From Myxococcota bacterium (GTDB lineage Bacteria > Myxococcota_A > UBA9160 > SZUA-336), in NCBI GenBank assembly GCA_965247115.1, contig CBDFGR010000003.1, positions 1,792,001 through 1,856,000 on the forward strand: 64,000 bases of DNA. The letters run 5' to 3'. The notes below the pieces were generated by a model, which saw only the letters and a program-made list of their open reading frames with translations, did no database searches and was not told the DNA's origin. Both the position numbers and the translations under genes were made by a program. Below are positions 1-64,000 of the stretch, piece after piece. Positions within the stretch are counted from its first letter, which is position 1, and the number at the start of each line of letters is the position of its first letter.

Positions 1-2738
1 TCCGGAAGCGGGGAGGGCGTGCTGGAGCTGGCTCCAGAGAGCAGTCCACCCTGGAGAGCGGCGACCTGCCACAGGCCCTCGCGGCGGTCGAGCCCGAGGG
101 CCGCACAGGCGCCGATCTCGGCCAGCCGTTCGAGCTCGTCGCGCTGCAGCTCGGTGCGCTGGGCGAGATCGGAGACCGAGCAGAAGGGCGATTCCGCCGC
201 GATGCGGAGCCCCGCCTCCTCACGCAGACCGTCGACGTAGCGGAAGCCGAGACGCACGGCGCCATCCGCAGTCATGTGGCACAGCCAGTCGCTCGCTTGC
301 ACGTCGACCGGCAGCACGCGCACCCCGTGACGTTGGGCGTCCTTGACCAGGGTCGCGGGGCTGTAGAAGCCGAGCGGGTAGTTGTTGAGCATGGCGCAGA
401 GAAAGCAGCTCGGATGGTGTGCGTGGATGTAGGCGGAGGCATAGGCCAGTAGCGCGAAGCTCGCGGCGTGGCTCTCCGGAAATCCGTAGAGCGCGAACGA
501 GCCGATCTGCTTCACGATCTGTTCCTGCACCGCTCCCTCTATACCGTGCTCGCTCATACCCTGGCGCAGCCGTGCCAGGATCGAGTTCATGCGCTCGACG
601 GAGCGCTTGAAGCCCATGGCGCGGCGCAGCTCCTCCGCTTCGCCGCCGCTGAAGCCTGCGATCGTCATCGCCATCCGCAGCAGCTGTTCCTGGAACAGGG
701 GAACACCGAGGGTGCGTTCGAGTATGGGAGCGAGATCGGGGTGGGCGTAGGTCACATCTTCGCGCCCCGCACGGCGCTTGAGGTATGGGCGGACCATATC
801 GCCCGTGATCGGCCCTGGGCGGATGATGGCTACGGAAACGACGAGGTCGTAGAAGCAGGTGGGTTGCAAACGTGGAAGCGTCGCCATCTGTGCGCGGCTC
901 TCCACCTGAAAGACGCCCACGGTGTCCGCCTTCTGCAGCATGGCGTAGGTCTCGGGATCGTCAGGAGGAATGCGCGCAAGGTCGAGGTCGACGCCGTCGT
1001 TGACGCGGATTAGCGGGAGCACTTCTTCCAGCACCGCCATCATGCCGAGACCGAGCAGATCGATCTTGATGATGCCGAGGTCTGCGCAGTCCTCCTTGTC
1101 CCACTGCACCACGGTGCGTCCCGGCATGCGCGCGGGCTCGAGCGGAACCACTTCGTCCAGGCGTCCCCTGGAGATCACCATGCCTCCGGAGTGCTGGCCG
1201 AGGTGGCGCGGCAGGTGCTGGATCTCCGCGACCAGGCGCACGAGCTGACGGATGCGCGGGGCCTCCGAGTTCAGGCCGCCCTTCTCGAGCTGCTCCTCCA
1301 GCGCGTCGTGGTGGTCGATGTACTCGTGGCGCGAGATCAGCTTGGCCAGGCGGTCGATCTGCTCGGGCGCCAGGCTGAGGACCTTGCCCATCTCGCGCAC
1401 GGCGCTCTTCGGCCGATAGGTGATCACGTTCGCGGTCATGCCCGCGCCGTGCGGCCCGTATCGCTCGTAGGTGTACTGCAGGATCTCCTCGCGCCGATCA
1501 CCAGAGGGCAGGTCGATGTCGATGTCGGGCCACTCGCCGCGCTCTTCGGAGAGGAAGCGTTCGAAGAGCAGCCCGTAGCGCACGGGATCGATGGCCGTGA
1601 TACCGAGCGCGTAGCACACCAGGCTGTTGGCCGCGGAGCCACGGCCCTGACACAGAATCCCGCGCGCCCGGCACTCGCGCACGATGTCCCAGACGATCAG
1701 GAAATAGCCCTCGAGCTCGAGCCGCCCGATGATCTCGAGCTCGTGCTCCAGCTGCACGCGCACGTCCGCCGGGATCTTGCCTGCGAAACGCTCGCGCGCC
1801 CCCCGTTCGGAGAGCTGGCGGAGTACACCAGAGAGTGTCTCTCCTGGACCCAGGGGAAAGTCGGGAAAGTGGTAGCCGAGGTTCTCGAGTGTAAACTCGC
1901 AGCGCTCGGCCACGCGCAGCGAGTTCGTGAGCGCCTGGGGCAGGTCGTGGAACCGGCGCGCGAGCTCGTGCGTCGTGAGCAGGTGACGTTCGGCGTTGGG
2001 GAGCAGCAGGCGACCGGCACGGTCGAGCTCGGTCTTGTGCTTGAGGCAGGTGAGCGCGTCGAGCAGGCGCTTGCCGCCAGGCCGCGCGTGACGCACGTCT
2101 CCCGTGGCGAGGGGGGCGATCCCCGTCGCGAGCAGGGCTCGGTTGTGCCGCTCCTGGTCGGGATCGCGGTGCCGCTGGAGCTCCCCGAAGGCGTCCAGAC
2201 CGAACACGTCGCGCAGCGGTTGGGCGAGGGCTGGCTCGCGCACGATCGCGACCAGCCCTTCTCGGTGCTCGCGCAGAGCGTCCCAGCTGACGCGGCTGTG
2301 GGGCTTCTCGAAGTCGCGGTGCCCCAGCGTGAGCAGACGGGAGAGGTTGCGGTAGCCCTGGCGATCCTTCACGAGCAAATTGACACGTCCACCAGCCGGG
2401 GGCGGGTCCGTCTTGCCCGCCTTGCGGGTCCCGGCCCGCGGGCGGCCGCGGGCCACCCGCCTTCGCTCGGCTTCGCCTCGCTGCGCGCGCCGCGAGAGCG
2501 GCGCTTGCTGGTTGCCCTGCAGGGTTACGCGTGCGCCGATGATTGCGCGCAGGCCGTGTTTTTTGGCGGCGCTGTGAAAGCGTGGGATCCCGTAGAGACC
2601 GTCGACGTCGCTGAGCGCGAGCGTTCCGTGTCCGAGCTCTGCTGCGCGCTCTACGAGGTCCTCGGGAAGCGAGCTTCCCTCCAGGAAGCTGAACGCGCTG
2701 CGCATGCCGAGCTCAATGAAGTTAGTCGTAGATGCCAT
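1..2738 (-). CDS. dnaE2: Error-prone DNA polymerase III alpha subunit (DnaE2/ImuC); 3' end runs off the window
   Basis: Absent from the ORF track because the frame has no stop before position 1. Manual translation from ATG 2738 gives MASTTNFIELGMRSAFSFLEGSS..., GRGSAANS, PDIDIDL, HSGGMVI, YGFPESHAASFA. Overlaps the imuB stop. Confidence 0.95.
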   Translation of the reverse strand, partial: MASTTNFIELGMRSAFSFLEGSSLPEDLVERAAELGHGTLALSDVDGLYGIPRFHSAAKKHGLRAIIGARVTLQGNQQAPLSRRAQRGEAERRRVARGRPRAGTRKAGKTDPPPAGGRVNLLVKDRQGYRNLSRLLTLGHRDFEKPHSRVSWDALREHREGLVAIVREPALAQPLRDVFGLDAFGELQRHRDPDQERHNRALLATGIAPLATGDVRHARPGGKRLLDALTCLKHKTELDRAGRLLLPNAERHLLTTHELARRFHDLPQALTNSLRVAERCEFTLENLGYHFPDFPLGPGETLSGVLRQLSERGARERFAGKIPADVRVQLEHELEIIGRLELEGYFLIVWDIVRECRARGILCQGRGSAANSLVCYALGITAIDPVRYGLLFERFLSEERGEWPDIDIDLPSGDRREEILQYTYERYGPHGAGMTANVITYRPKSAVREMGKVLSLAPEQIDRLAKLISRHEYIDHHDALEEQLEKGGLNSEAPRIRQLVRLVAEIQHLPRHLGQHSGGMVISRGRLDEVVPLEPARMPGRTVVQWDKEDCADLGIIKIDLLGLGMMAVLEEVLPLIRVNDGVDLDLARIPPDDPETYAMLQKADTVGVFQVESRAQMATLPRLQPTCFYDLVVSVAIIRPGPITGDMVRPYLKRRAGREDVTYAHPDLAPILERTLGVPLFQEQLLRMAMTIAGFSGGEAEELRRAMGFKRSVERMNSILARLRQGMSEHGIEGAVQEQIVKQIGSFALYGFPESHAASFALLAYASAYIHAHHPSCFLCAMLNNYPLGFYSPATLVKDAQRHGVRVLPVDVQASDWLCHMTADGAVRLGFRYVDGLREEAGLRIAAESPFCSVSDLAQRTELQRDELERLAEIGACAALGLDRREGLWQVAALQGGLLSGASSSTPSPLP
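2421..2508. repeat. Dispersed ~90-bp palindromic repeat, copy inside the dnaE2 coding sequence
   Basis: Aligns by eye with the copies at 28594, 34046 and 35806. Confidence 0.85.
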
Positions 2739-4305
2739 CGATGAACCAGCTCTCGTCTTCCATGTTTCGATAGAGGCGGTAGACACCGCCGTCTGAGAGC
2801 TCCACGTCGTAGTAATCGCGTGCGAAGCGACTCTCTCCCCACCACTCTCCGAAGAGCCGCCAGGGGCCCGCGCACTGGAGTATCTGTCTTGTGGGACCCG
2901 GGCGGCCTTGTGGGGCCCGGCGCGCGGGCGGCCGCGCGCCACCCACCTCCGCTCGCCTCCGGCTCGCGGCGCTTGCGGGGGAGGCGTCCTCGATGGGCGT
3001 GATCTGCTCGGGCCGTTCTGCCCCTCGGACCCGCACCGGTCGTGGTGGCCGCAGGGATCGGAATGCAAGGGTGGCGCGGCCGGGGGGATCCGCATCGCAG
3101 AGGATGGAGGCGCCGTCTCTGGTAGACGCTTTTCGGTCGAGCACGAAGCTCTCCACGCGCGCGGCGTCGAGCTGGTGGGTGTCGCGTACGCCGGGGGCGC
3201 CGATCTGTCCCTGTCCGCACAGTGCCTCGAGGCGGGCGACGGTCAGGGCGAGCTCGGCCGGCTCGGGAAGCGGGGGGAGAAAGAAGTCGAGCTGGACCGC
3301 CTCCAGGTCGCCGGGGGTCGCGATCGCACGAGCGCGTTCCACCGGCTCCGGCGGAGGATCTCGCTCGAGCACGAGCCGCGCGAGCGAGACGAGCACGGGA
3401 ACTTCCAGCGTCGGCGCGGCCAGCTCCATGTCGCGCGCGTGAGTCTGACCGCCCTCGAGCACCAGCTCGAGCCGCAGCTTGCGGACCGCCAACCCGCGCA
3501 CTCGCAGCCTGCGCGTAAGGCGATCCAGTACCCCGCGCAGCAGGAATCCCAGCGCGTCGAGGTTGTCGATCCCGTACTCGGACTCGGCACCCTCTTCGAA
3601 GCGCAGTACGGCGGGTGTGGGACGGAACGGCTGCAGGTCCTCGCCGCACGCGCGCCGTACGAGCTTGATGCCTTCCTCGCCAAGCCGTGCCCCGGTTGGT
3701 CCCCGGGGCAGCTGCGCGAGCTCTCCGAGCGTGCGCACGCCCCAGCGCCAGAGCCGGTCGACCTCCTGCTCGGGTGGATCGAGCAGGTCGAGCGGCAACG
3801 GATTCAGGAAGGCGGCGACCTCCTCGCGCTTCACGATCCTTCCACCCCCGCAGTGTCGCGCCGCCAGCTCCGCCACCGTCCGCGTCGGCCCGACGCCGAG
3901 CCGCGTCTGCTCCAGTCCCACGTCGGTAAGCCGCGCTTCGAGAGCGGTCAGCAGGCCCCGCTCCGTCGGGAACAGCGCCCCCGTCCCGTCGAGATCGAGA
4001 AACGCCACTCCCTCGCGTGCCTTCTCCACCCGCGGACTGACCGAGCTCGCCACGTCGAGCAGCGCCTGCTCCGCAGAGCGAATGCCCTCGAGAGAGAGCG
4101 TGCACACCTGCAGGTCCGGCTCCACGGCCTTCGCCTGGGTTACCGTTATCCCCCGCATCCAGCCCGCCACGATCGGCGGGCTCTGGGTCCGGCCTCGCGG
4201 TCGGGTCTCGATGATCGCCAGCGGCTTGCCCCGCAGCTCCGGATCCCCCCGCAAGGCCGCCGCGAGCGGCAAGTCCTGTATGTGCAAGCATGCGACCCGT
4301 TCCAT
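2722..4305 (-). CDS. imuB: ImuB, inactive Y-family polymerase-like mutasome subunit
   Basis: Y-family-like N-terminus, QLDFF clamp-binding-like motif, C-terminal GPWRLFGEWW...RDYYDV...WFIDGIYD; directly upstream of dnaE2. Confidence 0.92.
   Translation of the reverse strand: MERVACLHIQDLPLAAALRGDPELRGKPLAIIETRPRGRTQSPPIVAGWMRGITVTQAKAVEPDLQVCTLSLEGIRSAEQALLDVASSVSPRVEKAREGVAFLDLDGTGALFPTERGLLTALEARLTDVGLEQTRLGVGPTRTVAELAARHCGGGRIVKREEVAAFLNPLPLDLLDPPEQEVDRLWRWGVRTLGELAQLPRGPTGARLGEEGIKLVRRACGEDLQPFRPTPAVLRFEEGAESEYGIDNLDALGFLLRGVLDRLTRRLRVRGLAVRKLRLELVLEGGQTHARDMELAAPTLEVPVLVSLARLVLERDPPPEPVERARAIATPGDLEAVQLDFFLPPLPEPAELALTVARLEALCGQGQIGAPGVRDTHQLDAARVESFVLDRKASTRDGASILCDADPPGRATLAFRSLRPPRPVRVRGAERPEQITPIEDASPASAASRRRAEVGGARPPARRAPQGRPGPTRQILQCAGPWRLFGEWWGESRFARDYYDVELSDGGVYRLYRNMEDESWFIDGIYD
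2888..2976. repeat. Dispersed palindromic repeat, copy inside the imuB coding sequence
   Basis: cttgtgggacccgg...gccacccacctccgctcg...cgcggcgcttgc matches the family. Confidence 0.85.
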
Positions 4306-4354
4306 CTGATCTGCCTCTTTCGAGGATTTCGTCTTGCTTCCGAGGGAAACTCCT

Positions 4355-4385
4355 ATTTTCGCTATTTATTCGCTATTGAGTCAAG
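4355..4385 (-). promoter_or_regulatory. Putative sigma70 promoter overlapped by a CGAA-N7-CGAA direct-repeat operator, upstream of imuB-dnaE2
   Basis: Minus strand reads cTTGACtcaatagCGAAtaaatagCGAAaat; a near-identical motif lies upstream of imuA (17288-17317). Confidence 0.65.
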
Positions 4386-4415
4386 CGGCCTCTGCAGCTC
4401 GCCGTTAGAGCAGCT

Positions 4416-5180
4416 ATGACGCAATTCTCTGGACGCCAGCTGCTCGGGAGCGCTGCCGTGGTGGGGGTCTCAGTGATCGCCGGGAGCGTGCTGGTCGCGC
4501 TGTCTCTTTCCAAGGTGAGCTACCAGCTCGATCGCTCCGCGGTTCGTCTCGACGAGATCCGCTCGGTCGTGGCGGAGGCCAAGCAGGCCCTCGACACGCC
4601 ACGTGCGGCACCCCAGGCGGCTCGAAGGCCACAGAATCCGGATCCCAACCGTCGCTTCAGCGTCAAGACCGAGGGCGCGCCCAGCATCGGCCCGAAGACA
4701 GCTGCGATCACCGTCGTCGGGTTCTCCGACTTTCAATGACCCTTCTGCAAGAGGGTCGGTCCGACCCTCAAGCAGATCGAGAAGGAGTACGGCGACCAGG
4801 TCCGTATCGTCTTCAAGCACCAGCCGCTCAGCATGCATCCGAAGGCACCCGCCGCGCACGCCGCGGCAGAGGCCGCCTTCCGCCAGGGCAAGTTCTGGGA
4901 GATGCACGACAAGATCTTCCAGTACCAGCAACAGATGAGCCCCGCGAAATACGTGCAGTACGCGACGGAGCTCGGGCTCGATATCGAGCGCTTCAACAAG
5001 GACCTTGCTTCCGCCGAGGTCAAGAAGCGCATCGATGAAGACGTGAATGAGGCCGCCAGACTCGGCTCGACCGGAACGCCCGCCTTCTACGTGAACGGCA
5101 GGTACGTGCGGGGCGCGAAGCCTTTCGAGGCCTTCAAGCAGATCATCGACGCGGAGCTGGCCGCCAAGAACAAGAGCTGA
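4416..5180 (+). CDS. Membrane-anchored DsbA-family thioredoxin-fold protein, probable selenoprotein (Sec at TGA 4737-4739)
   Basis: ORFs 4416-4739 and 4833-5180 are in one frame. Readthrough gives FSDFQ-U-PFCKRV (UxxC in place of CxxC), KHQPLSMH and GTPAFYVNG. Confidence 0.85.
4751..4769 (+). promoter_or_regulatory. Putative bacterial SECIS hairpin
   Basis: GAGGGTCG-GTC-CGACCCTC: 8-bp stem starting 11 nt after the UGA, with G in the apical loop. Confidence 0.7.
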
Positions 5181-5247
5181 GCTCGCCCCACGTTCCGCCG
5201 CCTTCCCCTTACACCCCTGCTGTACGGTCGAGCGGTACAATCCCGCC

Positions 5248-5802
5248 GTGGCAGGGATGGATCAGAAGCACCTACAAGACAGGTTGGCTGAGCTCTGCGC
5301 GGCGCGCACCGAGCACGGGGATCAGGAGCTCGGTCTGCTGGCGTGCAGGGAAGCGCTGGGCGCAGCTGCGAGGGGAAACTACGGCGTCGGGGCGGTCCTG
5401 ATCGATCCCAAGGGAGCAGTGATCGAGCGAGGTCAGAACGAGGCCTTCTATCCGAACTTTCGGAGCGATCGCCACGCCGAGATGGTGGTGATGAACGCCT
5501 TCGAGGCGCGCTGCCCGAGGCTCGACAACATGCGGGGCTACACGCTCGTCTCCTCGCTCGAGCCCTGTCCGATGTGCCTCGCGCGCCTGTTGATCACCGG
5601 CGTGGAGACTGTGAAGTTTCTGGCGCTGGACGAGCTCGGGGGAATGGCGACGCACCTGCACCAGCTGCCGACCGCCTGGGAACGTCTCGGACAGCGGGTG
5701 GAGTTCGTCCTGGCGGACGTCTCCGAAGAGCTGCGGCAGCTCGCCCTGGACGCTTTTCTTCTCAACTTGGAGCAGCTGCGGAACAAGCTCTACTCACGCT
5801 AG
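5248..5802 (+). CDS. Zinc-dependent nucleoside/nucleobase deaminase (TadA/CDA fold)
   Basis: HAE...EPCPMC motif. Confidence 0.85.
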   Translation: MAGMDQKHLQDRLAELCAARTEHGDQELGLLACREALGAAARGNYGVGAVLIDPKGAVIERGQNEAFYPNFRSDRHAEMVVMNAFEARCPRLDNMRGYTLVSSLEPCPMCLARLLITGVETVKFLALDELGGMATHLHQLPTAWERLGQRVEFVLADVSEELRQLALDAFLLNLEQLRNKLYSR

Positions 5803-5908
5803 TGAGTCCTTGGGCTGCGAGTGCTCGGAGTAGACGTCGCTTCGCGGGGGCCGAGAAGCGCGCGAGTGCTGGGGGTATACTCTCGGGAGCACCAGCCAGG
5901 GGAGCGAC

Positions 5909-7087
5909 GTGGATTTCACTTTTACCGCAGACGAGGAGGTCTATCGGGCCGAGGTACGGGCCTGGATGGTGGAGAACAAGCCCGACTGGTCTGAAAGCGG
6001 ATCCGAGGTCGAGCCGAGCAACGAGTTCGAGCGCCACCGGGCCTGGCATCAGAAGCTCTACGACGCCGGCTACGTCGGGGCGTCCTGGCCAGTGGAGTAC
6101 GGCGGGCAGGGGCGCACGCAGATCGAGAACGCGATCCTGCAGGAAGAGCTCGTGAAGAGCGGCGCCCCGGGAACCGTGAACGGCCTGGGTATCGGGCTTT
6201 GCGGACCCGCGCTTATCCATCACGGCACCGACGCTCAGCGCAAGCGCTTCCTTCGCCCCATGCTGCGGGCCGAAGAGATGTGGTGCCAGGGCTACTCGGA
6301 GCCCGGCGCCGGATCGGACCTCGCCAACGTCCAGACGCGCGCGGAGCTTGTGGGCGACCACTACGTGGTGAACGGTCAGAAGATCTGGACCTCTGGTGCA
6401 CACCTGGCGGATTGGAACTTCTGTCTCGTGCGCACGGACCCGGACGCGGTGAAGCACGGGGGCATCGGTTTCCTGCTGATCGACATGCACAGCCCCGGAG
6501 TCGAGGTGCAGCCGATCGTTCAGATCAACCGCGCCACCGGCTTCTCGCAGGTCTTCTACACGAACGTCGAGGTGCCGGCGGAGAACATGGTCGGAAAGCC
6601 GACCGAGGGTTGGAAAGTGGCCAACACCGTTCTGGGTTATGAGCGGGGCGCTGGTCTCCTTTCACAATCGGCCGGATTCCGTCGCCAGCTAGGCGCACTG
6701 ATCGAGCTGTCGCGCAGCGAGCGAGCCGGTGGCGCCTCGAAGGACCCGAACGTGCGTCAGGACCTGGCGCGGCACGCGATCGACGTCGAGATCCTGCGCT
6801 TGAACGGAATGCGTCAGCTGACACGACTCGCTCAGGGGGAGTCGCACGGTCCGGAGTCGAGCATTTCCAAGATCTACTGGTCGGAGCTCGACCAGCGCCT
6901 GGCGCGCACGGCCAACGACATGCTGGGGCCGTACGGCCAGCTCGATCATCTGACTCACCTTGCGCCCGAGGACGGCCATTGGAGCCACCGCGAGATCTCG
7001 TCGCGAGCGGGCTCGATCTACTCGGGGACGAACCAGATCCAACGAAACATCATCTCGGAACGCGTGCTGGGACTGCCTCGGCGCTAG
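5909..7087 (+). CDS. Acyl-CoA dehydrogenase family protein
   Basis: WCQGYSEPGAGSDLA, NGQKIWTS, IYSGTNQIQRNII. Confidence 0.95.
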   Translation: MDFTFTADEEVYRAEVRAWMVENKPDWSESGSEVEPSNEFERHRAWHQKLYDAGYVGASWPVEYGGQGRTQIENAILQEELVKSGAPGTVNGLGIGLCGPALIHHGTDAQRKRFLRPMLRAEEMWCQGYSEPGAGSDLANVQTRAELVGDHYVVNGQKIWTSGAHLADWNFCLVRTDPDAVKHGGIGFLLIDMHSPGVEVQPIVQINRATGFSQVFYTNVEVPAENMVGKPTEGWKVANTVLGYERGAGLLSQSAGFRRQLGALIELSRSERAGGASKDPNVRQDLARHAIDVEILRLNGMRQLTRLAQGESHGPESSISKIYWSELDQRLARTANDMLGPYGQLDHLTHLAPEDGHWSHREISSRAGSIYSGTNQIQRNIISERVLGLPRR

Positions 7088-7093
7088 GGCCCG

Positions 7094-7786
7094 ATGCCCA
7101 TCGCGCGAGCATTCAACCGCACGTCCGAGTACTACGACGCGTGGATGAAGCAGGCCCTGCCTCGGTACGAGGAGTTGTTCTCGACGGCCGTAGAGCTCAT
7201 GGCCCTTCCCGCAGAGGGCGAGCTGCGAGTCCTGGAGCTCGGCGCGGGAACCGGCCTGTTCTCCGAGCGCGTGCTGCAGAAGTTCCCGCACGCGAGCTTC
7301 GTACTCTACGACGTCGCTGACGAGCTGCTCGAGCTAGCACGGACGCGCTTCTCACCGCATGCGGAACACTTCGAGTTTGTGCTCGACGACTACATGAACC
7401 TGAGCGAGAGCGACGCGTTCGACCTCGTCATCTCGAGCCTCTCGATCCACCACCTGGAGCACGCGAGCAAGCGCGACCTGTTTTCCCGCATCCACCGTGC
7501 GCTCAAGCCCGACGGGATCTTCATCAACGTGGATCAGATCCGGGCAGATACGGAGCTGCTGAGACAGCTGTACTGGTCGGACTGGCTCGAGAAGGTGCGG
7601 AAGGGCGGGGCGGAGGAGGAGCGCATTCAGGAGAGCGTGGAGCGGCGGCGGGAGTACGACAGGGATGCCTCGCTCGTGGAGCAGCTCGAGTGGCTCAAGG
7701 GCGCCGGATTTGCGGACGTAGACTGCGTGTACAAGAGCTACTTCGTCGGGGTGTTCCTGGCGGCAAAGCGCTCAGGGGCAGAATGA
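7094..7786 (+). CDS. Class I SAM-dependent methyltransferase
   Basis: VLELGAGTG, SSLSIHHL. Confidence 0.9.
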   Translation: MPIARAFNRTSEYYDAWMKQALPRYEELFSTAVELMALPAEGELRVLELGAGTGLFSERVLQKFPHASFVLYDVADELLELARTRFSPHAEHFEFVLDDYMNLSESDAFDLVISSLSIHHLEHASKRDLFSRIHRALKPDGIFINVDQIRADTELLRQLYWSDWLEKVRKGGAEEERIQESVERRREYDRDASLVEQLEWLKGAGFADVDCVYKSYFVGVFLAAKRSGAE

Positions 7787-8268
7787 CATTGACGGTGGGC
7801 GCAGGGAAGCGGACGGTCGGCGTCATCTCCGACACGCACGGCCTGGTGCGCCCGGAAGCCGTCGTGGCTCTGCGGGGCTGTGATCTCCTCATCCATGCCG
7901 GAGACGTCGGCAAGCCCGACGTGCTACGCGAGCTACGCGAGCTCGCGCCGCTCGTGGCCGTGCGTGGCAACGTGGACACGGGCGCCTGGGCCGAGTCGCT
8001 CGCGACGACCGAAGTCGTCGAGGTCGACGAGCAGCTCGTGTACGTGCTTCACGATCTCGGCCGTATTGAGCTCGATCCGGCCGCGGCGGGCTTTCGAGTA
8101 GTGATCAGCGGCCATTCCCATCAGCCGGAGATAGAGGAGCGAGACGGGGTGCTCTACCTGAATCCCGGTAGCGCGGGTCCGCGGCGCTTCGATCTGCCGA
8201 TCAGCCTCGGGCGCCTCGAGCTCGATGGGAGCGAGGCCCGTGCGGAGCTTGTTGAGCTCGTTCCCTGA
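7783..8268 (+). CDS. Metallophosphoesterase (YfcE/MJ0936-like)
   Basis: ISDTHG, HAGD, RGNVD, GHSH, NPGS; ATG 7783 overlaps the upstream stop. Confidence 0.9.
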   Translation: MTLTVGAGKRTVGVISDTHGLVRPEAVVALRGCDLLIHAGDVGKPDVLRELRELAPLVAVRGNVDTGAWAESLATTEVVEVDEQLVYVLHDLGRIELDPAAAGFRVVISGHSHQPEIEERDGVLYLNPGSAGPRRFDLPISLGRLELDGSEARAELVELVP

Positions 8269-8343
8269 GATGAGACATCTTCGGGGCTGACATCCCGCTG
8301 CGCGCGCCTGTAGACTCGAACAGGTCGGTGCCAGGCCACGAGG

Positions 8344-8733
8344 GTGAAGCCGATGACAACTTCTGACGAACGCCCTGGAGTGTGGATCGGCCACGTGATG
8401 TTGCCGACGACCGACGTATCCAAGTCCAGTGAGTGCCTGCGCAAGCTGGGTTGCCGGCCGATCGAGCAGACTGAAGGCATCGCGATCCTGGAGCTGCGCG
8501 GGGGAACACACCTCTTGCTGCTAAAGAGCGATCGATCCATCCCCTCGGGAGCCAGAGCTCCCTTCGATCTGATGGTCGACGACGTTGACCTCGCTCACAA
8601 GGAGTGTACCGAGCTCGGCCTCTCTCCCTCGGAGATCAAGGACGTCCAGTTCCATCGCGCCTTCACGATCGTGGAACCGGCCGGCCACGAGATCACGATC
8701 AACTCCACACACGTCTCAAATAGGCCGGTCTAA
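8344..8733 (+). CDS. VOC/glyoxalase family protein
   Basis: IGHVML...FDLMVDDVD...EPAGHEI pattern. Confidence 0.7.
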   Translation: MKPMTTSDERPGVWIGHVMLPTTDVSKSSECLRKLGCRPIEQTEGIAILELRGGTHLLLLKSDRSIPSGARAPFDLMVDDVDLAHKECTELGLSPSEIKDVQFHRAFTIVEPAGHEITINSTHVSNRPV

Positions 8734-8740
8734 CTTCGCT

Positions 8741-9220
8741 CTAGCGATTTGATCTGCGCCTGCTGGGGCGGTCGAGCTTGCGGTCGATGCGCTGCCCCTT
8801 TCGGTCAAGGTGGCGGTCGATCCGTTCTCCTTTGCGGTCGAGGTGCCGGTCTATGCGCTCGCCTCTGCGGTCTAGCTGCCGGTCGCGCCGGTCGCCGCGC
8901 CAGTCCAGGCGCTGCTCGATGCGATCTCCCTTGCGGTCCAGCCGCTCGGCGAGCTCGTCGTGCCCAGCGTCCGCTGCCCGTTCCGCCTTGCGGTCCAGCC
9001 GCTCGTCGATGCGCTCACCCTTGCGATCCAGTTTGATGTCTATCCGATCGCCCTTTTCGTCGAGGTACTCCTCCGCGCGATCCCCTCGTCGGTCCAGGCG
9101 CGTCTCGATCCGATCTCCCCTTCGATCGAGCCGCTCCTCGATCGGCTCATCCGCCTCCACAGCCGGCGCGAAACAGATTGCCGCCGCAGTCACCAACACA
9201 TAGAAGTTTCCATTGCGCAT
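8741..9220 (-). CDS. Secreted, highly charged protein with ~11-residue repeats (RLDRKGERID)
   Basis: N-terminal signal-peptide-like segment followed by about 10 repeats. Confidence 0.75.
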   Translation of the reverse strand: MRNGNFYVLVTAAAICFAPAVEADEPIEERLDRRGDRIETRLDRRGDRAEEYLDEKGDRIDIKLDRKGERIDERLDRKAERAADAGHDELAERLDRKGDRIEQRLDWRGDRRDRQLDRRGERIDRHLDRKGERIDRHLDRKGQRIDRKLDRPSRRRSNR

Positions 9221-9409
9221 CGCCGCTATCTCCTGGTTTCTGAGCCATCCCTCATACGCCGTTCAACCGCCAACTCTTCGCTCGGTTGCGCGACCCGCGT
9301 TCCGTAGGGCGTGGAGAGGATGGGGCAGCTATCCTGGTTGTGTGACCAAGAACTGGGCGCAAGTGTGGCTTCTTCCCCCGGGCACCGTCCGGCGAGAAGA
9401 GAGCCGGCC

Positions 9410-9796
9410 GTGAAGACACACGTCGGCGGTTGTCACTGCGGGCGGGTACGGTTCGAGGTAACGGCGCCGTCAGAGGTGCAGGTGTCCGAGTGCAACTGTT
9501 CGATCTGCAGCAGCGCGGGCTACTTGCACCTGATCGTTCCGCGCTCGCGCTTCTCGTTGCTTCAGGGAGCCGACAGCCTGTCGACCTATACCTTCAACAC
9601 GGGAGTCGCGCAGCACTACTTTTGCAAGGTCTGCGGCGTCAAGTCCTTCTACGTGCCTCGCTCGCACCCGGAACAGTACAGTGTCAATTTCCGCTGCCTC
9701 GATCGAGAGTCTTTCTCGAATGTCACGGTCGTCGAGTTTGACGGCCGCAACTGGGAGGAGGCCAGGGCCAAGGAGGTGGCCCACAACGGCCGATGA
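9410..9796 (+). CDS. GFA (CENP-V/GFA) family zinc protein
   Basis: GGCHCG, CNCSIC, FCKVCG; GTG start at 9410. Confidence 0.9.
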   Translation: MKTHVGGCHCGRVRFEVTAPSEVQVSECNCSICSSAGYLHLIVPRSRFSLLQGADSLSTYTFNTGVAQHYFCKVCGVKSFYVPRSHPEQYSVNFRCLDRESFSNVTVVEFDGRNWEEARAKEVAHNGR

Positions 9797-9904
9797 GCGT
9801 GCTACAGTGGCCGAGGCCTGTGTTCTAGGCTTCAACCCTCGCCATGCCTACGCTCCGCGACGACGTCGACGCCTGGGAGAAGGCCATTCGGAGGTCATCA
9901 GCAC

Positions 9905-10324
9905 ATGAGCGATCCTGTACGAGGCTCCTGCTTCTGTGGCACCGTAAGGTTTGAGTTCGACCTGCCCACGTCGTTTTGCGCGCACTGTCACTGCACGATG
10001 TGCCAGCGCGCGCACGGCGCCGGTTACGTCACCTGGGTCGGAGTGCCTAAGACGCGCTTCCGCGTGGTGGCGGGCGGCGAGACGCTCACCCCCTTCAAGT
10101 CCTCGGACCACGGCACTCGCTCCTTTTGTGCGAACTGCGGGAGCTCGCTCTTCTGTGAGTCGACACATCACTCCGAGCAGATCGACATCGTGGTCGCGAA
10201 CCTCCAGTCTGCGATCGATCGCGAGCCACAGTCGCACTGCTACTTCGACACCAAGGCTGGGTGGATTCACGTGAGCGACGAGCTTCCGAAGCTCGGCGGA
10301 AAGACCGGCGTAGAGCCGCTGTAG
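9905..10324 (+). CDS. GFA family protein
   Basis: GSCFCG, HCHCTMCQR, FCANCGS. Confidence 0.9.
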   Translation: MSDPVRGSCFCGTVRFEFDLPTSFCAHCHCTMCQRAHGAGYVTWVGVPKTRFRVVAGGETLTPFKSSDHGTRSFCANCGSSLFCESTHHSEQIDIVVANLQSAIDREPQSHCYFDTKAGWIHVSDELPKLGGKTGVEPL

Positions 10325-10332
10325 GAGAGACG

Positions 10333-10767
10333 ATGTCCGTGACCATGACGAGAGCGGAGCGCGAGGCCTTCCTGGCCGACTTGCACGTGGGGATCCTCAG
10401 CATTCCCGAGGCGGACAGGGGCACGCTCGCGGTTCCGATCTGGTACGACTACGAGCCCGGGGGGGAGCTCTGGATGCTCACTGGCAGGGGGTCGCGCAAG
10501 GGGAAGCTCATTGGGAGCGGCACCCGCCTCAGCCTCTGCGCTCAGACCGAGCAGGCGCCGTACAAGTACGTGAGCGTCGAGGGCCCGGTCGTGGGGATCG
10601 AGCCCAGCGATCTGGAGAAGCACCTGCGTCCCATGGCCCGCCGCTACCTCGGTGTTGAGGGAGGCGACCAGTACATCGACGCGATGCCCGCGGATGGCGA
10701 CGACACGGGCATCGTGGTCCGCATGCGCCCCGAGCGCTGGCTCACGGTGGACTACGCCAAGGCCTAG
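10333..10767 (+). CDS. Pyridoxamine 5'-phosphate oxidase-like (split beta-barrel, PPOX class) protein
   Basis: MTRAEREAFL, VPIWYDY, YKYVSVEG, RPERWLTVDY; AGGAG RBS. Confidence 0.85.
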   Translation: MSVTMTRAEREAFLADLHVGILSIPEADRGTLAVPIWYDYEPGGELWMLTGRGSRKGKLIGSGTRLSLCAQTEQAPYKYVSVEGPVVGIEPSDLEKHLRPMARRYLGVEGGDQYIDAMPADGDDTGIVVRMRPERWLTVDYAKA

Positions 10768-10810
10768 CGAGCGCGCGCAGCTCGGCGAAGCCGAGCGACA
10801 GCGGGTGGCC
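10767..10810. repeat. Partial copy of the dispersed palindromic repeat
   Basis: gcgcgcgcagctcggcgaagccgagcgacagcgggtggcc. Confidence 0.7.
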
Positions 10811-10842
10811 TTCCTGACCTTGTCCAGGGGAGGGAAGAGCGA

Positions 10843-11484
10843 GTGCCGCGACGATCGCACAAAGCCGTACTGTTCGACCTCGACGGAGTCCTGATCGACT
10901 CCTACGAGGTCTGGTTCCAGCTCCTGAACGCGGCCAGCGTGGAGTATCGGGCAGCCCCGATCTCTCGCGAGACCTTCCACGAGTGCTGGGGACAGGGAAT
11001 TCAGGCCGACATCCAGCGGTTCTTCCGAAAGCAGGGAGTCGAGGAGCTCGAGGTGTTCTATGACAATCACTTCATGGACTTCGCAGAGCAACTCTCGGTG
11101 AACCCTGATGCCGGGAACGTCTTTGCGTCCCTCGAGGAACGGGGGATCCCGAGCGCGGTGATCACGAACACGCCGGCCGGGTTGGCGGGGCGCATTCTGG
11201 AGTACGCGGCGCTTGCGCCTGAGGCTCTCGTTGGAGGGACGGACGTGCAGGAGGCGAAGCCGGCGCCGGACATGGTGCTGCGCGGCTGCGAGCTGCTGGG
11301 GGTGCGTCCCTCGGAGGCCGTCGTAGTCGGTGATTCGGACTTCGATCGGGTTGCAGCGCGCGCGGCCGGAGTGCCGTTTGCGGGCTTCGGGATCGAGGGC
11401 GACGTCGAGCTCGAGCGCCTGACGGACCTGATCGCGTACGTCGCGCCGAGCCGATCCTTGACAGGGTTCTCAGAAGCCGATTAG
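10843..11484 (+). CDS. HAD family phosphatase
   Basis: FDLDGVLIDS, KPAP, VGDSDFD. Confidence 0.9.
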   Translation: MPRRSHKAVLFDLDGVLIDSYEVWFQLLNAASVEYRAAPISRETFHECWGQGIQADIQRFFRKQGVEELEVFYDNHFMDFAEQLSVNPDAGNVFASLEERGIPSAVITNTPAGLAGRILEYAALAPEALVGGTDVQEAKPAPDMVLRGCELLGVRPSEAVVVGDSDFDRVAARAAGVPFAGFGIEGDVELERLTDLIAYVAPSRSLTGFSEAD

Positions 11485-11526
11485 CTAAGCACAGAGCTCG
11501 CGCGATTGTACGCAGGGGAGGCAAGC

Positions 11527-12633
11527 GTGGACTGCCCGATCATCTCCGCCGACTCGCACGTCACCGAGCCGCCGAACACCTACGTGGACTACATCGACCC
11601 GAGGTGGCGCGAGAAGGCCCCGCGCATGGAGCGTCATGGCGACACGGACCTCTTCGTGATCGACGGAATGAAGCGGCCGGTCCCGATGGGGCTGGTGGCG
11701 GCGGCGGGCAAGCCCGCGGAGGAGCTGCGCGAGGGAGGCGTCCTCTTCGAGGACCTGCACCGCAGTGGCTGGGACTCGACCGTACGCCTTCAGGATCAGG
11801 AACGCGACGGGGTCTCTGCGGAGGTCATCTACCCGACGGTGGGCATGGTGCTCTGCAACCATCGGGACTTCGACTACAAGAAGGCCTGCTTCGACGCCTA
11901 CAACCGCTGGATCGTCGAGTACTGCTCGACAGCCCCCGACCGACTCATCGGCCAGGGGCAGACGGCCATGCGCTCTCCAGAGGAAGGTGTCGCCGATCTG
12001 GAGGCCATCAAGCGGCTCGGGCTGCGAGGTGTGATGATGCCGGGCAATCCAGCTGTCGAGGACTACGACTCTCCGGTCTACGATCCCGTCTGGGAGGCGG
12101 CCGTCGAGCTCGACCTCCCGCTGTCCTTCCATATCCTGACCACGCGCGATTCCTCTCCCGTTCGAGGGCCGCGGATGAATTTCTTCCTCACAATCATCCG
12201 AGGCTGTCAGGACATCATGGGCACCTTGATTCTCGGCGGCGTCTTTGAGCGTCACCCCGAGCTCCGGATCGTCTGCGTCGAGGCAGACGCCGGCTGGGTC
12301 CCCCACTTCATGTATCGCATGGACCACGCGTACAAGCGACACCGGAACTGGCTCCCGCCAGGGCAGGAGCTCTCGAGGCTCCCCTCGGAATACTTCGCCG
12401 CCAACATCTACACCACGTTCCAGGACGACTGGGTGGCCTTCAAGATTGCGGACCTCATGAATGCCGAGCGGCTGATGTGGGCGAACGATTTCCCCCACAG
12501 CGACTCCACCTGGCCTTGGTCCCAGTCGCTGCTCGCCGAGCACAGCAAGGACTTGAGCCCGACGCAGGCCGAGCGGATCCTGTGCCGAAACGCTGCCGAG
12601 CTTTATGGCATCGATCTTGCGAAACTGAGCTGA
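11527..12633 (+). CDS. Amidohydrolase_2 family protein
   Basis: ISADSHVTEP, LSFH, VEADAGW, WANDFPHSDSTWP. Confidence 0.9.
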   Translation: MDCPIISADSHVTEPPNTYVDYIDPRWREKAPRMERHGDTDLFVIDGMKRPVPMGLVAAAGKPAEELREGGVLFEDLHRSGWDSTVRLQDQERDGVSAEVIYPTVGMVLCNHRDFDYKKACFDAYNRWIVEYCSTAPDRLIGQGQTAMRSPEEGVADLEAIKRLGLRGVMMPGNPAVEDYDSPVYDPVWEAAVELDLPLSFHILTTRDSSPVRGPRMNFFLTIIRGCQDIMGTLILGGVFERHPELRIVCVEADAGWVPHFMYRMDHAYKRHRNWLPPGQELSRLPSEYFAANIYTTFQDDWVAFKIADLMNAERLMWANDFPHSDSTWPWSQSLLAEHSKDLSPTQAERILCRNAAELYGIDLAKLS

Positions 12634-12649
12634 GAAGCGGGAGGAATCC

Positions 12650-13108
12650 ATGGAGAAGGCGACGTTCGCGGCCGGCTGCTTCTGGGGGCCTGAGGTCAAG
12701 TTCCGAGAGGTCCCCGGCGTGATCGATGTCTGTGTGGGATATGTCGGCGGGAAGCTGGAGAACCCGACCTATGAAGACGTGTGCTATCGCGACACCGGTC
12801 ACGCTGAGGCGGTCGAGATCGAGTTCGATGCAAACCAGATCTCCTACGAGGAGCTCCTCGAGGTCTTTTGGAGCTGCCACAACCCCACAACGCTGAACCG
12901 CCAGGGCCCCGATATCGGGACGCAGTATCGGTCGGCCGTGTTCTTTCACTCGCCGGAGCAGGAGAAGGCGGCCCTCGAGTCGAAGGCGAAGCTCGAGGTC
13001 TCGGGTCGGTACCGAACCCCCATCGTGACGGAGATCGTGCCCGCTGCCACCTTCTATCGCGCGGAAGACTATCACCAGCGCTACCTGGAGAAACGCCGGC
13101 TCGTCTAA
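12650..13108 (+). CDS. msrA: Peptide-methionine (S)-S-oxide reductase
   Basis: AGCFWG, TGHAE, RQGPDIGTQYRS, FYRAEDYHQRY. Confidence 0.95.
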   Translation: MEKATFAAGCFWGPEVKFREVPGVIDVCVGYVGGKLENPTYEDVCYRDTGHAEAVEIEFDANQISYEELLEVFWSCHNPTTLNRQGPDIGTQYRSAVFFHSPEQEKAALESKAKLEVSGRYRTPIVTEIVPAATFYRAEDYHQRYLEKRRLV

Positions 13109-13130
13109 GCATGCAGGGCCGAAGTCTGAG

Positions 13131-13820
13131 CTACCAGATGCCGCGCAGTAGCCGGTACGGCGTCTCCTTCATGTAGCTCTGGTACTCGTCCCTGCGCGCT
13201 CGGATCAGCTGCCCCTCTTCGATGGGGATGGACAGGACGAACCCCGCGGCCACCACGAGCGCCCAGCAGAGCTGCGCCGCGTTTGGATTCACGATGACCG
13301 AGCAGAGGGAGATGAAGACGAAGCCCCGGTACATGGGATGCCGCACGCTTGCGTACGAGCCTTCTGTCAAGAGCGGGGTCTCCGCTGTCGCCGTGTGTGT
13401 CTGCTCGCCGCCCGGGATCCCGAGCATGCCCTTCATCGACTCGAAGGTGGCTCCCTCGAGGAACGCGAGGAAGGAGAGCAAGAAGCCGCAGGTTCCGAGG
13501 AACGTCAGCCATCCGGGGAGCTCGTAGCCCGGACCGGGCAGTGGCCGGTGCACGGCGTAGAGCAGCACCCAGGTGGCGATCGCGACCGACACGTAGAGCT
13601 GACGCTCTCGCATGCTGCCCTCTGGCCTGCCGCTCACGAGTGTCTTGAAGGCCGGCAGCATCATCACGTAGTGAATCGCCATGTACGCGACGAAGAGTGC
13701 AGCGTTCCACACGTAGGCGCCCGCCGACGCATCGGGGCTGTGCCGAAACCCCATCAGCATCGAACCGGACACCGCCGCCAACCCGATGTATGCAAACCAG
13801 CTGTATGCTCTGCCCATCAC
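13131..13820 (-). CDS. Membrane methyltransferase-like protein (ICMT/PEMT family)
   Basis: Several TM segments, GSYASVRHPMY, EE motif. Confidence 0.75.
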   Translation of the reverse strand: MMGRAYSWFAYIGLAAVSGSMLMGFRHSPDASAGAYVWNAALFVAYMAIHYVMMLPAFKTLVSGRPEGSMRERQLYVSVAIATWVLLYAVHRPLPGPGYELPGWLTFLGTCGFLLSFLAFLEGATFESMKGMLGIPGGEQTHTATAETPLLTEGSYASVRHPMYRGFVFISLCSVIVNPNAAQLCWALVVAAGFVLSIPIEEGQLIRARRDEYQSYMKETPYRLLRGIW

Positions 13821-13865
13821 GTCTCCCCCCTGTTGCTTGACGAGCGCTTCCGCTCAGAGTTCGAT

Positions 13866-15089
13866 CTAGCCCACGACCCCCTCTGCCATCAACGTGGCCA
13901 CGTCTTCGTCGGGGAGATCGAGCTCCCGCAGGATCTCGAGAGTGTGCTCGCCCAGCTCCGGAGCCACGCACTGGATGCGCCCTGGCGTCTTCGAAAGGTT
14001 GGCGGGGGGCGCGACCATCTTCTGGCGCCCGTAGCGCGGGTGGTCGACGTCGACGAGGTAGCCATTCGCGAGGACGGCGGGGTCGTTTGGGAGATCTCCC
14101 ACGCGCTGGACCCGGTCGTAGATCAGGTCCGGATTCTGGCCGAGCCGCTTCTCCCAGGTCTCGCGCGACTCCATGACGAAGCGCAGGTCGAGAATCTCGA
14201 CCAGCTCCGCCGCGTTCTTGGCGCGTGCCTGCACGTCGACGAAGCGCGGGTCGTCGAGCAAGTACTCGAGCTCCATCACGCGACAGAGGGGGGCGAAGTC
14301 CCGGTCCGAGTCGATCATTCCCAGAGTGAGCCACTCCCCGTCGCCGCAGCGGTAGTGGCTGAACAGGGGATTGGCCGCGACGGTGCGATCGAAGCGCGGC
14401 CACTCCGGCAGATTCTTGTAGAGGCAGGTTCCGATCCCCCAGTACTCGAGCCACATCGAGGCCTGGAGATGGGAGACCTCCACCTCCTGTCCGATGCCAT
14501 AGCGCTCACGCGCGGCAACGGCCGCGAGAATCCCGTGAGCGAGCATGCTGGCGCCCATGATGTCCGCAAACCCGTAGCTGATCCAGTTCGGCGGATCGCC
14601 GGGCTCGCCGCTCGCCCAGTACATGCCCGAACGCGCCTGCCCGACTGCGTCGAGCGCCGGACGCTCCGCCTCCGCTCCCTTCTGTCCGTAGCCAGAGGTG
14701 CTGGCATAGATGAGCTTGGGATTGATCTTCGCGAGGTCGTCGTAGCCCAGGCCGAGGCGCTTGAAAACCCCGGGTCGGAAGTTCTGGATGAAGATGTCCG
14801 CCTCGGCAACCAGGCGCTTCAGGAGCTCGCGCCCGCGCTCGCTCTTCAGGTCGAGGGCGATCGAGCGCTTGTTGCGGTTCATGATGTCGAAGAGCGCGCT
14901 CGTGCCGTCGGGCATCTCGACATCGGCACCGGCCACGATCGTCAGGCCGCGTGCCGCGTCCGGTACGTGCGGATTTTCGACCTTGATCACCTGCGCGCCG
15001 AGATCCCCGAGCATCACGCCGGCCAGCGGTCCGAATGCCCACGTGGTGCACTCGACCACCTTCATCCCTGTGAGTGGTCCCTTCTCCAT
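13866..15089 (-). CDS. CaiB/BaiF family III CoA-transferase
   Basis: GPLAGVMLGDLGAQVIKVE, NRNKRSIALDLK, NFRPG, APELGEHT. Confidence 0.93.
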   Translation of the reverse strand: MEKGPLTGMKVVECTTWAFGPLAGVMLGDLGAQVIKVENPHVPDAARGLTIVAGADVEMPDGTSALFDIMNRNKRSIALDLKSERGRELLKRLVAEADIFIQNFRPGVFKRLGLGYDDLAKINPKLIYASTSGYGQKGAEAERPALDAVGQARSGMYWASGEPGDPPNWISYGFADIMGASMLAHGILAAVAARERYGIGQEVEVSHLQASMWLEYWGIGTCLYKNLPEWPRFDRTVAANPLFSHYRCGDGEWLTLGMIDSDRDFAPLCRVMELEYLLDDPRFVDVQARAKNAAELVEILDLRFVMESRETWEKRLGQNPDLIYDRVQRVGDLPNDPAVLANGYLVDVDHPRYGRQKMVAPPANLSKTPGRIQCVAPELGEHTLEILRELDLPDEDVATLMAEGVVG

Positions 15090-15159
15090 GTTCGTCACCT
15101 CCACGTGCCATTCTACCGCTCCCGGCAACGTGGCGAGGCTTCGCAGGAGAACAGCGAGC

Positions 15160-16389
15160 TCAGACCTCGAGGCGGACGCTGCCCTGGCCGAACAGAACGA
15201 TGCGAGCGATGCCGCTGGCGCGGTTTCGGGCGGGCCGCAGGCGCAGCAGGCGCGGGATGGTCGCGCGAAGGGTGGCTCCCCACCAGGTGTGACCCATCAG
15301 GATCTTCGGTGGCACGGCTTGCAGGCGTTGGATGCTCACCAGCTCGGGCGTGCGTTCGGCCTCAACAGCGCTTGCGGCGGAGTCGATGCGCTCCGGATTC
15401 GACGTCTCCTGCAACACCGGCACCAGGTGGTTGGCGGTGACGACCGCGTCGCGCAGCGCGATGTTGATGCCCTGGCCCCCCACCGGGGACATGGTGTGCG
15501 CGGCGTCGCCGATCAGGAGCGCGCCCGGCTGATACCAGCTCACGACGCGATCGGAGATGGCGGAGAGCAGGAAGGGATGCGTGAGCTCGCCCTTGTGCTT
15601 CGTGAGGTGGGCTCCCAGATCTGGGGTCACGTGCCGGGCCATCTCCTCTACCCATTCCTCGATACCCCTCTTGCGCAGCTCCCCGAAGCTCCCCTTCGTG
15701 ATCACCCACGCGACCTGCAGCAGGCCATCGGGTGCGCGGTATGCGATCAGTAGGTGGGCACTGCCGATGTAGACACGCACTGGGGCGTTCCCCGCGAGAA
15801 AGTCCGGCAGCGGCACTTTGAACCAGACCACGTCGACGTCGAGACCCTGGCGGGTCGCCTCGAATCCACCGCGCCGGCGCACAGCCGAGGCGCGCCCGTC
15901 GGCTCCAACGACAAGGTCGGCACGCAGCTCTTTCTCGCCACCCGGGCCCCGCACGCGGACGCCGACGACTCGGCCGTTGTCTCTCAGGAGCTCCCGCACG
16001 CTCGTGTCGAGCTCGACTCGGAAGTCTGGTGAGGAGCCGGCCGCGCCGATCACAGCCTCGAGGAAGGCGGGCTGGGAGAAGGCGGTCGGTGGCCGCGGGC
16101 CGACGAAGGCCGGGTCGATCGCGAGGCGGAATACGGGCCGGGCATTTGCGTAGAGCTCGATCCCGGTCGGAGCGGACTGCGGCACTTCCTTGAAGATGTC
16201 GTCGAGGCCCATCTGCTCGAGTGCCTCGCGACCCGTCGGCAGCAACACCTCGCCGCGAAACTCGCGGGTGAAGTCGCGCTGGCGCTCGAGCAGGGTCACC
16301 GGGACGCCTCGCGAGGAGAGCACGTGGGCCAGGCTGGCTCCCGCGGGCCCGGCGCCGACGACGATGACCGAGCCTCCTGCAGCGGACAT
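15160..16389 (-). CDS. FAD-dependent monooxygenase/oxidoreductase
   Basis: GAGPAG, GADG, IGDAAHTMSPVGGQGIN. Confidence 0.92.
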   Translation of the reverse strand: MSAAGGSVIVVGAGPAGASLAHVLSSRGVPVTLLERQRDFTREFRGEVLLPTGREALEQMGLDDIFKEVPQSAPTGIELYANARPVFRLAIDPAFVGPRPPTAFSQPAFLEAVIGAAGSSPDFRVELDTSVRELLRDNGRVVGVRVRGPGGEKELRADLVVGADGRASAVRRRGGFEATRQGLDVDVVWFKVPLPDFLAGNAPVRVYIGSAHLLIAYRAPDGLLQVAWVITKGSFGELRKRGIEEWVEEMARHVTPDLGAHLTKHKGELTHPFLLSAISDRVVSWYQPGALLIGDAAHTMSPVGGQGINIALRDAVVTANHLVPVLQETSNPERIDSAASAVEAERTPELVSIQRLQAVPPKILMGHTWWGATLRATIPRLLRLRPARNRASGIARIVLFGQGSVRLEV

Positions 16390-16435
16390 GCTGGTCTCCT
16401 CTCTGGGTCAAGGTAGCAGCCCGGCGTGTGCGGGG

Positions 16436-16490
16436 GCGGCGCGCAGTGAGGTGCTAGCCGAACGTAGAGCGGGTGGCCGTCAGCGGCCCG
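16436..16490. repeat. Degenerate copy of the dispersed repeat overlapping the imuA stop
   Basis: gcggcgcgcagtgaggtgctagccgaacgtagagcgggtggccg. Confidence 0.55.
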
Positions 16491-17281
16491 CCGGTCGCTG
16501 ACTCGCGGGAGGACTGCTCGCGCGCCGGGCCCCGCAAGAAGCCCAGGCGGAAGTCGCAGGCTCGGTCCGCTGGGCCAGTGCGGTCGCGCTGGAGTGTGAC
16601 TCGGTTTTCGAGTCCCTCGAAAAGTCCTCCCTCGAAGTGGGCTCGACGTCGCTCGGTGTATAGTCCCTGCGTCGCAAACGAGCCCGCTACCCTTTCGGAG
16701 CCCAGCACGAGGGCCGTCGCGCGCGACTCTCGTACGGCCCGCAGTAAGCGGGACCACACGGAGCCGCCCATCTTCCCCAGAGCTCCCCGGGAAGCCCCTT
16801 CCAGGTCGAGTGTTACTACAGCAAAGCCCGTTTTGAGCAGAAGCTCTGCAGAGCGCAGGGCCGCGCGCAGCTCGGGAGGGCGCACCCAGAGGACGCGCTG
16901 GAGGTCCACTCCCGCCCGCATGAGAAAGCGTGGATCAAGTGCGTTCGGCAGATCGATCCAGCCGACGAGCTCCCCGCGAGCCGTGGCCCCGGCGGCCATG
17001 CGATAGGCCAGTGCCGTTCGTCCCGAGGAGATTTCTCCGCACACCTCGATGAGGCGTCCCTGTCGGAGGGCGGTGGGGCGGAGGAGTGCGTCCGGGAGAA
17101 ACGCGGTCTCCTCCGCCCCGGGGTTGGTGCTGGTTTTGCGATTGAGAAGTGAACCCGGGAAGCCGAGAGCTCCCTGTACTGGGGGAACCGGAACTCCCAG
17201 CCGAACTCGATCCGAAAGCCCTGCCTCGTGCAGGGCCTCCATCAGTTCTTGAGTTCGGCTTGTGGCTGGCCCCGACCTCAC
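16454..17281 (-). CDS. imuA: ImuA-like RecA/SulA-fold protein (start could be 17242)
   Basis: IEVCGEISSGRT, WIDLPNALDP, GVDLQRVLWVRP, ALRSAELLLKTGFAVVTLD; shares an upstream motif with imuB. Confidence 0.8.
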   Translation of the reverse strand: MRSGPATSRTQELMEALHEAGLSDRVRLGVPVPPVQGALGFPGSLLNRKTSTNPGAEETAFLPDALLRPTALRQGRLIEVCGEISSGRTALAYRMAAGATARGELVGWIDLPNALDPRFLMRAGVDLQRVLWVRPPELRAALRSAELLLKTGFAVVTLDLEGASRGALGKMGGSVWSRLLRAVRESRATALVLGSERVAGSFATQGLYTERRRAHFEGGLFEGLENRVTLQRDRTGPADRACDFRLGFLRGPAREQSSRESATGGPLTATRSTFG

Positions 17282-17287
17282 CCCGGG

Positions 17288-17317
17288 ATTTTCGTGTTTT
17301 ATTCGTATCCCGTCAAG
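17288..17317 (-). promoter_or_regulatory. Putative promoter with CGAA-N7-CGAA operator, upstream of imuA
   Basis: Minus strand cTTGACgggataCGAAtaaaacaCGAAaat; TTGACG-17 nt-GAAAAT. Confidence 0.65.
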
Positions 17318-17334
17318 AGGAGGTCGGGTCTGCT

Positions 17335-17661
17335 CTACTGGAGCAGCTCCTTGAAGAGGGTCAGATTTTCGCCCTCCTCCGGGGAGACATCAGCGTCGGC
17401 GCCTACGACCTCCTCCATGTACTGCACGAACAGCTTCCGGTGCTCCAGCGGGATCTGCGTCGGATCCACGCTCTCGGGATGGGGTGGCGTCTTGAGCCAC
17501 TCCTCCACCTGTCGCTTCTCCGCGTCATCCAGGTCCAGCCGGTGGATCATCCTGGAGACAAAGCTGCGCTCCTCCGACTGCACCTCGAGATCCGCCCAGG
17601 CAAAGGAGCAGACGAAACGCATCAGGCGTAGCCGTTCATCGCGATCGAGTTCTTCGAGCAT
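17335..17661 (-). CDS. TerB-like family protein
   Basis: AWADLEVQSEER...ADADVSPEE duplicated acidic motif. Confidence 0.75.
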   Translation of the reverse strand: MLEELDRDERLRLMRFVCSFAWADLEVQSEERSFVSRMIHRLDLDDAEKRQVEEWLKTPPHPESVDPTQIPLEHRKLFVQYMEEVVGADADVSPEEGENLTLFKELLQ

Positions 17662-17728
17662 CCAGGCTCCCGGAGCGAGAGCCGATTCTCTACCCCCGTC
17701 GTCGAGGAAACAAGGGGACTGGCAAGTA

Positions 17729-17840
17729 GTCGGAGGTCGGGAACGTCCCCCGGAGGACTGTGGTAGCGGTGCTCGAGGCGTGCAGGGCGCCTGAGCACGC
17801 AGGGAGCGGAGTCCTCCGGGGGACGTTCCCGACCTCCGAC
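17729..17840. repeat. Perfect 31-bp inverted repeat with an internal hairpin (REPIN/MITE-like)
   Basis: gtcggaggtcgggaacgtcccccggaggact (17729-17759) and its exact reverse complement (17810-17840). Confidence 0.9.
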
Positions 17841-17999
17841 GGCATGCGAGGCGAGGACCGGTGCAGCAACCCCGTTGCATTGCGCGGGCCACAGCGTGAG
17901 CCGCAGAATGAAGATGTCGGCCGCTGGTCGTCCGGTGCGAGGCATGTTGCCCGGACCGCAGCTCCGCGGGGAGCAGATGCCTCCGCGAGAGGAGAAGTC

Positions 18000-18509
18000 A
18001 TGAATCCAGCATTCATCTGGTACTGGAAGCGTCGCTGTGCTGGCGACGCCTCGTGTGGCACATACGCGGGCGCGGGCGAGTGGGGTTCGCAGGCCAGGGA
18101 GGGAAGACACGGGTCCGCCGAGGCGTTCCACTTCTCGAGTCGCCACCACGACCCGGTCTTCGGAAGCGGGGGCGTCGGGGTCCGGCGACCGCTTCGCTTT
18201 CTCAGCTTTCGACTGGACCTGTCCGAGCGGCAGATAGGCGAGGTGGCGAAGATCCTGGAGGGTCTCAAGATCGAGCGGGCGCAGGCAGAGGTCGACCTCA
18301 GGCGCGCGGCCTCCGACCTGGCGGATGCCCTCGAGTCCGCGGAGTTCGGCCGCACCAGTAGCGATTCGGCTCGGAGCCGACGCATGGAGGCCGCGCGGCG
18401 AGTGCAGGACACCGTCTCCACAGCCGTGGAGCGGCTTCACGAGCTCCTGGACGCGGAGCAACGTGAGGAGCTCGCCCGCCTGGTACGGAGTGGCGCGATC
18501 AAAATCTGA
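18000..18509 (+). CDS. Hypothetical protein with a Spy/CpxP-like helical domain
   Basis: LDLSERQ...LHELLDAEQREEL; GGAG RBS before ATG 18000. Confidence 0.6.
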   Translation: MNPAFIWYWKRRCAGDASCGTYAGAGEWGSQAREGRHGSAEAFHFSSRHHDPVFGSGGVGVRRPLRFLSFRLDLSERQIGEVAKILEGLKIERAQAEVDLRRAASDLADALESAEFGRTSSDSARSRRMEAARRVQDTVSTAVERLHELLDAEQREELARLVRSGAIKI

Positions 18510-18574
18510 GGCCACGGGTGGCGCGGGTCCTGCCAGTCTCAACAGTCCTCCGGGGCTGGCCGATGATCTGAAGC

Positions 18575-19081
18575 GTGGGAGATTCGGGCAGGGTCAGGGA
18601 GAAGGTGAGCTTTCAGTCTGCCCCGATCCCGATCCTGCTCGGGGTCGGGGCCCTCGTCTGCTGTGTGTTCACGAGCAGCGTTGTCGCTTGGCTCGGCGTG
18701 CAGGATCTGCTGATCAGTCGCAGCACGAGCGCGTGGCCAGCCACACGCGGCGTGGTGACCTCCGCGACCGTCCACTCGACAGGCTCCCTCTCATCCCAGG
18801 CCAGCGTTCGCTACCGCTACAGCGTCGGACGGAGGAGCTACGAGGCGAGTCGCGTAGCCTTCGGTCCTGGATCCGGCTCCGCGGTCGAGCTCATGAGAAA
18901 GTACAGCACCGGCACGGAGGTCTCCGTCCACTACGACTCGGACCAGCCGGGTCGAGCGGTCCTCGAGCCCGGCGGCTCGGTTCTCCGCATGGGGGCGGCC
19001 TTCTATGTGTCGATCGTCTCTATCCTCGCCACGCTGGGGGGCCTCGGCTGGATCATTCCGAGGGTGTCCTGGCGCGAGTGA
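18575..19081 (+). CDS. DUF3592-like membrane protein
   Basis: TM-SAWPATRGVV-YRYSVGRRSY-VSVHYD-AVLEPG-TM. Confidence 0.7.
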   Translation: MGDSGRVREKVSFQSAPIPILLGVGALVCCVFTSSVVAWLGVQDLLISRSTSAWPATRGVVTSATVHSTGSLSSQASVRYRYSVGRRSYEASRVAFGPGSGSAVELMRKYSTGTEVSVHYDSDQPGRAVLEPGGSVLRMGAAFYVSIVSILATLGGLGWIIPRVSWRE

Positions 19082-19142
19082 GACAGCGGGCGCTGCAGGC
19101 GCGATTTGACAGGGCCCGGGCGGACGCGTAAGCCCCGATCCC

Positions 19143-20315
19143 ATGGGCGTGCAGTTCGCATCTCGCGTGGAGCTGGTGGAGCCCTTCCTTGCGATGGAGG
19201 TGATGGAGCGCGCCCTCGAGCTCGAGCGCGAAGGTGCTCACATCATCCACCTGGAGGTGGGGGAGCCGGACTTTCCCCCTCCCGCCGAAGCGTCCGCGGC
19301 CTGCGAGCGCGCGCTACGCGCGGGCGAGACGCGCTACACCGATAGCCGCGGGTTGGCGGAGCTGCGCGAGGCCATCGCCCTCGATCACGAACGCCGCGCA
19401 GGCGTGCATGTGTCGCCGGACCGGATTCTGGTGACGAACGGCACGTCGTCGGCGATGCTGCTCGTCTTCTCGCTGCTGGTCTCCCCGGGAGACGAGGTCA
19501 TCCTGCCCTCTCCGCACTACGCGTGCTATCCGGGCTTCATCCACGTCGCCGGCGGGGTTCCGGTCGTGGTTCCGACTCGGGCCGAAGAGGCGTATCGGGT
19601 GGATGTGGCGGCGATCGAGCGAGTCATCACCCCCAGGACCCGTGCAATCGTGCTCGGGTCGCCGGCAAATCCCACGGGCGCGGTGCAGAGCGAGAGCACG
19701 CTCCGCCAGCTGGTCGGGCTCGGGCTGCCTTTGATCTCCGACGAGATCTACAGCGGCATCTGCTACGACGGGAGCGAGCAGTCCGCGCTCCCCCTGGGAG
19801 ACCAGGTCTTCATCCTGGACGGGTTCTCGAAGCGCTACGCGATGACCGGCTTCCGGCTGGGCTACGTGATCGCGCCCGAGTCCGCGCTGCGCCCGCTGCA
19901 GACCCTGGCGCAGAACCTGTTCATCTCGGCGAACTCCTTCGTGCAGCGAGCGGGGATCGCGGCGCTCGAGCACGGGGCCGCGACCCTCGAGCGCATGCGC
20001 GAGACCTACGTGCGCAGACGCGACACCATGCTCCAGGGTCTGCGCGAGATCGGCTTTGTGGTCCCGACCGAGCCCGCCGGAGCCTTCTACGTTTTTGCGG
20101 ATGCGCGCGCCTTCACCTCTGATTCCCGCGCGCTTGCGTTCGACCTGCTCGAGCGGGCACGCGTCGCGGCTACCCCAGGCATCGACTTTGGCGAGGCGGG
20201 CGAGGGCTGGCTGCGCTTCTCGTACGCGGCTTCGGACGAGGACATTCGAGAGGGTCTCGAGCGTATCGCCGCGGTGCTCCCGCGGTTCATGGATAGGGAA
20301 GGACGACGGAGGTGA
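19143..20315 (+). CDS. PLP-dependent aminotransferase class I/II
   Basis: GEPDF, SPANPTG, SDEIY, GFSKRYAMTGFRLG. Confidence 0.95.
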   Translation: MGVQFASRVELVEPFLAMEVMERALELEREGAHIIHLEVGEPDFPPPAEASAACERALRAGETRYTDSRGLAELREAIALDHERRAGVHVSPDRILVTNGTSSAMLLVFSLLVSPGDEVILPSPHYACYPGFIHVAGGVPVVVPTRAEEAYRVDVAAIERVITPRTRAIVLGSPANPTGAVQSESTLRQLVGLGLPLISDEIYSGICYDGSEQSALPLGDQVFILDGFSKRYAMTGFRLGYVIAPESALRPLQTLAQNLFISANSFVQRAGIAALEHGAATLERMRETYVRRRDTMLQGLREIGFVVPTEPAGAFYVFADARAFTSDSRALAFDLLERARVAATPGIDFGEAGEGWLRFSYAASDEDIREGLERIAAVLPRFMDREGRRR

Positions 20316-21163
20316 AGGCGACGGGACCGAATGTGGAGCAAGTGGAGTTCTGGAACTCCCGAGCGGGGACGACGTGGGTCGAAGTGCAGTCCCGCATTGA
20401 TGCGCAGCTCGAGCCACTGGGCACGACCGCGATCGAACGTGCCGCGGTTCGTCCCGGGGAGACGGTACTCGACGTAGGTTGCGGTTGCGGCCAGGCGACG
20501 CTGCAGCTTGCAGAGCGCGTCGGGCCGACGGGCTCTGCGACGGGGATCGACATCTCGCGACCGATGCTCGCGCGTGCAAGGGAGCGCGCGAACGAGAACG
20601 CCGTCCAGGTGGAGTTCCTGGAGGGCGACGCGCAGACTGAGGCTCTCCCGCGCGATCACTTCGACCTGATCTTCTCCCGCTACGGGGTGATGTTCTTCGC
20701 CGATCCCAGCGCCGCCTTCGCGAATCTGCGCAGGGCGCTAAAACCGAGAGGACGGCTCGTTTTCATCTGCTGGCAAGAGCTTGGCAAGAATCCATGGCTA
20801 GGGGAATCCATGCGCGTCGTGCTCGAGCACGTGCCTCCGCCGGAACCCTCGGCCCCCGGTGCGCCGGGGCCCTTTGCTCTGGCCGACGCCGAGCGAGTTC
20901 GGCGCATTCTCGAAGCGGCCGGTTTCGAGCAGGTCGAGCTCGAGCCCCTCGAACGCTTGATCTCCGTCGGAGGCGGCGGGAGCTTGGAAGACGCGACCGG
21001 CTTCGCAATGCGGATCGGACCCGCGGCCAGATTGCTGCAAGATGCCAGCAAGGACCTGCGTGAACGTGTACGCGAGTCTATGACGCGGGTGCTCTCTGCC
21101 GCATGGGACGGGGAGAGCGTGAGCATGGGAAGTGCGAGCTGGATCGTCTCCGCGGGTAACTGA
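20312..21163 (+). CDS. Class I SAM-dependent methyltransferase
   Basis: VLDVGCGCG, SRYGVMFFADP. Confidence 0.92.
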   Translation: MKATGPNVEQVEFWNSRAGTTWVEVQSRIDAQLEPLGTTAIERAAVRPGETVLDVGCGCGQATLQLAERVGPTGSATGIDISRPMLARARERANENAVQVEFLEGDAQTEALPRDHFDLIFSRYGVMFFADPSAAFANLRRALKPRGRLVFICWQELGKNPWLGESMRVVLEHVPPPEPSAPGAPGPFALADAERVRRILEAAGFEQVELEPLERLISVGGGGSLEDATGFAMRIGPAARLLQDASKDLRERVRESMTRVLSAAWDGESVSMGSASWIVSAGN

Positions 21164-21240
21164 GCCGACCAAACAAAAGCTATAATCCGCGGGCCAATCG
21201 GCTGGAGGCGGGGTAGGGCGGTGCAGAGGTTTCCGGGGCC

Positions 21241-22611
21241 GTGACGACAGGGCCGTCGCAGACGAGTGTCGAGGCCGTCAAGGTCGATAGCTACCTCGTC
21301 TTTCTATTCCTGCTGCTATCCACCGCGACGCTCTTCGAAGGGTTCGACGCGGGCATGCTGGGCTTCGCCTCACCCGAGACGCGTGCCAACCTCGACATCA
21401 GCCTCGCCGAGTGGGGCTTCGTGAATGGCATCATCCGTCTCGGCGTCGTGCTCTCGTTCTTCTTCCTGCTCTATGCCGATCGCTGGGGCCGCCGCACGAT
21501 GATGATGATCACGGTCCTCGGCTTCGCGACCTTCACCGGCCTGACCGCCTTTGTGACCGACAAGTGGGCGTTCATGCTCTGCCAGTTCGGTTCCCGACTG
21601 TTCCTGACGGCCGAGTACTCGCTCGCCGTGATCATGATCAGCGAGGAGTATCCCGCTCGACTGCGCGGCCGTGCGATCGCCATCCTCACCAGCCTGGCCA
21701 CCGTCGGGGTCATGACCATCGCCAAGACCCAGCCCTACGTGCTGCTCGAACCGGGCGCCGAGGGGAACTGGCTTCACACGCTCGGCTCGACCATCGTCGC
21801 GTACGGGCAGACCTACCTGGGCCAAACCGTAGACGGGGAGAACTGGCGGGCGCTCTATGCTCTCGGCCTGATGCCCCTCGTGCTCGTGCTCTTTCTCCGT
21901 CTCGCCATGCGCGAGACCCGCCGCTTCGAGGCAACGCGCCTGGCGAGACCGTCAAGGGGTCGTGTGAGCTTTCGCGAGATGTGGGAAGCCGCAACGATTC
22001 CCTGGCGGCCGGAGTATCTGAGGAGAACAGCGGTAGTTGCTCTGCTCTGGAACTGCGTATTCGTCGTGATCGGCCCGTCGGTTGTCTTCTGGTTCATCTT
22101 TGCGCGCGAGGAAATCGGCCTGACCCCGGCGCAGGTCGGCGATATCGTGTTCTGGGGTTATGGTGGCGGTGTGGCCGGCCACTTCGTCGCGGGCTGGCTG
22201 ATCGATCTCATTGGGCGCAAGTACACGTGCTCGGGCTTCTACATCCTGGCCGCGATCTGCATCTTCTTCCTGTTCCAGATCACGAGCCTCGGGGGGCAGT
22301 ACTTCTGGATGATTACGACGGTATTCTGTTTCGGCGCGGCCAACACGTCGACCCACGTGTACGCCTCGGAGCTGTTCCCGACGGAGATCCGTGCGACGGG
22401 CTACGGCTGGACAACGAACGTGGTCGGACGCGTCACGGAAGTCGTCACCCCGATGGTGATCGGGCTCTTGATCATTCCGCTCGGCATGTCGTGGTCGATC
22501 GGCGTGGTTGCGATCGGTCCCATCCTGGGCGCGCTGCTCGTTCTGCGCTATGCGCCCGAGACAAAGGGAATGACGCTCGAAGAGGTCGCGGAGCAGCTGT
22601 CTGCTGACTAG
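21241..22611 (+). CDS. MFS transporter
   Basis: ADRWGRR, EEYPARLRG, DLIGRK, SELFPTEIRATG, PETKG. Confidence 0.93.
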   Translation: MTTGPSQTSVEAVKVDSYLVFLFLLLSTATLFEGFDAGMLGFASPETRANLDISLAEWGFVNGIIRLGVVLSFFFLLYADRWGRRTMMMITVLGFATFTGLTAFVTDKWAFMLCQFGSRLFLTAEYSLAVIMISEEYPARLRGRAIAILTSLATVGVMTIAKTQPYVLLEPGAEGNWLHTLGSTIVAYGQTYLGQTVDGENWRALYALGLMPLVLVLFLRLAMRETRRFEATRLARPSRGRVSFREMWEAATIPWRPEYLRRTAVVALLWNCVFVVIGPSVVFWFIFAREEIGLTPAQVGDIVFWGYGGGVAGHFVAGWLIDLIGRKYTCSGFYILAAICIFFLFQITSLGGQYFWMITTVFCFGAANTSTHVYASELFPTEIRATGYGWTTNVVGRVTEVVTPMVIGLLIIPLGMSWSIGVVAIGPILGALLVLRYAPETKGMTLEEVAEQLSAD

Positions 22612-22617
22612 CAACAG

Positions 22618-23580
22618 GTGGAAGCGCCGCGGCGAGTACGGGCTCGACGCGCACCTGTGAGGGGGCTGGCCTTGAGCTCCGAACCAGAGCTTGTATTGGC
22701 CGTCCATGCGGGGGCCGGCCGCATCGACCCGGACGCCTCGCGGCGGCAGGCGCAGACCGAAGGGCTCAGGCGTAGCCTGGAGGTCGGGCGCGAGCTGCTG
22801 GTGGCAGGCGGCTCCGCACTGGACGTAGTCGAGCGGGCGGTGCGCGAGCTGGAAGATTGCGCAGAGTTCAATGCGGGTCGCGGCTCTGTGCTGACGGCGG
22901 AAGGCAGCATCGAGATGGATGCGGCGATCGCGAGTGGCAGCGGCAGAGCGGGTGGGGTTGCGGCTCTGCGTCGCGTGCGAAATCCGATCGTCGCTGCCCG
23001 CGCCGTGCTCGAGCACGGCTCCCATCTCTTGATTGCTGGGGCGGGAGCGGAGGACTTCGCGCGTGCGAGCGGAATCGAGCTCTGCCCCGAGTCTGCACTC
23101 GAGACGGAGTATCGGCGCGGACAGCTGGAGGCAGCGCGGGTCGCTGGTCGAGTGATCCTGGACCACGAGGACGTGTCGGGTGGCACGGTGGGCGCCGTCG
23201 CCCGCGATACCAGGGGCGAGCTGGCCGCAGCCACCTCGACCGGGGGGATGACAAACCAGCTCCCAGGTCGCGTAGGTGACACCCCGCTGATCGGCGCCGG
23301 GACGTGGGCAGACGATGCGACTTGTGCGGTTTCCGGAACGGGCTCGGGCGAGGCCTTCATGCGGACTGCCTTTGCCCACGAGATCGACGCGCTCGTACGC
23401 CTGGCCGGACAATCGCTCGAAGAAGCGTGTCAGCATGCCCTCGACCGCGTCGGCTCGGTCGGCGCCAGCGGCGGCTGCATTGCCGTGGGTCCAACCGGCC
23501 CGCCGGTTCTTCTCTACAACACGCGGGACATGGCGCGCGGCCAGCTCGACTCCTCCGGCCACCCGGACGTCCGGATCTAG
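22618..23580 (+). CDS. iaaA: Isoaspartyl peptidase/L-asparaginase (Ntn hydrolase); start uncertain
   Basis: HAGAG, FNAGRGS, GTVGAVA, ATSTGG, GRVGDTP. Confidence 0.9.
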   Translation: MEAPRRVRARRAPVRGLALSSEPELVLAVHAGAGRIDPDASRRQAQTEGLRRSLEVGRELLVAGGSALDVVERAVRELEDCAEFNAGRGSVLTAEGSIEMDAAIASGSGRAGGVAALRRVRNPIVAARAVLEHGSHLLIAGAGAEDFARASGIELCPESALETEYRRGQLEAARVAGRVILDHEDVSGGTVGAVARDTRGELAAATSTGGMTNQLPGRVGDTPLIGAGTWADDATCAVSGTGSGEAFMRTAFAHEIDALVRLAGQSLEEACQHALDRVGSVGASGGCIAVGPTGPPVLLYNTRDMARGQLDSSGHPDVRI

Positions 23581-23585
23581 CTGTT

Positions 23586-23625
23586 CTTGCGGGTCCGGGC
23601 CGCGGGCCACCGCCTCCGCTCAGGG
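23586..23625. repeat. Partial copy of the dispersed repeat between convergent genes
   Basis: cttgcgggtccgggccgcgggccaccgcctccgctcaggg. Confidence 0.65.
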
Positions 23626-23632
23626 TGCCTGT

Positions 23633-24832
23633 CTAGACGGTCTCGAGCGGCGGGAGGTCGAGCGCTTCGCGGTACGTGTTGTGGTAGTGGTGGAGAGCCG
23701 GCTCGTTGCGCCCGAAGATCAGGTACTCCTGCGCGCCGGAGAGGGCACCACGGTGGCCGCTCGCGGCTGCGACGTAGTCCTCATTCTGGATGACGCTCGC
23801 GAATCTCTCCATGCGAGTGGCGAGCAACTCCTCGACGCTCATGTTGCTGCGCGCTGCAAAGGCCCTGGCGGACTCGTTCTCCACCATCTCAGGATAGATG
23901 TAAAAGCCGATCTGCGAGAAGCTCTGGTGCGGGTTTGCGCTTTCGGGATAGACGCGAACCAGCGTCGGTCCGGCCGCGCCTACGATGAGCTGTACGTTCG
24001 GGAGCAGGTAGTAGACGAGGAGCGAGCCGTGCAGGACGTTCCACTCGTCCTGGGGCTTTGTCCGGAGGTCGTCGATGGTCTTCATGCACAACGCCATACG
24101 GTGGTTGCGCCCGTACCTGTCATACATCTGCACGTTGCCGTAGAAGTCGTTCGCGAGCGAATTCCTGTGCAGCCTATTGAAGTGGTAGGTCTCGCCGAAT
24201 GTGTCGATGGCGAGCTTCCAGTTCATGGCGTGGCCGTAGCGCGTGCCGCCGTGTCGGACGCAGCGCTCGAGCCCCCACGACGCCAGCTCGGGACCGAGGT
24301 CTCCGAGCAGCGTGTCGACGTCGAGCGTCCCCTGCGGATCGGTCGATACCCAGAGCAGACCGTGTCGTTCGACCGCGGGCAGCGCTACCAGCGAGTGGCA
24401 CTCCCGGTCGACCTTCCCGAAGTGTCTCTCCTTCGGAACGCCCACGAGAGCGCCCTGGTGGTCGTAGGTCCAGGCGTGGAAAGGGCACTGGAACAGCTTC
24501 TTCTTGCCGCGACTCTCGTCTTCCACGATCGTGCCCCGGTGCCGGCACACGTTCAGGAAGGCCCGGAAGACGCCGTCGTCTGCGCGCGTGCACAGGATCG
24601 GCTTGCCCAGGTCGTTCGAGGTGAAGAAGGAGCGAGGCTCAGGCAGATCCACCGAGAGCCCGAGCACGTGCGCGTGACCCTGGAAGAAGCCGTTCCACTC
24701 GCGCGCGGCCATATCACCGCACGTGTAGCTCGACACCGGGTTCCGCACCTGGCGGCCGGCGTCCACGTTGGTGTCGTCGTCCAGGTGCTTCATGAGTCCG
24801 CTGATCACGCGGACTTGCTCTTCTCGTCGCAT
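23633..24832 (-). CDS. Rieske aromatic ring-hydroxylating oxygenase alpha subunit
   Basis: NVCRHRG...CPFHAW Rieske motif; ETYHFNRLH...ED mononuclear Fe site. Confidence 0.93.
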   Translation of the reverse strand: MRREEQVRVISGLMKHLDDDTNVDAGRQVRNPVSSYTCGDMAAREWNGFFQGHAHVLGLSVDLPEPRSFFTSNDLGKPILCTRADDGVFRAFLNVCRHRGTIVEDESRGKKKLFQCPFHAWTYDHQGALVGVPKERHFGKVDRECHSLVALPAVERHGLLWVSTDPQGTLDVDTLLGDLGPELASWGLERCVRHGGTRYGHAMNWKLAIDTFGETYHFNRLHRNSLANDFYGNVQMYDRYGRNHRMALCMKTIDDLRTKPQDEWNVLHGSLLVYYLLPNVQLIVGAAGPTLVRVYPESANPHQSFSQIGFYIYPEMVENESARAFAARSNMSVEELLATRMERFASVIQNEDYVAAASGHRGALSGAQEYLIFGRNEPALHHYHNTYREALDLPPLETV

Positions 24833-24907
24833 GCCTGATCCTCCAGGCGGATCTTACATCGTCCACGGGTGCGTCGGGCGGCCCTGGGGGGTACTTTGGC
24901 CGACTCG

Positions 24908-26047
24908 ATGGAGGAAGTCGCTCTCGTAGCTGGGCGGGCGACGCCCGAGGGGACGCGCCGCTACGCGGAGCGCTTTTCGGAGCTGCCAGGGCACTTTCGG
25001 AGTCCCGATCGACTGTCCCTGTCCTCGATCGGGCTGGGAACGAAGTCCGGCTCTCCCGCCGGCGTGGACGATCTGCTCTACCGGACGGCTGTGCCGTACG
25101 CGTTCGAGCGGGGTGTGAACGTGCTCGACACCGCGCTCTCGTACCGCATGATGGCGAGCGAGCGCGCCCTTGGTGCGGCTCTGGGACGGGCGTTCAGCGA
25201 GGGGGTGATCAGACGTGACGAAGTGTACGTGATCACCAAGGGCGGGTATCTGACGGTCGACCCGCGCAGCCCGTTCGTGGGCCGTGACGGGCGCCGCTAT
25301 CTGATCGAGACCTACCTGGACTCCGGCCTGGTCGATCCGGATGGCGTCGTGAACGGAATCCACGCTCTGGATCCCGAGTTTATTGCGGACCAGGTCGAAC
25401 GAAGCCGCCACAACCTCGGGCTCGAGACGGTCGATCTCTACTGCCTGCAGGAGCCCGAGCTGCAGCTGCTCGCCCGAGGCCCCGACGAATTCCGCGAGCT
25501 TCTCACCCGCGTCTTCGAGACCCTCGAACAAGCGGTCTCTCGCGGCGCGATCGCGGCCTACGGGTTGTCCACATGGAGCGGCTTGCTCACCTCGCACCTC
25601 GACCGGGGTCACCTGGCGGTCGTTGACCTGTTCCAGCTCGCGCTGGAGGTCGGCGGACCAGACAACCATTTGCGCGCGGTGCAGCTCCCCTACAGCCTGG
25701 CCATGGGAGAGGCCCAGGGGTTGAAGTCGCAGTTCGGCCCGGAGGGACAGACGGGCGTGCTCCAGAGCCTGCTCGATACGGGCACGACAGTCTTCACGAC
25801 GGTGCCCCTGGTTCAGGGCCGCGCCGTCCGCGGTCTTCCGGACTTCGTGCGGGAGGCCTTCCCCGAGCTCTTGAGCGACGCGCAGCGCTGTTTGCAGTTT
25901 GCGCGCAGCGCACCGGGCGTAACGACGACACTCGTCGGCATGCGGCAGACCGAGCACGTGGCCGAGAACCTGGCCGTCGCAGAGGTCGAGCCGGCGCCAG
26001 CGGACCTGATCGAGGATCTCTTCCGTCGCGCGCGTGCCGCAGCCTAG
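24908..26047 (+). CDS. Aldo/keto reductase family protein
   Basis: SSIGLGT, DTALSY, ITKGG, TTLVGM. Confidence 0.85.
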   Translation: MEEVALVAGRATPEGTRRYAERFSELPGHFRSPDRLSLSSIGLGTKSGSPAGVDDLLYRTAVPYAFERGVNVLDTALSYRMMASERALGAALGRAFSEGVIRRDEVYVITKGGYLTVDPRSPFVGRDGRRYLIETYLDSGLVDPDGVVNGIHALDPEFIADQVERSRHNLGLETVDLYCLQEPELQLLARGPDEFRELLTRVFETLEQAVSRGAIAAYGLSTWSGLLTSHLDRGHLAVVDLFQLALEVGGPDNHLRAVQLPYSLAMGEAQGLKSQFGPEGQTGVLQSLLDTGTTVFTTVPLVQGRAVRGLPDFVREAFPELLSDAQRCLQFARSAPGVTTTLVGMRQTEHVAENLAVAEVEPAPADLIEDLFRRARAAA

Positions 26048-26070
26048 TTGGCTGATCCACTCGACGGCCT

Positions 26071-26316
26071 ATGGAGCTCAGCGACACCCCCGAGGAGGAG
26101 TCGTTTCGAACCAGAGTGCGCAGCTGGCTCGAAGAGGGCGATGCGCGCTTCCGGGGTCTGCGGAGCCCTGTGCGCGAGCGCCGTTCTGCAGGGGCTCTCG
26201 TGGCCGGGCTCGGCTCTCCGCGCGTTTCACACTCGATGCCAGCGGCAGATCCCGCCGCGTCCGTTGCCAACTGGCGGGCCGAGGCATTAGGGTCTCCTGC
26301 TCATGAGGGAAAATAG
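26071..26316 (+). pseudogene. Possible N-terminal remnant of an acyl-CoA dehydrogenase
   Basis: MELSDTPEEESFRTRVRSWLEE resembles ACAD N-termini (compare 5909); similarity is lost after about 25 aa. Confidence 0.45.
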
Positions 26317-27574
26317 CGCCACACAGGACCATGCGGCTTTGAGCTTGCGCTACGAGGAGGTTCGCCGCTGCACCGAAGAGCTCTGTCGGCCTCTCTCTCC
26401 GGAGGACTGCGGCGGCCAGTCGATGCCCGATGCGAGTCCGGTGAAATGGCACCTGGCCCACACCACGTGGTTCTTCGAGGTCCTTGTGCTCGAGCAGATC
26501 CTGCCCGGCTATCGCGAGTTCGACCCTGTCTTCCGAACGCTGTTCAACTCCTACTACAACGCCGTCGGCGAGCAGCACCCGAGACCCGGCCGTGGACTTC
26601 TGACACGTCCGCCGCTCGAGCAGGTGTTCGAGTACCGGGACTACGTGGACAAGCGGGTGCTCGGCTGTCTCGGCGGCGGCTACGACTCGTCTCACAAGCT
26701 GGCTCGGGTGGTGGAGCTGGGGCTGCACCACGAGCAGCAGCACCAGGAGCTTATCCTCACCGACATCAAGCACTTGTTCTCGTGCAACCCGCTGCGCCCG
26801 GCGTACTCGGACTGCCCCACGCTCCAGCAGCGCGAAGCAGGAGCGCTCGACTGGCTCGCGTATCCCGAGGGTGTGCGCGAGATCGGACACTCGGGTAGAG
26901 GCTTCGCGTTCGACAACGAGTCGCCACGGCATCGCGTCTTTACCGAGGCCTACGGGCTTGCGTCGCGGCCCAGCACGAACGCGGAATACCTCGAGTTCCT
27001 GCGGGACGACGGATACTCGAGGCCCGAGCTGTGGCTGTCCGACGGCTGGGACCGCGTGCAGCAGCTGGGCTGGGAGGCGCCTCTCTACTGGGAGCGCTCC
27101 GGAGTGGACTGGACACTCATGACGCTCGGAGGACTGCGCGACCTGCAGGGCGAAGAGCCCGTCTGCCATGTCAGCTATTACGAGGCGGACGCCTTCGCGC
27201 GCTGGGCGGGCGCTCGTCTGCCGAGCGAGGCAGAGTGGGAGCTCGCGGCCGCCGCGCTGCCCCGGGCCGGAAACTTCGCCGAGTCGGGCTTGCTCCATCC
27301 TGCGGTGGGCTCGGGCGCCGAGGGAGAGCCTCTGCAGCTCTTTGGCGACGTCTGGGAGTGGAGTGGGAGTGCGTACGCCCCCTACCCGGGCTTCCATCCC
27401 CTGGAAGGCGCTCTCGGCGAGTACAACGGCAAGTTCATGTCCAATCAAATGGTCCTGCGCGGGGGCTCGTGCGTGACCCCCGAGTCCCACGTCCGCGCGA
27501 CGTACAGGAACTTCTTCGCACCCGAGGCGCGCTGGCAATTCAGCGGGATCCGACTGGCGAGAGACCCGGGCTGA
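26303..27574 (+). CDS. egtB: Ergothioneine biosynthesis sulfoxide synthase
   Basis: QSMPDASPVKWHLAHTTWFFE, FNSYY, HHEQQHQEL, FGE-sulfatase domain, GEYNGKFM. Confidence 0.93.
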   Translation: MRENSATQDHAALSLRYEEVRRCTEELCRPLSPEDCGGQSMPDASPVKWHLAHTTWFFEVLVLEQILPGYREFDPVFRTLFNSYYNAVGEQHPRPGRGLLTRPPLEQVFEYRDYVDKRVLGCLGGGYDSSHKLARVVELGLHHEQQHQELILTDIKHLFSCNPLRPAYSDCPTLQQREAGALDWLAYPEGVREIGHSGRGFAFDNESPRHRVFTEAYGLASRPSTNAEYLEFLRDDGYSRPELWLSDGWDRVQQLGWEAPLYWERSGVDWTLMTLGGLRDLQGEEPVCHVSYYEADAFARWAGARLPSEAEWELAAAALPRAGNFAESGLLHPAVGSGAEGEPLQLFGDVWEWSGSAYAPYPGFHPLEGALGEYNGKFMSNQMVLRGGSCVTPESHVRATYRNFFAPEARWQFSGIRLARDPG

Positions 27575-27576
27575 CA

Positions 27577-28593
27577 TTGTCCCTACTGGCCCGCGAGATC
27601 CACGATCAGCCGAGGGTCCTGGCGCGATTCGGCCGGCGGGAGGGGAAGCGGGTACGCGCCCTGGGAGCCAAGCTCGGGCGTTCGTCACCGGTCGGCGTTC
27701 TGGTCGCCGCGCGCGGCAGCTCCGATCACGCCGCCATCTACGCCAAGTATCTGTTCGGGCAGCGCCTCGGCCTGCCGGTGGCGCTCGCCGCGCCCTCGCT
27801 GATCACGGCGTACGAGGGTGGGCTCCAGCTCGAAGGCTGGCTCACTCTCGCCATCTCCCAGTCCGGCGCCTCACCGGACGTGGTGTCGGTCATCGCGTCC
27901 GCGCGCAGCCAGGGCAGCCAGACCCTGGTGATCACCGATCGACAGGACTCCGACCTGGCCCAGAACGCTGATGACGTCATCCCGCTTCACGTCGGAGGGG
28001 AGCGCAGCGTGGCCGCAACAGGGACCTTCAGTACCTCTCTCTACGCCCTCGCGCACCTCTGCATAGGCTGGCAGGGCTGCGATGCGGATGCGGCGCTGCT
28101 TGACGAGGTTCCCGAGCGTCTCGGGTGCGCGCTCGAGTGTGAGGACCAGGTCCGCTCGCTCGCCGCCAGCCTGGCCGGCAAGGACTCGGTGGTGGTGATC
28201 GGGCGCGGCTTCGGCTTCCCGATCGCGCTCGAGTGGTCTCTCAAGCTGAAAGAGATCGCGGCTGTCTCCGCCGAGGCGTTCTCTGCTGCGGATTACCGGC
28301 ACGGTCCTATCGCCCTCGCAACAGGGGGGGCTCCCGTGCTGCTCTGCGACACCGCCGCGTCGACGCGCCAGGAGTTATGCGAGCTCGAGCGGGAGCTCGC
28401 GAGCAGATCCGTGGACGTGCACCGCATCTCCGATACGGAAGAGGCCACGGTCACCATTCCGCTGGGCCCCGAGTGGCTCGCGCCGATTCCCGCGGCCGTG
28501 CCTGGCCAGCTGCTCGCCTACCACGTGGCGCGCGCTCGGGGCATGGACCCCGACAGCCCGCGCGGCCTGCGTAAGGTGACGCAGACCTTGTAG
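27577..28593 (+). CDS. SIS-domain sugar-phosphate isomerase/deaminase (GlmS C-terminal-like)
   Basis: EIHDQP, ARGSSDHA, ISQSG, LKLKE, HGPIA, PRGLRKVT. Confidence 0.9.
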   Translation: MSLLAREIHDQPRVLARFGRREGKRVRALGAKLGRSSPVGVLVAARGSSDHAAIYAKYLFGQRLGLPVALAAPSLITAYEGGLQLEGWLTLAISQSGASPDVVSVIASARSQGSQTLVITDRQDSDLAQNADDVIPLHVGGERSVAATGTFSTSLYALAHLCIGWQGCDADAALLDEVPERLGCALECEDQVRSLAASLAGKDSVVVIGRGFGFPIALEWSLKLKEIAAVSAEAFSAADYRHGPIALATGGAPVLLCDTAASTRQELCELERELASRSVDVHRISDTEEATVTIPLGPEWLAPIPAAVPGQLLAYHVARARGMDPDSPRGLRKVTQTL

Positions 28594-28682
28594 TGTGGGA
28601 CCCGGCCTGCGGGCGTCCGCAGGCCACCCACCTCCGCTCAGGGCTTCGCCCCTCGCTGCGCGCCCCGCTTCGCGGCGCTTGC
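28594..28682. repeat. Full copy of the dispersed palindromic repeat
   Basis: tgtgggacccgg...gccacccacctccgctcagggcttcgcccctcgctgcgcg...cgcggcgcttgc. Confidence 0.9.
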
Positions 28683-29041
28683 AGGGCGCGGCTCGAGTGT
28701 CTGGTAGCAGAGCTCGAGTCCCGGGCGGGGCCAGTCTGTCGCGACGAGTCGTCCCGTGAGGCCGTGACGAGCGGCGGTCCGAACGGGGCGGTCGTGGGTA
28801 AGGCGCCAGCTTCCCCGATTCCGAACTTTCTGGAAGACATGGGCCCTCGAATGGGGCATGCTAGCGGTGTGGGGCAACCCCGGTTGTCCCCCTCTCCGCT
28901 GGCAGGCCGCGGGGTGCGGCCGCTTCTACTAGGAGAGCCCAGAGAAGTCGGCCCCCAGCCCCGGACCTCGATTGTAGTCCCGCCTGGCAAGGGCGCATCC
29001 GGACGACAGAGCAGCGGCTTGCGGCGAGAAGGAACGCGGCA

Positions 29042-29527
29042 GTGAACGACGACGACCAGAAGCCTTCCTTCAGCGAGCTCGATCGCAGACGCCGCGAGAA
29101 GAAGCGCAACGGCGGCGGCGGGGAGCGCCGTCCGCGCGGGGCGAAGACCCAGCGACGCTCGCGAGCCGCCTCCGCCTCGTACCGCCGACGCGTGGAGGAG
29201 CGCCTGTTCGGAAAGAAGGGCGATCGGGCGCGCCTGCGTCTGGAGCAGCGCCTGCGCGATGCCCACGGAACGCCGAACCTCCAACGTACCTACCGCGAGT
29301 ACGTCCGGGAGGCTGGCGTGCCGGAAGACGTGAGCTTGCTGGGCATGCTGCTCGACCTGGGCGACGAGCGCGATCTTCTGCAGGTCACCGACGCGATCGA
29401 GAGCCAGCTCGACGCGATCCACCCCGACCAGCGCTCGCTCCTGCGCAGCCGGCTGCGCAACCTTGAGATGTCGACGTCCTCTGATGCGGTCGCCGACGCC
29501 GCGACGGACCTACTCTCTCAGCTCTGA
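29042..29527 (+). CDS. Conserved hypothetical protein (basic N-terminus, helical C-terminus)
   Basis: Clean ORF with plausible coding composition. Confidence 0.7.
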   Translation: MNDDDQKPSFSELDRRRREKKRNGGGGERRPRGAKTQRRSRAASASYRRRVEERLFGKKGDRARLRLEQRLRDAHGTPNLQRTYREYVREAGVPEDVSLLGMLLDLGDERDLLQVTDAIESQLDAIHPDQRSLLRSRLRNLEMSTSSDAVADAATDLLSQL

Positions 29528-29601
29528 GACCCGAGCACCGAGCTCGCTCCGCCGGCAGCGGGGGATTCTACTCCCCCGGCTTGTCGTTATACTCGCCGGC
29601 C

Positions 29602-30063
29602 ATGACGGCTCCGCCAGCCAGACAGAATCCGGTGATACTCGGACTCCGGAAGGTCTCTGCGGGGCGCCCTCTCTACATGAACGTGCTCTTTGCCTTCTGC
29701 GCCTACATGACCCTGGTGTACCTGCCCTTCGATCTGTTCTGGAAGCCCGCCGCAGAGGATCAGGAAGTGTGGTTCGGCCTCACCCTCACAGGCTGGGCCG
29801 CCAAGGCGACAGAGCCGCTCCATTGGGCGATCTACGCCGCGGGCACCTGGGGCTTTTGGAAGATGCGGCGTTGGATGCATCCCTGGGCGAGCCTCTATGT
29901 GGTTCAGATCGCGCTCGGGATGTTCGTCTGGAACCTTCTCACCGAGGGCAGCCCTGGCTGGTGGGCGGGCGCGATCTCCAGTCTGCCCTTCGCCGCCGTT
30001 GCGTTTGCTCTCTGGTGGCACCGCAGGCTGTTCACCACCGTTCGGGGATCCGTGGCGGGATGA
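29602..30063 (+). CDS. Hypothetical membrane protein
   Basis: About 4 TM segments; overlaps the start of the next gene. Confidence 0.7.
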   Translation: MTAPPARQNPVILGLRKVSAGRPLYMNVLFAFCAYMTLVYLPFDLFWKPAAEDQEVWFGLTLTGWAAKATEPLHWAIYAAGTWGFWKMRRWMHPWASLYVVQIALGMFVWNLLTEGSPGWWAGAISSLPFAAVAFALWWHRRLFTTVRGSVAG

Positions 30064-31763
30064 GCTCCGCGCAGGCGCTGCGCGATCTGCTCGAACGCAT
30101 CGACGGTCGCCAATACGGCTACTACAAGGACCTGGCCCAGCAGAGCTACGAGATCGGTCCCTACACGGTATCCTTCGACCACGTCCAGGGTGATCCCTTT
30201 GCGGCTCCCACGCGCGTCTCCGTGGTGCTGCCGTCAGAGACGCTGCGGCTGCCCGACTGGGCCTGCGCGAATCCAGACGCGCGTCGCGCGAGCGCCGATC
30301 ACCTGCAGCGCGCCGTGCGACGCGAGCTCGCCCGCGTTCCGCGCGGCAGTGGCAGCGGGAAGAGCGGACAGCTCGAGATCGCGCGAATGGGGCAAGAGGT
30401 GCTCGAGCGCAGCGCAGCTCGCGTCTCGCCGGGGGGCATGCTGCGTCTGCGAATCACGGTCGGGCTGCCCGCGTCGGGGCGCAGGATCCGCGGGCGCCAG
30501 GCCAGCGAGCTCTTGCTGGAGCTACTCCCGGAGGCTCTCGACCGCGTGGTCGATGGCATCGACCAGGATGCGCTGCGCAGCTGGGTCCACGCCGTCGAGG
30601 ACCAGGTCGCGTTGCGCGCGCAGCTCGCCGACGTCGGGCTCGTGTCCTTTCTCGCTTCTGGCAGCGGGTTGCCCCGGCGCAGCGGTGCGGACGACCGGCC
30701 GCTCGGCGACCCGATCCGGCTCGAAGTCCCCGAAGGGCTGCGGTGCGAGCTCGACGCTCCGCATGCGGGGACGCTCGTGGGACTCGCCATCCCGGGTGGC
30801 GTCACGCTGATCGTGGGTGGGGGGTATCACGGCAAGTCGACGCTGCTCCAGGCGCTTGCCCTTGGCGTATACGACCACATTCCCGGTGACGGGCGCGAGG
30901 TGTGTGTGAGTTCAGCCGACGCCGTGTGTATCCGTGCGGAGGACGGACGGGCGGTGGGCGGAGTGGACCTCCGCCCGTTTATTCGCGCTCTGCCGCTCGG
31001 GCGCCGGACCGATCGCTTCGAGAGCGACGACGCGTCGGGTAGCACCTCGCAGGCGGCCGCCATCATCGAGGCGCTCGAGGCAGGAGCCAGCGCGCTCCTG
31101 ATCGACGAGGACACCGCGGCGACGAATTTCATGATCCGTGACGCGCGCATGCGGCGCCTGGTACCGCGCGACAAGGAGCCGATTACCCCCTATCTCGATC
31201 GCGTCCGCCAGCTCTGGGAAGAGCGCGGGGTCTCCTCGGTACTGGTTGTCGGCGGCGCTGGCGATTACCTCGACGTCGCCGACCGCGTGATCCGGATGGA
31301 CTCCTACCGGCCGTGCGATGCCACCGCGCAGGCCGTCACCGTGGCGCGGGAGCTTCCGCTGGGCGAGGCAGGAGCGCGCGTGCCGGATCCCTGGACGGAG
31401 GCGGCGCCGCGCATCCCCGATCCCCGTAGCTTCGATCCGAGTCGGGGGCAGCGCTCCGAGCGCGTGCGCAGCGTGAAGACGCGTGCGATCGAGTTCGGTC
31501 GCGAGGAGATCGACGTGTCGCTGCTCTACCAGCTCGTCGACCCTGCGCAGTGTAGGGCGATCGGAGACGCACTGCTGCGGCTCTCTCGATCGCTGTGCGA
31601 CGGCACAAGGAGCGTGCCCGAGCTGCTCGACGAGATCGACGCCCGGATCGAAGCTGGAGGCCTCGAGGAGATCACCGAGCCGAGCTTTGGCGACCGGGCG
31701 CGGCCGCGTCGCTACGAGATCGCGTCCGCCCTGAACCGGATGCGCACGCTCGCGCTCCTCTAA
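30060..31763 (+). CDS. ABC-class P-loop ATPase domain protein (COG3044-like)
   Basis: HVQGDPFAAP, GGGYHGKST, IRAEDGR, ASGSTSQAA, LLIDEDTAATNFMIRD. Confidence 0.9.
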   Translation: MSSAQALRDLLERIDGRQYGYYKDLAQQSYEIGPYTVSFDHVQGDPFAAPTRVSVVLPSETLRLPDWACANPDARRASADHLQRAVRRELARVPRGSGSGKSGQLEIARMGQEVLERSAARVSPGGMLRLRITVGLPASGRRIRGRQASELLLELLPEALDRVVDGIDQDALRSWVHAVEDQVALRAQLADVGLVSFLASGSGLPRRSGADDRPLGDPIRLEVPEGLRCELDAPHAGTLVGLAIPGGVTLIVGGGYHGKSTLLQALALGVYDHIPGDGREVCVSSADAVCIRAEDGRAVGGVDLRPFIRALPLGRRTDRFESDDASGSTSQAAAIIEALEAGASALLIDEDTAATNFMIRDARMRRLVPRDKEPITPYLDRVRQLWEERGVSSVLVVGGAGDYLDVADRVIRMDSYRPCDATAQAVTVARELPLGEAGARVPDPWTEAAPRIPDPRSFDPSRGQRSERVRSVKTRAIEFGREEIDVSLLYQLVDPAQCRAIGDALLRLSRSLCDGTRSVPELLDEIDARIEAGGLEEITEPSFGDRARPRRYEIASALNRMRTLALL

Positions 31764-31867
31764 GCGTCGTCCCCCCGGGTACAATGCGGGTCACGAACGA
31801 GCCGGCGTCCACCTGCACAACCGCGGTCGGTTTGTAGAATCCAACGCTCGTCAAGGAGGCTGTTCTG

Positions 31868-32725
31868 ATGGACTACCAGGAGATCGAGTACGCCGTCGAG
31901 GATCGCGTTCTGACGCTCACGCTGAACCGTCCCGAGAAGCTGAACGCCTACACGAATCAGATGCAGACAGAGCTGATCGACGCGATCGATCGGGCGGACG
32001 CGGACGACGCGGTGCGCGCCATCATTGTAACGGGTGCGGGTCGTGGCTTCTGTGCGGGCGCGGATCTGTCCAGGGGGCCGGGGACCTTCGACCGGAGCGC
32101 GGGCGGTCGAGCTGGCTCCGAGGAGCTGCGGGACGGGGGAGGGCTGCTGACGCTGCGGCTCTACGAGTGCCAGAAGCCGCTGATCGCCGCGATCAACGGG
32201 CCCGCGGTCGGCGTGGGCATCACCATGACCCTGGCCATGGACATCCGCCTGGCGTCGGAGACGGCGAGGATCGGCTTCGTCTTTGCTCGGCGGGGACTCG
32301 TTCCGGAGGCCTGCTCGAGCTGGTTCCTGCCGCGTGTGGTCGGCATGAGCCGCGCGCTGGAGTGGGTCTACTCCGGACGTGTGTTCCCGGCGAGCGAGGC
32401 GGTGGAAGCGGGCCTGGTGCGGAGTCTGCACGCTCCCGACGAGCTACTGCCCGCGGCCCGCGAAATCGCGCGTGAGATCGCAGACAACACCTCTGCGGTG
32501 TCGGTCGCCCTTACGCGTCAGATGCTCTGGAAGATGCTCGGTGCGGACCATCCGATGGAGGCGCACAAGATCGACTCCCGGGCCATCGATGCCTGCGGCG
32601 CGGGCAGTGACGCGCGCGAGGGAGTGGCGTCGTTCCTCGAGAGGCGGCCGGCTAGCTTCACGCTCAGCCCGAGCAAGGACATGCCGGACTTCTTCCCCTG
32701 GTGGAAGGAGCGCGAGTTCTCCTGA
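31868..32725 (+). CDS. Enoyl-CoA hydratase/crotonase
   Basis: LNRPEKLNA, FCAGADL, AINGPAVGVG, PEACSSW. Confidence 0.95.
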   Translation: MDYQEIEYAVEDRVLTLTLNRPEKLNAYTNQMQTELIDAIDRADADDAVRAIIVTGAGRGFCAGADLSRGPGTFDRSAGGRAGSEELRDGGGLLTLRLYECQKPLIAAINGPAVGVGITMTLAMDIRLASETARIGFVFARRGLVPEACSSWFLPRVVGMSRALEWVYSGRVFPASEAVEAGLVRSLHAPDELLPAAREIAREIADNTSAVSVALTRQMLWKMLGADHPMEAHKIDSRAIDACGAGSDAREGVASFLERRPASFTLSPSKDMPDFFPWWKEREFS

Positions 32726-32735
32726 GCTGCGTCGA

Positions 32736-33344
32736 TCAGGCCTTGGCGCTGGGACGGCTCGAGACGGCCTCGTGCCAGCGCGTGAGGTTCTTCAGCTCTG
32801 GCGGGATTCGGTACTGGATCACGCGGCCGAAGTCGACCCCGATCAGCGCCGTGATGTCGGCGATGGAGTAGCGCTCGCCGGCTACGAACTCGCGCTCTCC
32901 CAGCACCCCATCGAGCCACTCGAGCCGGGACACGGCCGCCTCCCTGCAGACCTTGCCGTACTCGGGCACCTGCGGGATCCGACCCTTGAAGAAGTCGCTC
33001 GTGTTGCGAAAGCAGCCGGCCACGTTGGACAGGACCTCGAGTTCCATGCGGCGCTGCCACATCTCGACCCTGGCAGTGTCCTCGGTGCCCACGCCCATGA
33101 GCGGTGGCTCCGGATTGGTCCCCTCGAAGTAGCGGCAGATGGCGACGCTCTCGGCGATGTAGCTGCCGTCGTCGAGTTCGAGGACGGGCACCCTTCCCAG
33201 CGGGTTCTTCGCGAGGAACTCCGGCTCGTGATGCTCTTGCTTGCCCAGGTCGATCTGCTGGGTTGGTACCTCGATTCCCTTCTCGGCCAGGAAAACACGC
33301 ACGCGGCGCGGATTCGGAGCCATGGTGGTGTCGTAGAGCTTCAT
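32736..33344 (-). CDS. Glutathione S-transferase
   Basis: APNPRRVRVFLAEKG, NPLGRVPVL, ESVAICRY, SIADI. Confidence 0.93.
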   Translation of the reverse strand: MKLYDTTMAPNPRRVRVFLAEKGIEVPTQQIDLGKQEHHEPEFLAKNPLGRVPVLELDDGSYIAESVAICRYFEGTNPEPPLMGVGTEDTARVEMWQRRMELEVLSNVAGCFRNTSDFFKGRIPQVPEYGKVCREAAVSRLEWLDGVLGEREFVAGERYSIADITALIGVDFGRVIQYRIPPELKNLTRWHEAVSSRPSAKA

Positions 33345-33419
33345 CTGCGCTCCTCCTCGTCGGCGCCAGCGGCAGGCGCGTGGGGAGGGCATTCTACACG
33401 GCGCGGGACGAAAGCTACC

Positions 33420-33944
33420 ATGCCCCCAGTGCAAGAGATTCGGGTCGAAAAGGAGCTCGCTGTGGCGCCGGAGGTCGCCTGGGAGCGCTTCACCGATCAC
33501 CTTGGCTGGGCGGAGTGGACGGGTGCCAGGGAGGTGGTCCTGCGGCAGGAAGGAGACCCGGCGCCCAACGGGCTCGGGGCGATCCGGGTGCTGCACGCGC
33601 ACGGTCTGGCGGTCGAGGAAGAGGTCATCGCCTTCGAGCCTCCGAGACGCTTGCGGTATCGGGTGGTCGCCGGACTCCCGATCCGCGACCACACCGGCGA
33701 GGTCGAGTTCGAGCCGAGCGGCGCAGCAACGCGCCTGACCTGGACCATCCGCTTTCGCCCCCTCGTTCCAGGCACAGGCCGCCTCGCAAGGTGGGCGCTC
33801 CAGAAAGCCCTCCAGAACACCCTACAGCGCCTCTCCGAAGACCTCGCCCCCCCAGACCCCCGAGACAACAGCCCCACCCCCAACCCCCAAAGAACCGCAC
33901 GTAGAACTCAAGGACCGTTCCTACGTTCTGATCCGCCCCAGTGA
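33420..33944 (+). CDS. SRPBCC/polyketide cyclase family protein with a low-complexity C-terminal tail
   Basis: APEVAW...GLGAIR...FEPPRRLRY...TRLTWTI. Confidence 0.8.
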   Translation: MPPVQEIRVEKELAVAPEVAWERFTDHLGWAEWTGAREVVLRQEGDPAPNGLGAIRVLHAHGLAVEEEVIAFEPPRRLRYRVVAGLPIRDHTGEVEFEPSGAATRLTWTIRFRPLVPGTGRLARWALQKALQNTLQRLSEDLAPPDPRDNSPTPNPQRTARRTQGPFLRSDPPQ

Positions 33945-34045
33945 CCAGAAGTTCCGACTTCGGCCAAACAAGTTCGGATTAGGGACCGTCCCCAAGTTCG
34001 GATTCCGTGGAGAACCGGCAACCTCGTACGGGGCTTAGCAACCTT

Positions 34046-34137
34046 GCAAGCGCCGCGGAGCGCGGCGCGCGCAGCGAAGGCCGCAGGCCTGAGCGGAGGT
34101 GGGTGGGCCGCGGCCGCCCGCGGCCCGGGTCCCACAG
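34046..34137. repeat. Full copy of the dispersed palindromic repeat
   Basis: gcaagcgccgcg...gcgcagcgaaggccgcaggcctgagcggaggtgggtgg...gggtcccacag. Confidence 0.9.
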
Positions 34138-34384
34138 GGAAAGAAAAGGGGCGGAAGCACCAACAGCGGATCCCCCCCAAGTCCCGGCATGTCAGCGCTC
34201 CCGCCCTCCCCCTACATCCCTGGGGAACAGGAGTCACCGCCTTGTATCGACAGCTGCTAGCAAGTCTTGAGCAACTTCTGCGCAGGGAACGTGCAAAATG
34301 GGCTGACTCGATCGGTCCGTGGGCGACGTGGTCGGACATCAGGGGACAGGACCGCCAGGGGCTCCGCACCGGGCCGCGATCCGC

Positions 34385-34798
34385 TCACGGACGCGGCGCG
34401 AACTCCTTCAGGATCTCGAGCGGGATTCGGCGCGGTTTCTGGGTCTCTTTGTCGGTAAAGGCCCACTGGGTCGTGCTCGTGACGTACTCGAGACCATCGG
34501 CTGGTCGGGTGAACCGGCATCTGCGTACGCTTCGGGCGCCGCGCAGCGAGTCGACCCAGGTCTCTTCCACGATCTCCTCGCCGCGCAGGGCGGAGCGGAG
34601 GTAGTCGATCTCGTGGCGGCGCACGATCCACTGGCCGCCGAGCGCACGCACGGTTTTCCAATCGAGGCCGCGCGCGCTGGAGTGCGCGTCGGCGAGCTCG
34701 ACGATGAACCTGACCCAGACCGTGTTGTTTACGTGGCCGAGACCGTCCACGTCTTCGGCAGCGACGACTCTCCTGCGCCGATATACGTCCTTGCTCAT
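34385..34798 (-). CDS. Acyl-CoA thioesterase (4HBT/YbgC hotdog fold)
   Basis: DVDGLGHVNN, VRRHEIDYLRSA. Confidence 0.9.
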   Translation of the reverse strand: MSKDVYRRRRVVAAEDVDGLGHVNNTVWVRFIVELADAHSSARGLDWKTVRALGGQWIVRRHEIDYLRSALRGEEIVEETWVDSLRGARSVRRCRFTRPADGLEYVTSTTQWAFTDKETQKPRRIPLEILKEFAPRP

Positions 34799-35673
34799 GC
34801 GTCTTCAGCGGCGTCTTCCGCGGCGACCTGCTCCACGTACTCCCGGTAGGGGGAGACGGGCATCGCCTCGGTGGCCTGCAGCAAGGCCGGCCGGTCGATG
34901 AACCCCTGCCGGTAGGCGACCTCTTCCAGGCAGGCGATCTTCAAGCCCTGCCGTCGCTCGATGGCCGCGATGAACTCTGCGGCCTCCAGCAGGCTCTCGT
35001 GCGTACCCGTATCGAGCCACGCAATCCCTCGCCCGAGTCGGACGGCGCGCAGCTTCCCCAGCTCGAGATACGCGCGGTTCAGGTCCGTGATCTCGAGCTC
35101 TCCCCGCGCCGAGGGCTTGAGCGACCGTGCGTGCTCGACGACGTTTCCGTCGTAGAGGTAGATGCCCGGCACGGCGAGGTTCGACCTCGGAACGGTCGGC
35201 TTCTCCTCCAGGTGTGCGACCCCGCCGTCCGCGTCGATCACGACCACGCCGTAGCGCTCGGCATCGCGCACCGGGTAGCCGAAGATCAGAGCGCCGTCGC
35301 GAAACTCGCGCACGATCTGGTCCAGGTTCATGCGCCCGTAGAACAGGTTGTCGCCGAGGATCAGCGCGACGGGCTCCCCGTCGATGAACTCCTCGGCAAC
35401 GAGGAAGGCCTGGGCGATGCCCTTCGGTTGCGCCTGCGCCGCGTACGAGAGCTCGATCCCCCACGTCGAGCCGTCGCCGAGCAGGGTCTCGAAGCGCGGC
35501 AGGTCCTGTGGAGTGGAGATGATGAGGATGTCGCGGATGCCGGCCAGCATCAGCGTGGCTAGCGGATAGAAGATCATCGGCTTGTCGTACACGGTCTGGA
35601 GCTGCTTGCTCATGACGCGGCTCATGGGATACAGCCGCGTGCCGAGACCGCCTGCGAGCACGATTCCCTTCAC
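34795..35673 (-). CDS. rfbA: Glucose-1-phosphate thymidylyltransferase
   Basis: [38 protein letters not shown]. Confidence 0.96.
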
Positions 35674-35769
35674 GCTCGAATCGATATCCTTTCCGCCCCT
35701 TTTACGCCATCGGAGCTAGAGAGGCCCACACGTTCGCAAGACGGGACCGCCAGAGCCCGCGCCGAGACT

Positions 35770-35920
35770 GCAAGCGCCCCGCCAAAGCGCCCCGCAAGCG
35801 CACCCGCAAGCGCCGCGAATGCGGCGCGCGCAGCGAGCCGAAGGCGAGCGAAGAGTGGGTGGCCGCGGACGCCCGCGGCCGGGTCCCACAAGACCCACAA
35901 GACCCACAAGACCCACAAGA
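35770..35920. repeat. Dispersed repeat copy (35806-35892) with both termini iterated
   Basis: Four imperfect (gc)aagcgc units on the left; (cccacaaga)x4 at 35885-35920. Confidence 0.9.
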
Positions 35921-35984
35921 CTACTTGCCCGGGCGGGGCGGGTGTTGTACAGAGGGATGCGCAGCGGAGGGAGTGGAGCATAGG

Positions 35985-36152
35985 ATGGCCAAGGGCGCGC
36001 GCGAGAAGATCAAACTGGAAAGCTCGGCGGGGACCGGCTTCTTCTACACCACGACGAAGAATCGCCAGAAGACCCCGGACAAGATCGAGCTCAAAAAGTA
36101 CGATCCCGTGGTCCGCAAGCACGTCCTGTTCAAGGAAGCAAAGCTCAAGTAA
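35985..36152 (+). CDS. rpmG: 50S ribosomal protein L33 (Cys-free form)
   Basis: [26 protein letters not shown]...[15 protein letters not shown]. Confidence 0.97.
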
Positions 36153-36407
36153 TCGCGGCCCCCCGGAAGCTCAGTTGCCGAGCTCTGCTCGCGCTACCCC
36201 GATCGGAACTCTGCGAAGGTTGCCTCGGGAGATCGAGGATCGCCTCGGTTGACCGAAGACAGACCCCGTTGTAACGTCGGCCCGCTCGGCGGAGAAGCGC
36301 ATCGAAAGGCCGTTCTGTCGTCGAGCTCCACTGGTGCACTCCCGATCGGGGGGTGGGAGACGATCCGTACCTCCCGCCGTTCCCGTAACGAAAGGACAGG
36401 GACGGTC

Positions 36408-37370
36408 TTGTCTCCCCTCGACGAGCGCCTGAAGACTCGAGCGCAACGCGCTGGTCTGACTCTGGGAGCTCTGACTCTGCTCGCCTACCTCCTGATCGTG
36501 CTCGGCGCGGTCGTGCGGGCAAAGGGCGCCGGGCTGGCATGTCCAGACTGGCCGCTCTGCTTCGGCCAGGCGATTCCCCCGTTCGACACCAGAATCGCGC
36601 TCGAGTGGGCTCACCGGGTGCTGGCGGGCCTCGTCTCCCTGGGGCTCGTGGGCACAAGCGTGTTCGTGCTGCGAACGCCCGAACTGCGGCGCGTGTCGGC
36701 CCGGTCCTTTGTCCTCGCGTTGCTCTTGCTCACCACTCAGGTGCTGCTCGGGGGGCTCACGGTTCTGCTGGGCCTGGCGCCGTGGACTGTGACCGCGCAC
36801 CTGCTCGTCGGAAATGCACTGTGTGGAACCATGCTCTGGACGTCCCGGGATCTGATCGAGGCGGGGCGCACCCGTCCTGCCGCGTCCAGCCCCCTCTCCA
36901 CCGCCGGCGCCTCGCTGCTCGCGCTCTTCAGCCTGCTCCTGGTCGTGCAGATGCTGCTGGGAGGGATGGTCTCGAGCCATCTCGCGGGCCTGGCGTGCTC
37001 GACTTTCCCTACCTGCAACGGCGACTCGATCGCGCCCACCTTCTCGGGTCTGGTCGGGATCCACGTCATCCACCGGCTGAACGGGTGCGCACTGGCCCTC
37101 TGCTGTGCCGCTCTCGTGTGGCTCGTCCGGGGCAGCGGTCGGACCCGGGCGCTCGCGGCTCTCTGCCTCCACCTCGTCGTACTGCAGATCGTGGTGGGAG
37201 CCGTCAACGTGCTCGGTGCGCTTCCCGTGGAGATCACCGCGCTCCATTCGGCACTTGCCGCGGCGCTCGTGCTCGCGACGCTGCTCTTGACTCGAGAAGC
37301 CCTGCTCGCCCAGAGAGCCGCCGCGCCCTCGGAGAGGACGCTCGGACGCGTGCTGGAGTCCACGGGATGA
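36408..37370 (+). CDS. ctaA: Heme A synthase (CtaA/COX15)
   Basis: GLACPDWPLC, EWAHR, TAHL, HR and TALH His motifs. Confidence 0.92.
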   Translation: MSPLDERLKTRAQRAGLTLGALTLLAYLLIVLGAVVRAKGAGLACPDWPLCFGQAIPPFDTRIALEWAHRVLAGLVSLGLVGTSVFVLRTPELRRVSARSFVLALLLLTTQVLLGGLTVLLGLAPWTVTAHLLVGNALCGTMLWTSRDLIEAGRTRPAASSPLSTAGASLLALFSLLLVVQMLLGGMVSSHLAGLACSTFPTCNGDSIAPTFSGLVGIHVIHRLNGCALALCCAALVWLVRGSGRTRALAALCLHLVVLQIVVGAVNVLGALPVEITALHSALAAALVLATLLLTREALLAQRAAAPSERTLGRVLESTG

Positions 37371-38236
37371 GCGCCCTCGCGAGCTACGCCGCGCTCACCA
37401 AGCCACGGCTCCTGCCGCTCGTTCTGTTCAGCGGAACTCCCGCGCTCGTCATGGCGGCCGGCGGCTGGCCCTCGCTCTCGCTCGCCGTTGCGACGCTGCT
37501 CGGAACCGCGCTGGCCGCCGGATCCGCGGCCGCACTGAACAGCTACATGGAGCGCGACCTGGACGCGCGTATGGAGCGCACGCGCGGGCGGCCCCTTCCC
37601 GCTGGCGAGCTCAGCGCCAGGAACGCACTGCTCTTTGGCCTGGTGCTTGGCGTGCTTGGGACGGGTACGCTCCTTGCTGCCGTTGGCGCGGTGCCGGCGT
37701 TGGTCGCGCTGGCGGCGATCCTGTTCTACGTGTTCGTGTACACGCTCTGGCTCAAGCCCCGCACGCCGCTGGCGGTCGTGATCGGGGGTGCGTCGGGGGC
37801 CGTCTCGCCGCTGATCGCCGACGCTGCCATCGGCGGTGGCATCGGCATTGCCGGGTGGCTGCTGTTCGCGATCATTTTCATGTGGCAGCCTCCGCACTTC
37901 TACGCGATCGCTCTCTCCAGGAAGAGCGACTACGCGAACGCCGGGCTGCCGATGCTCCACGACCGGATTGGTGACGCCGCGACAACGCGCAGAATCGTCG
38001 CGTGGATCGTGGCACTGCTTCCTGTGACACTTCTTCCTGTAGCCCTCAACCTGCTGGGTCCGCTCTATGGCGCCGTTGCGCTCGGGCTTGGCGGGTGGTT
38101 TCTCTACCAGGGCGTCCAGCTGCTGCGCAGAAGAAGTGTGGAGTCGGCGAGGAGATTGTTCCGGGTCTCGCTCGTCTATCTGCTCGGAATTTTCGGTGCC
38201 ATGATCTGCGATCTGGCGTTGAGAGGGCTACTCTGA
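37367..38236 (+). CDS. cyoE: Protoheme IX farnesyltransferase (heme O synthase)
   Basis: LTKPR, DLDARMERTRGRPLP, YTLWLK, WQPPHFYA. Confidence 0.95.
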   Translation: MSALASYAALTKPRLLPLVLFSGTPALVMAAGGWPSLSLAVATLLGTALAAGSAAALNSYMERDLDARMERTRGRPLPAGELSARNALLFGLVLGVLGTGTLLAAVGAVPALVALAAILFYVFVYTLWLKPRTPLAVVIGGASGAVSPLIADAAIGGGIGIAGWLLFAIIFMWQPPHFYAIALSRKSDYANAGLPMLHDRIGDAATTRRIVAWIVALLPVTLLPVALNLLGPLYGAVALGLGGWFLYQGVQLLRRRSVESARRLFRVSLVYLLGIFGAMICDLALRGLL

Positions 38237-38691
38237 TGCGTGTACTCGTCGCTTCGCTCGTGCTCCTGCTGATCAGCACCGGGTGCGGAGATCAGGCTCC
38301 GCCTCCCGCAGCCGAGCCGCAGATGCAAGAGCCCGCTCCACCGCCACGACCTGCGCCTGCGCCCGAGCCGGCGGTTTCGCCACCAGCTGCGGAAGGCCTG
38401 CGCGGCGACGCTCTGGCCGGGGGGAACACGTACAATCTGTACTGTGCGACCTGTCACGGGCGGAGCGGTAAGGGCGACGGGCCCGCGGGAATGGCGCTCG
38501 ATCCCAAGCCCCGGGATCACACCGATGCGGCGTACATGGCCGGAGTGAGTGATGAGTACCTCTACAACGTGATCAAGATGGGCGGTACGTCCGTTGGCAA
38601 GTCTCCGCTCATGGCTCCGTGGGGCGGGGTCGTCAACGAGCAAGGCCTGCGCGATCTCGTCGCCTACGTGCGGTCACTCTCGGGAACGTAG
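38236..38691 (+). CDS. Monoheme cytochrome c lipoprotein
   Basis: Lipobox-like STGC, Pro-rich linker, CATCHG, distal Met (PLMAPW). Confidence 0.9.
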   Translation: MRVLVASLVLLLISTGCGDQAPPPAAEPQMQEPAPPPRPAPAPEPAVSPPAAEGLRGDALAGGNTYNLYCATCHGRSGKGDGPAGMALDPKPRDHTDAAYMAGVSDEYLYNVIKMGGTSVGKSPLMAPWGGVVNEQGLRDLVAYVRSLSGT

Positions 38692-38701
38692 TCCGGGCAC
38701 G

Positions 38702-39577
38702 ATGCCCGGTGAGCTGCTCGGCGTTCTGGCGCCAACCTTCGTATGTGCCGCTCTCGGCTGGGGCTGGGGGCGTTGGGGCCCCGGCTACGACACTGTTCTG
38801 ATCACGGCGCTGATCAGCAATATCGGCGCTCCCTGCCTCGTCTTCTCGGAGCTGACCGCTCTCGACGTCGAGCCGGCGGCGCTGCTCCAGATGGCGGTCG
38901 GCGCGGGGCTGGCTCTTCTGAGCTTTGCTACAGCCGGGGCCATCATTCTGCGCGTCTGGGGCTTGCCGGCGCACACCTACCTCGCGCCACTGATGTTTGG
39001 AAATGCCGGGAACCTGGGGATGTCCCTCTGCCTGTTCGCGTTCGGAAGGGAGGGGCTGACCCTCGGCGTCTGCTTCTTCGCGGTCATGGCGACGGCGCAT
39101 TTCACCATCGGGATCCTGATCTGGTCCGGCCGTCTCTCGCTAGGCGAGCTACTGCGCAACCCGCTCTTCGGTGCGGCGCTGCTCGCCATCCTGGTGCTGG
39201 CGAGCGAGCTGCGCGTGCCGCTCTGGCTTCGAAACACCACCGAGCTGCTCGGCGGGCTGACGATCCCGCTCATGCTGCTCACGCTGGGCGTGTCGATCGG
39301 CGAGCTCAGGGTGGCGCGACTGCCCCGGACGATCGTGCTGTCGCTTCTGCGCCTGGGCATGGGTGCCCTGGTGGGCTTTGGTCTGGCCGAGGTACTCGGC
39401 TTCGAGGGAACCAGCAGGGGCGTGCTAATTCTCCAGTGCTCCATGCCTGCTGCGGTCTTCAACTACCTATTCGCGCAGCGCTACGGCCGCTCCCCCGAAC
39501 AGATCGCGAGCATCGTGGTGGTCTCGACGCTGCTCGCCTTCCTGCTCTCCCCCTTGCTGCTGGCCAGTCTGCTCTAG
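38702..39577 (+). CDS. AEC (auxin efflux carrier) family transporter
   Basis: PCLVFS, GNAGNLGM, IPLMLLTLG, MPAAV. Confidence 0.9.
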   Translation: MPGELLGVLAPTFVCAALGWGWGRWGPGYDTVLITALISNIGAPCLVFSELTALDVEPAALLQMAVGAGLALLSFATAGAIILRVWGLPAHTYLAPLMFGNAGNLGMSLCLFAFGREGLTLGVCFFAVMATAHFTIGILIWSGRLSLGELLRNPLFGAALLAILVLASELRVPLWLRNTTELLGGLTIPLMLLTLGVSIGELRVARLPRTIVLSLLRLGMGALVGFGLAEVLGFEGTSRGVLILQCSMPAAVFNYLFAQRYGRSPEQIASIVVVSTLLAFLLSPLLLASLL

Positions 39578-39626
39578 CGGCAGTCTCTGCGGCTCCTGCC
39601 GCGCGGTTTGGAGCCCTGGCCAGGGG

Positions 39627-40799
39627 TCAGGAGAGCTCGGCGGAGCTATAGCCGAGGATGTTGCGGGCGATGATCAAGCGCTGGATCTCGCCGGTGCCCT
39701 CGTAGATGTCGGTGATGCGGCAGTCGCGGAACCATTTCTCGAGCAGGTGCTCGCGCGAGATGCCGAAGCCGCCGAGGATCGCGAGGCAGCGTTGTGTCGC
39801 GGTGCGCGCCACCTCCCCGCCCTTGGCTTTCGCGATCGAGGCCTCGAGGTTGTTGGCCTGACCCTCGGAGGACAGCCACGAGGCGTGGACCACCTCCAGC
39901 ATCGCCGCCTCGATGTCGGCGTCGATCTCGATCAGCTCCTGCTGGATCGCGCTGCGGCTGTGCTTGCCTGCGCTCCAGTCGACCTCGATGCCCTCCAGGG
40001 CGAGGGCATCCCGCGTGAAGTCCAGGGCAGCGTGCGCGATCCCGAGACCGAGCGCCGCAACCGCAGGGCGGGTCATGTTGAAAGTCTTCATGACACCGCG
40101 AAAGCCGCCGGCTCCCTGCTTGGGAATTGTCTCATCCCCACCGAGCAAGTGGTCCCGCGGAATGCGCGTATCCCGGAACACCATCGCCGCCGTATCGTCG
40201 GCGCGGATGCCCAGCTTCTTCTCCTTGTGTGTCACCTCGAAGCCGGGCGTTCCCTTCATCACGACGAAGGACTTGATGCCCGCTCGCCCGGCGCTCTTGT
40301 CGATCGTCGCCCAGACGACCACGCCGTCGCAACGGCAGCCGGTGGTTACGAAGATCTTCTCTCCATTCAGGACCCACTCGTCGCCGTCGAGCGCGGCCGT
40401 CGTCTGCACGGCCTTCGAGTCCGAGCCGCAGCCTGGCTCGGTGATCGCCATGGCGAGCGAGACGCCACCCCAGCGTTGCTGCTGCTCGGGAGTACCAGAA
40501 GCGCGCAGCGCGGCGTTGCCGAGCCCGCCGCTTCCTCGCCGCATGCGCACGGTGTAGTCGCCCCAGGTCTGGCCCGCTACCACGAGCATGCTGAGCACGC
40601 CCATCGAGCTGTCGAGCTCGTCGCGCTGTGCCATCGCTGCGTAGGGGCTGGCGAAGTCGCTCGCCTCGGGCAGCTCGTCAGGGGCGAATTCGTCCTCGTG
40701 GTCGTCGTAGTAGCGAGCATACTCACGACACACGAGCGCCTGGCGCCGCACCTCGTCCAGGATCTGCCTGTCGTTCTCGCTGAGTGAGAAATCAATCAT
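39627..40799 (-). CDS. Acyl-CoA dehydrogenase (FadE23-like)
   Basis: MAITEPGCGSD, NGEKIFVT, KLGIRA, DIYEGT. Confidence 0.93.
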   Translation of the reverse strand: MIDFSLSENDRQILDEVRRQALVCREYARYYDDHEDEFAPDELPEASDFASPYAAMAQRDELDSSMGVLSMLVVAGQTWGDYTVRMRRGSGGLGNAALRASGTPEQQQRWGGVSLAMAITEPGCGSDSKAVQTTAALDGDEWVLNGEKIFVTTGCRCDGVVVWATIDKSAGRAGIKSFVVMKGTPGFEVTHKEKKLGIRADDTAAMVFRDTRIPRDHLLGGDETIPKQGAGGFRGVMKTFNMTRPAVAALGLGIAHAALDFTRDALALEGIEVDWSAGKHSRSAIQQELIEIDADIEAAMLEVVHASWLSSEGQANNLEASIAKAKGGEVARTATQRCLAILGGFGISREHLLEKWFRDCRITDIYEGTGEIQRLIIARNILGYSSAELS

Positions 40800-40832
40800 C
40801 AGAATCTCCTCGGCGCCGAGAGCGCCCTCTCG

Positions 40833-41942
40833 TCAGAGTGCAGCCAGGCCTTCCAGGACCGTGAGGCTGCGCGCGTTGCGGTACCACATCTCCACCGGGT
40901 AGTCGCGAATGAAGCCGTGCCCGCCAAAGATCTGCAGGCCGTTGTCCGCGATCTTCATTGCCTCGCGGCTCACGTAGGTTTGGGCCAGCGTCGACGCCCG
41001 AGTCGCATCGAGCCCCTGCTCCAGCTGACTCGCGGCCTTCCAGACGAGATGGCGCATGGCGCTCACCTCGATCTCCATTTCTGCCAGCTTGAAGGCGATC
41101 GCCTGCTTCTGCGCGATTGGTTGGCCGAAGGCCACGCGCTCCTTCGCGTACGGGATCGCGAAGTCCTTGACCGCGCGGGCGAGACCGACGGCCAGAGCCG
41201 CACTGCCCATCCTGCAGAGGTTGATCAGGCGCGCGCCGTCGATGCCGCCGTTCCCGCCAAGACGCGCCTCACGCGGAAGCTCGACTCCGTCGAGCTCGAG
41301 CGCCGAGCACGGCAGGGCCTGCATGCCGAGCAGCTTCTCGACGTCGGGAGCGATTTTCAGACCCTCCGCGTCGCGCGGGACGATGAAGGCCTCGAGGCCT
41401 GCCAGCCCCTCGCGCCCGTCGCGGGCGATGATCAGGAAGTGGCTCGCGCGATCACCCATCGGGACGAAGCGCTTTTGCCCCGTGAGACGGAAGCCCTCGC
41501 CCTTGGGCTCCACGGTGGTGCGGAGCTTGCTCGGGTCGAAGGTGAAGTTGGGCTCATGGAGGGCCAGCGTTGCCGGGTGGTAGTCCGCGCCCACAAAGAG
41601 CGGCAGGAGCTGTTCCTTCTGTTCCTCCGTGCCGAAGTCGAGCAGTGGCTGAACGAAGAGTGCGGGCGCCAGCACGGCGGCGGCAAGAGGCGCATCACCG
41701 CAGGCGAGCTCTTCCAGCACGAGCGCGCTCGTCACCGGGGAGCGCTCCATCCCAGCGCCGCCCAGCTCCTCAGGGATCGATCCCGCGACCAGTCCCAGCT
41801 CCCAGGTCTTTGCGAGCAGCTCGTCGGGTACCTGGCTCTGCTCGTCGCATTCGCGCGCGATCTCGCGCAGCTCGGTCTGCGCGAACTCGCGCACCGTCTC
41901 CCGGATCAGCTGTTGTTCTTCCGTCGGTCCAAACGAGATCAT
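40833..41942 (-). CDS. Acyl-CoA dehydrogenase (FadE24-like partner)
   Basis: RVAFGQPIAQKQAIAF, QIFGGHGFIRDYPVEMWYR. Confidence 0.92.
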   Translation of the reverse strand: MISFGPTEEQQLIRETVREFAQTELREIARECDEQSQVPDELLAKTWELGLVAGSIPEELGGAGMERSPVTSALVLEELACGDAPLAAAVLAPALFVQPLLDFGTEEQKEQLLPLFVGADYHPATLALHEPNFTFDPSKLRTTVEPKGEGFRLTGQKRFVPMGDRASHFLIIARDGREGLAGLEAFIVPRDAEGLKIAPDVEKLLGMQALPCSALELDGVELPREARLGGNGGIDGARLINLCRMGSAALAVGLARAVKDFAIPYAKERVAFGQPIAQKQAIAFKLAEMEIEVSAMRHLVWKAASQLEQGLDATRASTLAQTYVSREAMKIADNGLQIFGGHGFIRDYPVEMWYRNARSLTVLEGLAAL

Positions 41943-42646
41943 TGGCCTTCTCCTTGCTCTGCCCGTTCAAGCTGCTGGGGCTGATGGAAATACCAGGCAA
42001 TCGAGCCACCCTGGCCGTCCTTACTGAGACGCCCGGCCTGTACGGCTTCCCGGTCGTCCATGAGACCGAGCGCCAGCAGAGTCCAGTCGCGGGCGTCGGC
42101 CGTGTAGCGCACGTCCGCGCGGTCGGCGAAGCCCTCGCGGACGGAGCAGCTCCCATCCTCGATCCGCACCGTCCAGACACCGCCGGCTGGGCCCGTGAGC
42201 CGCAGCTCGTAGGTGATCTCCACGTCGCGGGCTCGCTCACGGCGCAGCAGAAACGGGAGCGCTTCGACGACGGAGGCGGGCGTGGTCTCCTTGAAGGGAC
42301 CCGAGCTGTCCATTGCGTTCTGGACCCACCACACCGCGATGTCGCTCACGATCGGCTCCAGGGTGCGTCCGAGCTCGGTGAGGGCGTAGTGGGAGCGGCT
42401 GCCGGCGGGAACCGTCTCTACGAGCCCGCGCTGCCCGAGCTGGCGCAGCCGTGTGCTCAGCACCCTTGGGGCGATCCCGCTGCGGGCGCGCAGCTCCTGG
42501 AAGCCTCGCGGCCCCCCGAGCAGATGGCGGACCAGCACCAGGGTCCAGCGCTCGCCGATGAGATCCAGGGCGCGAGCCACCGGGCAGAAGAGAGGGCCGC
42601 GGGACGCGAAGGCCTCTGTGGGGCGGTCGGGCTCTATGGACGTCAC
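41939..42646 (-). CDS. HxlR-family winged-helix regulator fused to an SCP2 sterol/lipid-binding domain
   Basis: CPVARALDLIGERWTLVLVR...YALTELGR; C-terminal SCP2-like GGVWTVRIEDG. Confidence 0.88.
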   Translation of the reverse strand: MTSIEPDRPTEAFASRGPLFCPVARALDLIGERWTLVLVRHLLGGPRGFQELRARSGIAPRVLSTRLRQLGQRGLVETVPAGSRSHYALTELGRTLEPIVSDIAVWWVQNAMDSSGPFKETTPASVVEALPFLLRRERARDVEITYELRLTGPAGGVWTVRIEDGSCSVREGFADRADVRYTADARDWTLLALGLMDDREAVQAGRLSKDGQGGSIAWYFHQPQQLERAEQGEGQ

Positions 42647-42714
42647 TTCTATCTACATACCTGAATTGAGATCATATCGAAATCATATAAAGTATATAAT
42701 AGATAGTAATAGAA
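42647..42714. promoter_or_regulatory. AT-rich divergent promoter/operator region
   Basis: 16 G+C in 68 nt within a GC-rich window; contains TATAAT. Confidence 0.6.
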
Positions 42715-42853
42715 GCCTGCAAGCGAATCTCTCAGTCCTGAACTCGTTGGGATAAGATCCAGGCGACCTCCATAGGTAGGGACCGATGCCAGTCGCAATA
42801 CAGACCGTGGCCCCGGCGGCCCCAGAGGGCGGGGCCCGCGTGGGAGGCCTGAG

Positions 42854-43648
42854 TTGAGCGAGCCCGCCGTCCTCTACGACGCGAAGGACCACATCGCGGA
42901 GATCACGCTCAACCGTCCCGACAACCGCAACAGCATGACGGACGAGGTGCTCGAGGGTCTGCGTGCCGCGGTCGCGACCATACGCGAAGACGCTTCCCTG
43001 CGTTGCGTGATCATCACGGGACGCGGCAACAGCTTCTGTGCAGGGGCCGACTTCAAGGTCGGCGCTCAGCGCAGCGAGCGGGGCGCCGGCTACGAGGCGG
43101 CAAACGAGCGCTCGTTCGCCATGTACCGCCCATTCCTCTCGATCCTGGATATCGAGGTTCCGACGCTCGCGGCCATGCAGGGGCATGCAGTGGGCGGTGG
43201 CCTTGGTCTCGCGATCGTTTGCGACATGCGTGTTGCCAACGAGAGCGCGAAGTACGGTGCGAACTTTGTCCGGCTCGGTTTGCATCCGGGCATGGCGACG
43301 ACCTACATCCTGCCGCATCTCGTCGGACTGCCGCGCGCAACGGAGCTCTTGCTGACCGGACGTCTCGTGAGCGGACAGGAGGCCGCGGAGATCGGTCTGG
43401 CGAACTACGCGGTCCCGGGCGATCAGGTCCTCGCGCGGGCCCGCGAGCTCGCGCGGGAGGTCGCGGCCGCCGCGCCCATCGCCGTGCGCTGGACCAAGAA
43501 GTCGATCTACCGCGCGGCCTCCTGGGATCCGACGCGCGAAGCGGAGCTCGAGGCCCACGCGCAATCGCGCACGCTCGAGACCGAGGACTCCAAAGAGGGC
43601 ATCCGTGCGCTGCTCGAGAAGCGCACGCCGGAGTTCAGGGGCAGCTAG
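42854..43648 (+). CDS. Enoyl-CoA hydratase/isomerase
   Basis: LNRPDNRN, FCAGAD, AMQGHAVGGG. Confidence 0.93.
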   Translation: MSEPAVLYDAKDHIAEITLNRPDNRNSMTDEVLEGLRAAVATIREDASLRCVIITGRGNSFCAGADFKVGAQRSERGAGYEAANERSFAMYRPFLSILDIEVPTLAAMQGHAVGGGLGLAIVCDMRVANESAKYGANFVRLGLHPGMATTYILPHLVGLPRATELLLTGRLVSGQEAAEIGLANYAVPGDQVLARARELAREVAAAAPIAVRWTKKSIYRAASWDPTREAELEAHAQSRTLETEDSKEGIRALLEKRTPEFRGS

Positions 43649-43651
43649 TCC

Positions 43652-44977
43652 GTGGACCGAGGGGGGGTCGGCAGACGAGAGGCTCGGGTGCCCGAAGGAC
43701 GGGCAGAGCGGATCGCCAAGCTCGGCTCGATGCTGGCCGGAATCGCGGGAGAGACCGCGATGGAGGTACTGAGACGTGCCGCAGGCCGCGGCGACCGCGA
43801 TGCGAGTCTATTGATGAGCCCGGCCAACGCGCGGCGGCTGGTTGACACCCTGGCCGATCTGCGCGGCGCCGCGATGAAGCTCGGCCAGCTGCTGTCGATC
43901 CAGGGCCAGGAGCTGCTACCCGAGCCGCTCTCCGAGATCCTCTCCGAGTTGCAGAGTCAGGGCCGTCTCATGCCCGCCAGGCAGGTTCGCGACGTGCTCT
44001 CGCAGGAGCTCGGCCCAGAGTGGGAGCGGCGCTTTGCGGAATTCGACCTGGAGCCGCTTGCCGCCGCCTCCATCGGGCAAGTTCACGCGGCCGAAGCCGC
44101 TGACGGTCGGGACCTGGCCGTGAAGGTCCAGTACCCCGGCGTGGAGCGGAGCATCGCAGCGGACGTCGATAACCTGGTCGTGCTGCTGCGTATGACGCGG
44201 CTGCTTCCCCCTGAGATCGACCTGGAGAGGCTCGCACCCGAGCTGAAACGCGAGCTCCGACGCGAGGCCGACTACCGGCGCGAGGCCCAGAGCACCGAAC
44301 TCTACCGGGAGCTGGTCGGAGCTGACGCCGGCGTCTTCGTGCCGCGCGTGCATGCGGACCTCTCGACCGCTCGCGTGCTCACAACGGATCGTGTACGCGC
44401 TCTCCCGATCGAGGACCTTCGGTCTCGCGAGCACACGCAGGAGCGCCGCGACGCCATGGGCGAGAAGCTGCTGCGTCTGGTCTTCCGCGAGCTCTTCGAG
44501 TTCCGCTTCGTGCAGACCGATCCCAACTTTGCGAACTACTTGTTCGAGCCGAAGCACGAACGCGTTGCCCTGCTCGATTTCGGCTCCGTCCGCTCGCTCT
44601 CGCGCCGCTGGTGCGTGGCCTACGCAAGACTCGTGACTGCGACCGTGGAGGGCGATCCGGCTCGGGTCGTCTCCGTCGGAGAGGAGACCGGCTTCCTGCG
44701 CGGTAACGAGAGTCCCGAGGCTCGCAGGGCGTTCATCGAGCTCTCGGGCCTCATTGCGGAGCCCTTGCGGAGTGCCATGCCCTACGACTTCGCCGGCTCC
44801 GACCTCGCGGAGCGGGTCCGGGCCAGCGGCGTGGACGCCTATACCCGTCAGGAGCTGCCGCGACCGCCGACGGAGCTCATCTTCGTGCACAGGAAGATCG
44901 CAGGGAGCTACCTGCTGCTGGCCCACATCGGGGCCCGAGTCGACTGTAGGGCGCTGTATCGGGAATGCGTCCTGTGA
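43652..44977 (+). CDS. AarF/ABC1/UbiB kinase family protein
   Basis: GAAMKLGQ, AAASIGQVH, AVKVQYPG, QTDPNFAN, LLDFG. Confidence 0.93.
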   Translation: MDRGGVGRREARVPEGRAERIAKLGSMLAGIAGETAMEVLRRAAGRGDRDASLLMSPANARRLVDTLADLRGAAMKLGQLLSIQGQELLPEPLSEILSELQSQGRLMPARQVRDVLSQELGPEWERRFAEFDLEPLAAASIGQVHAAEAADGRDLAVKVQYPGVERSIAADVDNLVVLLRMTRLLPPEIDLERLAPELKRELRREADYRREAQSTELYRELVGADAGVFVPRVHADLSTARVLTTDRVRALPIEDLRSREHTQERRDAMGEKLLRLVFRELFEFRFVQTDPNFANYLFEPKHERVALLDFGSVRSLSRRWCVAYARLVTATVEGDPARVVSVGEETGFLRGNESPEARRAFIELSGLIAEPLRSAMPYDFAGSDLAERVRASGVDAYTRQELPRPPTELIFVHRKIAGSYLLLAHIGARVDCRALYRECVL

Positions 44978-45546
44978 CGCGCTGTCCCTGGGCGGGTGAC
45001 GATCCGTTGCACCAGGCGTACCACGACGAAGAGTGGGGGGTTCCACTGCACGACGACCGGAATCTCTTCGAGTTCCTGATTCTGGAGGGAGCGCAGGCGG
45101 GACTCTCCTGGCTCACCATCCTGCGAAAGCGGGAGGGCTATCGACGTGCCTACGACGACTTCGAGCCCACCCGGGTGGCACGCTACACGTCGCGGCGGCG
45201 GGACAAGCTCCTGCGGGACGAGGGGATCGTGCGAAACCGGCTGAAGGTCGAGGCGTCGATCCAGAACGCGCGGTGCTTCCTCGAGATCCAGAGCGAGGTC
45301 GGGAGCTTTGATCGGTATCTCTGGGCGTTCATCGCAGGCAAACCTCGCCAGAATCGTTTCGAGAAGATGAGCGAGATCCCCACGCAGACGCCAGAGTCCG
45401 AGTCACTCAGCCGAGATCTGAAGAAGCGGGGCTTCAAGTTCGTCGGCCCGACGATCTGCTACGCCTTCATGCAGGCGGTAGGCCTCGTGAACGACCACCT
45501 CGTGAGCTGCCCACGACACCGTGAGCTCGGGAGCGGTGCGCCGTAG
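44965..45546 (+). CDS. tag: DNA-3-methyladenine glycosylase I
   Basis: RCPW, YHDEEWG, QAGLSW, FKFVGPT, NDHLVSC. Confidence 0.96.
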   Translation: MRPVTRCPWAGDDPLHQAYHDEEWGVPLHDDRNLFEFLILEGAQAGLSWLTILRKREGYRRAYDDFEPTRVARYTSRRRDKLLRDEGIVRNRLKVEASIQNARCFLEIQSEVGSFDRYLWAFIAGKPRQNRFEKMSEIPTQTPESESLSRDLKKRGFKFVGPTICYAFMQAVGLVNDHLVSCPRHRELGSGAP

Positions 45547-45571
45547 CCCGCATCTGGTAAAGTCCGCCCCA

Positions 45572-46210
45572 ATGAATCCTCCCCTTGTCCGCAGCTGGCC
45601 CAGCTCCTACCTGTGGGCCCACCCGGCCTGGTTGAGCCTCGTCTTGATGGCGGGCTGCTTCGGGCCGCCCCCTCCGCCGGTCATGACGGTGCTTCCCAGC
45701 TATAACCTGACCAATAGCCGCGCGGAGCCGTTTGGCACCGAGCAGCTGGCTGGGCAGGTCTACGTTGCCAACTTCTTCTTCACCCGCTGCACCACCGTGT
45801 GCCCGATGTTGACGAATTCGATGTCGAAGCTGCTGCGTCGCTACAGGGAAGGTGGCGTCGACGGGATTCGCCTCGTCAGCATCTCGGTCGATGGAGCGTA
45901 TGACACGCCGGATCAGCTGGCTGCCTACGCGGAGCGATTCGAGATTGAGACAGAGGTCTGGTCGCTCCTGACCGGGCCTCCGGAACAGGTTCGCCCGCTT
46001 GTGGTCAAGGGCTTTCGGCTCCCGCTCGGCGATCGGCATGAGGACGAGCGGGGTATGGATATTGCTCACGCGGGTCGACTCGTTCTCGTAGACCGCTGGG
46101 GCCAGGTTCGGGGCTACTATGCTAGCGACGCGTCTGGTCTGAATGAGCTGTTCAAGCGTTCCCAGCATGTGCTCGAGGAGAAGCACCGGCCGCCGCCGCA
46201 AACTTCGTAG
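45572..46210 (+). CDS. SCO family copper chaperone
   Basis: FFFTRCTTVCP (CxxxC), ISVD, distal His (IAH). Confidence 0.9.
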   Translation: MNPPLVRSWPSSYLWAHPAWLSLVLMAGCFGPPPPPVMTVLPSYNLTNSRAEPFGTEQLAGQVYVANFFFTRCTTVCPMLTNSMSKLLRRYREGGVDGIRLVSISVDGAYDTPDQLAAYAERFEIETEVWSLLTGPPEQVRPLVVKGFRLPLGDRHEDERGMDIAHAGRLVLVDRWGQVRGYYASDASGLNELFKRSQHVLEEKHRPPPQTS

Positions 46211-46222
46211 GGTCCGCAAGTC

Positions 46223-47260
46223 GTGAGTCGCGCGCCCAAGATCGGTCTCCTGCTGATCAATCTCGGAACCCCAAGAAGTCCCGAGGTCCCAGACGTTCGG
46301 CGCTACCTGCGCCAGCTTTTGATGGACGAACACGTGCTCGACATGCCGGCGTGGCGCCGCTTCTTACTGGTCGAGCTGGTGATCGTGCCGCGCAGGGCGC
46401 GTCGCTCCGCCGCGAGCTACGAGAAGATCTGGACGCATCGTGGCTCGCCGTTGCTCACGCACGGACAGGATCTGCGCGACCTCGTGGAGGTGGAGCTGGG
46501 TGACGGAGTCGCAGTAGAGCTCGCCATGCGCTTCGGCGAGCCTTCGATTCGCTCGGCGCTCGACCGGCTCGAGGCGCGGGGTATCGACCGGCTCGTCTTG
46601 TTCCCGCTCTACGCGCAGTCGAGCTCGGCATCGACCGGATCCTCGCTGCAGGCTGTGCAAGCCGAGCTTGCGCGACGCGGCTCGGCTCTCGACCTCGCGG
46701 TCGCCCCCGCGTTCTACGCGGACCCGGCCTATCTCGAAGCGAAGCGGCGACTGGCCGCGCCCGTGATCGCAGAGGTCGACCCCGACCTCGTCCTGTTCAG
46801 CTTTCACGGCGTGCCCGAGCGGCAGCTCAAAGCCCTCGGCCTGGGCTGTCTCGAGAACGGCGGCTGCTGTTCGGCCGAGACCGGCCGGCGCGGCTGCTAT
46901 CGAGCGCAGTGTCTCCTGAGTGCGGAGGCGCTGGCCGAGCAGCTGGGCCTCGCCGGGGACCGGTACGCCGTGAGCTTTCAGTCGCGTCTGGGGCGCACGC
47001 CGTGGATCGCGCCGTTCACTGACCTTGTGCTGGCCGAGCAGGCACAACGCGGCCGTCGCCGCGTCGTGGTGATCAGCGGGTTCGTCGCGGACTGTCTGGA
47101 GACCCTCGAGGAGATCCGCATCCGGGGGCGGGAGATCTGGTTGCAAAACGGCGGCGAGGGCTTCGAGCTCGTTCCCGCCCCGAATGGCAACGCCGCGTGG
47201 GTGAAGGCCCTGGTCGAGATCGCCGGCGAGCATCTGCTGGGTGCGGATCGGAGCTCGTGA
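46223..47260 (+). CDS. hemH: Ferrochelatase
   Basis: LINLGTP, FSFHGVP, FQSRLG, GFVADCLETLEEI. Confidence 0.95.
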   Translation: MSRAPKIGLLLINLGTPRSPEVPDVRRYLRQLLMDEHVLDMPAWRRFLLVELVIVPRRARRSAASYEKIWTHRGSPLLTHGQDLRDLVEVELGDGVAVELAMRFGEPSIRSALDRLEARGIDRLVLFPLYAQSSSASTGSSLQAVQAELARRGSALDLAVAPAFYADPAYLEAKRRLAAPVIAEVDPDLVLFSFHGVPERQLKALGLGCLENGGCCSAETGRRGCYRAQCLLSAEALAEQLGLAGDRYAVSFQSRLGRTPWIAPFTDLVLAEQAQRGRRRVVVISGFVADCLETLEEIRIRGREIWLQNGGEGFELVPAPNGNAAWVKALVEIAGEHLLGADRSS

Positions 47261-48711
47261 TGACCGCCCGTCGCGACAACCCCGACCTGCCACACTTGGA
47301 TGTGGCGATTGTCGGCGGAGGCATCTCCGGCCTCGCGGCCGCGTTTCGTCTGCGTGAGCACGGGAAGTCGACTCGACCGCTTTCGGCGCGCCTGTTCGAA
47401 GCCGGCGGCCGCCTGGGTGGCACGATCCAGACCGAGCGGATCGAGGCGGAACAACGCGGCGAGTGCGTGTGCGAGGCGGGCCCGGATTCGATGGTCACCA
47501 CCAAGCCAGCGGCGATCGAGCTGTGCCGCGAGCTCGGGCTCGGCGCTGCGCTCGCTCCGCCCCGATCCGCCGAGGCCTTCTCCGTGGTCCACGAGGGGCG
47601 GTTGCATGCGTTGCCTGAGGGACTTCGACTGATCGCACCGACCGAGCGCTTGCCGTTGCTGCGCTCTGGCCTGTTCAGCTGGCCGGGTAAGCTGCGGATG
47701 CTACGCGAGTCTCGGGTCGAGGGGCGTGACGGGCTCGCGGCGGATGAGAGCGTGGAGAGCTTCGTTGTGCGGCGCTTCGGCAGGGAGGCCTTCGAGCGTG
47801 TGGCGGAGCCGGTGCTGGGCGGGTTGTTCGTCGCCGACGCGTCGGAGCTGAGCGCGGCCCGCACGCTTGGTTCGTTCGTGGAGCTCGAGCGCCAGTACGG
47901 CAGCGTGCTGCGCGGGCTCCGGGACAACGCGGGAGCATCGAGCTCGCCAGCCCAGCTGACACTCGGACACGGACTCGGCTCGCTCGTAGAACGACTGTCG
48001 GAGCGGATCCCACCGAGCTGGATCGAGCTCGACTGTGCTGCGAAGCAGATTCAACCCCTGCCAGGAGCGGGGTGGCAGATCGAGACGGCTCGGGGGATGT
48101 GGCTGGCGCGCCACGTGGTTCTCGCCTGCCCGGCGCCGCGCTGCAGCGCGATGCTGAGTGCCGCAGCCCCGACCCTGGCGAGCGCGCTTGGCGAATTGCG
48201 CTTCGCCTCCTGTGTCACCGTCAACCTGGTGTACCGACGCGGGGAGGTCGCTCGCCTTCCGGACGACTTCGGCTTCTTCGTGCCGCGGTCAGAGCAGAAT
48301 CACATTCTCGCCGCAACCTACGCGAGTGAGAAGTTCGCCGCTCGGGCGCCGGAGGGCTACGTCGTAGTGCGTACGTTCCAGGGCGGTAGGCTCGATCGCG
48401 GCGCGGTCGATCTCGACGATGAAACCCTGGTCGAGCGCTCGCACCGGGACCTGGCTCGTCTGATTGGCGTGACCGGCCCGGCCCGGGCAACCGGCCTGAC
48501 CCGTTTTCACGAAGCCGTGCCGCAGTTCGATGTCGGGTACGCGGAACGCGTGGCCAGGCTCAACCGCGAGGTCGCAAAACACGAGGGCCTCCACCTCGCA
48601 GGAAGCGCCCTCAGCGCCTACGGTCTGGCCGACTGTGTGGCGTCGGGGGAAGCCGTCGCTGCCACGGTCTGTGCGGGTCTCGCAAAGAGGGAGTCACGAT
48701 GGCGGAGCTAG
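47260..48711 (+). CDS. hemY: HemY-type proto/coproporphyrinogen oxidase
   Basis: GGGISGL, EAGPDS, DESVESFVVRRFG, FGFFVP, GLADCV. Confidence 0.92.
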   Translation: MTARRDNPDLPHLDVAIVGGGISGLAAAFRLREHGKSTRPLSARLFEAGGRLGGTIQTERIEAEQRGECVCEAGPDSMVTTKPAAIELCRELGLGAALAPPRSAEAFSVVHEGRLHALPEGLRLIAPTERLPLLRSGLFSWPGKLRMLRESRVEGRDGLAADESVESFVVRRFGREAFERVAEPVLGGLFVADASELSAARTLGSFVELERQYGSVLRGLRDNAGASSSPAQLTLGHGLGSLVERLSERIPPSWIELDCAAKQIQPLPGAGWQIETARGMWLARHVVLACPAPRCSAMLSAAAPTLASALGELRFASCVTVNLVYRRGEVARLPDDFGFFVPRSEQNHILAATYASEKFAARAPEGYVVVRTFQGGRLDRGAVDLDDETLVERSHRDLARLIGVTGPARATGLTRFHEAVPQFDVGYAERVARLNREVAKHEGLHLAGSALSAYGLADCVASGEAVAATVCAGLAKRESRWRS

Positions 48712-49934
48712 CCGACTACAAGCCCTCCCTGATCTCCTGGAACCTGACGAGGGCGTGCAACCTGCGCTGCCCGCACTGCTACATGGAGGGCGGACGGAAG
48801 GCAGAGAACGAGCTCACGACGGAGGAATGTCTGGGCCTGATCGACGAGATCAAGGCCCTCGGCACCGAAATGCTGATTCTGACCGGCGGCGAGCCGTTGC
48901 TGCGCAAGGACATCTACGACATCGCCCGCTACGCATCGAAGCGGGGGATCTGGGTCGTGATGGGGACCAACGGGGTTCTGGTCACCGACAGGGTCGTCCA
49001 CAAGATGATCGAGTGCGGTGTGAAGGGTGTGGCCATCAGCATCGATTCGCTCGAGCCAGCGAAACACAACCACTTTCGCGGCGGGCCGGATGCGTGGGAG
49101 TACTCGGTACGCGCGCTGGAGATCTGTCGGGCCAATGGCCTTCAAGTCCTGGTCCAGACCACGGTCATGGACATGAACTACGCCGAGATTCCCAAGCTGC
49201 TGGAGTTTGCCCGCGAGAAGGGGGCCTGGTCCTTCAATCTTTACTTCCTCGTCCAGACCGGCCGCGGCCAGCAGATGAACGATCTCTCGTCGGAACGGAC
49301 GGAAGCCATGCTCGCTCAGCTGGTGGACTGGCAGGATCGGTACCGTCCCATGCTGGTGCGCTCCAAGTGTGCGCCGCAGTTCAAGCAGATCGCCTACGAG
49401 AGGGGAGTGGGAGGTCTGGAGAGCGGCGGCTGCATGGCCGGCACCCAGTACTGTCGGATCACACCACAGGGCGACGTGACCCCGTGTCCCTACATGACCG
49501 CCGTCGCAGGCAACGTGCGTGACCAGAGCTTTGGCGAGATCTGGCGGACGTCATCCGTCTTGCGAGAGCTTCGCGACCTCTCGCAGCTCAAGGGACGCTG
49601 CGGCCGCTGCGAGTTCAACGAGCTGTGCGGCGGCTGCCGCTGCCGGGCCTACGCGGTCCACGGAGACTATCTGCAAGAGGACCCGGCCTGCCGCTATCAG
49701 CCAACCGGACGAACGCTCCAGCTCGCGGCCGTTCGCTGGAGCCCGGAAGCGGAGGCTCGGTTGGAGCGCATCCCCCTCGCCTTCATCCGCGGGAAGGTGA
49801 GGCAAGGCCTGGAGACCTACGCGGAACGCCAGGGGATCGACCTGATCACACCCGACGTGATGAAGGAAGCCCTGGCTGGCGAGGAGCGATCCGAGATGTT
49901 CGGCAAGCTGCCGCGCTTGTCAAAGCCGGACTGA
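48699..49934 (+). CDS. Radical SAM/SPASM protein (AhbC/AhbD/NirJ-like) with a C-terminal PCP_red-like domain
   Basis: CNLRCPHC, TGGEP, SPASM GCMAG...PCPY...CGRC...CGGCRCRA...DPAC; tail WSPEAEARLERIPLAFIRGKV. Confidence 0.9.
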   Translation: MAELADYKPSLISWNLTRACNLRCPHCYMEGGRKAENELTTEECLGLIDEIKALGTEMLILTGGEPLLRKDIYDIARYASKRGIWVVMGTNGVLVTDRVVHKMIECGVKGVAISIDSLEPAKHNHFRGGPDAWEYSVRALEICRANGLQVLVQTTVMDMNYAEIPKLLEFAREKGAWSFNLYFLVQTGRGQQMNDLSSERTEAMLAQLVDWQDRYRPMLVRSKCAPQFKQIAYERGVGGLESGGCMAGTQYCRITPQGDVTPCPYMTAVAGNVRDQSFGEIWRTSSVLRELRDLSQLKGRCGRCEFNELCGGCRCRAYAVHGDYLQEDPACRYQPTGRTLQLAAVRWSPEAEARLERIPLAFIRGKVRQGLETYAERQGIDLITPDVMKEALAGEERSEMFGKLPRLSKPD

Positions 49935-49943
49935 GGGCCCCTT

Positions 49944-50360
49944 CTACATCCCGAAGAAGCTTCTGGCTTCCTCGAGCACCTCCACATCGATCTGCGCCAG
50001 CCCGCGGTCCTTGGCGAACTTCTCGATCCCGGTCTTGGCCATCGGACGCGCGAAGTCTGGGATGTTTGCCAGCCGCTCGCTCGCCTCGGGTGTCCACGGA
50101 AACGCCGCGCTCGAGCCGTCGAGGCTCGCGCCCATCTCCTGCATCACGCCGGGGAACGGGCACTTGCCGGCTGAGTCACCCTCGGGGCCGACCTGCACGC
50201 CCAGCGAGCCGACCACCTGGGTTTCGTAGGGATTCGTCAGCATGGCGAACTCGTGAGCGCACTCCGGACAGCGATACACGACGGTGAGTGAGCCTCGATC
50301 GGGCGGCTTCGCGTCGATCAGCTTCATGGCCTTGTCGCACGACACGCAGAGGAACTTCAT
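49944..50360 (-). CDS. Small zinc-ribbon (CxxC..CxxC) plus PCP_red-like protein
   Basis: FLCVSC, YRCPEC, KCPF, WTPEASERLANIPDFARPMAK. Confidence 0.8.
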   Translation of the reverse strand: MKFLCVSCDKAMKLIDAKPPDRGSLTVVYRCPECAHEFAMLTNPYETQVVGSLGVQVGPEGDSAGKCPFPGVMQEMGASLDGSSAAFPWTPEASERLANIPDFARPMAKTGIEKFAKDRGLAQIDVEVLEEARSFFGM

Positions 50361-51250
50361 GCTTTCTCCTCGAAGGCGGGGGCGGGCTCGGCGACGCGTT
50401 GGCAGACCCCCTCCGCGATCCGCCGCACGGGCTGCCAGGAAACCAGTTCGGGCACTTCGCAGGGGGAGCCGCCCCGATCGCAGAGCGCAGCTAGCTCGGG
50501 GTCGAAGGGTACGCTACCCAGGCACGGAAGATCGAGCTTCACCTGTGACTGCGCGGGGAACAGAGGCTTGACCTGCCCGCAGTCGGAGCAGTAGTAGCCG
50601 TCCATGTTACAGACGTACCCCAGGATCCGGTTCGGGGTCCTCGCGAGTGCATCGACCGAGCGCGTCACGACCCCGGTCGCCAGATCGGAGGGAATCGTGA
50701 CCAGCACGAATAGAGTCGCGGGGCCCAGGAGCTCGGCGTACTGCACGATCCGTTCGGCGCCCGGGGGCAGGTCGATCAGGAGGTAGTCGAGCTTCCCCCA
50801 GTCCATGCATGCCATGAGCTCACGCAGGAACGTGAACTCCTTGGTTGCCCGCCAGGTGTGCGACGACCCGTTCGCCACATTCTCGAACTCGACGGAACGC
50901 GGCTCGGGGATCAGGCTGCCCATCGAGACCACGCCGATCCCGTTCCGCGTCGTCGGAACCGGAGCCCCGCTCTCGCCAGGAAACAGCGGCCGGTCTTGCA
51001 CCGCTCCCAGGCGTGCCTGCGAAGGGCCGTTCAGATCGGCGTCCAGGATCGAGACCGTCTTCCCCAGCTCGCGCAGCGCGTACGCGAGCTGCATCGTGAG
51101 CGTGCTCTTCCCCACGCCCCCCTTGCCGGAACCGACGGCCAGCAGGTTCCGCACGCCGGAAAGGCTCCGGGTCACACTCTCCTGCTGGGCCTCGACCTGC
51201 TGCAGGATGTCGGATCCTCCGTCCCCTGCAATGTCGTGGTAGCTCTTCAC
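50357..51250 (-). CDS. Mrp/NBP35 (ApbC-like) P-loop ATPase
   Basis: GKGGVGKST, DADLNGPS, DYLLIDLPPG, NM...CSDC, LGSVPFDP. Confidence 0.9.
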   Translation of the reverse strand: MKSYHDIAGDGGSDILQQVEAQQESVTRSLSGVRNLLAVGSGKGGVGKSTLTMQLAYALRELGKTVSILDADLNGPSQARLGAVQDRPLFPGESGAPVPTTRNGIGVVSMGSLIPEPRSVEFENVANGSSHTWRATKEFTFLRELMACMDWGKLDYLLIDLPPGAERIVQYAELLGPATLFVLVTIPSDLATGVVTRSVDALARTPNRILGYVCNMDGYYCSDCGQVKPLFPAQSQVKLDLPCLGSVPFDPELAALCDRGGSPCEVPELVSWQPVRRIAEGVCQRVAEPAPAFEEKA

Positions 51251-51266
51251 GCTCTACTCCGCGGCA

Positions 51267-52142
51267 TCATCGCTGCGTTCGCGAGTCCGGGTTCGCCACG
51301 TAGCGGGTGTACGTTCGCGCACGCTGGAAGCCCATGGACTCGAGCCTATCCCATGAGATCTCCTCGCTCGAGACCCTCGGAATCGTCACCACGAGGGAGC
51401 CCGCCTGGCTAGCGACTCGAACCACCATCTCCAGCAGGACACGGGCCTCTGCTTCGCCGTCGCTCAGCTGTGTTCCGCCCAGGCCGACGATCTCGCGCTG
51501 ACCGTGTCGGGGAAGGTCGCGGAACAGCGCGCAGGCCTCGACCCGCGTCTCGGACGCGATGGCCAGCCCCTGGATCTGGTCCTTCCGGTTCTGCAGCGTG
51601 TCCAGGGCTCGCTCCCAGCTGCGGGAAACGGACGGGTCGAGGGCTCCGTAGCGCAGGAGGTCGTCCAGGCTGGCGGGGCTGACCACAGCCGTGTTCGCCG
51701 GGGGCGCGAGCGGCTTTGGCAGTGTGAAGTCGGCAAAGCTGTGCTCCGCCTCGTACCCGACGGCCTCGAACAAGGCGCCTACCGTCGGCAGGTCGTCGGG
51801 CACCTCCGCCACCATCCGGGGGGGACCCAGTACGGCGAGCTTTTGGCTCAGTGAGTCGAGCAGGTGCCGGGCGTGGCCTCGCCGCAGGAAGTCCGGATGG
51901 ACGCCGATCCTGTGGATCAGGGTTTCGCGTTCCCGCTTGGCGCCCGTGACCACGCCGATGGGATCGCGGTCGGCCGACGCCACCATGCAGCTGCTGCACC
52001 AGACGTTGAGCTCGCGGATCTCCCGCTTGAAATCCCCCGTGGACAGCGCGGCTTGATCCGAAAAGTGAACGGTGTAGCACGCGTTCAGCGCGTCGGTCAG
52101 GAGCGCGATGTCGTCGGTTCTGCAGAAGCGGTAAGCGGGCAT
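51267..52142 (-). CDS. GNAT family N-acetyltransferase
   Basis: IGVHPDFLRRGHARHLL acetyl-CoA-binding motif. Confidence 0.8.
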   Translation of the reverse strand: MPAYRFCRTDDIALLTDALNACYTVHFSDQAALSTGDFKREIRELNVWCSSCMVASADRDPIGVVTGAKRERETLIHRIGVHPDFLRRGHARHLLDSLSQKLAVLGPPRMVAEVPDDLPTVGALFEAVGYEAEHSFADFTLPKPLAPPANTAVVSPASLDDLLRYGALDPSVSRSWERALDTLQNRKDQIQGLAIASETRVEACALFRDLPRHGQREIVGLGGTQLSDGEAEARVLLEMVVRVASQAGSLVVTIPRVSSEEISWDRLESMGFQRARTYTRYVANPDSRTQR

Positions 52143-52152
52143 GGTCTGGTCA

Positions 52153-52268
52153 GGCGGGTTATCGGCGGGCGGAGCCCGCCTGCCCGAACGGCCAGCCTAC
52201 GGCTGGCCTCGGGCGGGTTATCGGCGGGCGAAGCCCCCTTGCCCGAACGGTCAGCCTACGGCTGGCCT
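52153..52268. repeat. Two tandem ~57-bp units (period 59), each with hairpins
   Basis: ggcgggttatcggcgggcg..gcccgaacggYcagcctacggctggcct, twice. Confidence 0.9.
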
Positions 52269-52271
52269 GGG

Positions 52272-54347
52272 TCACTCCTGTTTCTCCCCGGACCCCTCTT
52301 GCTGGGTCAGGAGCAGCCGCATGGCCGCCAGCTCGTTCATCGGGCTCACCTCGTTCAGCGGCTCGTCGCCAGTGCTGCTCGCCTCGGACTCGCGTTTTTG
52401 TGCGGCGGGGCACTGCGCGGCTGCGGCGCGTTCGTCGCGGCGCTCGTTTTCAGAGTCGACACCATTCTGGGAGACCATCTCGGCCATCATCTGCAGGCCG
52501 AGCTCGATACCGGCTTCGACGCGCGGGAGGTCGATCTCCCCACCTGCCGCCTCCCGAGCCAGCTCCTCGATCCGCGCCTGGGTCCGGTCTCGCATGAAGC
52601 CGGCGGGGACGCGTTGGATGCGCGCGATCGCGTCCTCGGTCCAGTCGAATTCAGAGAACAGCGGCGCGCGCCGGGCATCCCGCGCGATCAATCTCTTTCC
52701 ATCCGTCTCGGCCTCGGCGATCCGCTCGGCGTCCTCCGCGCCCTGCTCCGGCGCGGCGGCGAAGGGCAGGCCCGTCTCCTCCTCGATCAGCTTCCGGGCG
52801 AACTCGAGCGTCACGGTCTTCTGCCTCCGCAGCCGGGCTGACTTCTCGATCCGCGCCTTCGTGCGCCGCCGCAGGTAGGCCTCTTCGATTCCGAGCATCG
52901 CTCGGCGGGCCTCTTTGGTCCATTGCAGCTTGCGTCCGTCGTAGCTCGGCTCGTCGGCGGCCCCGCCCTCGCTCTTGACGAGGCGCTCGACCATCTCGGC
53001 CGTCAGGATCTCGAAGCTCGTGCCGCCACATACACTACACAGTGCGGGGTCGGGCTCGCGCGCGGTCAGCCCGCAGCTCTCGCACACGGCCACGGCCTGC
53101 TCCTGCGACCTACCGATGGCGACCGCCTCCGCCAGCCTGTTCATCGGGGCTTGCTTGGGCATGAAGCGCGCCATCGCTTCGTCCAAGAGCGAGCTGGTGA
53201 CGACGCTGTGACCCTTCTCCAGCGCCAGCCGCAAGATCGCCGTGCGCGCGATGCCCACGACCAGCTTGGGAACGCGCTCCATCCGCTCCTCGGCTTCTCG
53301 AGTCCACTTGATGCTCTCCTCCGCGCGGACGTCGAGCTCGGGCCGAGCGACTCGCGTGGTCAGCAGAATGTCGCACTCGGAGAGCCGCAGAAGGTTCTCC
53401 GAATTGCTCCCCAGGTTGGGGTCGTCCGGATCGCTGTGGACCCCGATCCGGCCCAGCACGAGCAGCCAGGGCTTGGTCTTGGTCGCGTGGTCGTGGATCT
53501 TCTGAAAGGTCTTGCCGTCGAGGAGGGTCTTGCCGACCTCGGTGCCCTCTGCGCCCGCCATCTGGTGGGCGACTTCCAGGTGAGACTGGTAGATCTGGGC
53601 GAGGCCGGTGTCGATGATCTCCTCGTGGAGCTGGTTCTGCTCCTCGAAGCGGAAGACCTTCGACGCCTTCTCGGTGAGGGTCCCGACCAGCCCGTTGAAT
53701 ACGAGGTAGTGGAGGTAGGGGTCGTACACGCCGATGAGCTCGACTCGCTTGTTGAACGCCCTGGCCAGCTCGAGCGCGGTCTCCAGCGCCCCGAACGACT
53801 GCGGGCTCCCGTCGATGCCGACGAGGATCGTGTCCCGCTCCGGCTCGTCCTTCTTGGGCACGTGCTTCGTCACCCAGACGTCCTGGGAACACGAACGGGC
53901 CACGCGCTCGCAGACCGATCCGATCTGGCTGTCGCGCTGACGTCCGAGACCCAGCGCTCCCAGGACCACCAGGTCGCAGTCCGACTCTTCCAGATCCCGG
54001 CGGATCTCGACGTGATGCTTCCCGTCGATCATGCGGCCCTCGAAAGGCAGCTCCTCTCTTGCGCAGCGCTGTTTCATGCTTTCGAGGTAGCTGTCCGAGA
54101 TCAGCTCGAGCCCCATGGTGATCAGGCTGTCGTGGATCTTCCGCTGCCGCTCGAGCTCGTTCTCCTCCAGATACTCTTCCGGGAGCGAGTACTCCATCTG
54201 CTTGAAGCGGTAGTCGTGCATCTTGGCCGCGTAGACGTGACAGCCCACCAACTCGGAGCTGAAGGCCTTGCCGACGCGCACCGCGGACTCGATGGCCCGG
54301 TTGGAGTGTGCCGAGTTGTCGACGGGCACGTAGATCTTCTTGTACAT
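52272..54347 (-). CDS. Tandem universal stress protein with a rubredoxin-like CxxC pair and three PCP_red-like domains
   Basis: YKKIYVPVDNS and ILVGIDGS USP starts, GSVCERV, CESC..CSVC, three W-T-x-E/D-A units; GGAGG RBS. Confidence 0.88.
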   Translation of the reverse strand: MYKKIYVPVDNSAHSNRAIESAVRVGKAFSSELVGCHVYAAKMHDYRFKQMEYSLPEEYLEENELERQRKIHDSLITMGLELISDSYLESMKQRCAREELPFEGRMIDGKHHVEIRRDLEESDCDLVVLGALGLGRQRDSQIGSVCERVARSCSQDVWVTKHVPKKDEPERDTILVGIDGSPQSFGALETALELARAFNKRVELIGVYDPYLHYLVFNGLVGTLTEKASKVFRFEEQNQLHEEIIDTGLAQIYQSHLEVAHQMAGAEGTEVGKTLLDGKTFQKIHDHATKTKPWLLVLGRIGVHSDPDDPNLGSNSENLLRLSECDILLTTRVARPELDVRAEESIKWTREAEERMERVPKLVVGIARTAILRLALEKGHSVVTSSLLDEAMARFMPKQAPMNRLAEAVAIGRSQEQAVAVCESCGLTAREPDPALCSVCGGTSFEILTAEMVERLVKSEGGAADEPSYDGRKLQWTKEARRAMLGIEEAYLRRRTKARIEKSARLRRQKTVTLEFARKLIEEETGLPFAAAPEQGAEDAERIAEAETDGKRLIARDARRAPLFSEFDWTEDAIARIQRVPAGFMRDRTQARIEELAREAAGGEIDLPRVEAGIELGLQMMAEMVSQNGVDSENERRDERAAAAQCPAAQKRESEASSTGDEPLNEVSPMNELAAMRLLLTQQEGSGEKQE

Positions 54348-54382
54348 CGCTGCCTCCGTGTTTGGAGCCGGGGTTGTCATGC

Positions 54383-55927
54383 TCACGACTCTCGGACCTC
54401 CTGGTGCGCGGGTGCCTGCGGCTGCTCATTCGCCCAGCGCCGGCGAAAGGCGCGAAGCCCGATCATCTCGCCGACGGCCGCCAGGAAGATCACGGCGATC
54501 GGCCAGACGTAGGCCGTGAGCGGCGTTTCGGGCTCGAGCAACAGGTAGTACCAGCGAGAGATCGCGCGCTGCTTGCCTTCTTCGTTGCGATCGCCGTCCC
54601 AGATGTTCCAGGCGATCGGGATCATCTGGCCGGGCGTAAAGGCGACCTCGTCGTCCTGGCTTGCCCCCAGGCTGCGGCGCAAGACGACCCGGTACTGCCC
54701 ATCCTGGTACGCGCCGACGGCGCTCACCGGCGAGGGCCGGGGTGTCACGTCGTCCATGCCACGGGTCAGGAAGGTCTCGGTCTCGCCTCCGGCGCTCCAT
54801 TGCCAGCTATCGACCGGACGTCGGCGGTCGCCCATCAGGAAATAGGGCTTCTTTCCCTCCTCGAGCTCACGCGCGGGGAAGAGGACCGACACCCGATCGG
54901 TCGGCCTGGCGTTGCTGCCATCATCGTGGAACCGGTCGTGCCAGACGAGGAGCAGGGCGAGCTCGCGCTCGTCGAACAGGACCCGTGCGTTCACGCTCTG
55001 AACCGAGGGATTGAACAGCCTCGGTCGCTGGATGATCTGCCCGGCCATGCGGACGTCGAGTGCCGGAACCTCGTCCCAGGCCGGCGCGAACGGATCGTCG
55101 GGAATGGAGTCGGTCTTCGTACCCCGTACGATCTCGCCCCAGACGGGCTTGCGGCCGATGCTCTCGGTGTAGTTCGCCAGGTGCGCCAGATCCTCGTGGG
55201 CCCACGCGTCGGAGAAGGAGGGCATGGGCGTACCGTTCACGCCCGTTGTCAGGGTCCTGTAGATATCCTGTGCGGTGCTTCCGCCGCGCAGGACCCAGGG
55301 CTGGGTGAGGTCGGCGGGCCAGATCTTGTTTCCCCACTCGTCCTCTTGCTCGGATGCCGAGGGTCCGTTCCCGCGCCCGCTCTCGCCATGGCACTTGGCG
55401 CACTCCGCCTTCACGTAGACCTCGGCGCCGCGTGCAAGGCTCTCGGGCGAGGCCTCTGGCAGCCCGTCGATCAGGAACTCCTGCTCCGCGGGGTAGTCCG
55501 CGAAGTCCTCGCTGAAGCTCTTGAGGTAGTCCACCAGCTGCCAGATCTGCTCGTCGCTGAGGATCCCCTGCCACTCGGGCATGGAGGTGCCGGGCATGCC
55601 CTTGCGGACGATCTGGAACAGATCGAGGTCGGTCGGGAGCTCGCCCTGCATCGTCGTGCGAATCTTGTAGACGCCTCGCCGGAAGTCCCTGGGACGCGGG
55701 TCGAGCAGGTCGGCCATCAAGCCCTGGCCATCCCCCTCCGCTCCGTGGCACTGCTCGCAGTGGTCGGCGTACAGCGCCTTCCCGGCGGCCAGATTCTCTG
55801 GGCTGGTCTCGCGAGGGCTCGGCGGAGCCAGACGGAAGCCGCGCGACTCGAAGTCCTGCGCCGTTGCGCCGGCGGGCAAGAGAAGTGCGCCGGCGAGCAG
55901 GGCTATGACGCAGCGTGCGTGCGTCAT
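54383..55927 (-). CDS. Diheme cytochrome c with an EB_dh/DOMON-like domain and a C-terminal TM anchor
   Basis: Signal peptide, CEQCH, CAKCH, GTSMP, GTPMP, KPYFLMGD, IAWNIWDG. Confidence 0.88.
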   Translation of the reverse strand: MTHARCVIALLAGALLLPAGATAQDFESRGFRLAPPSPRETSPENLAAGKALYADHCEQCHGAEGDGQGLMADLLDPRPRDFRRGVYKIRTTMQGELPTDLDLFQIVRKGMPGTSMPEWQGILSDEQIWQLVDYLKSFSEDFADYPAEQEFLIDGLPEASPESLARGAEVYVKAECAKCHGESGRGNGPSASEQEDEWGNKIWPADLTQPWVLRGGSTAQDIYRTLTTGVNGTPMPSFSDAWAHEDLAHLANYTESIGRKPVWGEIVRGTKTDSIPDDPFAPAWDEVPALDVRMAGQIIQRPRLFNPSVQSVNARVLFDERELALLLVWHDRFHDDGSNARPTDRVSVLFPARELEEGKKPYFLMGDRRRPVDSWQWSAGGETETFLTRGMDDVTPRPSPVSAVGAYQDGQYRVVLRRSLGASQDDEVAFTPGQMIPIAWNIWDGDRNEEGKQRAISRWYYLLLEPETPLTAYVWPIAVIFLAAVGEMIGLRAFRRRWANEQPQAPAHQEVRES

Positions 55928-56674
55928 TCAGTGCCCCTCCGCGGAGCTCGACGCCCGCGGCGTGTAGCCTGCGGCGTCGTAGATGTAGGCGACCACCTGC
56001 CAGATCTCTTCTTCTGTCAGAAGGTCCTGCCAGATCGGCATGGAGGAGTTCCAGGGAGTCGCACCGTCCGGGAGCCCGGGACCGCCTGTGGCGACGCGCC
56101 AGAAGACGTAGGTCTCCTCCAGCTGCGCGATCGTGCCGCTGTCGCGAAAGTTGGCCGGCAGCGGGTTCACCGCGTCGGCGAAGTGGCCCTGCCCGTTCAG
56201 GTAGTCGCCATGGCAGTACATGCAGTTGCGGTAGTAGACGCGTCGACCCGCGGCGAGGTTCTCCGCGTTCACCTCCATGCCCTCAGGACGGTGGCCGCCG
56301 AGCACATCGAAGTCAGCCCCGTGCAGGCGGAAGATCGCCGGGGGCTCGGGGTGAATCACGCGAGCCTCGAACGGCGGGTCGAAGCGCGGCCGGACGCTGT
56401 TGAACGTGTACCAGCCGAGTAGCAGCGGAACGGCGACGAGCACCCCCAGCCTGGGAGCGGCGAGATGGCGCTCCCGCAACAGTGTCACGAGGGGGGCCAG
56501 AAAGGCCGCCGTGCGTTCCTGGTCGGCCAGGATGTACACGAGGATGGCGACGGTGGTGATCGCCATGTACAGGCCCATGACCTGGCCCGGGATCGGCGGC
56601 TGGACGCCGAACCGGAGCGCCGCCCACACCCCGAGCCAGACGAGCGCAGCCAGCGGGAGCGCGAGCCTACGCAT
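55928..56674 (-). CDS. Membrane-anchored monoheme cytochrome c
   Basis: N-terminal TM segments, CMYCHG, SSMPIW. Confidence 0.88.
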   Translation of the reverse strand: MRRLALPLAALVWLGVWAALRFGVQPPIPGQVMGLYMAITTVAILVYILADQERTAAFLAPLVTLLRERHLAAPRLGVLVAVPLLLGWYTFNSVRPRFDPPFEARVIHPEPPAIFRLHGADFDVLGGHRPEGMEVNAENLAAGRRVYYRNCMYCHGDYLNGQGHFADAVNPLPANFRDSGTIAQLEETYVFWRVATGGPGLPDGATPWNSSMPIWQDLLTEEEIWQVVAYIYDAAGYTPRASSSAEGH

Positions 56675-57587
56675 TCTGGTCTCCAGACGCGACTGCCCGA
56701 CGGATCGCCAGCCTGCGCATGATCCACACCCCCCCGTTGAACAGCACGATCAGGGACACGAGCGGCACTGCCGGGTGGGCGAGGCGCTCGGAGAGCGACA
56801 CCTCGCCCGAGAGGTAGCTCACGATCTGGTCGAGCTCCTCGGTTGGCACCGTCTCTGCGAAGTCCTGCAGCATGAGTCCCGGCGGGAAGCCCTCCGCGAT
56901 GACGGAGTTCGGATCCGTGATCGACTGGCGGATCTCCGCTGCCGACAGCCGCTCGCGCACGTTCGTGAGGGGAGGGCCCACGAGCCGGATGGTTCCGTTC
57001 ACGTCGTGGCACGCGATGCAGCCGTGCCTGGTGACGAGGTCCCTGCCCGGGTGGGTGTCGACCGCGGCCGTCGGTTGCTCCTTCTTGGTCGCCGCTGCTG
57101 CAACATCTTGGGCCGTGATCTCGACCGTGACCTCGCCGCCGAGCGACTGCAGGTAGGCGATCAGCGCCTTGAGCTCGGTCGGGGCCAGGTCTGCCGGTGG
57201 CAGGGTCGCGACCGGCATGATGGTCAGGCCGCCGGCGGCGGCGAACTCCTCGACCACGTACGCGCCCGGGTCGACGAGCGATTCGACCAGGTAGGCCTCG
57301 GCGCTCATGCCAGGCTTGCGCGACGCGGCCCGGGCGCCTATGCCGCGGAGATCGGGCCCGCGGTTGTTTCCCTGCTCGGTGACCTTGTGGCAGAGCAGGC
57401 AACCCCCCCTCGCTCCGAGCAGGGTTCTGCCCATGCTGACCAGTGCGTCGGTATCGGTGTCGACGCTGATCTCTAGCTCGGGCGGCGGATGCTCCTCCGT
57501 CTGCGTCAACCAGAACTGACCGATCGACCCGTAGAAGACGGTGATCACGATCACGAACAGGAGGATTCTCAGGAAGACGGCTCTCAC
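56667..57587 (-). CDS. Membrane-anchored diheme cytochrome c
   Basis: CLLCH, CIACH, N- and C-terminal TM segments. Confidence 0.88.
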   Translation of the reverse strand: MRAVFLRILLFVIVITVFYGSIGQFWLTQTEEHPPPELEISVDTDTDALVSMGRTLLGARGGCLLCHKVTEQGNNRGPDLRGIGARAASRKPGMSAEAYLVESLVDPGAYVVEEFAAAGGLTIMPVATLPPADLAPTELKALIAYLQSLGGEVTVEITAQDVAAAATKKEQPTAAVDTHPGRDLVTRHGCIACHDVNGTIRLVGPPLTNVRERLSAAEIRQSITDPNSVIAEGFPPGLMLQDFAETVPTEELDQIVSYLSGEVSLSERLAHPAVPLVSLIVLFNGGVWIMRRLAIRRAVASGDQNA

Positions 57588-59338
57588 GTCGCCAGTCGCT
57601 CCCGCCGCTCGGAGCGCATCGCCAGAGCGAACACCCCCGCGACGAACAGGAAGAACGTGATGACGATGATCGACACGACCATGGTCGCGAACCCGTGGGT
57701 CGGGATGTACGCGCCCTCGCTCGTGTCGCGCATGACCTGATAGACGTGCCAGTGCTGGCGGACGCCGGAGCGGATGTAGCCCATCAGTCCCATCAGCCAG
57801 GTGAAGGTGGCGGCCAGGAAGAACAGCACGTACTGCGAGAGCCTCGGCATCTGGCCCCAGCGGATCTCACCGAGCGACTGCGCTCCGCGGAACGCCGGAC
57901 CCTCGATCGCGAGGAACAGCACCATGAAGGCGCCGACCATGAGCGGCTGGTAGCCGGACAGCCCGACGCGCACGGCAGCGGGGACGAAGTAGCCGTAGAT
58001 CCCGATCCAGACGATCCCGACGATGACCGCCGCGAAGGCCAGGCCCTGGATCCAGTTGCCGAGGACGGCGAAGCCCGCCGTGGCCAGCTTGTTGCCGCGC
58101 CGGTACAGCATGAACGTGATGAACGTGGAGATGATCATCAGGTTCACGGCGGTGTTCTTGGCAGACATGACGCCGAGCACGCCGAGCCTGGGGTGGTGCG
58201 CCGCGCCCATCGCCTGCATCTCGGCGAACGTCGCGATGATGGTGTGGGGCGTCGCCCAGACCGCGAGGCCGGTCGCCAGAACGATCAGCACCGGGGCCTG
58301 GAACACGCGATAACGCTCGCCGCCGGGGATGCGGCCCATGGCCAGCCACAGGTAGAGGTTGATCGCCAGGAACAGCGAGCCGATCAGGATGGCCTGCAGA
58401 ATCCACAGCTGGGCGAAGGAGCCGCCCATCATCGACACGCCCATCTGCTGGCTGTACGTGTAGATCTCAAGCCCGAGGTAGTAGCCGGCGAACGGCAGGG
58501 GGATGAAGGCAGCGACGGCGATGAAGCTCCCGATGTACCCCATCCAGTCGTAGTTGGCCCGTTCCTCGTCGTCGGTCGCCGCCAGGAAGCGGAAGGCGGC
58601 ATAGGCGCCCACGATGGCTCCGCCGAAGCACACGTTGGCGAGCAGCCGGTGGATGTTCAGTGGGTTCCAGGCGAAGTTCATGAAGGCGTCGGCCCGGCTG
58701 GTGACCGTGATGGCCAGGTCGGTGCCCTCGATGCCGCCCGGAGTCATCATGTAGCCCGTCCAGGCGTTCGTGATGACCAGGATCGCGATTCCCCCGACGT
58801 TGACCATCACTCCCAGGAAGATGTGCCAGCCCTTGCGCGGCCCCTGGAGCAGGTCCCACGTGTACCAGTACAGGTACGCGAACAGCGCCTCTCCGAAGAT
58901 CACGGCCACGTAGAAGCCCCAGGTGGGGTCGAACACCTTCTCCATGTGGGAGACGAACCTGGGGTAGAGCCCGACCAGCGCCACCAGCAAGAGCGCGCCG
59001 AGGGTGGCGGTGATCGTGTAGCTCATTGCCAGAAGGCGGGTGAAATCCTTGGCCAGTCCGTCGTAGCGCTCGCTCTTCGTGACGAAGCCGAGCACCTCGG
59101 CGATCAGCGCGAAGATCGGCACGCCCAGCACGAAGGCAGCGAAAAGGAGGTGACCTTGGGCCAGGCACCAGACGAGCACGCGGCTGCCGATCACGGGGAA
59201 GTGGCGGTAGTCGGCGGCCTCGAACGCCTGCGGCAGCAGCCAGACCAGGAGATAGACGCCGGTGAGGATGAGCGAGACCTTCAGAACCCCGCCGCGAACT
59301 CCCCCCAGGGCTCCCGGCCAGCTCTTGGCCTCGGCCAT
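57584..59338 (-). CDS. Cytochrome bd ubiquinol oxidase subunit I-like (bd-like) membrane protein
   Basis: AQGHLLFAAFVLG, YMMTP, NIHRLLAN, MGYIRSGVRQHW (diverged GRQPW region); many TM segments; no cydB nearby. Confidence 0.8.
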   Translation of the reverse strand: MAEAKSWPGALGGVRGGVLKVSLILTGVYLLVWLLPQAFEAADYRHFPVIGSRVLVWCLAQGHLLFAAFVLGVPIFALIAEVLGFVTKSERYDGLAKDFTRLLAMSYTITATLGALLLVALVGLYPRFVSHMEKVFDPTWGFYVAVIFGEALFAYLYWYTWDLLQGPRKGWHIFLGVMVNVGGIAILVITNAWTGYMMTPGGIEGTDLAITVTSRADAFMNFAWNPLNIHRLLANVCFGGAIVGAYAAFRFLAATDDEERANYDWMGYIGSFIAVAAFIPLPFAGYYLGLEIYTYSQQMGVSMMGGSFAQLWILQAILIGSLFLAINLYLWLAMGRIPGGERYRVFQAPVLIVLATGLAVWATPHTIIATFAEMQAMGAAHHPRLGVLGVMSAKNTAVNLMIISTFITFMLYRRGNKLATAGFAVLGNWIQGLAFAAVIVGIVWIGIYGYFVPAAVRVGLSGYQPLMVGAFMVLFLAIEGPAFRGAQSLGEIRWGQMPRLSQYVLFFLAATFTWLMGLMGYIRSGVRQHWHVYQVMRDTSEGAYIPTHGFATMVVSIIVITFFLFVAGVFALAMRSERRERLAT

Positions 59339-59527
59339 CCACGCCTCCCCACTGCAACGCGGCCCATCGGCCCGCGGGTCCGGTTGAGATTCGCGCTACG
59401 GTATGCTGAAATGCCGCGGGCTGTCCAGAGGTCACAGGAGGGTTTGCCGGAGCCTCCAGGCTTGAGACCTCACAGTCACCGCGTCGAGTCGCCGCACTCC
59501 GGCTTGTCACAGGCGATAGGGGGATCC

Positions 59528-60274
59528 GTGGACAACCGACTCATTCTTGTAGCAGCTTGCCTGGCCTTCCTTCTGCCCGCGACGGGCGGCGGCCAGGAAG
59601 ACAAGGCCTGGGACCCCGCGATGGGCACCGCGACCATCACGGGGAGCGTCAAGTTCAACGGAAAGAAGCCGCGCACGCGGCCCATCGACATGGCTGGCGC
59701 AGACGAGAAGTGCGCGGAGCTTCACGGCGGCAAGAGGCTCCGGCCGGACACCGTCGTCTTGAACGAGAACGGAACGCTTCGGAACGTCTTCGTCTGGGTC
59801 AAGTCGGGCGCCGAGGGCTGGAGCTTTCCGATGCCCGATGGAGACGTTCTGCTGGACCAGAACGGCTGTACGTACGCCCCTCACGTGCAGGGCATGCGGA
59901 CGGGCCAGTCGCTGTCTGTCAAGACCAGCGATCCCACGGCGCACAACGTCCACGGCTACGCGAAGGTCAACCGCTCGTTCAATCGCTCCCAGCCAGCCGG
60001 TGCCGCCAATGTCTCCATCAGGATGAGACGGGATGAGGCGAGCCCCCCGATGAAAGTCAAGTGCGACATTCATCCCTGGATGAACGCGTACGTAGCCGTG
60101 GTGGACCATCCCTACTTTGCGGTGACCGGGGACGACGGCTCATTTACGCTGTCGAATCTCCCCCCAGGCACCTACACGATCGAGGTCTGGCACGAGAAGT
60201 ACGAGACGATGGAGCAGACCATCACCATCGGCGACAACGAGTCCCAGGCACTCGACTTCACTTACGAAGGCTGA
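59528..60274 (+). CDS. Secreted protein with a cupredoxin-like His/Cys/Met site and a carboxypeptidase-regulatory-like domain
   Basis: Signal peptide, LDQNGCTYAPH, HNVH, VKCDIHPWM, FAVTGDDGSFTLSNLPPGTY. Confidence 0.8.
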   Translation: MDNRLILVAACLAFLLPATGGGQEDKAWDPAMGTATITGSVKFNGKKPRTRPIDMAGADEKCAELHGGKRLRPDTVVLNENGTLRNVFVWVKSGAEGWSFPMPDGDVLLDQNGCTYAPHVQGMRTGQSLSVKTSDPTAHNVHGYAKVNRSFNRSQPAGAANVSIRMRRDEASPPMKVKCDIHPWMNAYVAVVDHPYFAVTGDDGSFTLSNLPPGTYTIEVWHEKYETMEQTITIGDNESQALDFTYEG

Positions 60275-60287
60275 CAGGGGGAACCCA

Positions 60288-61049
60288 ATGGACCAACCGG
60301 AATACGGCTGGTGGCTGCCACCGGACGTCTCCGTCCACGGCGCCGACGTCGATCTTCTCATGAACATGATCCACTGGTTCATGCTGGCGCTGTTCGTCGG
60401 TTGGAGCCTGTTCATCGTGTACTGCCTCGTGCGCTTCCGCCAGCGCACTGGCCACGTCGCCATCTATGAACCGATCAAGGCGAAGCTCTCCAAGTGGCTC
60501 GAGGTGGGAGTGGCCGTGGCGGAGTTCGTCGTCCTGATCGGGCTCGCTGTACCCGTATGGGCGCAGCTCAAGACCATCACACCCGTGACCCCTGAGAACC
60601 CGCTGGTCGTGCGCGTGGTGGCGGAGCAGTTCAAATGGCTGTTCCACTACCCTGGGCGGGACGGCCTGTTCGGGGCCACGGGCGTAGAGCACTACAGCGA
60701 TGACAACCCCGCCGGACTGGACTATGACGACGAGGACGGGATCGATGACATCACGGTGCGAGGCTTCCACTTTCCGGTGGGGCGGCCGGTGATCGCGCGC
60801 CTGACTGCCAAGGACACGATCCACAGCTTCAAGATGCCGGTCATGCGGATCACACAGGACGCGGTCCCCGGCATCGAGATCCCCGTCTGGTTCGAGGCGA
60901 AGGACACGGGCAGGTTTCAGCTGGGGTGCGCGCAGCTGTGCGGCCTCGGTCACTACGAGATGAAGGCAGATCTCGTCATCGAGTCACCCGAGGACTTCCA
61001 GAAGTGGCTGGATGAGGAGCACGCATACCTGGGGTTGGACGATGAGTGA
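60288..61049 (+). CDS. coxB: Cytochrome c oxidase subunit II
   Basis: DTIHSF, DAVPG, CuA motif CAQLCGLGHYEM. Confidence 0.95.
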   Translation: MDQPEYGWWLPPDVSVHGADVDLLMNMIHWFMLALFVGWSLFIVYCLVRFRQRTGHVAIYEPIKAKLSKWLEVGVAVAEFVVLIGLAVPVWAQLKTITPVTPENPLVVRVVAEQFKWLFHYPGRDGLFGATGVEHYSDDNPAGLDYDDEDGIDDITVRGFHFPVGRPVIARLTAKDTIHSFKMPVMRITQDAVPGIEIPVWFEAKDTGRFQLGCAQLCGLGHYEMKADLVIESPEDFQKWLDEEHAYLGLDDE

Positions 61050-62766
61050 TACGCACTCCGAGCTGGGTTTCTGGAGCAAGTACGTCTTCTCCACGGACCA
61101 CAAGACGATCGGGATCCAGTACGGGCTGACCTCGCTGGTCTTCCTGTTCTTTGGCTTCTGCCTGATGATGATGATGCGCTGGCAGCTGGCCTATCCGGGT
61201 GAGGCGATCCCGGTCATCGGTGCGATGCTCAGCGATTCCCTGGTAGATGACGGCGCCATGCTGCCCGACTTCTACAACCAGCTCGGCGCCATGCACGGCA
61301 CCATCATGGTCTTCATGGGGATCGTGCCGCTCGCGGTCGGAGCGTTCGGCAACTACGTCGTTCCCCTGCAGATCGGCGCGCCGGACATGGCCTTCCCGCG
61401 CCTGAACATGATGAGCTACCAGGCGTTCGTCATCGGCGGCATCGTGATGCTGGCGAGCTTCTTTCTGCCGGGCGGCGCGGCGAGCTCGGGCTGGACCTCG
61501 TACGCTCCGCTCTCGGTCATCGCGACCATGGGGCAGACGGCCTGGCTGGTCGGCATGATCTTCCTGATCGCGTCCTCGCTCCTGGGGGCGATCAACTTCA
61601 TCACCACGATTGTCCACCTGCGGGCGGAGGGCCTTACGTTCTTCCGCCTGCCTTTCTTCGTCTGGTCTCAGCTGGTGACTGCGTTCCTGCTGCTGCTGGC
61701 GTTCCCGCCGCTCCAGGCCGCGGCCGTCTTCCAGCTGATGGACCGCCTGGCCGATACGAGCTTCTTCATGCCGAGCGGGCTCGTGGTGGGCGGCGAGCTG
61801 GCCGTCAATGCCGGCGGCGGCAGCCCCCTGCTCTGGCAGCACCTGTTCTGGTTCCTGGCCCATCCCGAGGTGTACGTCCTGATCCTGCCCGGCATGGGAA
61901 TCGTGGCCGAGGTGATCGCCAACAACACCCGCAAGCCCCTGTGGGGCTACCGCACCATGGTGTACTCGCTGCTGATTCTGGGATTCCTGTCCTTCACTGT
62001 GTGGGCGCACCATATGTACCTGACGGGCATGGGAACCACGATGTCGAGCTTCTTCCAGACCACCACCATGATCATCTCGATCCCGTCGGTGATCATCCTG
62101 TCCTGCCTTGTGCTCAGCTTGTGGGGTGCTTCAATCCGGTTCCCCGTTTCCATGCTGTTCGCGGTGGCCTTCCTGCCCATGTTCGGCATCGGCGGGCTCA
62201 CGGGGCTGCCCCTGGGGCTGGCGGTCCCGGACGTCTACCTGCACGACTCCTACTACGTGATCGGGCACTTCCACTACGTGGTCGCCCCCGGCACGATCTT
62301 CGCAATGTTCGCGGGCATCTATCACTGGTACCCGAAGATCACCGGCCGCTCGTTGAACGAGGCGCTCGGAAAGGCGCACTTCTGGCTGTCGCTCGTCTTC
62401 ATCAACGGAGTATTCATGCCCATGATGTTCGAGGGCATGGCGGGGGTGAGTCGGCGCCTCTTCGATCCCACCATCTACGACGTCGGAGCAGGAGCTCACG
62501 GCCTGACCATGATCACTTCCTGGTCGGCTTGGCTGCTCGCACTGTCGCAGCTCCCGTTCATCTACAACTTCTTCGCGAGCATGCGCAAGAAGGAGCGGGC
62601 TAGCCAGAATCCCTGGCAGGCGACCACGCTCGAGTGGGCGGCACCATCTCCGCCGCCGCACGGCAACTTCACGGAGCCGCTGGTCGTGGTTGCGGGACCC
62701 TACGAGTACAGCGTACCGGGAGCTCCGAACGACTTCTCACCGCAGTACGCGACGCGAGGGGGCTGA
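61042..62766 (+). CDS. coxA: Cytochrome c oxidase subunit I (A-family)
   Basis: [40 protein letters not shown]. Confidence 0.97.
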
Positions 62767-62770
62767 AGCA

Positions 62771-63400
62771 GTGGAAGTAGTCATTCCCTACCGCACCGAG
62801 CCGCATCCGATCACGGGCGTCACCAGCGGGAAGCTCGGCGTCTGGCTGTTCCTCGCGTCCGAGGTCATGCTCTTCGGGGCGCTCTTCTCGTCGTACGTGC
62901 TGCTCCGGGTCGGCTCGTTGCCCGAGTTCTGGCCGACGGGCGTCGACGCCGGTCTGAACGTGCCGATCGGCACGTTCAATACAATGGTGCTGATCACCTC
63001 GAGCATCACGATGGTCATGTCGTGGGCCTCGCTCAAGATGAACCAGCTTGGCGCCTTCAAGGCCTACTTCGGCGCCACGATCGGGCTCGGCCTGGTCTTC
63101 CTCATCGTCAAGGGCTTCGAGTACGGCGACAAGTTCGGCCACCACATCTTCCCCGCCACCGGCTGGCCGGATGCTGCCAGCCCGTCCACGTTCTACGCCA
63201 TCTACTTCACGCTGACCGGACTGCACGGCCTGCACGTGCTGTTGGGCATCCTCGTCAATCTGTGGCTGCTGATCTGGGGGACCAGGTTGTGGCAGACCGA
63301 CCGAGAGCGCTTCGCCGGCAGGATCGAGATCGCCGGACTCTACTGGCACTTCGTGGATCTGGTCTGGATCTTCCTCTTCCCCGTGCTCTACCTTCTATAG
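62771..63400 (+). CDS. coxC: Cytochrome c oxidase subunit III
   Basis: [29 protein letters not shown]. Confidence 0.95.
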
Positions 63401-63409
63401 GGAACCATC

Positions 63410-63724
63410 ATGAGCGAATCAGCAGAAGACATTCGAGAGCACGTCCGAGTCTACGTGATGGTATTCGTGGCCCTGGCCTGCTTGACGGTGGTCACGGTTG
63501 CGATCTCGTACATCGGCATGCCGACGGCTCTCGCGATCTGTATGGCCATGGTCGTGGCCAGCGTGAAGGCGGGCCTGGTGGCCGGATTTTTCATGCACCT
63601 GATAACAGAGCAGAGGGTAATCATCTGGCTCCTCGTGCTCTCTGCGGCCTTCCTCGTCTTCCTGGTGTTCCTTCCCCTTTGGACGGAGTCCGGGATTGCC
63701 CCGTTGTGGCCGCTCACGGGCTGA
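63410..63724 (+). CDS. Cytochrome c oxidase subunit IV
   Basis: KAGLVAGFFMHL, 3 TM segments. Confidence 0.88.
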   Translation: MSESAEDIREHVRVYVMVFVALACLTVVTVAISYIGMPTALAICMAMVVASVKAGLVAGFFMHLITEQRVIIWLLVLSAAFLVFLVFLPLWTESGIAPLWPLTG

Positions 63725-63742
63725 CAGCGGTGAGAGCGATCG

Positions 63743-63949
63743 ATGTCGCTAAAAGCGTTTCACATCTTCTTCATCGTCGTGTCGATTCTGCTGGCTGTTG
63801 CTTTCGGGTTCTGGGCCGTCGACGACTTCGGCCGTTCCGCGAGCCGAGTTCACCTGGCCCTAGGAGTGGGCTCTTTCATCGCGAGCGGCGTGCTCGTTGT
63901 GTACGGCGTCTGGTTTCTGCGCAAGCTGAAGCACGTGGGGTACCTATGA
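63743..63949 (+). CDS. Small 2-TM hypothetical protein in the cox operon
   Basis: MSLKAFHIFFI..., co-oriented and closely spaced. Confidence 0.7.
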   Translation: MSLKAFHIFFIVVSILLAVAFGFWAVDDFGRSASRVHLALGVGSFIASGVLVVYGVWFLRKLKHVGYL

Positions 63950-64000
63950 TCCGGAAGCGTCTGGCCAGCATGGCGTTGGCCATCCCGATAGGCCTGGCCG
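63946..64000 (+). CDS. Start of a probably secreted/membrane protein, truncated by the window end
   Basis: ATGA overlap with the previous stop; MIRKRLASMALAIPIGLA. Confidence 0.5.
   Translation, partial: MIRKRLASMALAIPIGLA

Follow-up and report, generated by a model that had tools for sequence, protein, structure and literature searches.

A PCP_red-tagged radical SAM enzyme and a four-histidine tandem USP protein accompany OR-N-type bd-like oxidases: a candidate heme-tailoring module

What do five copies of the PCP_red domain do in three neighbouring proteins beside a respiratory gene cassette? We addressed this question for a locus of a Myxococcota bacterium, starting from the window, i.e. 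the whole stretch of 64,000 nucleotides that was analysed. An earlier note had recognized the five PCP_red-like motifs, and a Pfam scan with PF08369 (gathering cut-off 32.5) confirmed them. The radical SAM protein matches at residues 347–391 with 51.3 bits, the zinc-ribbon protein at residues 89–133 with 61.4 bits and the USP protein over three stretches with 72.8 bits summed, and all three proteins pass. Taken singly, four of the five copies score above the cut-off, and the middle one in the USP protein is a weak match of 19.1 bits (E = 0.009). The copies are located at 49737–49871 (plus strand, radical SAM), 49962–50096 (minus strand, zinc-ribbon protein) and 53175–53306, 52800–52922 and 52512–52643 (all minus strand, USP protein), with mutual identities of 18–36%. 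Across all six reading frames of the 5.17 Mb genome, PCP_red matched five times (E ≤ 0.01), each time at this locus.

The genes form two converging runs. The minus-strand run starts with a CydA-like membrane protein (bd-like, likely OR-N1/N2-type; 57584–59338), the presumed client of the module, and continues with two membrane-anchored cytochromes c of the oxidase cassette (a diheme protein, 56667–57587, and a second cytochrome c, 55928–56674) and a diheme cytochrome c fused to an EB_dh/DMSO-reductase-type heme b domain (54383–55927). These are followed by a protein with the domain order USP-USP-PCP_red-rubredoxin-like-PCP_red-PCP_red (52272–54347; 691 amino acids from the ATG at 54347, with the open reading frame reaching a GTG at 54386), a GNAT acetyltransferase (51267–52142), a dedicated Mrp/ApbC-type ATPase with a short, conserved N-terminus (50357–51250) and a small four-Cys zinc-ribbon protein with a C-terminal PCP_red domain (49944–50360), whose start is overlapped by the stop codon of the Mrp gene. 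On the plus strand, the radical SAM/SPASM gene with its C-terminal PCP_red domain (48699–49934) is the last of a run with SCO, the ferrochelatase HemH (46223–47260) and the porphyrinogen oxidase HemY (47260–48711), which overlaps its start. The Mrp ATPase, which matches ParA/NUBPL at 173 bits, and the GNAT thus do lie between the PCP_red genes, as described before. The three PCP_red proteins are indeed neighbours, but they do not belong to a single run: since the radical SAM gene is opposite to the minus-strand run, their genes are transcribed here in two directions. Most relatives have the radical SAM gene at the end of the run that carries the others, as judged from the best 80 of 353 relatives, a choice biased towards close ones. 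Among the close loci, the GNAT gene mostly comes after the USP gene (44 of 48).

The oxidase gene points to the OR-N bd-like oxidases, presumably the enzymes that reduce oxygen in nitrite oxidisers, manganese oxidisers and many phyla without cultured members. Its product has a CydA-like N-terminus with the active-site histidine (His63 and Glu150 align with His21 and Glu108 of CydA, 5DOQ), and its genomic neighbours are cytochrome c and heme b proteins, as in the OR-N1/N2 group. A crude hydropathy scan gave 12 hydrophobic segments versus the 14 transmembrane helices of the OR-N1/N2 definition. The protein also contains long invariant soluble motifs. The bd-like cassette of Nitrospira and Nitrospina is among the closest known systems to this oxidase cassette. 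The described TO_1 cassette of Ca. Manganitrophus matches in the CydA-like gene, the two cytochromes c and the periplasmic heme b protein (10.1101/2021.11.15.468770). Excerpts of the OR-N literature describe these oxidases as widespread and uncharacterised (PMC10839748) and name no maturation genes.

To what extent the PCP_red proteins are connected with this oxidase was analysed in three genome samples comprising 363 genomes (41 from the own class, 201 Acidobacteriota and 121 from a third phylum). A close bd-like (OR-N-type) orthologue is encoded in 30 of them, without exception together with at least two PCP_red domains. PCP_red occurs in 5 of the 41 genomes of the own class, and the same five contain the bd-like gene; the close orthologue was found in 15 Acidobacteriota and in 10 genomes of the third phylum, with at least two PCP_red domains in 15/15 and 10/10 of them. 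The joint occurrence of these genes, among themselves and with the oxidase gene, proposed earlier as a check, therefore holds across phyla; the counts are not independent events, because the genomes share descent and a large part of them are MAGs of incomplete sequence. Of 58 loci that extend 6 kb or more upstream of the USP gene, 57 have the bd-like gene on that side. Two observations speak against a coupling of this kind: 27 genomes have PCP_red but lack the bd-like gene, and in Nitrospira moscoviensis mobA, rather than the module genes, follows the bd-like cassette. The neighbours listed for the mrp gene of this organism (NITMOv2_2065) are unrelated.

The Mrp ATPase and the zinc-ribbon protein constitute an optional sub-module whose parts travel together. 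Of the 32 genomes with the oxidase, 24 have both, and the two co-occur in 24/24 genomes that have either. In the other eight both were undetected; six of these eight have the PCP_red-tagged USP and radical SAM proteins together, and the last two have one of them. The module core is two proteins, the four-histidine tandem USP protein and the AhbD-like radical SAM enzyme. The dedicated Mrp shares the deviant Walker A motif (GKGGVGKST), DxPPG and the C-terminal CxxC with the Fe-S carrier ATPases Mrp, ApbC and NBP35, and scores below the NCBIfam cut-offs for ApbC (116 against 348) and MrpORP (152 against 450). It represents a distinct subfamily (276–490 bits versus 191 or less for ordinary copies) with a conserved WRATxEF motif, where ordinary members have WRGP. 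In contrast to the latter, it is an extra copy coupled to a zinc-ribbon gene; a second Mrp is encoded elsewhere in the host genome. The model of the zinc-ribbon protein is modest (pLDDT 69, pTM 0.37), and a predicted complex of an Mrp dimer with the zinc-ribbon protein and ATP/Mg scored 0.31 and 0.29 against a mark of 0.32, which speaks neither way. Fusions of the zinc-ribbon protein with Mrp or radical SAM are mostly singletons (28 longer matches versus 3800 of normal length). Fused Mrp/zinc-ribbon frames were discarded as evidence, since the Mrp end is scrambled in two of three from the compared loci, apparently through artefactual frameshifts.

The other core protein has a tandem USP fold with a putative ATP-binding motif. 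The USP ATP-binding motif is G-2x-G-9x-G, and its glycines are kept in 84/84 cluster representatives, with a spacer of 10 residues in domain 2. Each USP domain contains a helical insert with two conserved histidines (His44/His72 and His213/His241). All four are kept in 78/78 close and 9/9 distant proteins and in 82 of the 84 representatives (34–73% identity); they are missing from two short USP-USP-PCP_red proteins beside heme-copper oxidase assembly genes. The second insert was modelled at a pLDDT of 52–67. The tandem USPs TTHA0350 (3AB8) and Rv2623 (3CIS) have the same fold and the ATP-motif glycines, but the locus protein differs from them by the two long helical inserts with paired invariant histidines and by its PCP_red and rubredoxin-like domains. 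The number of PCP_red domains in the representatives varies from 0 to 6, some of them partial. A USP–PCP_red fusion in Methanomicrobiaceae is mentioned in passing, with no function given (PMC12159084). Cys-Pro motifs had been suggested as heme ligands in the earlier note. The one in the zinc-ribbon protein is invariant (35/35 aligned rows), whereas the one in the USP tail is kept in only 21 of 70 proteins and was ruled out as a heme site. The four USP histidines are the better ligand candidates.

The radical SAM enzyme is most similar to tetrapyrrole enzymes. Its top NCBIfam scores, NirJ2 (TIGR04055, 357.4 against a cut-off of 500), AhbD (TIGR04545, 313.8 against 500) and TIGR04053 (285.7 against 395), are all below the respective cut-offs, and peptide maturase models reach 172 or less. 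The eight SPASM cysteines are spaced C224-X20-C245-X17-C263-X37-C301-X2-C-X5-C-X2-C-X17-C331. Together with a CX3CX2C motif this agrees with the full AhbD motif, CX3CX2C plus CX20-33CX17CX36-37CX2CX5CX2CX17-35C (PMC10452713). The enzyme shares the radical SAM core, the SPASM spacing and the HemY/HemH neighbours with AhbD and NirJ2. In two quick trees, calculated without bootstrap, its clade branches among AhbD-like proteins with AhbD as the nearest branch. The PCP_red-bearing rows (24/24) do not group with AhbD itself, but form one clade (SH-aLRT 100) on a long stem, which is also separate from TIGR04053. Unlike AhbD, the enzyme carries the extra C-terminal PCP_red domain, coexists with AhbD and tracks the bd-like oxidase instead of the heme pathway. 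Genome G489, for example, encodes an AhbD above the cut-off (524 bits) plus a distinct PCP_red enzyme (293 bits), and in G459 a 494-bit AhbD adjoins the PCP_red enzyme.

The host genome (G000, 98% complete) contains HemN, HemJ and a second HemH, which is located elsewhere and is 45% identical to the locus copy. No match was found in it to ChdC or to the siroheme decarboxylase AhbA/B (NirDLGH; PF17805: none), the mark of a siroheme-dependent (Ahb) or heme d1 (NirJ) pathway, and the radical SAM enzyme scored 215 against a cut-off of 515 with TIGR04051. With HemN, HemJ and HemH present, a housekeeping role as heme b synthase is not needed in this genome. Three separate HemY lineages include a copy that adjoins the module; in G403, G445, G511 and G250 this is a second HemY. 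The substrate of the radical SAM enzyme is not fixed by this adjacency, because among the 22 genomes that lack a ChdC-family match only eight have HemY beside the module and the adjacent HemYs are found on both sides of the HemY tree.

PCP_red is not confined to this module. The C-terminal domain of subunit B of DPOR (BchB/ChlB; PDB entries 8VQI, 2YNM and 2KRU) and the stand-alone protein Asr4154 (2L09) belong to the same Pfam family and are direct sequence matches. In contrast to DPOR, the locus proteins have no DPOR catalytic domain, and they bear multiple copies across several partner proteins; none of the PCP_red copies in the genome is on a nitrogenase-like B subunit as in BchLNB. The domain is also found on otherwise unrelated proteins, namely HutW, NIR_SIR/ferredoxin proteins, nitrogenase-like subunits, an MFS transporter and a split-barrel protein. 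The HutW carrying the fusion scores above the HutW cut-off, and NIR_SIR-domain proteins are likewise fused to PCP_red. For the MFS and split-barrel carriers a link to tetrapyrroles was not shown, which counts against the explanation proposed below.

The PCP_red-tagged radical SAM enzyme and the tandem USP protein form a conserved pair in the cytoplasm that goes along with the bd-like oxidase; quite possibly, they convert an iron-porphyrin into a special heme and pass it on to this oxidase. This is the reading we prefer, still tentatively. The substrate would be an Fe-porphyrin with propionate groups, either coproheme or heme b, for which the extra HemY and HemH would be the source at this locus. 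Its side chains would be altered by the AhbD paralogue, for which three [4Fe-4S] clusters are predicted, to yield something other than the ordinary heme b of the cell. The USP protein may bind the product via His44, His72, His213 and His241 and release it under ATP control. Where needed, the dedicated Mrp and the zinc-ribbon protein could load or repair the Fe-S clusters of the radical SAM enzyme. PCP_red would serve as a pairing and hand-over module among these proteins rather than as a landing site for Mrp. The cofactor (heme) maturation for the bd-like protein proposed in the earlier note is thus retained in our reading, whereas its fixed PCP_red-docked complex is not. A wider version appears possible but rather doubtful: that OR-N oxidases carry an undiscovered heme, which a dedicated AhbD paralogue makes and for which the USP protein with its four histidines is an ATP-gated delivery chaperone, and that PCP_red is a general tetrapyrrole hand-over domain shared with DPOR.

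The radical SAM enzyme could instead be a second heme b synthase. In this case coproheme, provided by HemY and HemH, would be decarboxylated as by AhbD, and the USP protein would channel ordinary heme b to the oxidase and the cytochromes, e.g. at low oxygen. An AhbD paralogue can retain AhbD activity, and one cell can hold two enzymes for a step. The AhbD-like SPASM motif and the single run of HemH, HemY and radical SAM in the window agree with such a role, as do the grouping of the window HemY with the HemYs of three ChdC-positive genomes (support 94) and the lack of a module-adjacent HemY in all 10 genomes with a strong ChdC-family match. AhbD is also known from coproporphyrin-pathway organisms without other Ahb genes (PMC13564367). 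A spare heme b synthase is nevertheless disfavoured and, in our view, somewhat unlikely, because the enzyme forms its own long-stemmed clade, misses the AhbD cut-off, is kept beside true or near-cut-off AhbD (G489, G459, G041) and in genomes with oxygen-independent HemN (G000, G403, G445), and follows the bd-like gene rather than the heme pathway.

The invariant soluble motifs of the bd-like protein and the tight link to this single client gene would also suit a modification of the oxidase protein itself, such as a cross-link or covalent heme attachment, by the radical SAM enzyme (and the GNAT where present), with the USP protein as a client-presenting scaffold; SPASM enzymes do include protein and peptide maturases (PMC10452713). 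We consider this improbable, since the scores of tetrapyrrole-enzyme models are roughly double those of peptide-maturase models, HemY and HemH recur as neighbours and the clade branches among AhbD-like proteins. Slightly less probable still are USP and zinc-ribbon proteins that carry no cofactor and, as ATP, redox or heme sensors, regulate the oxidase or the radical SAM enzyme at low oxygen. The TTHA0350/Rv2623 fold, the rubredoxin-like Cys sites and the variable PCP_red number are compatible with sensing, and in Nitrospira marina UspA proteins beside respiratory clusters are up under low O2 (PMC8115632). Such sensors leave the radical SAM enzyme unexplained, however, and generic USPs would be expected to show far less strict conservation of the histidine-bearing inserts and a far looser link to a single enzyme and a single oxidase. 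Finally, PCP_red might dock the Mrp ATPase as the BchB tail supposedly docks BchL. This analogy led the earlier note to a single complex of radical SAM, Mrp, USP and zinc-ribbon proteins, and the overlapping, always co-occurring Mrp and zinc-ribbon genes and the distinct Mrp subfamily would fit. We regard it as very improbable: with both Mrp and zinc-ribbon protein undetected in eight of 32 oxidase-bearing genomes that keep PCP_red-tagged proteins, PCP_red is not primarily an Mrp dock. Moreover, no such Mrp is known for the unrelated PCP_red carriers, Mrp/zinc-ribbon fusions are rare, and the DPOR literature, as far as excerpted, makes no statement on the role of the domain.

We found no description of this gene set in the literature. 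The two-gene core accompanying the oxidase orthologue names co-expression factors for producing the enzyme and predicts where an unusual cofactor may be sought. If our preferred reading of a heme-tailoring pair is true, it would add a new reaction to radical SAM tetrapyrrole chemistry, define a carrier role for a USP and make PCP_red function testable beyond photosynthesis.

Some further occurrences were noted. A plasmid search returned generic USPs only. In a sample of 151 Verrucomicrobiota genomes, PCP_red is present in three, the seed with four copies and two others with single copies. A metagenome scan with the short USP type retrieved only two loci, and in both the USP gene is followed by a radical SAM gene.

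The five repeated motifs that an earlier note had assigned to PCP_red are genuine copies of this domain (PF08369). The radical SAM/SPASM protein (48699..49934, + strand), the zinc-ribbon protein (49944..50360, − strand) and the universal-stress-type USP protein (52272..54347, − strand) each score above the Pfam cut-off. When the genome (98% complete) was searched in six frames at E ≤ 0.01, five matches were obtained, every one within this module locus, which also holds an Mrp (50357..51250, −) and a GNAT gene (51267..52142, −). The weakest copy is the middle one of the USP protein (19 bits). In a PDB search the zinc-ribbon copy matched BchB/ChlB chains as well as the stand-alone protein Asr4154. 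Since the copies share only 18–36% identity, they are an old domain set rather than a recent repeat. The accessible parts of DPOR papers and reviews (PMC12022308, PMC13474568, PMC12518044) contain nothing on the role of PCP_red.

On the + strand of the window, SCO, HemH, HemY and the radical SAM gene form one run. The bd-like gene (CydA-like, 57584..59338), three cytochromes, USP, GNAT, Mrp and zinc-ribbon form a second run on the − strand, which converges on the radical SAM gene; this strand split was absent from the earlier note. A search of the GTDB collection gave 353 relatives of the USP protein, and the loci of the best 80 of these were compared. Taxa in the record titles include Myxococcota, Acidobacteriota, Opitutales, Binatia and Eisenbacteria. 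The commonest order among these 80, on a single strand, is bd-like, cyt c, cyt c, cyt c/heme-b, USP, GNAT, Mrp, zinc-ribbon and radical SAM. The bd-like gene occurs in 57 of the 58 loci whose upstream sequence extends to 6 kb or more. Where 9.5 kb or more of downstream sequence was available (48 loci), we found GNAT in 44, Mrp in 37, zinc-ribbon in 36 and radical SAM in 29, the later genes often being displaced by insertions. PCP_red is present on 34 of 40 radical SAM frames; the remaining six are cut or frameshifted.

Several neighboring genes were also observed. A 306-aa protein with a C-terminal PCP_red is inserted between cytochrome and USP genes at one locus (L010:5772-6689). An aa3-type oxidase set (59555-63724, +; carboxypeptidase-regulatory-like protein, COX2, COX1, COX3, COX4) diverges from the bd-like gene, and a further COX2/1/3 set lies just outside the window. 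Such an aa3-type set (also at locus L099) recurs close to the module in 15–24 of the best 80 of 353 loci. Upstream of the bd-like gene, 42 of these 80 carry a conserved block (e.g. L042:4267-4941) that resembles alternative complex III as judged by sequence; it is absent from the window's own locus.

As far as the accessible text of the two sources goes, the window's four respiratory genes correspond to the OR-N family (10.1101/2021.01.16.426971) as well as to the Ca. Manganitrophus TO_1 cassette (10.1101/2021.11.15.468770); a 2024 paper, in its accessible part, terms the OR-N family uncharacterised (PMC10839748). In a sample of the organism's own class, PCP_red was found in 5 of 41 genomes and the bd-like gene in the same five. 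A close bd-like orthologue is present in 15 of 201 Acidobacteriota genomes, all 15 with at least two PCP_red copies. Six further genomes with weak CydA-type matches only are without PCP_red, and in the three other PCP_red genomes the domain belongs to a BchB, to a short USP fusion and to a fragment. In a third phylum the figures are 10 of 121 and 10 of 10. Pooled, 30 of 30 oxidase genomes (27 of 27 minus the three seed genomes) carry at least two copies, counts that include kin rather than independent events and many MAGs. The converse fails: in the third sample, PCP_red is found in 24 genomes that lack the bd-like oxidase.

The predicted structure of the USP protein (pLDDT 80) matches the tandem USPs TTHA0350 and Rv2623. 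Each USP domain bears a long helical insert that holds a pair of histidines (44/72 and 213/241) at a spacing of 28 residues. All 78 close and all 9 distant USP proteins have the four histidines, as do 82 of the 84 representatives (34–73% identity) that covered both USP domains among 152 proteins examined. This quartet is a candidate heme or metal site. Two short USP-USP-PCP_red proteins adjoining ctaB/SCO genes are without the inserts (L141:6017-7024, L144:7166-8164); on their other side lies a B12-binding radical SAM with DUF4070.

The best models for the radical SAM enzyme were NirJ2 (score 357, cut-off 500), AhbD (314/500) and TIGR04053 (286/395). Its cysteine spacing agrees with the full AhbD SPASM motif, taken from the accessible part of PMC10452713. 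In a quick 41-row tree, all 24 PCP_red-bearing radical SAMs, drawn from three samples, group together in a single clade (SH-aLRT 100, stem 0.73), separate from AhbD-like rows and TIGR04053; a 67-row tree agrees. Two sub-lineages, ~43% identical, occupy the module (loci L003 and L010 versus the window), and close relatives of the window (USP 73–79% identical) can carry the other type, which suggests replacement of this gene within the module.

An AhbD that scores above its cut-off occurs together with the PCP_red enzyme in genome G489; in G459 a 494-bit AhbD is the enzyme's direct neighbor, and G041 has an AhbD of 443 bits. The heme genes of the window's genome include HemN, HemJ and a second HemH, and a search of this genome gave no match to ChdC or AhbA/B; HemN is also present in G403 and G445. 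Genomes with HemN and with AhbD both keep the PCP_red enzyme, and its retention is therefore independent of the cell's heme b route. Of the 22 genomes with no ChdC-family match, 8 have HemY next to the module, four of these as a second copy; none of the 10 with a strong ChdC-family match does. This pattern would fit coproheme as a candidate substrate, but the adjacent HemYs fall into three lineages, which lie on both sides of the HemY tree, and most other ChdC-negative genomes have HemY elsewhere. The accessible part of PMC10427985 gave no way to type HemY/HemH substrates.

A dedicated Mrp (276–490 bits) and the zinc-ribbon protein are present in the same 24 of 32 oxidase-bearing genomes, the Mrp being broken in G041. 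Neither was found in the other eight, where only ordinary Mrp (at most 179 bits) was detected. Six of these eight nevertheless have the PCP_red forms of both USP and radical SAM, often within or adjoining the oxidase cassette, and two have one of them. The core of the module is therefore the USP/radical SAM pair. The same eight genomes are the main evidence against the earlier proposal that PCP_red docks the radical SAM, USP and zinc-ribbon proteins with Mrp in a four-protein complex, which we now consider very improbable.

We tentatively favor, at somewhat less than even confidence, a mechanism in which the pair would use an Fe-porphyrin to make a special heme, then hand this to the bd-like oxidase; the optional Mrp and zinc-ribbon proteins might, where present, service three Fe-S clusters. 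Alternatively, the radical SAM could serve as a second, dedicated synthase of heme b, coupled to delivery. This is rather unlikely, and it stays viable because AhbD is found in coproporphyrin-pathway bacteria, according to the accessible text of PMC13564367. That the module handles heme for the oxidase, as both readings have it, is quite likely. Modification of the oxidase protein itself appears improbable; peptide maturase models reached at most 172 on the radical SAM. A purely regulatory function, still a little less probable, may be set beside the induction of UspA at low O2 (PMC8115632, accessible part).

Full-text searches, with most subscription papers and bioRxiv supplements outside their reach, gave no paper describing the gene set. 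The sole trace was in the accessible part of PMC12159084, which mentions an archaeal USP + PCP_red fusion in passing. What is new from the present tests is the core/option split, the finding that the enzyme can share a genome with true AhbD, and the quartet of histidines. The Nitrospina genome paper, in its accessible part, places a 'putative zinc finger' protein within the bd-like cluster (PMC3578206), by its name a possible counterpart of the zinc-ribbon protein.

PCP_red also occurs on other proteins in genomes without the oxidase, as seen in the nine examined out of the 24 such third-sample genomes. A family of ~265–290 aa combines an N-terminal PCP_red with NIR_SIR and ferredoxin domains (L147-L151, L156). 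In G431 and G499 the domain ends nitrogenase-like subunits, a neighboring split-barrel-like protein and an MFS transporter (L153, L154, L152); G431 holds eight copies. In G503 (L155:4237-5808) it is N-terminal on the heme-degrading radical SAM HutW/ChuW, which scores above cut-off.

A lead comes from the accessible part of an N. moscoviensis expression table (PMC6606698), where the 'modular' UspA NITMOv2_0498 (2106 nt, rank 152, 9-fold median) directly precedes the 1383-nt radical SAM NITMOv2_0497. Compared by size only, these genes match the USP/radical SAM pair and are its candidate counterpart, far from the bd-like cassettes of that genome. As a further lead, a PCP_red + rubredoxin cluster in the Atlas is most frequent in Nitrospirota (score 0.81), and USP + PCP_red clusters occur there in additional phyla.
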